From the NCBI GenBank assembly GCA_002269645.1, contig NIVC01000878.1, positions 1 to 43,812 of the forward strand: DNA of 43,812 bases. The letters are read 5' to 3'. Of the stretch, positions 1 through 43,812 are shown one piece after another. The first letter of the stretch is position 1, and the number at the start of each line of letters is the position of its first letter. Made by a program: the position numbers and the translations under genes. Below the pieces are notes generated by a model. It was given only the letters and a program-made list of their open reading frames with translations. It did no database searches and was not told the origin of the DNA. This DNA is from Macrostomum lignano. Lineage: Eukaryota.

Positions 1-385
1 GACAGGTAGATAGACAGTTGGATAGACAGGTAGATAAGACAGTTGGATAGACAGGTAGATAGACAGTTGGATAGGACAGGTAGATAGACAGGTTGGATAG
101 ACAGGTAGGATAGACAGTTGATAGACAGGTGAACAGACAGGTGGACAGACAGTGATAAGCAGGTGGACAGGACAGTAAAGACAGGTGGATAGACAGGTGG
201 ATAACAGGTGAACAGACAGGAGGACAGACAGGTGGACAGACAGGTAGATATAACAGGTTGAAGGACAGGTGGACAGACAGATAGACAGGTGGATAGACAG
301 GTGACAGACAGGTCCCAGACATACAGGTGGACAGACAACCGGGCAGATAGTTACAGACAGTCAGCTAGATAGACAGACAGGTGGA
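1..385. repeat. Degenerate GACAGGT(A/G)GATA-type satellite
   Basis: Imperfect ~12-bp units GACAGGTAGATA / GACAGGTGGACA running from the window start. Confidence 0.85.
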
Positions 386-970
386 AGGACATGTAATGCC
401 GAAAATGCACCATGAAGCAAGTGGCTGATCCAGTTTCGAGACGTGCTTGTCCATCGTATAAAATTACCTCAATCAATGTTCAGAAGGCTTATTTTTATTC
501 AACAGTTCAGGTTGTACTTCAAGCATGCATAGATGAGTAGTGCGACAGACATTCTCACGACACAGAGTCCCATGTTTATCCTTTATTCCTGCAAATGTAT
601 TTTTATTAAAATTTTGTCCTTCACGTGTCACCGCCACAGTCACCGGCCTGTGCGCGTCACTCTCGCTGGCTCTTTCTGGCGTTATATTGAGCTGTGACTT
701 TTCTTAGTTAACCTTATCTGTTGTGATTTCACTTGATTTATTGCTTTATTTTGGATGTCTATTCTGTGGATATTTCGATATGCGTTACTGCCTTTTATCT
801 AGATCAATTTATGCATACCAGAAACCAGTCAAATAAATATATGAATCACTTAGCCAAGTTAAGTTGTTTTGTTAAAGTAAATTGTTACTTTGTTTAGTTT
901 CTGTACTTTTCTGGTGGAGCTGAATGCTTCAGAGTGATCATTTTTATTGATGTTAGGTAGTTTAGATATA

Positions 971-1732
971 AGGAGCTCATTTTTCAACCTGAGGCTTCAG
1001 GTAGGGTAAATATGAGGTGCTCAAATTGTTTAGCCTGAATCTTCAGGTAGGGTAAATATGAGGTGCTCAAATTGTTTAGCCTGAATCTTCAGGTAGGGTA
1101 AATATGAGGTGCTCAAATTGTTTAGCCTGAATCTTCAGGTAGGGTAAATATGAGGTGCTCAAATTGTTTAGCCTGAATCTTCAGGTAGGGTAAATATGAG
1201 GTGCTCAAATTGTTTAGCCTGAAGCTTCAGGTAGGGTAAATATGAGGAGCTCAAATTGTTTAGCCTGAATCTTCAGGTTGGGTAAATATGAGGAACTCAT
1301 TGTTCAACCTGAATCTTCAGGTAGGGTAAATATGAGGAACTCATTGTTCAACCTGAATCTTCAGGTAGGGTAATATGAGGAGCTCATTGTTCAACCTGAA
1401 GCTTCAGGTAGGGTAAATATGAGGAACTCATTGTTCAACCTGAGGCTTCAGGTTGGGTAAATATGAGGAGCTCATTGTTCAACCTGAGGCTTCAGGTTGG
1501 GTAAATATGAGGAGCTCATTGTTCAACCTGAGGCTTCAGGTTGGGTAAATATGAGGAGCTCATTGTTCAACCTGAGGCTTCAGGTTGGGTAAATATGAGG
1601 TGCTTAAATTGTTTAGCCTGAATCTTCAGGTAGGGTAAATATGAGGTGCTCAAATTGTTTAGCCTGAAGCTTCAGGTAGGGTAAATATGAGGAGCTCAAA
1701 TTGTTTAGCCTGAAGCATCAGGTAGGGTAAAT
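971..1732. repeat. 44-46-bp minisatellite, ~17 copies
   Basis: Unit CCTGAATCTTCAGGTAGGGTAAATATGAGGTGCTCAAATTGTTTAG; some variants carry the perfect palindrome CCTGAAGCTTCAGG. Confidence 0.95.
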
Positions 1733-1932
1733 GTAAATAACTCAGTTTAACATGAGCTTCAAGCTTTATGTATGGTTAGTGTATATAGAATCAGTTTTAT
1801 GAAATGATAGTGACTGTAAATCCTGAGTTCGAAGTCCGGGTAAATATGTCGAATGGTATTTTCAATTATCTCCTTCATGATTTGGCTACCTGTCCGTAAC
1901 AGTTAATAAACCAATCAAATAACTTGAAAAGC

Positions 1933-4900
1933 ATGTCGGAAAGCAAACCTGCAACTGGTGAAAGTAAGGTGAGGCTTCAGCAATCAGAGCATTCACCGTA
2001 AGCGATCCAAGTTAAGCAGACTTGGTGGTGGTTAGTACGCATCTAGGATGGGCCCACCTGCACTCTGCGCGTCACATTCATTTTGGGGGTTGTGCGACTC
2101 AGCCCAAAGCACCGAGACTGTACATGCCTGACGGTTGGAAAGTTAAGGGCCTCTGTACATCCTGTGTGAGCGTGTGTGAGTGCCTGCGTACAGTATTGGC
2201 GCCTTTTGTGGACGATGCGCTAGGCCAAGATGCTCACAGCCCCATGAAAAAGGGATCCAGGCCAAGATGCTCACAGCCCCATGAAAAAGGGATCCAGGCC
2301 AAGATGCTCACAGCCCCATGAAAAAGGGATCCAGGCCAAGATGCTCACAGCCCCATGAAAAAGGGATCCAGGCCAAGATGCTCACAATGACTATAAATGA
2401 CTATAAACGACTTTAAAACGACGTGATGTCACGATACAAGACGCCAAAAAGTCGTCAAAGAGTTGCTCAAGAATCGCTTTATAGCCTGCGACTCTGAAAC
2501 GACTCTGGGGCCGTAAAGTCGTCTCTACGCCAGAGTCGCTGTAGAGTCACTGAGTTGCGTTTGAAGCGCATTGCGTCGCTTGATGAATTAGAATAGCATC
2601 TCTAGCGAAAGTTAAGCGCTAACACAAAGATTCTTGGACGGCTCTTATATGATTCTACAAGTCTTGTGACGCAACAGTCGCCTAACAGTCGTTAAAAGTC
2701 ACAAGAGTTGCCTCGAAGTCGCTAGAGTCACTAGAGAGTTTTTTCAATGACTCTAGCTATTCTTGTCACGGTAAAGTTTTTGACAACAATAATTACGGCT
2801 CGTACCATCCCGAACCCTCAAGGGGGGCCGTAGCCCAGCGGTCTAGCGCAGGCTCTGGTGTGCCAGCGACCCAGGCTCGATTCCAAGTGCAGTCACATTA
2901 ATTTAGGGCGGAATTGGAATCTCGGCTTGGCTCTGCTCGTGCAATTAACGGCCTTGAGAGCCAACCCCCCAAGGCACAGTGAAGTGTACATGCCTAACGA
3001 TAATATAAAGTTAGGGCCGCTGTACACTCCTGTGTGAGTGTGTGCCTGCGTACGTATCCGCGCGCTTGTATGCCTGTTCAGGGGAGTCGGCGGAATGGGC
3101 AGTAATGCCTCTCGCCGGTTGTGTGCTATGTCGCTTAAAGTGCGCCAGGGTGCACACAACCCCCCTGCCTCTAAAAAAAAAATCCCGAACCCTCGCAGGT
3201 GTCCGAGTCCAAGCTGTGGGGCGGCCGGTTCACAGGCGGCCTGGACCCGCTCATGCAGGCGTTCAACGATTCCCTGTCCTTCGACAAGCGGATGTGGCGC
3301 CAGGACCTGCGAGGAAGCCGCGCCTACGCCACGGCGCTGGTTGGCGCGGGCCTCCTGACCGAGGCGGAGGCCTCTGAGCTGCACCGCGGCCTAGACCTGG
3401 TGGCCGCTGAATGGCAGTCCGGCAGCTTCGTTCCGGCGCCGTCTGACGAGGACATCCACACCGCCAATGAGCGCCGCCTCAAGGAGCTGGTGGGCGCCCC
3501 GGCCGCCAAGCTGCACACCGGGCGGAGCAGGAATGACCAGGTGGGGCTGGGGAGAGGGGTGCGGCACCTCAGCCTGAGCTGGCGCTCTTGATGTGCAGGT
3601 AGCTTGGGGACTGACCCCTCATTATCCATATAGCTTGGGGACTGACCCCTCATTACCCATGTAGCTTGGGGACTGACCCCTCATTACCCATGTAGCTTGG
3701 GGACTGACCCCTCATTATTCATGTAGCTTAGGGGGACTGACTCCTCATTATCCAGGTAGCTTGGGGACTGACCCCTCATTATCCAGGTAGCTTAGGGGGG
3801 ACTGACCCCTCATTATCCAGGTAGCTTAGGTGGGACTGACCCTCATTATCCATATAGCTTAGGGGGACTGACCCCTCATGTCACAACCAGTCTCACCCAA
3901 AAACCTCCGAGCTCAGGTAGCCACGGATATCCGCCTGTGGCTCATGGACTACTTATCGGACGAGCTGCTGCCCCAGCTGCGCCGCCTCATCAACACCCTG
4001 GTGAGCCGGGCGGAGTCGGAGACCGGCGTGCTCATGCCGGGCTACACCCACCTGCAGCGGGCCCAGCCGGTGCGCTGGTCCCATTGGCTGCTCAGCTACG
4101 CCTCCATGCTGCGCAGGGACTGCCAGAGACTGGCCGACTGCCGGGCCCGCACCGCCGTGTGCCCGCTGGGCAGCGGCGCCCTGGCCGGCAACCCCTTCGG
4201 GTGGACAGGCAGGCGTTGGCCGGTAGGGCGAGGGATGGGGTATTGGGTGTGGGGAATCGTGGTGTTGGGAATTGGGTGTTGGGAATTGGGTGTGGGGAAT
4301 CGGGTGTGGGGAATTGGGTGTTGGGAATTGAGTGTTGGGAATTCGGGTGTGGGGTATTGGGTGTGGGGTATTGGGTGTGGAGAATTGGGGTGTGGAGAAT
4401 TGGGGTGTGGAGAATTGGGTTGTGGAGAATTGGGATGTGGAGAATTGGGGTGTGGAGAATTGGGGTGTGGAGAATTGGGATGTGGAGAATTGGGGTGTGG
4501 AGAATTGAGATGTGGAGAATTGGGGTGTGGAGAATTGGGATGTGGAGAATTGGATGTTGGGAATTGGGGTGTGGAGAATTGGGGTGTGGGGTATTGGGGT
4601 GTGGAGAATTGGGGTGTGGGGAGTTGGGGTGTGGGGAATTCGGTGTGGGGAGTTGGGGTGTGGAGAATTGGTGTGTGGGGTATTGGAGTGTGGGGTATTT
4701 GGGTGTTAGGAATTGGGGTGTGGGGTATTGGGTGTTAGGAATTTGGGTGTGGGGAATAAGGTTGTGAGGAATAGGGGTGTGGAGTATTGGATGTTGGGAA
4801 TTGCGATGTGAGGTATTTGGGTGTGAGGAATAGGGTTGTGGAGTATTGGATGTTGGGAATTGGGGTGTTGGGGTATTTGGGTGTGGAGAATTAGGGTGTG

Positions 4901-5306
4901 GGGTATTGGGGTGTGGGGTATTGGGTGTTAGGAATTGGGGTGTGCGGCATTAGGGTTTGGTATTCTTAGAATCGTCAACAGGTATTCTTAGAATCGTGAG
5001 CAGGTATTCTTAGAATCGTGAACAGGTATTCTCAGACTTGTCAACAGGTATTCTTAGAATGGTCTACAGGTATTCTTAGAATCTTTAACAGGTATTAACC
5101 AGCCCCATTCAAAAACCCCAGACGCCCTCGGCTTCACCTCTGGGGTCACCTGGAACAGTCTGGACGCCGTGGCGGACCGCGACTTCGCCTCGGAGTTCCA
5201 GTTCGCGGCCGCCATGATTGGCAACCACCTGAGCCGCCTCGCCGAGGACCTGATCCTCTTCTGCAGCAAGGAGTTCGGCTTCGTCACGCTGTCGGACGCG
5301 TACAGC

Positions 5307-5338
<32 letters not shown>

Positions 5339-6136
5339 CGCGGACAGTCTGGAGCTCATCCGCGGCAAAACCGGACGGCTGTGCGGCCACCTGGTGTCCC
5401 TGCTCATGGTGCAGAAGTCCTTGCCCAGCGCCTTCAACAAGGACCTGCAGGAGGACAAGGAGGGCTTGTTCGACTCAGCTGACACCGTGTCAGCCGTGGT
5501 TCGAATCGCCGACGGCGTGGTGGCCACCCTGACGGTGCACCCAGAGGCCTGCGCCGGCGCCCTCAGCTGCGACATGTTGGCCACCGACCTGGCCTACTAT
5601 TTGGTGCGCCGCGGGGTGCCGTTCAGGGAGGCCCACGCCGCCTCCGGGCGTTGCGTGGCGCTGGCCGAAGCCAAGGCGTGTCAGCTGCACCAGCTGACCT
5701 TTGAGGACTTCCGGACTGTCAGGTGAGCAGCTGACTGACTGACTGACTGACTGACTGACTGACTGACTGACTGACTGACTGACTGACTGACTGACTGACT
5801 GACTGACTGACTGACTGACTGACTGACTGACTGACTGACTGACTGACTGACTGACTGACTGACTGACTGACTGACTGACTGACTGACTGACTGACTGACT
5901 GACTGACTGACTGACTGACTGACTGACTGACTGACTGACTGACTGACTGACTGACTGACTGACTGACTGACTGTCCCCAATCATCCCGCAGCGAGAAATT
6001 CGGCGAAGACGTCACCCAGCTGTGGGACTTTGAGACGAGCGTTGAGCAGTACGGCGCCTTCGGCGGCACCGCCCTGGAGTCCGTTCGCCAGCAGGTGGCT
6101 GCCTTCAGGCGGTGGCTGGGGGACGAGCAGAAGTGA
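1933..6136 (+). CDS. ASL: Argininosuccinate lyase, 5 exons, with a 1-nt frameshift near 4200 (real or a consensus error)
   Basis: Predicted exons: 1933-1968 ([15 protein letters not shown]|GTGAGG donor), 3199-3540 ([10 protein letters not shown]...HTGRSRNDQ), 3917-4222 (VATDIRLW...[12 protein letters not shown]...[11 protein letters not shown]), 5122-5722 (fumarate-lyase signature [19 protein letters not shown]; NKDLQEDKE) and 5992-6136. All junctions are GT-AG and phase-compatible if one base is restored at TTCGGGTGGAC (paralog reads TTCGAGGTGGAC), giving 476 aa. Exon 1 is the least certain. Confidence 0.93.
2025..2200 (+). mobile_element. Diverged partial SINE copy, same family as 2820-3181
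   Basis: Shares GTCACATT, the TGTACATGCCTGAC...GGGCCTCTGTACA core and the following CCTGTGTGAG(TG)n GCCTGCGTAC segment. Confidence 0.7.
2223..2387. repeat. 37-bp tandem repeat, ~4.5 copies
   Basis: Unit GGCCAAGATGCTCACAGCCCCATGAAAAAGGGATCCA at 2223, 2260, 2297, 2334 and a partial at 2371. Confidence 0.95.
2388..2780. other. Region of dispersed AGTCGC/GCGACT/AGTCAC motifs, possibly a non-autonomous DNA-transposon interior
   Basis: Many short motifs (CGACT in the first half, AGTCG/AGTCA in the second) in loosely mirrored orientation; no termini could be identified. Confidence 0.3.
2820..3181 (+). mobile_element. Full-length tRNA-derived SINE with poly(A) tail and 13-bp TSD
   Basis: Head GGGGCCGTAGCCCAGCGG (A box) and GGCTCGATTCC (B-box-like); internal core with hairpin at 2984-3027; A10 tail at 3173-3182; direct repeat ATCCCGAACCCTC at 2807-2819 and 3182-3194. 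Confidence 0.85.
3597..3880. repeat. 31-35-bp intronic minisatellite, ~9 copies (ASL intron 2)
   Basis: Unit GTAGCTT(A)GGGGACTGACCCCTCATTATCCA(G/T); homologous array at about 38215-38385 in the paralog. Confidence 0.93.
4236..4955. repeat. 15-bp G-rich minisatellite (ASL intron 3)
   Basis: Unit GAATTGGGGTGTGGA and variants. Confidence 0.93.
4960..5097. repeat. 22-bp minisatellite, ~6 copies (ASL intron 3)
   Basis: Unit AACAGGTATTCTTAGAATCGTG. Confidence 0.9.
5731..5973. repeat. (CTGA)n microsatellite filling ASL intron 4
   Basis: About 60 perfect CTGA units between donor 5723 and acceptor 5991. Confidence 0.98.
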
Positions 6137-6529
6137 CGAGATGATTGAAACAGAAACTTTCTGACAACTGCAATATTTAGCTGAATTAGGCAAATCACTG
6201 CAGGTATCATCGCGTTTCTGCTAGCTCTATGAGTACTAATAGAATTGCATGCAGTTCATCACGATTCACTGGCATGATAAATGCGAATCTTCAGGCCAAC
6301 TGGTATGCGGAATTCTGCTTTATTCTTAGGTTCAACCATTTTCTGCTGAAATTTTCTAATCATTTTTTATGGTGTGCGATTCTTATTGCTGATTTCGAAT
6401 GGTTATATGACCTTAATTGTTCACCTGATTTACAACTCCTAACCTTTATCTTCATTGAGACGAGAAGAGATTTTAAGAGTGAAAACATAAGATATGGATG
6501 AACCGCCTCACTGACTGACAGACCGAAAG

Positions 6530-9500
6530 ACAGACAGGCAGACACTGGGACAGGCAGACACTGGGACAGGCAGCTACAGGCAGACACTGGGACAGGCAGA
6601 CACTGGGACAGGCAGACACTGGGACAGGCAGACACTGGGACAGGCAGACACTGGGACAGACAGACACTGGGACAGACAGACACTGGGACAGGCAGGGACA
6701 GGCAAGGCCAGACAGAGACTGGGACAGGCAGACACTGGGACAGACAGACACTGGGACAGACAGACACTGGGACAGGCAGGGACAGGCAGACACTGGGACA
6801 GACAGACCCTGGGACAGGCAGAGACAGACAGGGCCAGGCAGAGACTGAGACAGGCAGACACTGGGACTGGCAGGCACTGGGACTGGCAGACACTGGGACT
6901 GGCAGACACTGGGACAGACAGACACTGGGACAGACAGACACTGGGACAGGCAGGGACAGGCAGACACTGGGACAGACAGACCCTGGGACAGGCAGAGACA
7001 GACAGGGCCAGGCAGAGACTGAGACAGGCAGACACTGGGACTGGCAGGCACTGGGACTGGCAGACACTGGGACAGGCAGGGACAGGCAAGGCCAGACAGA
7101 GACTGGGACAGGCAGACACTGGGACTGGCAGACACTGGGACAGGCAGACACTGGGACAGACAGACACTGGGACAGACAGACACTGGGACAGGCAGGGACA
7201 GGCAAGGCCAGACAGAGACTGGGACAGGCAGACACTGGGACAGACAGACACTGGGACAGACAGACACTGGGACAGGCAGGGACAGGCAGACACTGGGACA
7301 GACAGACCCTGGGACAGGCAGAGACAGACAGGGCCAGGCAGAGACTGAGACAGGCAGACACTGGGACTGGCAGGCACTGGGACTGGCAGACACTGGGACT
7401 GGCAGACACTGGGACAGACAGACACTGGGACAGACAGACACTGGGACAGGCAGGGACAGGCAGACACTGGGACAGACAGACCCTGGGACAGGCAGAGACA
7501 GACAGGGCCAGGCAGAGACTGAGACAGGCAGACACTGGGACTGGCAGGCACTGGGACTGGCAGACACTGGGACTGGCAGACACTGGGACAGACAGACACT
7601 GGGACAGACAGACACTGGGACAGACAGACACTGGGACAGGCAGGGACAGGCAAGGCCAGACAGAGACTGGGACAGGCAGACACTGGGACAGACAGACACT
7701 GGGACAGGCAGGGACAGGCAGACACTGGGACAGACAGACCCTGGGACAGGCAGAGACAGACAGGGCCAGGCAGAGACTGAGACAGGCAGACACTGGGACT
7801 GGCAGGCACTGGGACTGGCAGACACTGGGACAGGCAGACACTGGGACAGAAAGACACTGGGACAGACAGACACTGGGACAGGCAGGGACAGGCAGACACT
7901 GGGACAGACAGACCCTGGGACAGGCAGAGACAGACAGGGCCAGGCAGAGACTGAGACAGGCAGACACTGGGACTGGCAGGCACTGGGACTGGCAGACACT
8001 GGGACTGGCAGACACTGGGACAGACAGACACTGGGACAGACAGACACTGGGACAGGCAGGGACAGGCAGACACTGGGACAGACAGACCCTGGGACAGGCA
8101 GAGACAGACAGGGCCGGGCAGAGACTGGGACAGGCAGACACTGGGACTGGCAGGCACTGGGACTGGCAGACACTGGGACTGGCAGACACTGCGACAGGCA
8201 GACACTGGGACAGGCAGACACTGGGACAGGAGGACACTAAGACAAGTGGACACTGGGACAGGCAGACACTGGGACAGGAGGACACTAAGACAAGTGGACA
8301 CTGGGACAGACAGACACTGGGACAGGCAGGGACAGGCAGACACTGGGACAGGCAGGGACAGGCAAGGCCAGACAGAGACTGGGACAGGCAGACACTGGGA
8401 CTGGCAGACACTGGGACTGGCAGACACTGGGACAGGCAGACACTGGGACAGACAGACACTGGGACAGACAGACACTGGGACAGACAGACACTGGGACAGA
8501 CAGACCCTGGGACAGGCAGAGACAGACAGGGCCAGGCAGAGACTGAGACAGGCAGACACTGGGACTGGCAGGCACTGGGACTGGCAGACACTGGGACTGG
8601 CAGACACTGGGACAGACAGACACTGGGACAGACAGACACTGGGACAGGCAGGGACAGGCAGACACTGGGACAGACAGACCCTGGGACAGGCAGAGACAGA
8701 CAGGGCCGGGCAGAGACTGGGACAGGCAGACACTGGGACTGGCAGGCACTGGGACTGGCAGACACTGGGACTGGCAGACACTGCGACAGGCAGACACTGA
8801 GACAGGCAGACACTGGGACAGGAGGACACTAAGACAAGTGGACACTGGGACAGGCAGACACTGGGACAGGAGGACACTAAGACAAGTGGACACTGGGACA
8901 GACAGACACTGGGACAGGCAGGGACAGGCAGACACTGGGACAGGCAGGGACAGGCAAGGCCAGACAGAGACTGGGACAAGCAGACACTGGGACTGGCAGA
9001 CACTGGGACAGGCAGACACTGGGACAGGCAGACACTGGGACAGACAGACACTGGGACAGACAGACACTGGGACAGACAGACACTGGGACAGACAGACCCT
9101 GGGACAGGCAGAGACAGACAGGGCCAGGCAGAGACTGGGACAGGCAGGCACTGGGACTGGCAGGCACTGGGACTGGCAGACACTGGGACTGGCAGACACT
9201 GCGACAGGCAGACACTGGGACTGGCAGACACTGGGACAGGAAGGGACAGGCAGACACTGGGACAGGCAGGGACAGGCAAGGCCAGACAGAGACTGGGACA
9301 GGCAGACACTGGGACTGGCAGACACTGGGACAGGCAGACACTGGGACAGGCAGACACTGGGACAGACAGACACTGGGACAGAAAGACACTGGGACAGGCA
9401 GGGACAGGCAGACACTGGGACAGGCAGACACTGGGACAGGCAGACACTGGGACAGGCAGGGACAGGCAAGGCCAGACAGAGACTGGGACAGGCAGACACT

Positions 9501-10295
9501 GGGACAGACAGACACTGGGACAGACAGACACTGGGACAGGCAGGGACAGGCAGACACTGGGACAGGCAGGGACAGGCAAGGCCAGACAGAGACTGGGACA
9601 GGCAGACACTGGGACTGGCAGACACTGGGACAGGCAGACACTGGGACAGGCAGACACTGGGACAGGCAGACACTGGGACAGACAGACACTGGGACAGACA
9701 GACACTGGGACAGGCAGGGACAGGCAAGGCCAGACAGAGACTGGGACAGGCAGACACTGGGACAGACAGACACTGGGACAGACAGACACTGGGACAGGCA
9801 GGGACAGGCAGACACTGGGACAGACAGACCCTGGGACAGGCAGAGACAGACAGGGCCAGGCAGAGACTGAGACAGGCAGACACTGGGACTGGCAGGCACT
9901 GGGACTGGCAGACACTGGGACTGGCAGACACTGGGACAGACAGACACTGGGACAGACAGACACTGGGACAGGCAGGGACAGGCAGACACTGGGACAGACA
10001 GACCCTGGGACAGGCAGAGACAGACAGGGCCGGGCAGAGACAGACAGGGCCGGGCAGAGACTGGGACAGGCAGACACTGGGACTGGCAGGCACTGGGACT
10101 GGCAGACACTGGGACTGGCAGACACTGCGACAGGCAGACACTGGGACAGGCAGACACTGGGACAGGCAGACACTGGGACAGGCAGACACTGGGACAGGAG
10201 GACACTAAGACAAGTGGACACTGGGACAGGCAGACACTGGGACAGGAGGACACTAAGACAAGTGGACACTGGGACAGACTCTGGGACAGGCAGAC
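6530..10295. repeat. 3.8-kb 16-bp satellite with higher-order variants
   Basis: Monomer CAGACACTGGGACAGG with recurring variant cassettes; it explains all the long SVCLSQC and DTGTGRHWD ORFs. Confidence 0.97.
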
Positions 10296-10669
10296 ACACA
10301 CTCTGACACACACTCTGACACACAGCCAGCTTTGCAAAGACAAGCGAGTGCCTGTTGTCTGTCACCATTGATTGCCTTATGAATCGCAGTGTTCGAGCTC
10401 GAATGTGCAATTCCAATCATCCATATTAACCATAGCGCAGCGAATTCTGAATTGCTGATTTAATTTTGCTTAATAATCTCTTATTCTACACGCTGTTTAC
10501 AAATCGATGTCCTGCATGCTTCCACTCAAGCCTGAGCATCCAGTCAGCTTAAAGTATACACAATAAAATATACACAATGCCTATCAGCTGTTGCAGGCGA
10601 ATATCAATATGTGAATTTTGTAGCTCTTTAGTCAATGAATGATGAAAACTTGTGAATGCATTCGCTTCG

Positions 10670-10960
10670 TTTTATTCAGTTTGCCAGCAGTTGACTTGGA
10701 TCGATGCCTCAGGCTCTCTTGAGTCAATCCTGCCCATTTCGCGGACTCCTTGGTCACACCAGTGCTGTACGCAATTACACACTGTACCACACGCTCGCAT
10801 GGGGTGTACAGCGGCCCTGATTTTCTGATTGTCAGGCATGTACACCCTGCACTTTTGGGGTTGGCCTTCATGGCTGTGGATCGCACGACAACTGTCAGTG
10901 AGCTTTTCTTGCACGAGCCCCTACTTTATGTGACCGCGCACGGAATGGAAGCAGGGCTCG
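10670..10960 (-). mobile_element. Diverged SINE copy, same family as 2820-3181
   Basis: The minus strand reads GTCACATAAA...CTCGTGCAA...GCCAACCCC...GTGTACATGCCTGAC...TCAGGGCCGCTGTACAC...GGAGTCCGCGAAATGGGCAG, matching the 2820 copy block by block. Confidence 0.75.
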
Positions 10961-11322
10961 TGGCGTTGGAGCCTGACACGCCACGGTGGCTGCAGCAGCT
11001 CCTGCACTGCACTGCTGGTGGGCAGCAACACTCGGTCCAGAAGATGCAGAGCTGGAAGCCGGTAAAATGTCCTCGATTGATGTCGGTAAATAATCACAGA
11101 AAACACCTGCGCAACCGATAATAGATCTCGACTTGAGCTCATGCAGTTGTTGCTGCTGCAGGCTTGATGTGGCAGTGACAGAAAGCAATCGAGGCTCCCA
11201 ATGATCGCACAGCTCACTGAGTCTGAATACTCACAGAGAGTTAATACGGATTTCAATCAGACTCATGCCGCATCGACAGAGCTCTGTTTACCGATAGGCA
11301 AGCGGCTGCCTGCTGATCGAGA

Positions 11323-11336
11323 GTCTCCATGGCAAC
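11323..11336 (+). promoter_or_regulatory. RFX X-box-like motif upstream of WSC-PAN gene A
   Basis: GTCTCCATGGCAAC fits the palindromic X-box consensus and is conserved in paralog B (34682-34695). Confidence 0.5.
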
Positions 11337-11428
11337 GCATCAATAAGGCTGCTGTTATTTAGCCTCTCTCTCGCACAGAGATTCGGCAATCTTCTGCTTA
11401 ATGCCGCACTGACAAACCCAGCCTGGCC

Positions 11429-14400
11429 ATGCCTCTCTGCAGGATTCTCTGTACTGCTCCGATCCTGAGCTGCCTGATCTGCGCCGCTCTCTGCCGGGAG
11501 TTCCAGATCTCGGACCTCGGCTGCTTTGTTGACCACACAAATGGCGTGCAGAGAGACGTCGGTGGCATGAAGAACATTGGCCTCACACGGATCGGCAGCT
11601 CCGAGGTATCTCAGATATACGATTCTATCAACTGCGGCCAGATGACTCGCGAGCTGTGCAGCAGCGCCTGCGCTCTGGGCGGCTTCCAGTTCGCGGCTCT
11701 GCAATCGACATACTGGTGCTTCTGCGGCAACTCCTACGGGTCGCAGGGCGCTGCTCCCGACTCGGACTGCTTTCTTGCCTGCAGTGGAAACTCGGGCCAG
11801 AACTGCGGAGGTGATTGGCGAAACCGGGTGCTCCGGCTGAGCTACACCAACGGTGAGTTGCTGCTGCTGGTGGCCTCTTGTTCAGCATCTGTTAGTAGTA
11901 TGGGTTAGCAGAACCCTGCCGAACAGTGCGGAGATAGGAGACTCCGGAGACAGAAAGGCGATGGGCGGAGGTGAGGTGGTGCAAGGAGTTGGGGTGGGTG
12001 GGCAGAGTGGCGGGTTGGAGGTGAGGCCGGTGCAAGGAGGGAGGTGGGTCGGCTGAAAGTTAGCAGAACGCTGCCGAACAGTGCGGAGATAGGAGGACAG
12101 AAAGGCGATGGGCGGAGGTGAGGTGGTGCAAGGAGTTGGGGTGGGTGGCAGAGTGGCGGGTTGGAGGTGAGGCCGGCGCAAGGAGGGAGGTGGGTCGGCT
12201 GAAAGTTAGCAGAACGCTGCCGAACAGTGTGGAGATAGGAGGGCTGAAAAGGCGATGGGCGGGGTGGAGGTGAGGCCGGCGCAAGGAGGGAGGTGGGTCG
12301 GCTGAAAGTTAGCAGAACGCTGCCGAACAGTGCGGAGATAGGAGGGCTGAAAAGGCGATGGGCGGGTGGAGGTGAGGCCGGCGCAAGGAGGGAGGTGGGT
12401 CGGCTGAAAGTTAGCAGAACGTTAGTTAGCAGAACGCTGCCGAGCAGTGTGGAGATAGAAGAGCGAGCGTACGGGGTAGGGGGGGCAAGTCAGAGTGTGG
12501 GGTTGGTTGAACTGGAGAAATTGGAGAGGCCCAGCGCGCCTAGCGTGGGGTTGGTCGGTCAGGTGGAAGGCAAGCACTAAGCAGCACCTCCCTGTGGAAT
12601 ATTATTGATACAAAATGTCTGAGAAAGTTTGGGGAATTTTAGGGGGTGGGGCTGGGTATAGATAACAGAACCCGTTAGTGCGGGGAGGGTGGGGGCTTCC
12701 AGAAGGGCGAAAACAAAAACAACTCAGTCTGCGAAAACTTTTGGTATTGCAGCACTGAATTAAATTTTTAGTTCCCACAAACATGTTTACAACCGCAATG
12801 TTTTACAAAGAGCATATAAATGTACAGCCAGACTAAGATCGCCAATCGTAAAGGGGGGTTTGAGCTGGGGGGGTGGGGGCGATATGAGGGTTTGGGTTTG
12901 GGTGTGTGGGGTTCGCAATGGGGGATATTGTCAACGTATACTATAAAACTAATAAAAATAAATACAATTAAATATTATGAAAAAATATTTTCCCTAATCA
13001 ACCCCCGTCTGATGCTTCTAAAAAAAGATAAATAGCACGGCCCCCGCTCCTCCCTGCGTCTTAGAAGCCTCGAAGAATATTTGAAGCCCATTTAATTTTT
13101 TCCTTAAATAGAAATTTAACCGCTAAAATGAAAGCAAAAAGCAGCAGCTCTACTCAATTTGACGTTTGCCTGACCTGCAACAAAGTTGTTTTGGGTCAGC
13201 TATCGGACCGACATGATAGCTGCAGTGGAAGAAGCTCATGGTTGGTCTGCTGGCAATGCGGGATGATAAAGAAGAATGTGGCCAAGGCGAGAGGACTGAA
13301 AACCCACTGTGGTCATCTACAGCTGCCCAGTGGTGACAATGGCATGCGCAACCTGAGGCGAATGGTGATGCAAAAAGCTCGGCAACTGGCGGCAGATAGG
13401 GAGGCAACTCGGCAGGCTTTAAGCCAAGTTATCGAGGAGGTGAGAGAGGCCTGCAGCAACAGCGATGACGACTTTATTGTTCAGCCAAGTCGGCAGCAGG
13501 ATGTAGTTGAGCGGCCAACTGGCTCTCATCGTCGTCGTCCTGAGATCAAGGGCAAGACTCTCCGAATTGATGACCCGCATATCAGCGACATCTCGGAGGA
13601 GGAAGACGTGGACCTCGATAGTAAGGATGAGGAGGATTTCGGCAAAGAAGTCACCACCGGCACCTCCATCCAGCAGATCGTCTCCGCTCAGCTGCCCGCC
13701 GAGATGCAGCAGACCGGCTCCGCTCAGCTGCCCGCCGAGATGGAACTGCCTGGCTCCGCTCAGCTGCCCGCCGAGATGGAACTGCCTGGCTCCGCTCAGC
13801 TGCCCGCCGAGATGGAACTGCCTGGCTCCGCTCAGCTGCCCGCCGAGATGGAACTGCCTGGCTCCGCTCAGCTGCCCGCCGAGATGGAACTGCCTGGATC
13901 CGCTCAGCTGCCCGCCGAGATGGAACTGCCTGGCTCCGCTCAGCTGCCCGCCGAGATGCAGCAGACCGGCTCCGCTCAGCTGCCCGCCGAGATGGAACTG
14001 CCTGGATCCGCTCAGCTGCCCGCCGAGATGGAACTGCCTGGCTCCACCCAGCAGCAGCAGCAGCTCGTTGACCTTCTTGCTGGGTTAGAAGATGGTGAAC
14101 TATTAGAGGTGCAGCAGCAGCAGCAGCAGCAGCAGCCAAACAATGTAGCCGAGAATGTTGTGAGTAGCTGGCAAGGAGGACTGCAACTCATTTTGCCACC
14201 AATTTCTGGTGGTGGATATGCGATGTATTTTGAGGGAAATTCAATTAGATTTGTCCCTTTGTAATTGTTCAGCTGGCTTCCTGATTTCATCATTCCCCTA
14301 ATAACTTCCTCTGATTGCTTTTAACAGCTAATTGTATCATTTTATGCTTATGGTTCATCCAGCTATATAAAAGACAAAATCACTTTTGTTATATTGAATA

Positions 14401-17400
14401 AGAACTGTTGAATTAGAAAGCGAAATGAAAGACTGGAATCTTCTTTATCTTTGGATAAAAAAGTCCTCTTGTTGTTTTTTATTTTAAAAAACTTTAACTT
14501 ATGTTTAACTAGTAATCTTTCAGAATCGCTGTATAGCAACTTAAAAATTAAAAAGTGCATCAAATGCAAATTTGAAATATTCTACATATTCGAACACGAC
14601 AAAATCATTCTAAAATATTAAAAAAATTAATTTCAGCTTGAGCCCACTATCTCCTGTAACACTTCCCAAAGTGGGAATAGCTCGGTCGACTGGAGTGAAT
14701 CAGAGAATGAAAATTGGAGTGAGTCTGATGTTCAAACAGGCGACTGGAGTGAATCAAACGGCTCAGAGATTGACTGGTCTGAGACTGACTCCAATTCGAA
14801 TTTCTCAGATAGTGATTCTTCTGCATCAGAGTTTGAAGTCATCCAGTCAGCAAATCACTCCAGTGAATCCAATCAAGTTTCGGTATCTGGTGTAGCAATA
14901 ACTCCGGTCAACAGCAGAGTTGACAGCATCAACAGCTGCAGATCTGAACAGCCTGGTGAGTATTTGAAATTTTAACAAAAATAAATGGTGATATTAAAAC
15001 CAACTTTTTAGCACAAGCAAATATTAAGTTCAACAGCAATAGCTAAAAGTGAAATTTAACGAATTTTTAAACTCAACTAGCACACGTGCATAGTAGGTTT
15101 GAAATTATGAAAATAATTAAAAAATGATGTACATATCTTTTCGCAGATGCAGCGGATGTTCAAGTTATCAGAGCACACAATGGTGTTCTAGAAGTTTTGC
15201 GCTTCACTCCAAGACAAGAAGCACTCGAAGCACTCGCTTTTGTCAGAGCATGCAAAAATCTGGTGAGGCAAGCACTTTCTGATAGGCTGACAGACTCTAA
15301 CCTACTAGTTCGTGCGCAGTTGCGCCTCAACGTGCGGATGAAACGAATTAAAGGTGGAGAGGTAATTTCGGAAGAAGATAAATGGATTAGCAGCTGTCTA
15401 GAGGAACTGAATTCAATTGAAGACTTCGACGATTGGTGGGTTCGCCAAGTAGGAGCCTGTGAGCGAATAATTGATTGCCTAAACACTAATGGTAGTGGTT
15501 GGACCCTTGATGCTGCCAATGTCTTGGATGTCTGTGTTTCTCAAGGGGATCGAATTCGGTTTTACATTGGTCGAAGCAAAAAATTTGTCTTGCCAGAGGT
15601 GTTGAAGCGGAAGAAAGCCGTTATAAATGCCCCAAGTGATGGAGACAACTGCTTTATCTATGCCTGTCTTGCGGTTCTTCATCATGGTTCTGAGACTTTG
15701 CGAAAGTCGCCTCATTTAGTATCAACGTATGCACTTTGGCTGGGTGATATCAATATGGAAGGAATTTCGCTGCCGGTCACTTTAAGCGAATTGTCTGCCA
15801 TCGAGAATCAAAATCTAAACTTTTGCTTCACTGTGCTGACATGGGTGAGAGGTCACGTGGAAGTATTGAGGCAACCGAAAGTTAAAGTAGCGACTGGTAG
15901 GCGTGTGATTCCACTGCTGTATCTGCAGTGCGAAGAGGGAAAAAGCACCAATCACGCTGACAATGACGAAGAAGATGATGAAAGTATAACATTCGAAGGT
16001 CACTGGTGTAGCATTGTTAATTTGAATCGTCTTCTAAATAGCAAGGATGGTCTTCACCAACGGAAATGGTGCGAGCGGTGCCTGTCAGGCTTTCGTTCTC
16101 AGGAACGACTTGAGAAGCACAGACAGGATTGCTACCAAAGTGATGACTGTACTGTTCGAGAGGTGATGCCAAGTGCCGACAAGAATACTCTAGAATTTAC
16201 CAACTGGCAAAATACAATATCGCCTCCTTTTGTTGTCTACGCTGATTTCGAGGCTTTTAATTCCCCTTGCTCTAAGTATGAGGATAAAGAAGCTTCAGCA
16301 GGCGTGACTGAACTCGACAAATCAGCGTTCGAGAATTCTGGTGCCCCGTCCCGAGATGGTGGAACAGTGTACCTGACAGAGCACCTCCCTGCCGCTGCTG
16401 GATACATTCTTCTCCAACGAGAAGACACAATTGGTCCTCGATTGCGAGACAGAAACGCTAGTTTGCAAATTTTTAATGAGAGCGCGTCTGAAAGCTGCGT
16501 TGAAAAGTTTTTGCACTCGCTTGAAGAAGTTTCCAGAGAAGTCTATTCGTGGAACAAAACGCATAGCCATCAACCTAAAACTGTCACTGCTGAGCATTTA
16601 AAAGCCTTCGATGAGTCGACTACTTGCTTCCGCTGCGGATCGGTTTTCCCAGACCCATCTCAGAAGCACTGGGATCATGACCACTTGACCGGACAATTCA
16701 AGGGGGCTTCTTGTCCTGATTGTAACATGCGATCCCAACTTAAGCGACGCTTTTTGCCGATCCTTTTTCATAACCTAGCAGGCTATGATTGTCATTTGTT
16801 GTTTTCTACAGCTCTAAAGCGAATGACTCACTGGAAAATATCCGTGATTCCTCAGTCGATAGAGCGCTACTTGTCTCTAAGAGCCGAATTCGTTGTAGAC
16901 ATTGTTGAAATTCAGGGTCGCCAGAAGCCAGTTACATTTAGTCTGCAATTTTTAGACTCGCTTCAGTTTTTAAACTGTAGTCTTGATAACCTGATGCGAA
17001 ACATGCTAGCAAGTGAGTGTAACGTGACAATGCAAATGCGCAACGCGTTCCCAAATGTCTCTGAGGAAATTCTTCTTAGCAAGGGTATTTTCCCTTACGA
17101 CTATATTCAAAGCACTTCTGACTTGCAAACTACCGCGCTGCCAGATCAGAATAGTTTCTTCAACTCACTGACAAAGACGGAGTGTAGTGATGCTGACTAC
17201 AGTCGCGCTCAGCGAGCATGGTGCCAATTTAATTGCCAGAACCTTGGAGATTACATGAATCGCTACCTAGAACTAGACATTCGCCAATTGGCCGATGTCT
17301 TTGAGTCCTTCCGCAAGTTGAGTCTGCAAGACGATAGCTTGGATCCTCTCCATTACATAACTACACCAGGTCTATCGTTTGATTCTGCTCTAAAAAACAC

Positions 17401-20400
17401 CGGCGCAAAGTTAGAGCTGCTCACTGATGTGGATATGTATCGAATGTTTGAGCGAGGTATTCGTGGAGGCATAACTTTTACTAATGTGCATCAAGCTCAA
17501 GCATATGAGAAAGTAGATGATGATGAAAACTTCATTGCTCTTGATCAGCCTCCAAAAAGTGCTGCTTTAATTCCATTGGATGTCAACAATTTGTATGGTG
17601 TTGCGCTCTCAATGCCTTTGCCTACAAGTGGTTTCAAATGGGTTGAGAACCAGACAATTGAGGAGTGGACTGCTGAAACATTCTTATCCTTAACTGAAGA
17701 CTCACCCATCGCCTATCTAGTCGAGCTTGACTTACTTTATCCAGACGAACTTCATAGACAGACAGAAGACTTACCATTTGCACCTGAAAAAGGAAAAGTT
17801 GATTACAACGAATTTCCCGAATTCATGAAAGAACTCTGGAGCCAACTTCAGCTGAATGTAGACCGTCCGTATCATCCTTGCCAAAAGCTACTTCTAACAT
17901 GCTACGACAAAGAGCGCTACGTAGTACACTCGAACATACTCAAATTTTATCTTCAGCAAGGGATGAAGATCAAGAAGATTCATCGGGCGATTGCCTTCTC
18001 ACAAGAGCGTGTATTTGAGCCCTACATTAGAAAAAATAGTGAGTGCCGATCGGCCGCTACCAGTGATTTTGAGCGAAATTACTACAAGCTGAAAAATAAC
18101 TCTTTGTTCGGAAAGACAATGGAAAATGTCCGGAAAAGAAAAGATATTCGAATTTGCACAAGCGAAGAACAAGCCAGAATCTTCTGTTCCAAGCCTACGC
18201 TGAAAGACTTCCTAATTGTTAATGAAACAATATCAATATTCCAACTATCGAAGACCAATATCAAGCTTAACCGACCTGTTTATATCGGGCAGTGTGTCTT
18301 AGACAATTCTAAATTGGTCATGTATAACCTCTTTTACTGTGAGCTTAAGTCGCGATTCGAGCAGGTTCCTCATAGCAGATTGAAACTATGTGGAGGAGAC
18401 ACTGACTCGCTGTTTCTATGTTTAGAGAACCTAGATGTTCAAGGTTACGTGCTACCAGAAATGATTAAAGCCGGATTGCTAGACACAAGCAACTATCCTG
18501 ATGGTCACATTCTTAAGTCTAACAAACTGAAAGCAAGGCTTGGCTGTCTGAAGGACGAATCGTCTGGTGCAAAATTTAAGGAGTGGATTCTCCTTCGCCC
18601 AAAGCTTTATTCGATGCTTGCAGATGAAAGCTGCCCTCAGATAAACAAGAAGGTCGCTAAGGGTGTACAAAAATCTGTCGTCCGCAGTGTAATCACACAC
18701 CAGAGCTACCGAGAAGCATTCTATTCTCTCCAAGAGCTAACAGTTCAAGTTCGACGTATCGGCAGCAAGCGTCATCGTGTTTTTACAACTGAGCAGTCCA
18801 AGCGAGCATTGACAGTTTGGGAGGATAAGCGAGCATGGACAGACGCAAAGTCAAGTCTTCCATTTGGTCACTGTGCATTGCGAACCTCTAACTCCCAAGT
18901 ACGGACTCTTAAGCGGCCGACCTACGAAGTGCCTTTCATTGGCAGTCCCAAGCGAGCTAGACTAAATGATTGTTGAATTGATGTTCGTAATTTTAATAGC
19001 TGTTATGCTTTTTAATAAATTTTGCAATATTCTATCGATTGTATCAGTGAATTGATTGCATGTTGTAAAAAGATAGGTTAAACGTACAAATGAAGTTTCA
19101 TGTCTGCTTTTTTTAATAGAGAAACTTACGACCGTAGGTTCTCGTTCTCCATTCTTTTGTTACCCATCAGTTGAATTTGAAGTACTTATTTTTATTGACG
19201 ATTGTTTGTAGTTTTTCTTTAAATAAATTTGTTTGCTTGTGAAATAAAATTCTGTTTCTTTTTCAACTTCTTTTGCATGAGCTTAAATGTTTTTCAGTTT
19301 GACAATAATGTTTTCATATTGCTAGTTTTTCTGTTTGCTTAATTTTTGTTTTCATTGTATCAGTTTTTGCTCTTATCATTTTCATAACGTGAAATAAAAA
19401 ACCAAGCACAATATGCTCAATTCCAAGCAAAATTTACCGATGCACAGAATTTGACTTTTTAGTTTATTTTTACTGAGACTGGAAAACTAGTTTGCGCAAA
19501 CGCATACAGGCAGTTCGCAATTGTGCCATTGACCGAGCACCACTTAATACAAATGAGCCACTATGAAATAGAAGACATTTGCAACAACTGACATCAAAAA
19601 TTAACGCAGAAAAAGACTCAGGTTCATATTCAGCTTTTGGAATTTTCTTTGACAAGTCCAGCAAAGATAATGCAGAGCCTATTGAAAGTTGACCATGCGC
19701 AGTTATTGTCTTAACTCGAAAACAGATAACTTGAGGAGGCAGCAGTTGAGTCGAAACTCTGCGATGTAGCATAGCCACAAAGCGATGGGCAGCCCTTTTG
19801 GCGTCTGCGTGGGTCTTGGCACCACAGATGCTCAGTTGGCCAGTAGGGTAGAGTAGCAACGTTACTCTGGGAGTCCGCATCCTCTTGATAAGCACTCGGG
19901 GCCAGGCGGGCCGGTAGATCACATGAGCCATGCTGAGAGCCAGTTCCCGTAGAGGCAGCTGAGCGCCCTCGCCCCCATCCAGTTTCAAGTCTACTCCGCC
20001 GACTAGGTTTGTCACTTTTAGAGCTGAACACATTATGATCGGAAATTTCTTCACCAATGCTGCTGTGCCCGCTCTCGTGCCTGCTCTCGTGCCAAGGACA
20101 CTGGTCGCTTCTTAAGCTGATACAGAACTTGGGTCTGAGCCAACTGTAGTACATCAATGCATTCCGCACTGCACACCCGGTGTCTGACTCTTCAACTGAA
20201 GGTGTTCCCAAATCTTCTAGGTTGTGTACCTGTCTGCCAAGCAACTTAGTCAAAAACATCGACTTCTTCGCTCCATTCGTCCAGATAGGACCACTGGTAA
20301 TGTTCAGAGTGTCATCTGCTAGATCCATGTACGGACGGGTTCCATCGTTCCACTTAAGCTTGTGCAAATTCTTTGATAGCCTCTTGTAGTAGAACCGCAT

Positions 20401-23400
20401 CTCAGGTGAAACTCTCTCCCATGGATAAGGGGGAGCGTAGAAGCTTCCTGCTCTGACTTGAACAACAGCAAATTCTTTTATAATATATTCTTTGCTTTCT
20501 CTTTCGCAAGGAAATCCTTGGATGTCAATATAGTTCATATTGAGAAAGATCACTTTGATTTTTAAATATTGTCACTTTGTCTTCTTATATACTTTTCTCT
20601 GGCTCAACCTCAGCCAGGCTGTCTTGCTTCCTAGTCCCTTGACTATATCCTGCTGCTCTTTTTTCAATTCAGCCCCTGCCGAGTCACTCACTAGTGATAG
20701 TTGGTTTTTAACTGATTTCCCGATTGCCGAAACTGGAACATTCAGCTGCTTTCGCTGTAGTAACCAAAAAAATTCATTCCACCCAACTGGTTCACTCCCA
20801 CCTACTGAATCCCTCACTGCGTGTTGAACTAAGTCCAGTATGTTTGAGCAAGGAATCGATGTGCCTGAAATTTCCACCTCTCCATTTCCCAAAACTTGAA
20901 TCAATTCAGGCTTGTCTGACAGGCTTGCCCATAGACTGCGGGCCCTGGTCTTGAATTTCTGAGGCACTGATTTGCTGATCTTCTCCTCCCAGTTGTTCTG
21001 CGGCAGATCTGCTTTCATCGTCTTTGCTTTAGCTTTGCTCTTTGTAGCTTCTTCCTCTGCTTGCTTGCGCTTGGTCAAAACACTCTGCATTGCATTCTGA
21101 TACATGTTTCTTTTTACTTCTGCGGGATAATCCTCAGTATACAAGATATCATCACATTTTTGCTGGGCATGCTTTAAACTATATTCGCTTGCAGACTCAG
21201 TCGGCTTCAAATTCTGCATCAGCATGTCATACTCGGACTTGGAGATCAGAACCATTTCGGTGAATTTGTTCATCTTCTTTCTTTTTCTTGACGAGCTTTA
21301 ACAGAATAGGTAGAATTTTTATGAATGCAGCATTGCACAAGTCTTCTTTCCTTCTTTGAGTTGTAATTCTTCGAATTATGTGTCTCGACTTAACCAAAAC
21401 TGCCTTTTCAGTAAGCGAGAAAGACAAGTTGTTTTCCAATAGATTGTAGCAGGCCTCGGCAAGAAAATTTCTCACTTCTCTTGGGCCGCGCTTTATTAGT
21501 ACGCGCTTAAAGCTAACAGTATATTTTGATGACGCAAGAATTACAAAAATGTTTCTATGCAATTCAAGAGCTTCCATTTTTTGAGAAAAAAGCTTACAAA
21601 GCAACGGAGCTATTCTTAAGCATAGACAAGATGGGGTCGCTGGTTGGGTAAAATTCTAGCTCGCACTCGCAGCTCATCAGGAGTTGATGGATGAAAATCC
21701 AGAAACAGATAGGCTCCCCTTCCCTGTGCTGTTACATGCCTGAACACTGAAAGCAGAAAGCCGGGTTTTTCTGTAAAGCACTGCCTGCCCAGTGCTGCAA
21801 TCTGCAGCTGGTCTCTGGGGTTTTTCAAGATAGCTAAATACATTACATTCAAGCTCATTGTTCGCGACTCTTTTCCCTTGAAAAATATATTCTGAGTCAG
21901 CATCACCAAAAAGCACGGCAAGTGATGTGCGATTCCTGTGAAAAAATTTCGCATTGAAGCAGAATTCGAAGTTTCCTCTATTAAGTCATCGAAAACAACC
22001 AGGTCATTGGGCCTAAGTGCTGCCTCGATGTTGGTGGGAAATCCCTGGCGCAGCTGCACACCTAGGTTGCTCAATTCTGTATGGCCTGCCTGTGAGATCC
22101 CATAGTACCACAGAACTCTGCCAGGCTTCACATCAAACATGGCGTCTCTGTACTGGATCAGGTGTTTGACAAAGGTTGTTTTTCCTGCATTGGTGGGCCC
22201 GCAGACAATCATGCAGCTTCCCTGTCTGAGGCGGATATCGTAGCAAACTCGCTTTTCTCCCATGTCTAATGCATAAATATAGTTCTAGAACATCTTTTTC
22301 TTAAGTTGGCTTCAAACCTCTGTAAGATTCTATCATTCAAATGATTTTTTTCATTAGCATGCAAATGCTTCAAAATCCCCTCAAATGACCGATTGAACAG
22401 AAACTTTTGATAAGCAAAATAGATGCAAAACATTCCGCATTTATTAGAGTTAGCACATTGAAATCTGTTTATATTGCTTCGGAGCCAAAAGCCAGTTGTT
22501 TTAATCTCTCGAAACAAATTATAAACCACAGATAAAATTTCAGGTTCCCAGCCGAGGGAGTTGAACAGCTCAATGCAATTTCCTTGTCCAACATAGCACA
22601 CCACCCAATGACCAAATGAGCCATTGTGCTGTAGTAGAACAAAAACAAACTTATTTTCAAGGGAAATTGATCGATATTTTCTTTTTAGGCTCAAAGGCAA
22701 AACATTTTTATAGCGTAAATGTAAAGTAATGATGAGAAATTTTCGGCAAGACAAAAATTTTCTGGCGAGATTAAGTAGTTGAATTGCGTCCATGCCAATT
22801 AAGAGGAATAGTCCAGCAAAAGCTCCCGGTGCTTGGTGACCTCAATCAGCGAGTCATACAGGCACAGAGCGATCAGGGACACCGCTTCGTCCAGAGCCTG
22901 TCGGAAGCGAATCTCCAGCCGCAGGTTGCCCTCCTTCTGTCCGTACCACAGAGCCGCTCTCTCTGGTGTGAGATCGAATGCAAACACCGTGTTGTTGTTG
23001 GAGAAGAGCTGGTAGGGGATCCACGGGACCGAATTGCTTGCAGATTGACAGCTTTTCAGGTAGTGCAAGTATTCTCTTACAAAGGAATTGTTTTCAGGTG
23101 TGAAGGCGCCGTGGCACACGGTCTCTCCACCTTTCTTTAGAGCCAACCGGCTGAGGTTGAAGCTCTGGAACTGGAACGGACTCGCGTGATGATGACCGTT
23201 GAATGCTCGGTGGCTCACGAAGGCCAGCATGATGAACTTCGGCAATTTTCCATGAGTGAATCCTTCAATGTTTTTAGATTGAATGCCCTGGGGTAGGATG
23301 AAGTTCTGCATTTCAGTTCGCTCGATGGGATACAGTGCATTTTGGTTTGTCAGCCCCTGCTCGTGAGCCAGGCTGATGTGGGGCACCACTTTGACTCGGC

Positions 23401-26400
23401 GAAGATGAAGAATGCTGTGAGAGATTTCCATGCGATAAGCCGCGTTGTTTACATTCGGGGTTCTGATGGCAAAGGCCCCATCGCTGGGACCAGTTTGATG
23501 TGCAAGTGCAGATTGCTTAGCAGAAACACTGGGCACTGGAAAACATCGCTGAAGAGCGGCCCCGCATACTCCATCCATCGGGATTCCCTGTGGCTCTCCG
23601 TGTGCTCTTCAGCTGCAGAGTCCGGCTCCAGGAAGCCAGCAGGGTAAAGTTTTAGTTGCTGGGCATCAGATGAGCTCATTAGTGCTTTGAAGTACGCATG
23701 GTAGGGATAGAGCTGGTCTCCACCAGACACCACTCGCTGGTTAATGCTCACAATTACATCTGAGAAGGCTGTAGACAAAACAAAGTTTTCTGGGTGCACA
23801 TCACTGTCTCTGCGCTCGGTGATGATGCCATCTCCATCTCGAACATCCTCCCTCAGCAAACCCCCATCCAGTCTCACAAGGCGGCAGCGAATATAAAGAA
23901 AAGAATTAAGCAGATCTGTGTATTCATCGGCAGATTGGTGGCAGTCAAATTCAATGGGAGAATTTGCAGTAATGGAATTTACTGGGTGAATATCAACATA
24001 AGTAGCTTTTTCAATGCAGGTTTGTAGAACGGGCGTCTTTAATAAATCAAGTCTGGGATTGAATCCGTAAGCCATGTCTATGACAGAGTCGAGCACGCGT
24101 TTCACAGTTTTCTTGCTGACTTTTTGCTGTCGCTTTCCTCCGCCTGCTCTATTCTTCTTTGCTTTCGTCTTCCGATTCTTAAGCTTTTTCCTACTAGCCT
24201 TGCTCGGCTTTCTTCCATTGGACCTCTTATTGAGGCGATCGCCACCAGTTGCCTTTCGGGTGCGCTTCTTCTTCTTCAATCGTTTCGGACTTGCTTCAGC
24301 ATTTCTTTTGCGCCTGACATTGCTAAGCGTTGAGGATAATGATGTAGCCGCTGGAGGAGGCTGGTATGTCATGATCCCAGGGAAGCTCCCACAGCCATTG
24401 AGTGCAGGCTTTTCGTGTCCTGTCCTCACCCCCGAATATTGCTGTATTAGCTGCTGGTAGTTCATTGAATGCGTTTCTCCCGAATCTGAACTGTGAGCAG
24501 AACAGGGCTGTGAGTCTGTGCAATCAGTGGGCAACCATAGATGTCCCGCAGCTGAACTCGAATGCTGTGGAGAAGACTGATTCGTTGAATCGGGAAGAAT
24601 ATTGTTTTCTTAAATATTTTTGTTTGATAGTTGCCCCATTCAATGCCAGCTTTCATTCCAACTGTTCTCAACAAGGAGCCCCAGTTGCAATTAGTTGACT
24701 CAATGATACTGCAGTGCACATTGATTAAGCTGGTGCGCGGGCAGCCAATGCAATGCTCGGACACGCGGCTCCCTGGCTGGATTTTCACAGCCTGGTTTCC
24801 GAATCCCAGCCAATGCAGAATTTTGCTGGATGGGAGAAACAGCTCTGCTCTCGTAGTGTTGTTGTGCACCACAGTTCGTGAGTTGCGGATTTCGAACTTC
24901 ATACCAAATTCCCTGTTGCCACTACGCCCCATCAGGCCGGACTCATCAGCCTCCATCTCAGACTCCCTGTCACTCATCGCATCAAAGAACAGCGAATCAG
25001 AGTTGGCCAGCAGCTCATTCAGGCGCTCCACCAGCTCCTCCACTCTAGCAAAGCGTCCGGGTTGAAGAACCAGGGCCTCATGCTCTCTTCCATCTGAGAC
25101 AGTGAAGCAGTAAGGCTCGTCAACATTGAACCATGCAGCAGGCAGATGGATTTCAGCCAGACCTGCCTCATAGTCCACATTTCGATCCAAGTAAATAGGT
25201 GAAGACAGGTAAAAATTAAAGTCACTAGGAGTACCTTCAGCATGCTCACTGTTAATCAAAATAGTTCGCATTATAAAGATAAACTTCATGATGAGGGATG
25301 TGCCAAAGCTAAACCTTTCTTAAGTCTTTTTCATCCACCCAGCCAGTCGAATCGTAGCCGGCCCATTTCACCAGATAGCGAATTTTTCCCTTCCGCTTCT
25401 CCGTTTTCAGGATCTTCTCAATCACATACAGGCGCTGTGAGTCCGGGACAGCCTGCAGCTCGTGCTCATGGAAGAGTCCTCGAATCTCTTCCCCCCGCAT
25501 GTCTTTAATCTTGTACATGTAGGGATAATGTTTTGGGGCTCTGCTCACCACGGTGTACACTTCCTCACTCCAGCTCGCTTTGTATCCCTTTTTGAATAGC
25601 CGTGGAGCATTGGAAATTCTCACTGACTGGTTTTCAGCGAACTTAGGCTTCCTTAATTTTTCTAGAGTCTCGGCTGCTTTTCCATCGTACAGGTTCATCC
25701 ACACTTCAGATTCATTCTCTTTGCAGACACTAGTGGGTGCCATTTTGATGCTTCTGTGGTAGGTATTGTTGTAAGATTTTACCAGCTTAGGCAGCACATC
25801 AAGCCAGTGCAGTGTGCTCTTGTAGGTGAAGTAGCGCCACATTCTGCTTTTCAGAGTCCGATTCCATCGCTCAATGACAGCCGCCTTCTGCTCGCTGTTA
25901 GTTGGGAAAGCCAGAATCCCTCTGTCAATGCAGTATTGACGGAAAGTGGAGTTGATAAATTCCTTCCCCTGATCTGTGCGAACTGTGCGTGGCTGGCGCT
26001 TTGAACTTCTCAGTATGCTCTCGAATGCTGACTTCACTTCTGTAGCAGTTTTATTTTTCAGTGCCTTGGCCCAAGCACACTTTGACAGTACGTCAATACA
26101 TGTGAGAATATATTTGTAGCCTTTATTATACTTTGCGAATGGAATCATTTTTACCAAGTCAAGTTCCCACTGATCATCGATAGCCCGCACTATGATTGGG
26201 GCCCTTGGATATCGCCTTCTAGCTGGCTTGTGTAGGGTGTGCACTGGCTGCTCACTGAGCCACTGTTCTATGCACTTAGTGGATTTGCGATCTCCTCTTC
26301 TCCTAACTTCATTCAACAGTTTAGAAGCACTAGAAAAACTAGCCGGCTGTTGTGGGTCAAAGTAAATTTTTTCCATCCTCAAATGAAAAAGAACCAGATG

Positions 26401-29241
26401 TACACAGGTATGTTTTTCTTAAGAACAACGATTGGCGTTTTAAAAGACAGGTTTTATTCCAATATTAAACTCATACAGCGTACACTTATTATATTTTTTT
26501 AACTTAGGGACTGCGAACAGTTAGTGATCTTAAAAAGAAGATTGCAGGAAATAGTAACACTGAGTAGTGCAAATAAGTATAAATTGCATGCATTTAAGTA
26601 TAAACTTGGTTTGTTAACACCTGAATAAATAAGACTAAACGGTTACGACAATTGTCAAAACTTAACTTAGCTGAATAAAATTAGACAAAGGCAAACCAAA
26701 CTGAATTATCCTTTGAGTCTCATCAGTCTCATCCAACCTCCAGCTCAGTCTTCAAAACGCAGCTTAGACACCTTCATTGTCTCCTGCCTGCGCAGAGGAT
26801 ACGGCAGTTTCCGCTTTCGATTGTTCTCCACCTCAGCGGCATGAGCCCGGAATCGGTACCACACCGGATCCTGCTGTAGGTCCGTGTCCTCCGCCGGGAT
26901 GTTCCCAGTCGATGTGCCGGCTCTGGCCAAAGGTGTGGAAGTCACAGCCTCGATGTCGGTTGTCAGCTCCGATGGTGAGCCGACCTCCTCCTCGCCTTCA
27001 GCAGCCTCAGTCTTGACCGGCAGTATGAGGGTGGCGTCTTCGTCCTCATCTTCGGATGAGCTCAGCTCGTACTTCGCCCCCGCACCTTGGTAGGGCTCTG
27101 ATAGCTGCTGGTCTATCCAGTCCGAAGTCTGCCACAGCTTCTACCAGAGCTTCGGAGACAGTGGCACGGTGTTGCGCTTCATAAATTCATCACAGCAGTC
27201 CTCAGGCAGCCGCTTTAGCCAGATGAGGCCATCCTTGACTTGAACAAATTTGTCGAAGCCCAGCTTGATGACCTTGAGCTCGTTGTTCAGAGCCGACTTC
27301 ACCAGGGAGCGCTTTAACTCCTTTAGCTTCGTCCACTGCTGCACATTCAGGTTGAAGCCAGGAACACCAGGCTTGAGGCTTGCTGTGCTGCCATGTCGGT
27401 AAAACTTCCTGATCGCGATGTATTTCTGGCCTTCGAATTCTTGCACCTGCACTCTGTAACCTTCACTAATATCCATAGTTCACACAAAATCACTTCGAAA
27501 ACTTGTGAAATCGAATTCAAGAAAAAAATAGATTTACCGTTGAATTTAAAAAATCGGGGGCTTATATACCCTCAAAGCGGAGTGGGGTGGGTGTCAGAAT
27601 GAGCACCCACCCAATTTTTTGCTTATTCGGCATCAAGCAGCGGCTGCTCGTCAGCATCAGCCACACAAACCGTTGCAAAGTTTATTGCTCATTTATTAAC
27701 AATGCCAGTGCGCCTAGAGCTCACCTCTGTCCCTGCACAGTGAAAGTGCGGCAGAGTTGAACAGCTGTTTTAGAGCTCACCTCTCTGTCCCTGCACAGTG
27801 AAAGTGCGGCAGAGTTGAACAGCTGTTTTAGAGCTCACCTCTCTGTCCCTGCACAGTGAAAGTGCGGCAGAGTTGAACAACTGTTTTAGAGCTCACCTCT
27901 CTGTCCCTGCACAGTGAAAGTGCGGCAGAGTTGAACAACTGTTTTAGAGCTCACCTCTCTGTCCCTGCACAGTGAAAGTGCGGCAGAGTTGAACAACTGT
28001 TTTAGAGCTCACCTCTCTGTCAATTTGTTTACTCTGCTATTCCAAAACCTTCCGATTCTTTGCTTTGCTACCTGCCTCCCCCACCTGACCGACCAACCCC
28101 ACGCTAGGCGCGCTGGGCCTCTCCAATTTCTCCAGTTCAACCAACCCCACACTCTGACTTGCCCCCCCTACCCCGTACGCTCGCTCTTCTATCTCCACAC
28201 TGCTCGGCAGCGTTCTGCTAACTAACGTTCTGCTAACTTTCAGCCGACCCACCTCCCTCCTTGCGCCGGCCTCACCTCCACCCCGCCCATCGCCTTTTCA
28301 GCCCTCCTATCTCCGCACTGTTCGGCAGCGTTCTGCTAACTTTCAGCCGACCCACCTCCCTCCTTGCGCCGGCCTCACCTCCACCCCGCCCATCGCCTTT
28401 TCAGCCCTCCTATCTCCACACTGTTCGGCAGCGTTCTGCTAACTTTCAGCCGACCCACCTCCCTCCTTGCGCCGGCCTCACCTCCAACCCGCCACTCTGC
28501 CCACCCACCCCAACTCCTTGCACCACCTCACCTCCGCCCATCGCCTTTCTGTCCTCCTATCTCCGCACTGTTCGGCAGCGTTCTGCTAACTTTCAGCCGA
28601 CCCACCTCCCTCCTTGCACCGGCCTCACCTCCAACCCGCCACTCTGCCCACCCACCCCAACTCCTTGCACCACCTCACCTCCGCCCATCGCCTTTCTGTC
28701 CTCCTATCTCCGCACTGTTCGGCAGCGTTCTGCTAACTTTCAGCCGACCCACCTCCCTCCTTGCGCCGGCCTCACCTCCAACCCGCCACTCTGCCCACCC
28801 ACCCCAACTCCTTGCACCACCTCACCTCCGCCCATCGCCTTTCTGTCTCCGGAGTCTCCTATCTCCGCACTGTTCGGCAGGGTTCTGCTAACCCATACTA
28901 CTTCTGTTATTTACATGTTCAATTGGATTTTGTCTAGAGTCAAACTAAGTTTAGGCAGAATATCAAATTCCTTCAAATTAATCTTCCGAATCGAAGGTAA
29001 CAACTTCTTCGTCAGCGGCAACCGGACCTTCGTCGAACTCAACATCCCTGATGCGCCGAACTTTACGACTGTGAGCGCTTCAAGTCGGGTCCATTGTGCG
29101 TATCTGTGCTCCAGTAAAAGTTCCGGTTGCCAGGCGGTGATCTTCAGCCAGCAGCAGCGCCTGTGCCACCTGCTGGAGTTCGCTGCGGTCCCGGCCGCCT
29201 TCAGCAGCGCCAGCAGCGGCGACTTCTTTGTCCGTGGCTGA
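11429..29241 (+). CDS. Secreted WSC-domain + PAN/Apple-domain protein, copy A (two exons; intron contains the Maverick)
   Basis: Exon 1 is 11429-11852: signal-peptide-like N-terminus, WSC motif LGCFVD...MTRELCSSAC...FAALQ..YWCFCGN...C..ACSGN..QNCGG, donor G|GTGAGT. Exon 2 runs from about 28955 or 28997 to 29241: PAN-like CAYLCSSKSSGCQAVIFSQQQRLCHL. The exact acceptor is uncertain. Confidence 0.8.
11894..12566 (+). repeat. Left terminal inverted repeat (673 bp)
   Basis: Two ~150-bp and two ~103-bp units, each starting GTTAGCAGAAC(G/C)CTGCCGAACAGTG, then a unique inner segment ending GTCAGGTGG. Confidence 0.95.
13128..14264 (+). CDS. Maverick ORF1: Cys-rich N-terminus, acidic region, 10 x 12-aa repeat and poly-Q; possibly exon 1 of pPolB
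   Basis: 378-aa ATG ORF; CLTC...CWQC...HC pattern; 36-bp repeat at 13683-14042 (SAQLPAEMELPG); consensus donor GTGAGT at 14160 in phase 0. Confidence 0.75.
   Translation: MKAKSSSSTQFDVCLTCNKVVLGQLSDRHDSCSGRSSWLVCWQCGMIKKNVAKARGLKTHCGHLQLPSGDNGMRNLRRMVMQKARQLAADREATRQALSQVIEEVREACSNSDDDFIVQPSRQQDVVERPTGSHRRRPEIKGKTLRIDDPHISDISEEEDVDLDSKDEEDFGKEVTTGTSIQQIVSAQLPAEMQQTGSAQLPAEMELPGSAQLPAEMELPGSAQLPAEMELPGSAQLPAEMELPGSAQLPAEMELPGSAQLPAEMELPGSAQLPAEMQQTGSAQLPAEMELPGSAQLPAEMELPGSTQQQQQLVDLLAGLEDGELLEVQQQQQQQQPNNVAENVVSSWQGGLQLILPPISGGGYAMYFEGNSIRFVPL
14637..14955 (+). CDS. Predicted internal exon of the pPolB gene (Ser/acid-rich, WSES repeats)
   Basis: TTTCAG acceptor; stop-free frame LEPTISCNTSQ...DWSESENENWSESDVQTGDWSESNGSEIDWSET...RSEQP; donor G|GTGAGT at 14956; AT-rich intron to TTTCGCAG at 15146; joins in frame to the polymerase ORF. 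Confidence 0.7.
15147..18976 (+). CDS. Protein-primed family B DNA polymerase (pPolB), main exon
   Basis: Motifs YADFE (ExoI), C2H2-like CERC...KHRQDC, endonuclease-VII-like DHDHLTG...CPDCN, HNLAGYD (ExoII), KGIFPYDY, YLELD..QLADVFE (ExoIII), LDVNNLYG (motif A), KLKNNSLFGKT (motif B), GDTDSL (motif C), KLYS and KGV. Uninterrupted. Confidence 0.97.
19470..20033 (-). CDS. TATA-binding-protein (TBP)-fold protein encoded by the Maverick, 187 aa
   Basis: Two TBP repeats. Repeat 1: VTNLVGGVDL...LRELALSMAHVIYRP...IKRMRTPRVTLLLYPTGQLSICGAKTHADAKRAAHRF. Repeat 2: YEPESFSALIF...LLFHSGSFVLSGARS. These are colinear with canonical TBP NIV...LKTIAL...YNP...[25 protein letters not shown] and YEPELFPGLIY...IFVSGKVVLTGAK. 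Confidence 0.9.
   Translation of the reverse strand: MCSALKVTNLVGGVDLKLDGGEGAQLPLRELALSMAHVIYRPAWPRVLIKRMRTPRVTLLLYPTGQLSICGAKTHADAKRAAHRFVAMLHRRVSTQLLPPQVICFRVKTITAHGQLSIGSALSLLDLSKKIPKAEYEPESFSALIFDVSCCKCLLFHSGSFVLSGARSMAQLRTACMRLRKLVFQSQ
19711..20538 (-). CDS. Maverick-associated DEDD/DnaQ-like exonuclease-fold protein with a C-terminal run-on overlapping the TBP gene
   Basis: N-terminal ~135 aa YIDIQGF...IIKEFA...HKLKWNDG...NGAKK..FL...VHNLEDLG.P...CAVRN...W resembles a small protein recurrent in arthropod-type Mavericks. The remaining ~140 aa look like an out-of-frame shadow of TBP. Confidence 0.6.
   Translation of the reverse strand: MNYIDIQGFPCERESKEYIIKEFAVVQVRAGSFYAPPYPWERVSPEMRFYYKRLSKNLHKLKWNDGTRPYMDLADDTLNITSGPIWTNGAKKSMFLTKLLGRQVHNLEDLGTPSVEESDTGCAVRNALMYYSWLRPKFCISLRSDQCPWHESRHESGHSSIGEEISDHNVFSSKSDKPSRRSRLETGWGRGRSAASTGTGSQHGSCDLPARLAPSAYQEDADSQSNVATLPYWPTEHLWCQDPRRRQKGCPSLCGYATSQSFDSTAASSSYLFSS
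20572..21273 (-). CDS. Conserved Maverick hypothetical protein
   Basis: 233-aa ORF; MVLIS..EY start and the IPCSNILDLV...EPVGW..F..LL...NVPVSAIG pattern recall a recurrent Maverick gene found next to the ATPase module. Confidence 0.7.
   Translation of the reverse strand: MNKFTEMVLISKSEYDMLMQNLKPTESASEYSLKHAQQKCDDILYTEDYPAEVKRNMYQNAMQSVLTKRKQAEEEATKSKAKAKTMKADLPQNNWEEKISKSVPQKFKTRARSLWASLSDKPELIQVLGNGEVEISGTSIPCSNILDLVQHAVRDSVGGSEPVGWNEFFWLLQRKQLNVPVSAIGKSVKNQLSLVSDSAGAELKKEQQDIVKGLGSKTAWLRLSQRKVYKKTK
21227..21577 (-). CDS. Small basic Maverick protein (putative virion core protein)
   Basis: Basic ~116-aa ORF with EACYNLLENNL...L...RHIIRRI...FIKILP pattern, in the position usual for a small conserved gene downstream of the ATPase. 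Confidence 0.6.
   Translation of the reverse strand: MEALELHRNIFVILASSKYTVSFKRVLIKRGPREVRNFLAEACYNLLENNLSFSLTEKAVLVKSRHIIRRITTQRRKEDLCNAAFIKILPILLKLVKKKKEDEQIHRNGSDLQVRV
21616..22263 (-). CDS. A32/FtsK-like genome-packaging ATPase
   Basis: Walker A GPTNAGKT, Walker B VVFDDL, then HH...LTQNIF...R..SLN..YL...KNPRD..QI..LGRQ. Confidence 0.95.
   Translation of the reverse strand: MGEKRVCYDIRLRQGSCMIVCGPTNAGKTTFVKHLIQYRDAMFDVKPGRVLWYYGISQAGHTELSNLGVQLRQGFPTNIEAALRPNDLVVFDDLIEETSNSASMRNFFTGIAHHLPCFLVMLTQNIFFKGKESRTMSLNVMYLAILKNPRDQLQIAALGRQCFTEKPGFLLSVFRHVTAQGRGAYLFLDFHPSTPDELRVRARILPNQRPHLVYA
22266..22793 (-). CDS. Adenain-like cysteine maturation protease
   Basis: GHWVV (His), ELFNSLG, and FQC.NSNKCGMFC (oxyanion Gln and catalytic Cys). 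Confidence 0.88.
   Translation of the reverse strand: MDAIQLLNLARKFLSCRKFLIITLHLRYKNVLPLSLKRKYRSISLENKFVFVLLQHNGSFGHWVVCYVGQGNCIELFNSLGWEPEILSVVYNLFREIKTTGFWLRSNINRFQCANSNKCGMFCIYFAYQKFLFNRSFEGILKHLHANEKNHLNDRILQRFEANLRKRCSRTIFMH
22799..24075 (-). CDS. Major capsid protein (double jelly-roll), split by a 1-nt frameshift near 23487
   Basis: LDLLKTPVLQTCIE..TYVDIHP...SPIEF...YTDLLNSFLY start; restoring one C in GTCCCAGC joins it to SILHLRRVKV...YPIER...GKLPKFIMLAFV...FNG...PFQF...FAFDLTP...NLRLEIRF, giving 425 aa. Confidence 0.9.
24076..24465 (-). CDS. Lys/Arg-rich core-like protein reading in frame into the MCP
   Basis: ATG overlaps the mCP stop (ATGA); 130 codons dominated by K/R; LNGCG matches an adenain cleavage consensus; no stop before the MCP ATG. 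Confidence 0.75.
24462..25289 (-). CDS. Minor capsid protein (penton, single jelly-roll)
   Basis: NSEH...TPSDF...L..PIYL...YEAGLAEIHLPAAWFNV N-terminus and INVHCSII...LLRTV...FPI...I.VQLRD..G C-terminus, typical of Maverick pentons. Confidence 0.85.
   Translation of the reverse strand: MKFIFIMRTILINSEHAEGTPSDFNFYLSSPIYLDRNVDYEAGLAEIHLPAAWFNVDEPYCFTVSDGREHEALVLQPGRFARVEELVERLNELLANSDSLFFDAMSDRESEMEADESGLMGRSGNREFGMKFEIRNSRTVVHNNTTRAELFLPSSKILHWLGFGNQAVKIQPGSRVSEHCIGCPRTSLINVHCSIIESTNCNWGSLLRTVGMKAGIEWGNYQTKIFKKTIFFPIQRISLLHSIRVQLRDIYGCPLIAQTHSPVLLTVQIREKRIQ
25309..26376 (-). CDS. Retroviral-type (rve) DDE integrase with C-terminal chromodomain
   Basis: WELDLV (D), RTDQGKEF (D), AVIERWNRTLK (E); chromodomain YVIEKILK...RYLVKWAGY...WV. 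Intact. Confidence 0.96.
   Translation of the reverse strand: MEKIYFDPQQPASFSSASKLLNEVRRRGDRKSTKCIEQWLSEQPVHTLHKPARRRYPRAPIIVRAIDDQWELDLVKMIPFAKYNKGYKYILTCIDVLSKCAWAKALKNKTATEVKSAFESILRSSKRQPRTVRTDQGKEFINSTFRQYCIDRGILAFPTNSEQKAAVIERWNRTLKSRMWRYFTYKSTLHWLDVLPKLVKSYNNTYHRSIKMAPTSVCKENESEVWMNLYDGKAAETLEKLRKPKFAENQSVRISNAPRLFKKGYKASWSEEVYTVVSRAPKHYPYMYKIKDMRGEEIRGLFHEHELQAVPDSQRLYVIEKILKTEKRKGKIRYLVKWAGYDSTGWVDEKDLRKV
26745..27476 (-). CDS. PC4/Sub1-like ssDNA-binding coactivator with acidic tail, interrupted by an in-frame TAG at 27141-27143
   Basis: RVQVQEFEGQKYIAIRKFY...KPGVPGFNLNVQQWTKLKE parallels PC4 VSVRDFKGKVLIDIREYW...KPGRKGISLNPEQWSQLKE. The frame stays open after the TAG until the TGA at 26745. 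Confidence 0.82.
27561..27568 (-). promoter_or_regulatory. TATA box upstream of the PC4-like gene
   Basis: TATATAAG on the minus strand, ~85 nt upstream of ATG 27476, in GC-flanked context. Confidence 0.5.
27716..28021. repeat. 58-bp subterminal tandem array, 5.3 copies
   Basis: AGAGCTCACCTCTCTGTCCCTGCACAGTGAAAGTGCGGCAGAGTTGAACA(A/G)CTGTTTT at 27716, 27772, 27830, 27888, 27946 and a partial at 28004. Confidence 0.95.
28081..28902 (-). repeat. Right terminal inverted repeat (822 bp)
   Basis: Reverse complement of the left TIR with three long and two short units. Confidence 0.95.
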
Positions 29242-30959
29242 GTGCGAATGAAGCGGATGCTGATGCAGCTGAGCAGAGCAGAGAAACTGTGAGAACTGAA
29301 ATTTAGAGGCAGATCAAGACGAAAAGTTTCAACTAGCGAGCATACCTAAGCCTACTCAAAGACTCTAAGCACAAACCAGCTGTAGATGGGTGCCTTTTAG
29401 ATCAACTGGCCGAAATTGAGCACGAAATTATTTTTGCTTCTTGTCCCGAAATTCAAAAACTTTTTTTACCACAATGTTTCACTGTACTTACCTTTATAGT
29501 CTTTGCGAATGCACTTCTGTGTGTGAAACTTTCGATTTCCTCTTTTGTTCTGTTAATTGTCGTTGATTCGAAAAGAGTAGTTTTTCTGTGCATGTACAAT
29601 CAGATATTTCTTGTCATAATTCCGGAAGCCCCGGAAGCCAGCTGTCTAGCCTAAGATATCACAGGATCCCTGCTGTGATCTTTGTCATCAAGACCTTCCT
29701 TCCTTTAATCCAATGGCTTAAGTCTACTCTATGTCTTTTGATGCTTGACCTACTAACAACTCCCAAATGATCTATCTCTTGGCATCCCTGCAGCAATCTG
29801 GCACCCCATGAGCCACAGCATTTTCAGCAGTCCCAGCTTAAACAGCATGCGCTCGTATGAGTCTTGACATATCAGTGAAATTCCCCTACGAGCCCTGATA
29901 GCTCAGCAATTCACCCCCTCCACAATTCACATGCATGTAAAGCCTATAGACATCTTTGCGATTCCCCCTATAGATCGTCTCTTATGGTCGCGTCTAGGGT
30001 GATTTTTTAAGTTCAACTCTACACTATACACTACCAAGGACTACTTAAGTAGAAGGACGCAAGACTCAGAATTGGTGAAAATTTCATTGGAGGCCGATTT
30101 TTTAATATATCTCCTGTGTACGCTATTGATCGTAAGATGCTTACTTTGTCGCAGAATATGCAGTAACATATGCTCTTTCAGTTAAGACATCAATAAGTCT
30201 TTATGATTTTCTTATGGTTGCGTCGCGCGCATCATTCATGTGTGATTACGTACGTTTTTTCGAGACGGAGGCCCACTTGGCCCTAAATATATCGACCAAT
30301 GGTACTCGGCTAGAACATGTAGATATGGCCCAACACCACATCGCGCCATAAGACCCAATCATGCAAACTACGCGCCCGCGGACGCCGGTCGGAGCTCTCA
30401 AGTACGTACAACTGGGACGTTGCCATGGATTTTATGATGGCGGCCCAAGCCAATCTGTAGACATATTTTTATTTTTTTTAATCACTAAATTTCTACTCGT
30501 ACATTATTTTAATTGGGGAATCTGCAGTGTTGTTAAACACTCATTTTGGCGCCACGGGCGTTATATTTTGGCGCCCTAAAGCCAAATAGCTAATTTATAT
30601 ATTTCTATAACGGGTCACTAGGTGCATGTGGTGGAAAAATCATTTACGTGCCCATAGCTTTTACGGGCCCGTAGCTTTTACGGGAGCGTGTCCCCTGTCC
30701 ACCAGTATGAGCATTCCGGGAAAATAAATAGTGATTTTAATGTTACTTTAGTTATCCTTGCATCGGACCTTCTGAGCCAAGTCAAGGACTCAGGCTGAGG
30801 GTCGGGCATTCAAGTGGTGAGCATGTTCGCTTAACTATTTGCCGATTCCAGCTCGTAAATACCTTAAATATCTTTTAGTCTGACTGATTTGATATGCATT
30901 CTCAATTTCGAAAGCAACTTTTTTATTTAGAAGACTGCAGTATAAAACGGCGTCACTCA

Positions 30960-30978
30960 GATAGATAGATGGATAGAT

Positions 30979-31020
<42 letters not shown>
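30960..31020. repeat. (ATAG)n microsatellite
   Basis: Direct reading; homologous in position to (CTAT)n upstream of inverted copy B. Confidence 0.95.
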
Positions 31021-31039
31021 CTGAGGTAGAGGTAGAGGT

Positions 31040-31330
31040 AGAATTAAAACCCATTTAAGAAATGAGACCAGACGGTGGGCCTTATGGCTTTGGTGGCATC
31101 TCGGTGGGGGCTGATGCGGCTTTGAGCAGCTCCTGCAGCCTCGATGTGACAGTGACAGATAGCAAATCGAGGCTTCAAATGGCTAGCACAGATCAAAGTC
31201 TCTCAGTCTGCTCGCTGATTCTGACTGACCGCGAGTTAATGCTTTGGGCTAAAGTAGGTTCATGCAGCTCTGCCAGGGCTCTGTTTTATCGATAGGCAAG
31301 CGGCTGCCTGCTGAAAGTCTCCCATGAACT
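31040..31330 (+). pseudogene. Orphan upstream-region fragment of a third WSC-PAN paralog, with no coding exon following
   Basis: Matches 11150-11335 and the reverse complement of 34690-34990 (GACAGA.AGCAAATCGA; CGATAGGCAAGCGGCTGCCTGCTGA); ends at the 16-bp satellite. Confidence 0.7.
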
Positions 31331-32913
31331 GCTACTCTAGCGAACGGCTGTTCCAGCGAACGGCTACTCCAGCGAACGGCTAACGGCTGTTCTAGCGAAC
31401 GGCTACTCTAGCGAACGGCCACTCTAGCGAACGGCCACTCTAGCAAACGGCCACTCTAGCGAACGGCCACTCTAGCGAACGGCTACTCCAGAAAACGGCT
31501 ACTCCAGCGAACGGCCACTCTAGCGAACGGCCACTCTAGCGAACGGCCACTCTAGCGAACGGCCACTCTAGCGAACGGCTACTCCAGTGAACGGCTACTC
31601 TAGCGAACGGCTACTCTAGCGAACGGCCACTCTAGCGAACGGCCACTCTAGCGAACGGCCACTCTAGCGAACGGCCACTCTAGCGAACGGCTACTCCAGT
31701 GAACGGCTACTCCAGCAAACGGCCACTCTAGCGAACGGCCACTCTAGCGAACGGCCACTCTAGCGAACGGCCACTCTAGCGAACGGCCACTCTAGCGAAC
31801 GGCCACTCTAGCGAACGGCCACTCTAGCGAACGGCTACTCCAGTGAACGGCCACTCTAGCGAACGGCCACTCTAGCGAACGGCCACTCTAGCGAACGGCC
31901 ACTCTAGCGAACGGCTACTCCAGTGAACGGCTACTCTAGCGAACGGCCACTCTAGCGAACGGCCACTCTAGCGAACGGCCACTCTAGCGAACGGCCACTC
32001 TAGCGAACGGCTACTCCAGTGAACGGCTACTCCAGCGAACGGCCACTCTAGCGAACGGCCACTCTAGCGAACGGCCACTCTAGCGAACGGCCACTCTAGC
32101 GAACGGCCACTCTAGCAAACGGCCACTCTAGCAAACGGCTACTCCAGTGAACGGCTACTCTAGCGAACGGCCACTCTAGCGAACGGCCACTCTAGCGAAC
32201 GGCCACTCTAGCGAACGGCTACTCCAGTGAACGGCTACTCTAGCGAACGGCCACTCTAGCGAACGGCCACTCTAGCGAACGGCCACTCTAGCGAACGGCT
32301 ACTCCAGTGAACGGCTACTCCAGCGAACGGCCACTCTAGCAAACGGCCACTCTAGCGAACGGCCACTCTAGCGAACGGCTACTCCAGTGAATGGCTACTC
32401 TAGCGAACGGCTACTCTAGCGAACGGCCACTCTAGCGAACGGCCACTCTAGCGAACGGCTACTCCAGTGAATGGCTACTCTAGCGAACGGCCACTCTAGC
32501 GAACGGCCACTCTAGCGAACGGCCACTCTAGCAAACGGCCACTCTAGCGAACGGCTACTCCAGTGAACGGCTACTCTAGCGAACGGCTACTCTAGCGAAC
32601 GGCCACTCTAGCGAACGGCCACTCTAGCGAACGGCCACTCTAGAGAACGGCCACTCTAGCGAACGGCTACTCCAGTGAACGGCTACTCCAGTGAACGGCC
32701 ACTCTAGCGAACGGCCACTCTAGCGAACGGCCACTCTAGCGAACGGCTACTCCAGTGAACGGCCACTCTAGCGAACGGCCACTCTAGCGAACGGCTACTC
32801 TAGCGAACGGCCACTCTAGCGAACGGCCACTCTAGCGAACGGCCACTCTAGCAAACGGCTGCTCTAGCGAACGGCTGCTCTAGAGAACGGCTACTCCAGC
32901 GAACGGCTGCTCC
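31331..32913. repeat. 16-bp satellite, ~99 copies
   Basis: Unit GAACGGCCACTCTAGC, with variant GAACGGCTACTCCAGT recurring every few monomers. Confidence 0.97.
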
Positions 32914-33759
32914 ACTACATGACTCACTGTCGAGTATTTCTGTTACCTTTATCGCCATGTTGCGTGTGGCACCCCAGTCTCAGCTTCTTTGTCCTCGCTG
33001 TCTCAATCGATTTACAGAATTTTGCTTCTAATAACTGTGTGAAGGTACCTATACTAATAGTTAGTAGCGCTTGCAAAGCTTGCAGGAGTAGAATTAGTTT
33101 AGTGATTGATGATTAGCGATTATGTTAAAATATCAACTCTCAGTGTCAGAAAAACACTGAGTACTTGTAAGTGTCGGGCTTCAAAAAAGAAATGTAAAAT
33201 CCTGTGTCCTTTGCAAAAAACTGAAGGTGTGCAGAATTCAGCGGCCAGCCGCTTGTATCCGAGTAGCAGGAAAGTTGAGTCTTCAAAAGATTACAAAGCT
33301 GCTGTTTGAGAGGGAACCAAAGGCAATAAATAACTATAACACGCCAATCAATTTCTCTGGTTTTGAATCCTGACAAAAAGTATCCGATTGCGCGCAAAAC
33401 TTCTCTTTTCTAATCAACAATTAACAGAACAAAAGCAGAAATCGAATGCCTAACACACAGAAGTGCATTCGCAAAGATTATAAAGGAAAGTACATTAAAA
33501 CATTTTGGTAAAAGTAAAAAAGGTTTAGCATTTTCGGATGAGAAGCAAAAATAGGTTCGCGTTCAATTTCGGCCAGTTGATTTCAGACGCAGACGTCTAC
33601 AGCTGTTAGTACTTTGAGTACTTTTAAGTACTTTAAAGTCTTTGAGTAGGCTTAGGTATGCTTGCTAGTTGACACTGTTTGTTTTGATTTGCCTCTAAAT
33701 TTCGGTTCTTACAGCTCGTCTGCTCTGCTCAACCGCACCAGCACCTGCTTCATTCGCAC

Positions 33760-34589
33760 TCAGCCACGGACAAAGAAGTCGCCGCTGCTTTCGCTGCTGA
33801 AGGCGGCCGGGACCGCAGCATACTCCAGCAGGTGGCACAGGCGCTGCTGCTGGCTGAAGATCACCGCCTGGCAACCGGAACCTTTACTGGAGCACAGATA
33901 CGCGCAATGGAGCTGACTTAAAGCGCTCACAGTCGTAAAGTTCGGCGCATCAGGGATGTTGAGTTCGACGAAGGTCCGGTTGCCGCTGACGAAGAAGTTG
34001 TTACCTTCGATTCGAAATGAATAATTTGACATGAAACAGTTCGCCACTTAATAATGTTTGAGTTACTGCTTCAAACTCAGTTCAAACTTAGTTTAGTGGC
34101 CCAAATCCAATGCAGCAACATATGGCGAACAGATGTTAAACAAGTGGCCACCAGCAGCAGCAACTCACCGTTGGTGTAGCTCAGCTGGAGCACCCGGTTT
34201 CGCCAGCTGCCTCCGCAGTTCTGGCCCCCGTTTCCACTGCAGGCATAGTTGCACTCCCAGTAAGGAGCAGCGCCCTGCGACCCGTAGGAGTTGCCGCAGA
34301 AGCACCAGTATGAGGCCTGCAGAGCCGCGAACTGGAAGCCGCCAAGAGCGCAGACGCTGCTGCACACCTCGCGAGTCATCTGGACGCAATTGATAGCATA
34401 GTCTATCTGTGATACCTCCGAGCTGCCGATCCGTGTGAGGCCAATGTTCTTCATGTCACCGACGTCTCTCACGCCATTCGCGCCGTCAACGAAGCAGCCG
34501 AGGTCCGAGGTCTGGAACTGGCGGCAGAGAGCGGCGCAGGTCAGGCAGCTCAGGATCGGAGCAGTACAGAGAATCCTGTAGAGAGGCAT
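33760..34589 (-). CDS. Secreted WSC-domain + PAN/Apple-domain protein, copy B (Maverick-free intron)
   Basis: Exon 1 is 34589-34169 (WSC, donor GTGAGT); short intron; PAN exon ends at TGA 33760. Highly similar to copy A. Confidence 0.82.
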
Positions 34590-34681
34590 GGCTAGGCTGG
34601 GTTTGTCAATGCGGCATTAAGCAGAATATTGCCGAATCTCTGTGCGAGAGAGAGGCTAAATAACAGCAGCCTTATTGATGC

Positions 34682-34695
34682 GTTGCCATGGAGAC
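34682..34695 (-). promoter_or_regulatory. RFX X-box-like motif upstream of copy B
   Basis: Plus strand GTTGCCATGGAGAC, identical to the copy A motif. Confidence 0.5.
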
Positions 34696-35076
34696 TCTCG
34701 ATCAGCAGGCAGCCGCTTGCCTATCGGTAAACAGGGCTGTCAGTGCGGCGTGAGCCGGATTGAAATCCATTAGCTCCATGCATTAACTCGCTGTGCCCTT
34801 AGCCAGAATCAGTGAGCTTGGAGACCGTTGAGAGTTTCGATTTGCTTTCTGTCGTTGTCGCATCGAGACTGCGGCAGCTGATCACAGCTGCATGAGCACC
34901 CATAGATATCTGTTTTCAGCTGCACAGGTGGCGACGAAGCCATTAGCCTACCGTGTGTCTGCGTCAATAAATGAATTTCAGTTTTAACCCACAGCCCTCC
35001 ATGACTAAAAAGATGAGGAGCAACTGGCCGCCGTAATGAATAAGACAGACTGAAGCCACCTCTTTAGGCCCATTAG

Positions 35077-35077
<1 letters not shown>

Positions 35078-35146
<69 letters not shown>

Positions 35147-35180
35147 GTCTATTTATTTATCTATCTATCTATCTATCTAT
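35078..35180. repeat. (CTAT)n microsatellite
   Basis: Direct reading. Confidence 0.95.
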
Positions 35181-36099
35181 CAGTGTATCATTAGCAGAAT
35201 TCACTTGCGTGAAGACAATTATCGTTGGTGATATTTCTCAACAGCCGCTATTGCTTGGCATCAGTGACTCAGGGCATCTTCAAGACTTGGATTTGGCCGA
35301 TCTGCTCATTTACCGCAATGCTTCCATGCCTGTCTCCATTTCATTATAGATAGATCTGATTCAGTATCAAATAGTCAAGGATCAGATCGTTCATGGGGCA
35401 TGCAGACATTTGCCTTCCAGGGGATATCGCTTACGTACACTCCATCCCGCTCTGTCTCTTCCTCCTGCCTCCCAATAATGAACATGTCAATGATAAGACA
35501 TTATCTCTTCTCTGAAAGCATTGCCAATGGTTTCATTCTTCTTTAATTTTCAGCTTTGAGCACGGGTTCGGTTTTAACTGCGACTCACTAACCAAAGACA
35601 CTAAAGCGCTGACAGAGCGACGCTGTCAAAATTTAATGCCCAACAGCTCGCGGCAATCCAGCCTGTTGAGGTGTGCAGCCAAGTGCAGCCTTTTGAGTGC
35701 CAGCCTAAGCTCAGATGCAGCTCTCGTTTTGCACAAATTTCTAATGGGTTTGGCTGTGAATAATTCAATACGATGCAGTGAGTCAGATTAAGCTGAGAGT
35801 CCCTTACTAACCGGAACGCAGCAGGGCCATTACAGCTTGGTTGGGCACGGGTAGAAGCCATTAGCTGCATCAAAAATGGCATATTTCATTTTAATATAAT
35901 TCATTCGCAGTGAGCCGAACTGTTTACTGCGAGTCACTCGGTTTTAGGCCGTCAGCTAACAGCCATATTTTTATCTATCAATCACTCATTTAACTGATCG
36001 ATGAAGAGATGAACAGCCAGGGCTTTATTTAAATTTCTTCGTCCTCCATTTGTCTAACAGACAATTGCTGGCCTTGGAGCTGCCTTTCCGTTTGTATTC

Positions 36100-36620
36100 C
36101 TCACCCCCTACGGCGGCGATCCTGACCAACTTTAGCGTCCAGGCTTGGGAGAAGATTTTAGAAGACGATTTTGGACAGAAATGTTACTCTTGGTGAGATC
36201 AGGCAATGATTCCACATTACCAGCAGCACTGAGCACATATTATCTGAGTTATAAAGAGCCACCAATCAGCTGTGCAGTTTCAGCGGCAGATTGCATTGTC
36301 TTCACACACGTGTGTACGGGATGAACTTAATGTAGTTTGTCTTGACATCCTCTATCTATTGATCGGGTGTAGCATTGGGGCCTTATCGACAAATTACCAT
36401 CTTATGGGATAGAATTGGCCACCTTATTTCTTGATTTTCTTACTATTTACCAAACAGGAAATTATGTGTTTCAATTTGATAAAATTGTTCCCAAATTGAG
36501 ATATTAATGCCGGTGTTTCTTAGGAATCTGTCTTAGGTCCTCAAATTCTTACTTTTAATAAATCACCTTCTTGAAGCTCAGAAAGTCTTCAGATGATACC
36601 ACTCTACATGCCTCTTTTAA
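36100..36620 (+). mobile_element. Heavily degraded non-LTR retrotransposon (CR1/L2-like) reverse-transcriptase remnant
   Basis: Broken frames read LDI...DRV.H.GLI.KL.SYGI, INAGVS*ESVLGP (cf. GVPQGSVLGP) and DDTTL (cf. FADDTTL); many stops and indels. Confidence 0.7.
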
Positions 36621-38919
36621 ATTTTGCCACCCACCTAATTAGGCCTTACAAATTTGTAGAACTGATGTTGCATCTTATTTGAGCACAGACCTTCAAAAGA
36701 TTTCTCAAACGGGGTTCTGACTTGAATGTCAAGTTTGATTCTAATAAATTTGAGTAAATAATCATTAGCAGCAGGAAGGATTTCTGTGATTTTCCACCTG
36801 CTTTTTGAAAACTCAGTCTTCAATATTTCTAATAAAGTCACACTTCTTGGTTGACAATAATTAACAATAATAGACTTACATTGTATGAGTACCTTTTAAC
36901 CCAAAGAAGAAAAGCAGCTTCTATACTCGGTTGGACTACTAGAGCTAAACATCCTATTCCTTAAACTCATTTGGCTACCCTACGAGTATAAAGGTAAAAT
37001 TAGACCACTTTTTGTCACCCGGGTCGGTTTGATCTGCTAGCGAGTCCCCATCTTACTTTATTGGACCGTGTCGAGCTGAAGGCTGCCAAGATCATTGGTG
37101 ACTCCTTCGAGGTTCTATATAGCCTTAGGGCTCGCTGAACTGTTGGTGGATTTGCTTTTGTTCATTGACTTCTGCGGGGTCGAGGCTCCAGCGAACTTCA
37201 GCAGCACCTGCCCCCTTTTGCTCCACAGTCACACTTTGGTCTCCGCTGTAGCAGCAAACAGCACGGCTTCTCCCTTCAGATTCCTTTGTCTAGAACTGGC
37301 AATGGAAGCGGTGCTTCATTCCCACTTACTGTAAATTATGGAATGCTCTAACCTGCATCATTAGCTATCCTGGCATCCAGCCATCCATTTTCAAGAGCCA
37401 GGTGTCTCAAAGACCATCTTGATCAGTTTTTAGTCTACTCTTTTGTCTTGTTCTTCTTCCATTCTCCGTTTGTCTTCTTTCACTTCCGCCTTTCCTTTCC
37501 GCCTTCTCTTTTCGTAGCCATGGGGCATTGTCATTGCAGCTAGCATAAAGTTTGCCAAGTGACATCGATAAGGTGATCAAGAAAAGTTTGTACACTATCT
37601 ATTTATTGACCGCAATAGATACTATAAGATGGAGCATTCTAAAGCTACTACTGAGTAGTATTAAGTTGCTATGAAGCTGTTGGTTTCAATCCTAGCGATA
37701 GGATAGGATTGAGTTTTAGTGATATTCCACAGGGCAACCGGCATAAAGGCGGCACCTTTTTTGGGGCAATCGCCACTCTGGACAAAGAAATCCCCTGAGC
37801 GTTGCCGTTTTCTGGAGCCCCAGGTAAGTGAGCGACGCAGTTTTAGTCTGCGTTTGCCGCGTCTGCGTCCTGTGGTGTCGTTGTCTAACCCACCCCCGCG
37901 GAGGCGCAGGACACGATGGAGGCTGTCTGGCTCGGCGGGCGGCGTGTCTCCGGAAGGTCTGTGCTGGTGCGGACCATTTGTCGTTCCCAGGTCAAGGCCT
38001 GGGTCCACGGGCAGCGGCCTGAGCAACGGGAGGAGCCATTGTCCCACTGAAGTAGCTGGTGACGCCCCACTGAGGTCGAAGGGCGGTTGCTTAGTTCCGT
38101 CATAGCCGCGCTGATTGCTTTTCCCACGGACGGCGTGGAAGGCAGGAATGACCAGGTGGGGCTGGGGAGAAGGGTGCGGCACCCTCAGCCTGAGCTGGCC
38201 TCGTTGATGTGCAGGTAGCTTTGGGACTGACCCCTCATAATCCAGGTAGCTTAGGAGGGACTGACCCCCCATTATCCAGGTAGCTTAGGGTGACTGACCC
38301 CTCATTATTCAGGCAGCTTAGGGTGACTGGCCCTTCATTATCCAGGTAGCTTAGGTGGACTGACCCCTCATTATCCAGGTGATTTGTAGGGGGACGGACC
38401 CCATCATTGTCCTGGCTACTCGGGGTGTTAAAAGGGGTGCGAGGGCCGCTAGTCACTGCACATGTCACAACCAGTCTCTACCAAAACCCTCAGAGCTCAG
38501 GTAGCCACGGATATCCGCCTGTGGCTCATGGACTACTTATCGGATGAGCTGCTGCCCCAGCTGCGCCACCTCATCAACACCCTGGTCAGCCGGGCGGAGT
38601 CGGAGACCGGCGTGCTCATGCCGGGCTACACCCACCTGCAGCGGACCCAGCCGGTGCGCTGGTCCCATTGGCTGCTCAGCTACGCCTCCATGCTGCGCAG
38701 GGACTGCCAGAGACTGGCCGACTGCCGGGCCCGCACCGCCATGTGCCCGCTGGGCAGCGGCGCCCTGGCCGGCAACCCCTTCGAGGTGGACAGGCAGGCG
38801 TTGGCCGGTAGGGCGAGGGAATCGGAGCTGTGGAATCGGGGTTTGGGGAATTCGGGTGTGGGGAATTAAGGCGTGCGGAATTGGGAATAGGAAGTATTGT
38901 CTTTCATTCTTAGATTCGC

Positions 38920-39570
38920 GAACAGGTATTTTTTAGAATCGTTACCAGGCATTCTTAAATCGTAAACAGATATTCAAGCAATCGTGAGCGGGTATTCGTA
39001 AAATCGTGAACAGGTATTCTTAGAATCGTGAACAGGCATTCCTGGAATCGTGAGCAGATATTCCTGAAATCGTGAACCGGTATTCTAAGAATCGAGAACA
39101 GGTGTTCTCAGAATCGTCAACAGGTATTCTCAGCATCGTTAACAGGTATTCTCAGAATCGTGAACAGGTATTCAAAGAATCGAGAACAGGTATTCTCAGA
39201 ATCGTGAACAGGTATTCTAAGAATCGAGAACAGGTATTCTTAGAATCGTGAGCAGGTATTCTCAGAATCGTCAACAGGTATTCTCAAAATCGTCAACAGG
39301 TATTCTTAGAATCGTGAACAGTTATTCTTAGAATCGTGAACAGGTATTCTTAGAATCGTGAACAGGTATTCTCAGAATCGTCAACAGGTATTCTTAGAAT
39401 GGTCTACAGGTATTCTTAGAATCGTTAACAGGTATTCTCAGAATGGTCTACAGGTATTCTTAGAATCGTCAACAGGTATTCTTAGAATCGTGAGCAGGTA
39501 TTCTTAGAATCGTGAGCAGGTATTCTCAGAATCGTCAACAGGTATTCTTAGAATCCTTAACAGGTATTAA
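38920..39570. repeat. Expanded 22-bp minisatellite, ~29 copies
   Basis: Unit AACAGGTATTCT(T/C)AGAATCGTG, same family as 4960-5097. Confidence 0.92.
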
Positions 39571-39777
39571 CCAGCCCCATCAAAAATCCCAGACGCCCTC
39601 GGCTTCACCTCTGGGGTCACCTGGAACAGTCTGGACGCCGTGGCGGACCGCGACTTCGCCTCGGAGTTCCAGTTCGCGGCCGCCATGATTGGCAACCACC
39701 TGAGCCGCCTCGCCGAGGACCTGATCCTCTTCTGCAGCAAGGAGTTCGGCTTCGTCACGCTGTCGGACGCGTACAGC

Positions 39778-39809
<32 letters not shown>

Positions 39810-40181
39810 CGCGGACAGTCTGGAGCTCATCCGCGGCAAAACCGGACGGCTGTGCGGCCACCTGGTGTCCCTGCTCATGGTGCAGAAGTCCTTGCCCAGC
39901 GCCTTCAACAAGGACCTGCAGGAGGACAAGGAGGGCTTGTTCGACTCAGCTGACACCGTGTCAGCCGTGGTTCGAATCGCCGACGGTGCACCCGGAGGCC
40001 TGCGCCGGCGCCCTCAGCTGCGACATGCTGGCCACCGACCTGGCCTACTATTTGGTGCGCCGCGGGGTGCCGTTCAGGGAGGCCCACGCCGCCTCCGGGC
40101 GTTGCGTGGCGCTGGCCGAAGCCAAGGCGTGTCAGCTGCACCAGCTGACCTTTGAGGACTTCCGGACTGTCAGGTGAGCAG

Positions 40182-40252
40182 CTGACTGACTGACTGACTG
40201 ACTGACTGACTGACTGACTGACTGACTGACTGACTGACTGACTGACTGACTG
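40182..40252. repeat. (CTGA)n microsatellite, part left of the BEL insertion
   Basis: Direct reading. Confidence 0.95.
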
Positions 40253-43250
40253 CTGCACGGTCTTCAGGTGGGATTCTATCGAGCACAGCTCTCGAGTTCG
40301 AGACCCACTTGCGCGCGTGCATGCCGGCGCGCCTCCAGAGCTCACTGAGTTGATCGTACAGCCTGCAGGCGGCTGCCTCGGTGGGCGCAGAGTCCAGGCT
40401 GTCATCCATATAGGTAGAGTGGAGTACTGTCTCGGCCGCCTCTGGAAGCTCACCTTTTAACTTTTCAGCATGGCAGCGGGTAACGAACTGTGCCAAGAAA
40501 GGAGAGCTGGTGACGCCGAACACCACTCTGTTGAACTCGTAGACATCCGGTTGCTTTGAAGGATCGGCGTCCCGCCAAAGGAAACTGTGCAGCGGCCTGT
40601 CCTTCGGGTCCATTTCGATCTGGAGATACATTTCCGCTACGTCGCATGCGATCGCAATCGGGTGTCGGCGGAACCGAAGCAGCACGTCAACCAAATCCCT
40701 CTGCAGTTTGGGGCCCTGGAGGATCTGGTCGTTCAATCTGGCAGCCGATGCATCAAAGACTATCCGCACTTTTGTTGTAGTCTTGTCTGGCCGCAGCACT
40801 GGGAAGTGCGGCAGGAAACAGCGGCCTTCAGTCTCAGCTTGCGACACTTTTCGGATATAACCTTGCTGTTCATACTTTTCAAGGATCTCCTGATACTGCT
40901 TGCAGACGTTCATTTCCTTAATCAGCCGCTGTTCGGTGTTCTTTAGTCGCTTCAAGGCCATTGAGAAAGTGCCTGCTGGAGCCAGCCGATCCTTTTTCCA
41001 TGGAATCCCGATCTGGTAACGGCCCTTCGTGTACTTTAGCGACGACTTGGCTTGCTGGACGGCTCTCTCCTCATCGGCCTTCAGCGGACTTCGATTGGCA
41101 CCTTCTGAGACGTTCTCGATCTCCCAAAACTGCCGCAGGATCTTAGCCACCTGACCAGATTCGGAATCGCAGCTGAAGAAAGTGGCAGCAAAATGGGCGT
41201 TCTGCATCTCAGAATTGTCCTGCTCTGTGCGACCGATGCACGTCCAACCCAGGGGAGTCAGGCGCGCCTTTGGCTCCAGCGGCTGTCCGGCGATTTCCTT
41301 GAGGGACACGTGAAGATCCGGGTGATCAGCACCAATCAGCAAGTCCACTACTGCAGGCTCACACAGCTTCGGAAACGGCACATTTCTCAGATGAGGCCAC
41401 TGCTGCGCTTCTTCGTGCCAGTCGACGCCTTTGAGGGACCCGGTCACGTGATCAGCGGTGAAGGCGACGATCATTGAGCTGGTCTGACCATCCAGACTTT
41501 CCAAGCTAAAGCAGACTGGGGCTGTCATGAAGGTCTCTGTTTGGCCATTGATGACTCCGACTTTCACCTTTTCGAGCACTCCATGCGCTCCAAGCGCTTC
41601 TGCTATCCCGATGTTGATGTAGCTCCTGGTACTGGCATCGTCGAGCAAGGCATTCACCTTCAGCTTCCGGGACCCGTTCCGTAGGACTACAGGTACCGTT
41701 CGTAGCGAGATTGCCGTTTCACCAGCCGACAGAAGCGTCACCGGTCCAGTCTTTCCTGAACTGGAAGCGGATTTAGCGTCCTTGGATGCAGTCTGCTTCG
41801 CTTCACCAGACTTGGCCAACACTTTTTCTGCATGAAGCAGGCGATGATGGAACTTTGTGCAGCTGTTGATGCCGCACCGACGACCGCGCCGACATTGGCT
41901 GCCAAGATGTCCTTGGCCCAAGCACCGGAAACAACACTTCGAGCTCTGCGCCGCGTCCCAGCGTTTTTCCACCGGAAGCTCCTTGAACTCACTGCAGGAC
42001 CACAGCTCGTGATCACCTTGACAAACAATGCAAATCTTTCGCTGTACCTTCTTGTCACTGTCCGTAGTAACGAAAGTCTTTGGTCGCTGCTCTCGCTTTT
42101 GACGCTCCTGCTGCATGGTGGCAACGCCCTGCACAATCTCTGACGCTTCAGTCTGAAACTCTGCTTCTTGCAGCACCCAAATTCTCAGATTTCTAACAGT
42201 CTCCGGCTTCCGCTGCTCAAAGATCCACCTCCGGTAGCTGGCAACCATCTGCTCAGGCAACTTTTTCTGCAGCCTCACATACAACATCCCATCTTGAAGC
42301 TCTGCCTCTTTACCCGCATCCTCAAGGTTAACGACAGCCACATCCAGTAGATTAGCAAAGCTTTTCAGATCCTTGGCGTTTCCATTTCGCACGATCGGAA
42401 AGCTGTCCAGCTCTTCCAAGTGCAGAGCAAGTTGCCTACGCTGTCCACCAAATTCTCTCTCTAATCTCTCTTTTGCAGCTTCATATGCAGCAGCGGAGTG
42501 TCCTAGATGTTCTATAACCTTCAAAGCTTCACCGCTGAGGTACTGCCTAAGCTGCAGCAACTTGAATTCTGGTGTTGCAGGGGCTGTCGATGCACGCAAC
42601 AAAGGCTGCCTTCCAGTTTTCATACTTCTGCTTTTCTCCACTAAACGTTGGGATTTCAACACGCTTCAGCATCTTCCACAAATCCTTTGAAAGCTCCTTC
42701 GGGTTGGATCCTTTGCTGGACGCAGCACTGCCAGAAAGTTTGTCTAACTCACCAGCTGCTTCTTCTTGGTCACCCGCAGCGTTCTCACCGCTTGAACTCG
42801 CGCAGGAGGGGCTTCTTGGGCGCGCTGCAATCCCCGGTTTCTGGAACTTTCGACGCGCTGAATGGCAGCTTGGTAGTCGCGCTCAGTCTCCTCCATCTCT
42901 TCTAGTAGGCGTTGTCGCCTCTCGTTGTCCTTGGCGTCGGCGTAGCCTTGATGCAGTTCTTCCTGGATGGCGCTGACCAGGTCCTGCAGGTCGGATAGAG
43001 CATCGCAGGTAGCTTGCACTTCCTCATCAGAGGCGCCCGTCTTTAGCAGCCAAGACAGTTTGTTTTTGCAACGAGTGAACGCTGCTTTTTTCGGGATTTC
43101 TCGAAGCGCAGCTTCTCTAAACGCAGCGCGCCGGCATCGTCTTGGGCTTCCTGTTGTTGTTCATTGGCGTCGTCACTGTCCATCTTGGTCCTTCGTTTCA
43201 CAGTAGGATTCTATTGCTTGCCACGTCAGTGGTAAGTTAGGCTTGTCCAA

Positions 43251-43266
43251 CCACGCTCTGCTACCA
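43251..43266 (-). promoter_or_regulatory. Primer-binding site complementary to the initiator tRNA-Met 3' end
   Basis: TGGTAGCAGAGCGTGG three bases after the LTR; initiator tRNA-Met ends ...CTCTGCTACCA. Confidence 0.85.
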
Positions 43267-43269
43267 AAA

Positions 43270-43557
43270 TGTACTGTAGAAATGAAAAGACCGATGGTCC
43301 GCCAAACTATTTTGGAGCTGAGGCTCAAGCGAGACGCTAACAAAACGAAAAGCGTAAACCGTACACAGGGCTAATAAGCCCTCTCGATGATATATATATT
43401 GCAGTCAGTCAGAATCAGCCAGCGTGGAGGGGGGTGGGTGAGATGGGCCTGGGCTAAATCAGCGTACATAGAAAATTGAATAATAAACACGTACGTACAT
43501 TAAAACACGCAGTGGAATTGGAAAGAAAATCAATGCTACTAATCTACCTCCCAAACA
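43270..43557 (-). repeat. 5' LTR of the BEL/Pao element (288 bp)
   Basis: Minus strand begins TGTTTGG and ends CAGTACA (TG...CA); internal TATATAT run; immediately followed by the PBS. Confidence 0.85.
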
Positions 43558-43642
43558 GACTGACTGACTGACTGACTGACTGACTGACTGACTGACTGAC
43601 TGACTGACTGACTGACTGACTGACTGACTGACTGACTGACTG
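43558..43642. repeat. (CTGA)n microsatellite, part right of the BEL insertion
   Basis: Direct reading; followed by the ASL acceptor GTCCCGCAG. Confidence 0.95.
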
Positions 43643-43812
43643 TCCCCAATCGTCCCGCAGCGACACATTCGGCGAAGAAGTCACCCAGCTGTGGACTTTG
43701 AGACAAGCGTTGAGCAGTACGGCGCCTTCGGCGGCACCGCCCTGGAGTCCGTTCGCCAGCAGGTGGCTGCCTTCAGGCGGTGGCGGGGACGAGCAGAATG
43801 ACGAACGAGATG

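Follow-up and report, generated by a model that had tools for sequence, protein, structure and literature searches.

The closest described relatives of the locus presented here are the Maverick/Polinton elements and the adintoviruses (the Alpha type with a TP-vOTU-pPolB polymerase, pfam03175), which share with it terminal inverted repeats (TIRs), a 6-bp target duplication and an rve integrase. Published accounts of both groups (PMC8097293, PMC8502044, 10.1101/2024.03.18.585575) describe further genes: a protein-primed B polymerase (pPolB) in which TP is followed by vOTU, also present here, and a protease, an ATPase and a capsid-like gene, for which the locus has probable counterparts. One of them equates the LF/PAD fold with the terminal protein (TP) and places it before vOTU in pPolB (10.1101/2024.03.18.585575), and another reports intact vertebrate Mavericks to be intronless (PMC8097293). 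In contrast with the vertebrate elements, a spliceosomal intron precedes TP in all lineages examined here, and certain lineages lack a start codon. Spliceosomal-type introns are also described inside dinoflagellate maverick-polinton-like elements, in an account where the introners are mostly young transposon insertions that postdate integration (PMC11957031); the flatworm intron, by contrast, occupies one position across lineages that are 34–56% identical.

Two other systems offer partial parallels. In adenovirus E2B, as described in PMC9499273, a protein-primed replication gene has its start on an upstream exon. This likeness, drawn in the preliminary description of the locus, holds for the upstream start but is otherwise loose: in E2B the TP and the polymerase are separate and the leader is tiny, whereas here they form one polypeptide and the first exon would contribute an acidic stretch of about 106 residues. 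The second parallel is the spliced leader of flatworms. In this host 30% of genes are trans-spliced, the trans-acceptor motif is [T/C]TNCAG and the most common donor motif is GT[G/A]AG (PMC8629364); initiation at a leader AUG is known in flatworm host genes, as related in PMC9851317 (citing Cheng 2006). The locus resembles such genes and operons in the AUG-ending leader, the [T/C]TNCAG acceptor and the phase-0 frame. Host operons resolved by trans-splicing have the upstream gene within 1 kb; the distance here is 372 nt. Leader-AUG initiation is described for host genes, while in the Polinton it is predicted from sequence; our literature search found no report of it in a Polinton or another integrated DNA virus.

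Architecture of the element

The window (the whole stretch of DNA analysed, 43,812 nucleotides) contains a Maverick/Polinton of 17 kb. Its features are as follows.

11888–11893, no strand: left copy of the target-site duplication, TCTGTT, 6 bp; identical 6-mer at 28903–28908
11894–12566, plus: left TIR, starting AGTAGT
13128–14264, plus: ORF1 (378 aa), most likely encoding a protein of its own
13440–13445, plus: candidate donor GAG|GTGAGA, phase 0 in ORF1
14160–14165, plus: candidate ORF1 donor GTT|GTGAGT, phase 0, exon length 1032
14265–14636, plus: AT-rich gap, 27% GC, read as intergenic/outron
14631–14636, plus: acceptor TTTCAG, phase 0, proposed site of leader-AUG addition
14637–14955, plus: middle exon, 319 nt; first pPolB coding exon in the favoured reading
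14956–15146, plus: putative spliceosomal intron, 191 nt, phase 1, 26% GC
15147–18976, plus: pPolB main exon, with TP fold, vOTU, endonuclease VII-like insert and DNA_pol_B_2
15179–15553, plus: terminal-protein-type domain, little-finger/PAD fold (model residues 11–135; Z 8.2, rmsd 2.9, 98 aligned)
15587–16030, plus: vOTU protease domain (model residues 147–294; Z 7.2, rmsd 3.3, 107 aligned to OTUD1)
19470–20033, minus: TBP-like gene (PF00352, E 4e-26)
21616–22263, minus: probable packaging ATPase (Pox_A32, weak, E 0.02, below cut-off)
22266–22793, minus: probable adenain-like C5 protease (PF00770, Peptidase_C5, E 0.003, below cut-off)
22799–24100 (5' limit approximate), minus: probable double jelly-roll major capsid gene, split over two frames
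25309–26376, minus: rve integrase with chromodomain (PF00665, E 6e-13; PF00385, E 1.4e-5)
27141–27476, minus: PC4-like gene (PF02229, E 7e-10)
28081–28902, minus: right TIR

The following family traits are present: TIRs, target duplication, protein-primed B polymerase (PF03175, E 3.5e-18), retroviral-type integrase, and TP then vOTU at the pPolB N-terminus, the Z values being middling. The best fold matches of pPolB are adintovirus proteins. Absence of introns, a vertebrate Maverick trait and not a strict criterion of the family, does not hold here, as a conserved intron is present. The 3' part of the capsid gene scored 0.97 against DJR-like clusters, with recognition below the tool threshold, and is a lead only; a sequence search of solved structures gave no match for the capsid piece. 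ORF 24462–25289 had no match in a Pfam search; from gene order we take it to be a candidate minor capsid protein. A search of viral contigs returned no related locus.

A probable intron ahead of the terminal-protein domain

The polymerase reading frame spans 15128–18976, where its stop ends, and its first Met is found only at 15338; the preliminary description was right that it has no ATG at its 5' boundary. Also present, as described, is a stop-free exon of 319 nt without Met, bounded by the donor CTG|GTGAGT at 14956 and followed by the acceptor TTTTCGCAG ending at 15146. A total of 38 pPolB copies, at 34–56% identity, were compared. All 38 have a phase-1 acceptor (YAG) 6–10 codons before a conserved Ala-His/Tyr; in 37 of them a run of at least 25 open codons further upstream is closed by a phase-1 donor. 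Intron length ranges from 179 to 1143 nt and intron sequence is not conserved. ORF1 has a GC content of 0.57 and the gap one of 0.27; the values for the middle exon, the intron and the opening 300 nt of exon 3 are 0.46, 0.26 and 0.46, respectively. Judged on sequence, this intron and the acceptor at 14636 are more than chance matches, and the intron is very probably real, joining 14637–14955 to 15147–18976 as an ordinary cis intron. The preliminary description had spliced the polymerase to upstream exons through two introns: the one at 14956–15146 and the 319-nt exon do belong to pPolB, but the intron at 14160–14636, which would fuse ORF1 to it, is not the rule in the family. The middle exon carries acidic, Ser-rich W-S-E repeats; a pattern search for these returned mostly unrelated tandem repeats.

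The intron acceptor directly precedes the terminal-protein domain. The preliminary description had suggested looking for such a domain near the N-terminus; by predicted fold it is indeed near that of the polymerase, entirely in exon 3, with none of it in ORF1 or the middle exon. This position bears on another view of the gene, an unspliced polymerase starting at Met 15338. No ATG precedes that codon in the long frame and automatic gene calls on relatives (P0004) start likewise, yet it falls within the third strand of the TP fold in the predicted model, so that half of the fold would be deleted; sequence conservation sets in about 55 codons further upstream, and the acceptor is kept throughout the loci compared. 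A start at 15338 is extremely unlikely.

Because Polinton genes are generally taken to have no introns, annotation of their polymerases begins at the first Met of a long frame; here this halves the terminal-protein domain. The conserved intron also indicates that transcription and splicing of these elements in the host nucleus go back a long way.

The acceptor at 14636 and the start of the polymerase

In 32 of 37 loci the open phase-1 frame has an ATG of its own, preceded at a short distance by an in-frame stop in lineages E, F, G, H and B2. The own-ATG lineages include the deeper branches of the pPolB tree; support in this tree for uniting the window lineage with A and B is no higher than 87/93. 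An ATG in sister copies had been named beforehand as evidence against fusion to ORF1, and an ATG inside the middle exon is what sister lineages use. A long open exon without ATG was found in two lineages, that of the window (112 codons) and that of L101 (97 codons, until a rearrangement), both with the acceptor at phase 0; L102, L103 and lineage A have a phase-0 acceptor as well. In lineage B1 the acceptor is at phase 2, with a stop directly after it in most copies and no ATG behind, an arrangement that fits neither trans-splicing nor fusion.

The acceptor AATTTCAG, ending at 14636, agrees with the trans-splice motif of the host. Five of six own-ATG lineages have [T/C]TNCAG no more than 80 nt ahead of the ATG (background 0.14 each, binomial 3e-4), a figure to be read with the facts that the 80-nt span was chosen after looking, that the lineages are related and that such a motif can equally belong to an ordinary cis acceptor; none was found near the ATG in lineage F. 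Among the family acceptors of the intron at 14956–15146, 0 of 9 fit the motif. The 21-mer of the leader has 121 matches in the host genome against 0 for the control, and in five of six loci picked from tandem arrays the leader runs on into ATG|GTAAG and an Sm-like tract; six other loci that match the leader, unlike those of the tandem arrays, were not leader RNA genes. Among the traits of a spliced-leader-initiated reading frame, an AUG-ending host leader and an acceptor at phase 0 with an ATG-less frame are present here.

The reading we favour, with a probability of about one half, treats ORF1 and the polymerase as separate genes, with trans-splicing supplying the polymerase start. ORF1 would make its own 378-aa protein. 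The polymerase would be encoded by 14637–14955 and 15147–18976, with the phase-1 cis intron just before the TP domain. The acceptor of its first exon has no non-coding cis donor as partner and would instead receive the AUG-ending host leader. In most lineages the middle exon keeps its own ATG; in the window lineage the leader AUG would be the start codon, because the exon has no ATG and the acceptor is at phase 0. The predicted product is about 1383 aa by arithmetic: Met, the 106-aa acidic leader, TP, vOTU and exonuclease/polymerase. Its pre-mRNA may be a product of ORF1 read-through, as in host operons, or may originate at the TATA-like box, TATATAAA, at 14364. Upstream of 14636, consensus cis donors are absent from the gap and present in ORF1 at 14160 and 13440, and their competition with the leader would depend on the start or cleavage site of the pre-mRNA. 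Contigs from 4 of 24 listed runs, none of them on record as RNA (X1, X2 and X4, guessed to be RNA, and X6), were compared with 12600–27700; exon cover is thin or nil and 14159/14637 and 14955/15147 are not among the joints listed, and with the depth of the guessed RNA tracking that of the high-depth X6 this is uninformative both ways.

It is very unlikely that the start is provided in another way, by a near-cognate codon within the middle exon or by a short cis leader exon whose donor departs from the consensus. The TATA-like box is kept in L101–L103, and adenovirus pTP is annotated in PMC2397415 with a 9-nt first exon. Against this, there is no GT[AG]AG in the gap; of its 12 GT sites upstream of 14600, none would make a good donor following an open ATG, and a mini-exon there was rejected. 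The 5' UTR of ORF1 likewise has no consensus donor in 8 of 8 representatives, and no tiny shared leader exon in the E2B style was found, though one with a non-consensus site is conceivable.

It is also conceivable, if quite improbable, that the copy is decayed or non-autonomous, the middle exon having once had its own start and the polymerase being no longer fully translatable. The capsid gene is broken near 23.5 kb in the window copy, many sister polymerases are broken, B1 too is without a usable start, and the window-type polymerase is rare in the host genome, the only near-identical second copy found being without the 5' part. However, the 1282-codon frame, the 319-nt exon, both TIRs and the target duplication are all intact in the window copy, and the diverged L101–L103 have the same ATG-less phase-0 start, which independent decay would not produce.

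More broadly, we suggest tentatively that this Polinton family wired its replication gene into host trans-splicing, with ORF1 and the polymerase arranged as a host-style operon and one clade having lost the polymerase's own start codon and depending on the leader AUG. If the leader gives the start codon, a virus-like element would need a host-lineage-specific RNA for its replication enzyme, and its host range and cell type would be tied to trans-splicing; replication would be possible only in hosts or cell types with an AUG-ending leader, which in this host reportedly include stem cells.

ORF1 and the candidate donors in its coding sequence

The earlier account of ORF1 itself stands: it is open from the ATG at 13128 as a protein of 378 aa, the GTGAGT at 14160 is in phase 0 and matches the acceptor ending at 14636, and the exons sum as given (1032 + 319 + 3830 = 5181 nt, or 1727 codons). 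ORF1 has a Cys/His-rich N-terminal domain, a long helix, 12-aa repeats and a conserved C-terminal motif; Pfam gave repeat matches only, Atlas matches were below 0.9 and there was no clear fold match. The motif lies 3' of the 14160 donor and is conserved in 9 of 9 aligned lineages as well as in three outside homologs (P0012–P0014).

The preliminary description proposed cis-splicing of 14159 to 14637, giving a 1726-aa fusion beside the 378-aa ORF1. As a property of one clade, which would have lost the middle-exon ATG and acquired a donor within the tail of ORF1, this is unlikely but far from negligible; a variant would use the donor at 13440, and fusion could also be a minor route beside trans-splicing. 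The phase match is exact, GT[G/A]AG is the top donor motif of the host (PMC8629364), and the tail of ORF1 in lineage A likewise holds a GTGAGT at phase 0, together with a phase-0 acceptor. Such donors are rare in pPolB exons (2 phase-0 GT[AG]AGT in 25,838 nt), which speaks for fusion, and against trans-splicing, in precisely the lineages that need an outside start. So does the UniRef gene model P0002, in which a lineage-D ORF1 is linked to the polymerase exon; this model, however, skips the middle exon, starts without Met and looks automatic. A search for longer proteins with natural ORF1-polymerase fusions gave two matches, both automatic gene models, and a profile search of 1.84 billion representatives gave seven, none a full-length polymerase by length.

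The donors of the window and of lineage A do not coincide in position (they precede the stop by 35 and 20 codons, respectively), and splicing would remove the conserved C-terminal motif. Conservation of the 14160 donor in sister copies was not borne out: the site reads TTGAGT in all three nearest ORF1 copies, L101–L103, which keep the phase-0 acceptor. These are damaged copies sharing insertions, probably one lineage, so that the missing donor counts once and may reflect decay. Across eight representative ORF1s there is no GT[AG]AG at a shared place, and none occurs in the last 850 nt of ORF1 in lineages D, F and G or in the last 400 nt in L124–L127; in lineages D–H and B2 the fusion is closed by stops or has no donor. 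Unlike the intron at 14956–15146 and the acceptor at 14636, the 14160 donor may be a chance match, and a perfect hexamer alone is weak evidence because other in-frame consensus donors, absent from the preliminary description, occur at 13440 and 14719; the latter, which falls in the middle exon, is a perfect phase-1 GTGAGT that could serve as an alternative donor. A donor overlapping the ORF1 stop (GTAATT, phase 2) was rejected, being mismatched to the phase-0 acceptor and absent in several lineages. The consensus donor at 13440 is, by eye, also present in L101, and that of lineage A falls on Val-Ser codons of the conserved C-terminal motif.

The element and its genes

The element extends from 11894 to 28902 and is bounded by inverted repeats starting AGTAGT, with TCTGTT as its 6-bp target duplication; it is a Maverick/Polinton. 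ORF1 and a protein-primed B polymerase (pPolB) lie on the + strand, and the − strand carries PC4-like, rve-chromo integrase, probable capsid, probable protease, probable ATPase and TBP-like genes, the probable capsid gene being split over two frames in this copy.

Features of the window
6430-10400: 4-kb array of 16/10-nt units
11280-11902 with 34119-34738: extra inverted repeat around the element
13128-14264, +: ORF1, 378 aa
14637-14955, +: first polymerase exon (middle exon of the proposed fusion)
14956-15146, +: intron 2
15147-18976, +: exon 3; polymerase PF03175, E 3.5e-18
16604-16732: endonuclease VII-like motif within the polymerase, PF02945, E 3e-5
19470-20033, −: TBP-like gene, PF00352, E 4e-26
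27141-27476, −: PC4-like gene
27720-28030: tandem unit of ~60 nt, about five copies, just inside the right repeat
28984-29560 with 33417-34017: extra inverted repeat around the element
40170-42665, −: DUF1759 and reverse transcriptase, outside the element

The TBP-like and PC4-like genes make two transcription-factor-like genes in the element. The endonuclease VII-like motif recalls the HNH insert described for nematode and oomycete pPolB2 (PMC10748475).

A very probable intron ahead of the terminal-protein domain

The preliminary description had joined 13128-14159, 14637-14955 and 15147-18976 into an ORF1-polymerase fusion of ~1726 aa. Its coordinates and 5181-nt total are all correct on recomputation; two more in-frame consensus donors are present, at 13440 in ORF1 and at 14719 (a perfect GTGAGT) inside the middle exon.

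The genome was searched with the polymerase N-terminus as query (86 of 708 candidates scored), and 40 loci, fetched to span the identity groups, were assigned by inspection to lineages A, A2, B1, B2, D, E, F, G and H. The window and these loci, minus three with too little upstream DNA or without the motif, gave 38 for examination; many are near-identical, so that they represent about nine independent lineages with 34–56% identity to the window. A phase-1 YAG stands 6–10 codons ahead of a conserved Ala-His/Tyr in all 38 (exactly 10 codons in D, E, F, G and H), and a phase-1 donor closes at least 25 open codons in 37; this conservation of the splice sites supports the proposed intron 14956-15146. 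A lineage-D UniRef gene model has the same acceptor. Intron 2 ranges from 179 to 1143 nt; its length in lineage D follows a tandem repeat, regardless of frame. In L059 and other lineage-D loci intron 2 measures between 369 and 1143 nt, depending on the copy number of this short repeat, and an in-frame ATG stands directly ahead of the acceptor.

In a structure predicted for the N-terminal 400 residues of exon 3 (pLDDT 73.8), residues 11-135 adopt a little-finger/PAD fold (Z 8.2, rmsd 2.9, 98 aligned) and residues 147-294 an OTU fold (Z 7.2, rmsd 3.3, 107 aligned), the same order as the terminal protein (TP)-vOTU layout reported for polintons (10.1101/2024.03.18.585575). A TP domain near the polymerase N-terminus, as had been suggested, is thus modelled, but within exon 3; ORF1 and the middle exon are predicted not to encode the TP. 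The long frame has its first Met at model residue 64, midway through the TP fold, and an upstream exon is therefore required; an unspliced polymerase is scarcely credible. Judging from the compared loci, an intron very probably precedes the TP domain.

Intact vertebrate Mavericks are described as intronless (PMC8097293), in contrast with the conserved polymerase intron of this family, and the introns of dinoflagellate Polinton-like elements are presented as young introner insertions (PMC11957031). Neither a Polinton polymerase with a conserved intron nor leader trans-splicing of a Polinton gene was found in a literature survey with little coverage of subscription papers and Repbase, which may hold such models.

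Start of the polymerase: ORF1 or the host spliced leader

An ATG lies within the open phase-1 frame in 32 of 37 loci. Those without one are the window, a single H copy whose frame is broken, and three copies of B1; the ATG of the B1 copy L049 stands upstream of its probable acceptor. Lineages E, F, G, H and B2 have an in-frame stop 3–21 codons upstream of the exon's ATG, and a search of the final 850 nt of ORF1 and of the gap between ORF1 and the exon found no GT[AG]AG in lineages D, F or G. In a lineage-E locus (L061:4970-5047) the frame read from the upstream acceptor ends at a stop codon that overlaps the polymerase ATG (TGATG). Since most sister lineages use their own ATG, the proposed fusion does not hold as a rule of the family. 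A polymerase tree rooted with two outside proteins on long branches groups the window, A, A2 and B (weak support, 87/93), with H and D–G outside; from these sequences the ancestral state looks to have been a separate ORF1 and a polymerase with its own ATG.

The N-terminal part of ORF1 is a folded domain holding eight invariant Cys/His positions and a Trp; a long helix comes next, then variable repeats and, running up to the stop, a C-terminal motif of ~25 residues. Named homologs in UniRef come from Macrostomum lignano only. Located beyond the 14160 donor, the C-terminal motif is kept in 9/9 aligned lineages and three outside homologs; ORF1 is therefore, as read from this conservation, a protein in its own right.

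We estimate a probability of about one half that the polymerase is started by trans-splicing of the host spliced leader, an RNA ending in AUG, with ORF1 separate. The leader would be joined at the acceptor before the first polymerase exon in nearly all lineages; with a phase-0 acceptor its AUG would be in frame, and the exon's own ATG would become dispensable and could be lost. The middle exon of the window has no ATG, and in lineage A, also with a phase-0 acceptor, the ATG is 19 codons in. PMC8629364, which gives the leader sequence, puts the trans-spliced share of host genes at 30%, lists [T/C]TNCAG as the leading trans-acceptor motif and classes genes no more than 1 kb apart as operons; some flatworm proteins are reported to start at the leader AUG (PMC9851317 and PMC12582326). 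A 21-base piece of the published Macrostomum lignano leader has 121 matches in the genome versus 0 for a reversed control, in keeping with a flatworm host, and at five of six loci picked from tandem arrays it continues into ATG|GTAAG and an Sm-like tract, the arrangement of leader RNA genes. Five other loci (L109, L110, L112, L113, L149) have leader-like sequence without a following GT donor and with AGTAG/AGTAA-like letters upstream; these may be retrocopies or a leader-carrying mobile element.

The acceptor at 14636 agrees with the host motif. The motif also lies 39–77 nt upstream of the ATG in five of the six lineages with an ATG of their own (binomial 3e-4 against a background of 0.14 each, a guide only, given the relatedness of the lineages and an interval chosen post hoc; in B2, where the ORF1 stop was not located, 700 nt were used). 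We count this toward the leader reading, because these lineages carry the acceptor where fusion is impossible. By eye, 0/9 intron 2 acceptors fit the motif.

Fusion to ORF1 as the main route in the window's own lineage is unlikely, although several observations favour it. A phase-0 GTGAGT occurs in the ORF1 tail of both the window and lineage A, the lineages needing, or able to use, an outside start, and polymerase exons hold only 2 comparable sites over 25,838 nt; the two ORF1-tail donors are, however, at different positions, and that of A overlies Val-Ser codons of the conserved ORF1 motif. The UniRef gene model P0002 links a lineage-D ORF1 directly to exon 3, but begins without Met and looks like an automatic prediction. 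Conservation of the 14160 donor fails in the nearest ORF1 relatives, L101-L103 (95% over 14124-14230), which read TTGAGT there; this is a single event in damaged copies, rearranged, with common insertions and no polymerase. They retain the phase-0 acceptor, behind which 97 codons are open and the exon-like part shows no Met; the sequence immediately ahead of this acceptor is no longer alignable. From acceptor to first Asp-Trp repeat there are 16 codons in A, 17 in the window and 15 in L101. Cis-splicing could also be a minor route alongside trans-splicing.

Lineage B1 agrees with neither the leader nor the fusion model. ORF1s of two different kinds precede its polymerase exons, and one kind has no donor in the last 400 nt. 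Polymerase frames are broken in 6/6 fetched B copies. Decay of the window copy is quite unlikely, and a polymerase start from another source more so.

Module exchange and surroundings

Lineages A and A2 have ORF1 and first exon in common and different polymerases; ORF1, first exon and polymerase recombine as modules. In the high-depth sequencing run X6, the structural genes (21700-27700) are covered ~20–50x as deeply as the polymerase (14600-19600), and the structural module is therefore common to many copies with other polymerase types. Deletion derivatives exist as DNA (L105-L107, and joint 13202/15323 in run X6), with the ORF1 start joined inside the TP region. A copy of 16609-28737 on G000:C2183 (L150, L151), 99–100% identical and with the left repeat abutting position 16609, is a truncated derivative of the window's element.

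The array and the extra flanking inverted repeats are probably an older repeat that received the element's insertion. The DUF1759 and reverse transcriptase region is presumably a piece of a Pao/BEL-type retrotransposon.

Follow-up and report, generated by a model that had tools for sequence, protein, structure and literature searches.

A Maverick/Polinton in the genome of Macrostomum lignano carries a gene of the TATA-binding protein (TBP) family. Its product comprises 187 residues with two TBP repeats and is a TBP-family member rather than a canonical TBP, and the gene is a long-resident component of two Maverick lineages, not a one-off acquisition. The window that we analyzed covers 43,812 nt of contig NIVC01000878.1 and includes the complete element (Table 1); the names of the nearest proteins likewise point to M. 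lignano as host.

The element begins and ends with AGTAGT...ACTACT in the window sequence, and its TIRs are about 670 nt long with 98% identity over 665 nt. It combines TIRs, a 6-bp TSD, a pPolB, a retroviral-type integrase and, judged from a model of the homologous frame, a double-jelly-roll major capsid protein (MCP), as in Mavericks/Polintons; AGT termini and a 6-bp TSD are traits that we take to define this group. The modeled MCP frame comes from a related locus (L031), is predicted to form a double jelly roll, and matches the MCPs of iridovirus, PBCV-1, Sputnik and mavirus with E about 1e-14. From its position, we presume that the gene at 24462..25289 encodes a minor capsid protein. The structural strand ends with the TBP ORF, which is convergent with pPolB. 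A 3,188-nt contig from an independent run spans pPolB to the TBP repeat junction with 5 differences; the pPolB-TBP arrangement is thus not an assembly chimera. The TFIIB family PF00382 gave no match in 13 element ORFs, and none of its 15 matches in the genome (23 of 23 candidates scored) lies on the window contig.

Table 1. Features of the Maverick and of its TBP region, in window coordinates.
Feature	Position	Strand	Remarks
Whole Maverick/Polinton	11894..28902	.	17,009 bp; TCTGTT on both sides (6-bp TSD)
Left TIR	11894..12566	+	
Right TIR	28081..28902	-	Extra internal repeat units inside
pPolB, protein-primed-type DNA polymerase B	15338..18976	+	PF03175, E 3.6e-18, above cut-off
Element TBP	19470..20033	-	187 aa, two repeats, no N-terminal extension; PF00352 and model
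TBP repeat junction	19686..19712	-	About codons 108-116; switch zone from near-identical to divergent in related elements
Upstream DEDD-like ORF	19711..20538	-	275 aa; conserved N-terminal domain of ~150 aa, tail overlapping the TBP N-repeat
CTTAAGAA box	20109..20116	-	83 nt before TBP ATG
TATATAAGAA	20582..20591	-	Canonical TATA overlapping element box, about 51 nt before DEDD-like ATG
Two unnamed conserved ORFs	20572..21577	-	233 aa and 116 aa
CTTAAGAA box	21613..21620	-	Before 116-aa ORF
Packaging-type ATPase	21616..22263	-	Weak P-loop/Pox_A32 matches below cut-off; Walker motifs visible
CTTAAGAA box	22298..22305	-	Before ATPase
Adenain-type protease	22266..22793	-	PF00770, E 0.0026, below cut-off
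MCP	22799..24075	-	Two frames in window copy (split)
CTTAAGAA box	24176..24183	-	108 nt before MCP start (24075)
Putative minor capsid protein	24462..25289	-	
TTTAAGAA box	24607..24614	-	149 nt before basic (core-protein-like) ORF
CTTAAGAA box	25317..25324	-	Before putative minor capsid gene
Retroviral-type integrase with chromodomain	25309..26376	-	PF00665 and PF00385, above Pfam cut-offs
CTTAAGAA box	26416..26423	-	Before integrase
PC4 homologue	27141..27476	-	PF02229, E 6.6e-10, above cut-off
Canonical TATATAAG	27561..27568	-	Before PC4; candidate early promoter

The TIRs are composed of repeated units, in unequal number at left and right, and about five tandem copies of a ~57-nt unit lie just inside the right TIR (window 27720-28020). 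A 378-aa ORF at 13128-14264 (+), Cys/His-rich at its N-terminus and containing a tandem repeat of 27 nt, could not be matched convincingly to any family. The element is inserted in a host gene with exons at 11280-11902 and 28915-29560, which we take to be WSC-like and PAN/Apple-like, and an inverted paralogue of this gene (33417-34738) is free of the element and has a single TCTGTT at the site. Two copies of one host gene, presumably argininosuccinate-lyase-like, flank the region at 3095-5726 and 38462-40155, the second adjoining a retroelement frame (40170-42623) that we assume to be of Pao/BEL type. A satellite of about 4 kb with 10- and 16-nt units (6430-10370) gives rise to a spurious 1264-aa ORF.

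A preliminary description of this DNA, made from the letters and ORF translations, had read the 187-aa ORF as a two-repeat TBP inside the TIRs and as the last gene of the structural strand, a reading borne out by the TIRs and TSD, by Pfam and by modeling. PF00352 matches the ORF in two stretches with E 2.4e-26 (91.8 bits, cut-off 22.9), and all 35 sequence matches in the PDB were TBPs or TBP fusions. The AlphaFold2 model (pLDDT 91.4, from a 12-row alignment) has the predicted saddle fold of the TBP family. All top Foldseek matches of the model were TBPs, with TM 0.75-0.84, and its superposition on TBP gave Z 20.4 and an rmsd of 1.9 Å over 175 residues. The host TBP core is one unbroken frame, and the intronless ORF is therefore uninformative on retro-capture. 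Three runs presumed to be RNA showed no informative joints; two of them tracked the depth profile of a fourth run, and one had no TBP cover. Three database gene models join halves of the element TBP to host or neighboring exons and are probably annotation artefacts.

Residues of the element TBP are given in what we take to be yeast TBP numbering. This numbering was anchored on the host TBP and partly matched to Table 1 in the accessible part of PMC12529657. In the window copy, N69 is kept, W44/P45 stand at R98/F99, Y62 at F116 and T109 at N159, E137/E139 at E186/E188, and F141 and F156 at F190/F207. The alignment to host TBP thus confirmed the first reading that the C-terminal repeat keeps F190, F207 and E186/E188 and that the N-terminal repeat keeps N69 and replaces its Phe pair. 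The change of N159 to Thr, also reported there, holds, but N159 belongs to the C-terminal repeat. Beyond that reading, the DNA face has lost P191 and has Lys at V203. Among the four intercalating Phe of canonical TBP, F190 and F207 are kept, with Tyr at 116 and Pro or Trp, depending on register, at 99; from the dyad Asn pair N69/N159 and P191, only N69 is kept. N69, P99, R100, Y116, K158, T159, E186, E188, F190 and F207 are identical in all 16 element-type rows, and P191 is absent from these 16 rows as well as from 21/21 genomic copies.

Counts for the following surfaces refer to these 21 genomic copies. All of them have Lys or Arg at the V203 position by strand register, and all keep the EPE motif that holds the TFIIB stirrup acids, so that this trait of canonical TBP is present at the sequence level. 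Stirrup acids are described as critical for TFIIB in the accessible part of PMC12529657. The helix 2 surface, said to be retained as basic in the preliminary description, is so in the 14 copies of lineage A, with a net charge of +5/+6, but not in lineage B (-2 in 7/7). Across lineages, what is conserved is a remodeled DNA face together with the TFIIB stirrup, and not the TFIIA-side patch.

A search of the host's own genome gave at least 152 matches to the element TBP (150 of 231 candidates scored), a figure that does not equal copy number; single host genes occur three times in the assembly. The matches fall into identity groups of 100, about 81, 75, 72 and 69%, plus a distant lineage B (36-37%). 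In all 36 distinct places that were read (40 loci, 4 of them duplicated), the gene preceding TBP is the same DEDD-like ORF, with an insertion between the two in one case. Over the 10 kb read per locus, lineage B also has integrase, MCP, protease, ATPase and PC4, but no pPolB. PC4 of lineage B is located on the opposite strand, directly after TBP. TBPs of lineages A and B are 33-39% identical, compared with 41-47% for the ATPase, 35-49% for MCP and 27% for the protease; the similar divergence of these genes indicates that TBP is an old resident gene. Nei-Gojobori analysis of nine lineage-A copies gave ω of 0.05-0.37 for the N-half in 36/36 pairs and of 0.08-0.28 for the C-half in 14/36 pairs, the other 22 being saturated. 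In the C-repeat outside the overlap with the upstream ORF, pN is 0.14-0.38 at pS 0.59-0.87. The gene is thus multi-copy and under purifying selection, and it is only 24-32% identical to host TBP, unlike the unique, neutral and near-host copy that the preliminary description had named as refuting its reading; the other outcome named there, no significant TBP-fold match, is contradicted by Pfam and the model.

The 15 element-type rows formed one clade in a quick tree of 121 rows (SH-aLRT 96). AU tests on a quick LG+G4 tree of 34 rows, limited by long branches, rejected joining the element TBPs to host TBP (p 2e-5) and to host TRF2 (p 0.026) but did not reject grouping with short metagenomic TBPs (p 0.49). 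A recent capture from the host is therefore not supported. Relatives outside the assembly comprise four proteins near lineage A and two near lineage B. Nine further TBPs are short (168-193 aa) and divergent, and possibly belong to other mobile elements; like the element TBP, several of them have Pro at 117 or FH at 207-208. Searches of viral contigs with the TBP alignment (23 stretches) and with the ATPase gave no match, alignment A2 gave one archaeal-type locus there, and a metagenome scan gave 13 weak loci; of the three that were read, one is an archaeal-type locus, one a short contig and one a canonical eukaryotic TBP.

Comparison of five lineage-A elements revealed N-repeats that are 96-99% and DEDD-like domains that are 95-99% identical, next to C-repeats at 50-77% and pPolBs at 53-65%. 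In all nine pairs shown, identity switches sharply at one place, directly behind the KTITA strand with which repeat 2 begins. Nine C-repeat variants are found on three N-repeat types among the ten loci compared, and the DNA-facing residues of the C-repeat are fixed despite its divergence. We infer from these patterns that replication backbones have repeatedly exchanged the virion cassette and that the last conserved stretch is where crossover took place. The L021-L032 comparison shows more identity switches near the ends of integrase, protease and ATPase, as further recombination points.

The tail of the DEDD-like ORF is read in another frame than TBP. The overlap exists in both lineages and, in lineage A, the tail ends at the repeat junction. 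The upstream ORF is open across the N-repeat for at least 323 nt in 33/36 places. In 12 copies, stops occupy 0 of 12-17 synonymous opportunities within the overlap versus 3-9 of 11-16 after it, a deficit with P about 3e-5 to 7e-4 in lineage A and 5e-3 in lineage B, as computed post hoc on related copies. The tail has ω above 1 in the overlap; the open frame rather than its sequence thus seems to be kept, and the constraint lies on the TBP frame. Pfam, PHROGs and the PDB gave no match to the DEDD-like ORF, and its DEDD/Maelstrom-like identity (Atlas 0.88 to Maelstrom) is a lead only. Compared with its sister copy, this ORF carries an in-frame deletion within the domain in the window element.

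An unbiased k-mer count found CTTAAGAA in 6 of 11 upstream regions of 120 nt and 7 times on the whole 17-kb strand. The more general form YWTAAGAA is located 35-149 nt upstream, mostly 35-110 nt before the ATG, of 8 of the 11 structural-strand genes, namely integrase, minor capsid, basic ORF, MCP, ATPase, 116-aa ORF, DEDD-like ORF and TBP itself, the last being a trait of lineage A. The exact box was not found before the protease, the 233-aa ORF and PC4 of the window copy, and one site lies antisense inside pPolB. Sense counts in three diverged arms were 8, 6 and 6, compared with Markov means of 0.5-0.7, and were reached in 0 of 1000 resamples. Over nine related loci, there are 61 sites in 58 kb of structural arms versus 1 in 26 kb of pPolB sense strand. 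Canonical TATA-like sites are present at PC4 and in the pPolB arm. In lineage B, boxes stand at matching positions, mostly TATAAGAA/CATAAGAA, and a canonical TATAAAAG before TBP.

A third Maverick group, group C, is represented by three elements with another gene order and an ATPase 33-40% identical to those above. No TBP was found in the 8 kb read per element, and the listed group C contigs are absent among the TBP matches listed (150 of 202 and 150 of 164 candidates scored). The group C box is TATAAGC and stands before several genes, with 6, 4 and 4 sense sites and 0 antisense sites. By eye, one of these elements has an ORF that we take to be dUTPase-like, and one group C ORF ends in a presumed phospholipase-A2-like motif. 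On this provisional absence of TBP from group C, the present TBP is not needed for a TAAG core, and the box alone is no proof of a late-gene switch. The TAAG box is common to the Mavericks of this host and may be readable by host TBP: wild-type TBP has been crystallized on G(-26) and T(-30) variants of TATA (entries 1qn5 and 1qna), which suggests that G at position 6 and T at position 2 may both be acceptable to the host protein.

TAAG alone is common to groups A, B and C, with flanking GAA in the TBP-bearing groups versus GC in group C. Gene-proximal TAAG sites that start with TA make up 1/18 in lineage A versus 11/18 in group C (Fisher p 0.001, sites non-independent); lineage B has 2/3, an undercount with many ORFs broken. 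The 5' half of the box would be read by the C-terminal repeat of TBP. By its sequence, the lineage A box is set apart by this 5' end, the position that P191 would guard. The accessible part of PMC12529657 states that the P191-equivalent proline favors T at the first TATA position.

Building on the fold, the selection, the residue pattern and the box, we consider it rather probable that the protein is an element-specific late-promoter TBP that would recruit host TFIIB and Pol II to the box, as an early-to-late switch with positive feedback. Host TBP would first transcribe pPolB and PC4 from canonical TATA boxes, and would also give a first pulse of the DEDD-like/TBP pair, in the window copy from the composite TATA that precedes the DEDD-like ORF and in lineage B from the TATAAAAG that precedes TBP. 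The element TBP would then bind boxes of the CTTAAGAA type, recruit host TFIIB and Pol II, and switch on the genes for capsid, ATPase and integrase; in lineage A, it would activate its own gene as well. With P191 lost, C would be permitted at position 1 of the box, and the N-terminal half with P99/R100/Y116 would read the 3' GAA. Several points speak against this late-promoter reading: the group C box without a detected TBP, the crystals of wild-type TBP on TATA variants, and the window genes that lack an exact box. Further, lineage B has mostly TATAAGAA/CATAAGAA boxes even though P191 is missing from its TBP too, and the changes F116 to Tyr and F99 to Pro/Trp could mean weak or no bending. 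The late-gene switch proposed in the preliminary description gains genuine, if indirect, support from the conserved TATA-variant box before structural genes, but the TAAG box also occurs where no TBP was found. A wider formulation, which we offer tentatively and with slightly less than even confidence, is a sigma-factor-like program on host Pol II, in which a minimal, retuned TBP would serve a private CTTAAGAA box, amplify itself and be encoded by a two-module chimera. The N-repeat would travel with the virion cassette, and the C-repeat, in at least nine variants, would be linked to diverged polymerase backbones.

We think it unlikely that host TBP/TFIID reads the box as a weak TATA in all Mavericks and that the element TBP is a decoy or repressor, which would titrate TFIIB, NC2 or Mot1 or block host or early promoters. 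The group C TATAAG box without a detected TBP, the crystal entries with wild-type TBP on TATAAG and TTTA variants, and the invariance of the stirrup acids in a protein without the N-terminal Phe pair would all fit this reading. A decoy need not, however, fix K158, T159, R100, Y116 and K203 across lineages about 35% identical, and lineage A boxes depart from TATA at positions 1-2. The TFIIA/helix-2 surface also varies between lineages, and the TFIIA decoy suggested earlier is weakened by the missing basic patch of lineage B. It seems about as unlikely that TAAG, possibly as an initiator, is read by another factor common to the three groups, either a host factor or the product of an unnamed element ORF. 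TBP would then have its role elsewhere, such as at the TIRs, in the choice of integration sites or together with PC4. Such a reader would account for TAAG as the sole part shared by all groups, the 116-aa and 233-aa ORFs appear by eye to have counterparts in group C, and TAAG acts as the initiator in baculovirus late promoters. The box is nevertheless 8 bp long, A/T-rich, oriented and positioned before the ATG as for a TATA-type element, and its flanks differ between TBP-bearing groups and group C.

Retention of the TBP frame mainly through its overlap with the DEDD-like ORF, or by hitch-hiking with the structural cassette, would agree with the open upstream frame over the N-repeat, but it is largely refuted by the constraint on the non-overlapped C-repeat and by ω above 1 in the other frame, and we hold it to be very improbable. 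Passive recent capture of a host TBP mRNA has in its favor only the lack of introns, a trait of the host core gene too; the low identity to host TBP, both AU rejections, the number of genomic matches and purifying selection refute it, and it is scarcely credible.

A description of the timing of animal Maverick genes was not found in the literature covered, and the present work offers a candidate factor together with a candidate target box. A direct test is possible, as the host is a laboratory animal and group C provides a comparison with a different box and no detected TBP. If the late-promoter reading is true, this would be the first defined early-to-late switch for animal Polintons and a separate route to a viral late-gene TBP, with the TFIIB contact kept unlike in the herpesviral mimic. 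The element TBP is also a candidate natural altered-specificity TBP, and its C-repeat variants would then form a natural library of TBP half-site swaps.

The preliminary description did not count TBP among standard Maverick genes. This needs qualifying by one printed precedent, a TBP label in the Fig. 5 legend of Starrett et al. 2021 (PMC8502044; preprint 10.1101/697771), for a MELD virus or related element with an adintovirus-like PolB. As here, a TBP-like gene lies in a Polinton-like element; it is known from the legend and belongs to a section on non-animal datasets. A term search of the main text available for PMC8502044 gave no other mention of TBP or TATA, and its supplement has no TBP, TATA or Macrostomum. 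Beyond this legend, TBP or promoter boxes in animal Mavericks were not found in the literature covered, which mostly excludes subscription journals. Otherwise the element resembles animal Mavericks/Polintons (adintoviruses) in its TIRs, 6-bp TSD, pPolB, integrase and double-jelly-roll MCP and, by matches below the curated cut-offs, in a putative ATPase and protease. A stably carried TBP gene and a matching box upstream set it apart from them.

Cellular TBP and TRF2 (TLF) share with the element TBP the two-repeat saddle, N69, F190, F207 and E186/E188. The element protein differs in its low identity (24-32%), its fixed P99/R100/Y116/K158/T159/K203, the loss of P191 and the rejected joint clade, and host TRF2 is altered otherwise, with Arg at F116 and His at F190. 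Nucleocytoviruses also encode a viral TBP fold (BFVD matches; ASFV B263R, in the accessible part of PMC5825884). These are weaker structural matches than cellular TBP, with best TM 0.68-0.76 and 5-17% identity. Most TBP-bearing nucleocytoviruses encode their own RNA polymerase, unlike the Maverick. Among beta- and gamma-herpesviruses, EBV BcRF1 and CMV UL87 are further TBP mimics besides KSHV ORF24. For ORF24, the proposed role is to bring host Pol II to late promoters that contain TATTWAA (PMC12529657, accessible part). The herpesviral mimics and the element thus share a virus-encoded TBP-like protein, a variant TATA box and, as proposed, host Pol II. ORF24 is a large multi-domain protein that has all four Phe and an equivalent of P191 but no TFIIB acids, and it acts in a six-protein complex, whereas the Maverick TBP is a bare 187-aa core that keeps EPE, has lost P191 and the N-terminal Phe pair, and is associated with YWTAAGAA rather than a TATT box. 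By this analogy, our best reading is that the element TBP may work like a herpesviral TBP mimic without being one.

Follow-up and report, generated by a model that had tools for sequence, protein, structure and literature searches.

A TBP-like gene and a shared TAAGAA box ahead of most particle-building genes suggest a built-in late-gene switch in a flatworm Polinton

The literature that we searched leaves open how animal Polintons express their virion genes and whether a helper virus is required. The question is raised in a concrete form by a stretch of 43,812 nucleotides of the flatworm Macrostomum lignano (contig C878; below, the window), which carries an element encoding both a TBP-like and a PC4-like protein. 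A preliminary description of the window had read the two as one pre-initiation module that brackets a virion gene cassette and gives the element control of its own transcription. The questions are thus whether the element has such control and whether the two proteins would exert it together.

The size proposed for the element, ~17 kb, held: it is a Polinton of 17,009 bp at positions 11894-28902. Its ends are marked by AGTAGT termini at 11894 and 28902, by long terminal inverted repeats (TIRs; 11894..12566 on the plus strand, beginning AGTAGT, and 28081..28902 on the minus strand) and by a 6-bp target-site duplication, TCTGTT, at 11888..11893 and identically at 28903-28908. Long TIRs with AG-type termini and a 6-bp duplication are features of Polintons/Mavericks, as are two genes recognised by Pfam: a protein-primed DNA polymerase B (pPolB; 15338..18976, plus strand; PF03175, E 3.6e-18), to whose 5′ end upstream exons may belong, and a retroviral-type integrase with a chromodomain (25309..26376, minus strand; PF00665 (rve), 5.7e-13; PF00385, 1.3e-5). 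The element also has a packaging ATPase with a P-loop (21616..22263, minus strand; Pox_A32, E 0.018) and an adenain-like protease (22266..22793, minus strand; PF00770 (C5), E 0.0026), both conserved across families, with Pfam matches that are weak and lie below the curated cut-offs.

The minus-strand arm runs in the order PC4-like gene, integrase, putative minor capsid, basic core protein, putative major capsid, protease, ATPase, PW-like, PZ-like, an ORF without assigned function and the TBP-like gene. The putative minor capsid gene lies at 24462..25289, the basic putative core protein at 24076..24465, the putative major capsid gene at 22799..24075, and the PW-like and PZ-like conserved Polinton ORFs at 21227..21577 and 20572..21273, respectively. 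The ORF next to the TBP-like gene (19711..20538) has a DEDD-nuclease-like start, and its last part shares sequence with the first TBP repeat, read in a different frame. We assigned the capsid labels from what we take to be Polinton motifs, from size and from position, and the core, PW-like, PZ-like and DEDD-nuclease-like labels are likewise our assumption. None of these labels found support in Pfam or, for the capsids, in a PDB sequence search, and neither search matched the capsid ORFs to a double or single jelly-roll capsid. The earlier placement of integrase, capsids, protease and ATPase between the TBP-like and PC4-like genes is therefore clear for the integrase, weak for the protease and ATPase, and without database support for the capsids.

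In the window copy the TBP-like gene is intact. The PC4-like gene (26744..27476) has a premature stop at 27141-27143, so that its frame ends at codon 112 as against ~244 codons in the nearest sister copies; the major capsid gene is in two frames, split near 23470-23490, and the core protein, a separate ORF in sister copies, is fused into the capsid frame. In view of the early stop and the split capsid, the window copy is therefore defective, or the assembly contains errors. Three presumed-RNA runs gave contigs over the TBP-to-PC4 arm; these contigs follow the high-copy signal of a fourth run covering the whole stretch, and they cross gene borders and the TATA box of the PC4-like gene.

We searched the 764-Mb genome assembly for related elements. 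Forty family-1 loci were anchored on ATPase matches, namely the 20 best after the window and 20 from lower rows, 19 of which belong to a subfamily 84-87% alike; a further 20 loci lie in the range of family 2, and the loci of both sets cover ~9.9 kb each. TBP was present in 38/40 family-1 loci and PC4 in 32/40. Of the eight loci without PC4, four are without the integrase too, PC4 lies further away in three, and the remaining one sits at the end of a contig. Both genes were found in 18/20 loci of the second set. The other arm genes co-occur as well as TBP and PC4 do.

The presence of a TBP-like gene, proposed from the open reading frame, was borne out by Pfam, AlphaFold and Foldseek. The gene (19470..20033, minus strand) encodes 187 aa with two PF00352 repeats (E 2.4e-26), a two-repeat saddle without an N-terminal extension, and has at least 152 matches in the genome. 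Its AlphaFold model reached a pLDDT of 92.4, and the best Foldseek match of that model was human TBP (1cdw; E 1.2e-14, TM 0.81). The protein is 28% identical to the host TBP (C70), and dN/dS values of 0.15-0.32 in 5/5 subfamily pairs indicate that it is conserved and under purifying selection. In a quick tree of 156 rows, from which fragments, fusions and rows with fewer than 120 aligned residues were left out, the element TBPs of families 1 and 2 formed one clade with two metagenome proteins (SH-aLRT 97), on long branches apart from host TBP and host TRF2; owing to these branches the deeper placement of the clade is unsure. A stray host gene was ruled out as an explanation, the gene lying within the element in 38 of the 40 loci and falling in its own clade.

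All four element TBP variants retain E188, F190, F207 and V71 (yeast numbering). On the TFIIB side, the acidic stirrup (EPE/F loop) appears retained from the alignment, as YEPE in families 1 and 2 and YDAE in family 4; in TBP, E186 and E188 form the acidic stirrup that binds TFIIB. The host TFIIB gene is broken up by repeat-filled introns. The DNA-binding face departs from the canonical one of four intercalating Phe plus Asn, Val and Thr, with only F190 and F207 kept among the Phe. F99, F116, V122, T124, N159 and V161 are altered in all four variants, four of them to the same residue; the changes are F99 to P, F116 to Y, N159 to T, V161 to T and V122 to S or T throughout, and T124 to C. In addition, P191 is replaced in families 1 and 2. 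In yeast TBP, F116Y and changes at F99, T124, N159, V161 and P191 are listed as DNA-binding nulls (PMC2265533, Table 1). The element TBP is thus unlikely to bind canonical TATA normally, and would either read another sequence or bind none.

A candidate for such a sequence is the motif WTAAGAA. Between 19400 and 27700 it occurs eight times in sense and once in antisense orientation, and all eight sense copies lie 34-148 nt ahead of a gene start. On the minus strand, boxes precede the starts of the integrase (26416..26422, 46 nt), the putative minor capsid gene (25317..25323, 34-52 nt, within the integrase frame), the core protein (24607..24613, 148 nt), the putative major capsid gene (24176..24182, 107 nt), the ATPase (22298..22304, 41 nt, within the protease frame), the PW-like ORF (21613..21619, 42 nt) and the TBP-like gene (TTAAGAA, 20109..20115, 82 nt). 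The remaining box overlaps a canonical TATA, the two together forming TATATAAGAA (20582..20591), 50 nt ahead of the ORF starting at 20538. Shuffling gave a mean of 1.85 boxes, and 0/300 shuffles reached eight; these window statistics are post hoc, as the motif was chosen by eye from the window and sister copies.

The box recurs in the sister subfamily (1B) and in family 2. Sense boxes fell within −160 to −8 of a start in 150/169 cases in subfamily 1A, 110/121 in 1B and 83/87 in family 2, with 4, 0 and 0 antisense boxes, respectively; the start windows span ~20% of the arm, the copies are not independent, and these totals, like the per-gene counts, skip loci with fewer than five located starts or a span above 8.5 kb. 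The preliminary description had suggested motif discovery upstream of the element genes. An unsupervised 6-mer ranking with one copy per lineage placed TAAGAA first in the window (8/10 starts), in 1B (8/10) and in family 2 (5/8), and TAAGCA first in family 4 (6/9), while no TAAG word was among the top five in the single copy of the TBP-less family 3. Many boxes sit within the upstream gene, and Leu-Arg pairs were spelled TTA-AGA in 13/34 cases near starts as opposed to 1/80 elsewhere, so the constraint acts on the DNA. The sharing of the TAAGAA box by most of the putative particle-building genes suggests a built-in late-gene switch.

The explanation that we prefer, with a probability of roughly 0.55, is that the box serves late genes and is recognised by the element TBP, in the manner of herpesvirus TATT-binding proteins, and that PC4 is an early ssDNA-binding replication protein. 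The programme would have two stages. Early genes, presumably including the PC4-like gene and the ORF that directly precedes TBP, would be started by host TBP from canonical TATA boxes. The element TBP, with its altered DNA-binding face and retained TFIIB-side loop, would then bind the variant box with G fixed at position 6 and recruit TFIIB and Pol II of the host to the genes for integrase, capsids, core protein, ATPase and PW; in family 1 it would also drive its own gene through the box. The PC4-like protein would be made early and act separately, most likely by binding the ssDNA of strand-displacement synthesis by pPolB. The established part of this explanation comprises the genes, the TBP fold, selection, and where the box lies and how it is distributed.

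Several observations count against it. The box is absent ahead of the protease and PZ genes in every copy scored, and ahead of the major capsid gene in subfamily 1B (0/15), whereas 19/19 copies of 1A and 13/14 of family 2 have it there. Some boxes, at 11-28 nt, are too near the ATG for a TATA-type element, and it is not obvious why an integrase should be a late gene. Given the yeast-null changes, DNA binding by the element protein may be absent altogether. The association of TBP and box rests on three lineages with it and one without.

The shape of the box bears on who reads it. The full motif is H-W-T-A-A-G-A-A; in TATA register T3, A4, A5 and G6 are fixed and positions 1-2 are variable, family-1 boxes beginning with C or T. 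According to part of the text of PMC1636458, P191 was suggested to enforce T at TATA position 1, the N-terminal TBP repeat contacts the 3′ half of TATA, and wild-type TBP accommodates G at position 6. By inference, the shape of the box would fit the loss of P191 and the changes in the N-terminal repeat of the element TBP. The same tolerance for G6 means that host TBP might read the boxes of family 2, mostly TATAAGAA, unaided, which is a further point against the preferred explanation. It leads to an alternative in which host TBP/TFIID reads the box as a weak variant of TATA, and the element TBP serves as a decoy or booster, shifting host transcription by binding to TFIIB or to inhibitors of TBP. 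DNA-binding-null changes combined with a kept TFIIB-side loop (PMC2265533, Table 1, for the yeast nulls) would suit such a protein. We nevertheless consider a decoy unlikely: family-1 boxes are mostly CTTAAGAA, three simultaneous departures from TATAAAAG; a G6 fixed across lineages is unexpected under host TBP; the TBP-less family 3 is without such a box; and DNA-face changes common to element TBPs that are only ~19% alike look like kept specificity rather than decay.

The invariant core TAAG invites another comparison, as it is the element recognised by baculovirus RNA polymerase in the account given in PMC4893493. The box could accordingly be a late-type initiator read by the RNA polymerase of a helper virus, leaving the element TBP with another job, and the few boxes close to an ATG (family-2 minor capsid at −11, with a second box at −94; family-4 core at −18 and −28) would suit an initiator. 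We regard this as very improbable. All family-1 distances are at least 34 nt, the element showed no gene for an RNA polymerase, and bare TAAG is about equally frequent in both orientations in the window (27 sense, 26 antisense), the signal requiring the additional AA or CA. We know of no helper virus for this element.

Families 3 and 4 were also examined for TBP and PC4. The family-4 TBP is very divergent; it has no Pfam match itself and aligns to the TBP alignment with an hhalign probability of 92.8, and two relatives 66-70% alike reach the Pfam cut-off for TBP, which a third narrowly fails to reach. It has 72 matches in the genome, and 45/59 family-4-type ATPase loci have TBP within 13 kb upstream. 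One family-4 element, searched from terminus to terminus apart from 3.2 kb within the polymerase frame, gave no detectable PC4; the best match (E 0.19) fell in a frame that is no ORF. In the AT-rich family 3, neither TBP nor PC4 was found in one element of ~25 kb with a 1.5-kb gap, a result that a very divergent TBP could escape, the family-4 TBP reaching only E 0.041 in the same test. Two further pPolB loci (L111 and L112) were left out of the controls, as 10 kb at each contained neither capsid-arm genes nor TBP or PC4. Outside Macrostomum, no relatives were found in the viral contigs scanned, and 0/80 metagenome TBP loci, 25-33% alike, had an adjoining Polinton gene. The ESM Atlas lists TBP clusters as well as PC4 clusters in which molluscs are frequent (0.85-0.88), the latter as leads only.

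The PC4-like gene differs from the box genes in its promoter. As had been proposed, a PC4-like gene starts at 27476 with a TATA box ~85 nt upstream: the ORF at 27141-27476 (minus strand) matches PF02229 over residues 2-53 (E 6.6e-10), and the canonical TATA TATATAAG (27561..27568, minus strand) ends 85 nt from the ATG. The domain also matches PDB entries 4usg (E 1.7e-5) and 1pcf (E 7.7e-5), and the alignment places Tyr or Phe at the W89-like position among the aromatic ssDNA contacts. A canonical TATA (TATAWA within 200 nt) precedes PC4 in 26/27 family-1 and 18/18 family-2 copies, with widely differing flanks, and WTAAGAA precedes it in 0/28 family-1 copies. Judged from these upstream regions, the gene belongs to a different promoter class and is probably early. 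The TBP gene itself lies behind the box in 38/38 family-1 copies scored and behind canonical TATAAAAG in 15/16 family-2 copies.

The PC4 domain is under purifying selection. The family-1 protein begins at the domain, without the N-terminal part of the host protein, and has after it a second conserved domain (~65 aa) and then a long acidic tail (D+E 0.16-0.23); the family-2 copy checked has no acidic tail (D+E 0.05). In profile comparison the second domain, as a putative second repeat, scored a probability of 0.27 against repeat 1 and 1.8 against host PC4, both lower than shuffled controls (4.4), which lends a tandem PC4 repeat no support; the model from a single sequence reached a pLDDT of 35.7. 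A predicted complex of PC4 residues 1-128 with TBP scored 0.00 and 0.01, with controls not folded. Copying of a linear genome by pPolB requires an ssDNA-binding protein, as in adenovirus and phi29, and no other candidate for one was identified in the element. PC4-like folds act both in transcription and in DNA replication, including that of phage T5 (PMC7549692 and PMC9600219, both in part). From its sequence and promoter, the PC4-like product looks more like a separate ssDNA-binding protein than a partner in the TBP switch, and a role in pPolB replication, the simpler alternative named in the preliminary description, is our preferred reading.

The joint module of the preliminary description would have early PC4 helping TBP and TFIIB to assemble at, or open, the box promoters, with late transcription perhaps tied to ssDNA from replication. 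In its favour, TBP and PC4 are both kept in two families of different gene order, the PC4 domain is selected, and Sub1 interacts with TFIIB, its ssDNA-binding region being required for coactivation and the Sub1/PC4 domain itself containing sequences needed for it (portions of PMC9600219). We find it rather unlikely all the same. The TBPs of families 1 and 2 form one clade and are shared by descent, so that their co-occurrence with PC4 counts as one event, and the remaining arm genes co-occur equally. The divergence of PC4 tracks that of TBP with a Spearman coefficient of 0.50, compared with 0.79-0.87 for the neighbours of TBP, a difference that linkage distance alone would also predict, and one copy pair is 98% alike in PC4 and 75% in TBP (1/253 pairs).

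Family 4 has TBP and a related box without detectable PC4 in the one element searched nearly throughout, so a TBP-box system can in general do without PC4; PC4 may have a helper role for TBP in families 1 and 2. Co-occurrence within this genome fits the proposed pairing in families 1 and 2 and showed independence, which the preliminary description had itself named as counting against the pairing, in one direction. The canonical TATA ahead of PC4 likewise speaks against one module. Nor is the bracketing of the virion cassette a conserved layout, as in family 2 PC4 adjoins TBP in convergent orientation. What survives is the broader claim: control of its own transcription by the element is probable, given the conserved TBP and the shared box ahead of most minus-arm genes. 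TBP with the conserved variant box is the strong result, and the TBP-PC4 pairing is weaker. A minimal viral pre-initiation system of animal Polintons, in which a re-specified TBP reads a lineage-specific TAAG-core box and, in the present lineage, a PC4-derived ssDNA-binding partner couples late transcription to protein-primed replication, is as unlikely as the joint module; if it were true, an endogenous virus of 17 kb would match with two proteins the six-protein herpesvirus pre-initiation complex (vPIC).

A dedicated TBP with a matching box, if true, would mean that Polintons switch from early to late genes on their own, which would favour a real viral life cycle. Such a TBP would be a natural case of altered specificity, its box changing with the protein from lineage to lineage (TAAGAA, TAAGCA); it would serve studies of TATA recognition and might provide an orthogonal promoter system. 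The system is also easy to get hold of: the protein is small, the box has 8 bp, and the flatworm genome contains many copies.

Among known systems, the element shares pPolB, integrase, protease, ATPase, TIRs and 6-bp duplication with Polintons, Mavericks and adintoviruses as described in PMC8502044. In that paper (Starrett et al. 2021) TBP appears as a figure-legend label on MELD viruses, its only appearance in the main text and the one supplement searched, and PC4 is mentioned in neither. In the Polinton papers searched for these terms, TATA, TFIID and PC4 did not occur, and no title or abstract found dealt with a TBP-box system, or with PC4, in a Polinton; most subscription journals lay outside the search, and an earlier annotation may exist. 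With PC4/Sub1 and the phage T5 homologue, a PC4 fold employed in DNA replication (PMC7549692, in part), the element protein shares the PC4 domain. Unlike PC4/Sub1, it carries this domain N-terminally, followed by the second domain and long tail, and unlike human and host PC4 it lacks the basic RK/KK pair after PG (PGVPG).

The element TBP resembles cellular TBP and TRF2 (PF00352) in its saddle and kept residues and differs from TBP in having no N-terminal extension, a first-repeat Phe pair changed to Pro and Tyr, and N159T and V161T; it is separate from host TRF2 in the quick tree. Giant viruses (NCLDV) also have a virus-borne TBP fold and carry their own RNA polymerase. The best viral structure match was the Heterosigma akashiwo virus TBP (E 2.7e-12), weaker than cellular TBP, with 5-18% identity among the matches listed.

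The closest parallel in organisation is the vPIC of beta- and gammaherpesviruses. Here, DNA viruses without their own RNA polymerase encode a TBP-like protein (EBV BcRF1, KSHV ORF24, HCMV UL87), and structural genes share a variant TATA (TATT) while early genes use canonical TATA, according to the part of PMC4893493 on these viruses. The element likewise has a variant box ahead of its putative structural genes and a canonical TATA ahead of PC4, a match by position only. The vPIC consists of six viral proteins whose TBP member is only ~10% like TBP, whereas the element TBP is a bare core much closer to the host protein; the element box is WTAAGAA and not TATT, and no Pfam families of vPIC homologues were found among the element ORFs scanned. 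By analogy, the element pattern would work like the herpesvirus TATT system and is not a member of it.

Over the 5′ part of the TBP-like gene (19711-20033, minus strand), an alternative frame is open. In all seven copies that we checked, which came from both families, this frame is an open continuation of the ORF upstream of TBP over the first 106-128 TBP codons. Beyond this stretch, stops appear in the frame of the upstream ORF, and the third frame across the TBP region contains frequent stops in the same copies. The overlapped stretch of TBP also showed reduced synonymous divergence. The upstream ORF and TBP possibly form a genuine overlapping gene or a frameshift fusion.

When the interval 21616-27476 was compared with the loci L044-L089 elsewhere in the genome, the family-1 copies were found to be mosaics. 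In one copy, PC4 is 99% alike to that of the window, whereas TBP is only 74% alike, indicating that family-1 elements recombine.

In the left arm of the element (13128-15340, plus strand), an ORF of 378 aa contains CxxC pairs and tandem repeats as well as an acidic stretch. Downstream of it, short open stretches with splice-like borders lead into pPolB. TATA-like sites were found at 12815, 12942 and 14364, and a single WTAAGAA at 14398. At the other end, the stretch from the right TIR to the PC4 TATA holds about five tandem copies of a 60-bp unit (27720-28030), which might be upstream regulatory repeats. Outside the Polinton, the window harbours a lyase-family exon (PF00206; 3878-4738) and an ORF with DUF1759 and reverse transcriptase (40170-42623), presumably a BEL/Pao retrotransposon.

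A second, far more divergent Polinton TBP lineage, accompanied by the TAAGCA box, was found in the family-4 element L124 (2315-2932; G000:C4619). It has 72 matches in this genome and was not detected by the Pfam search. L124 also encodes a deoxynucleoside kinase, and another of its ORFs is dUTPase-like. Its first gene (591-1833), with a canonical TATATAAG upstream, is apparently spliced, encodes a basic, proline-rich tail and gave no match in a Pfam scan; it could be an unrelated substitute for the PC4-like gene.

The genome holds many more pPolB loci. At the two that were read (L111 and L112), capsid-arm genes are absent from the 10 kb downstream, which suggests a capsid-less, self-copying class. 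Finally, in an AT-rich family-3 Polinton (L114, L116 and L117; G000:C506), most genes carry an A-run immediately 5′ of the ATG (TAAAATG, AAAAATG), reminiscent of the late starts of cytoplasmic viruses.
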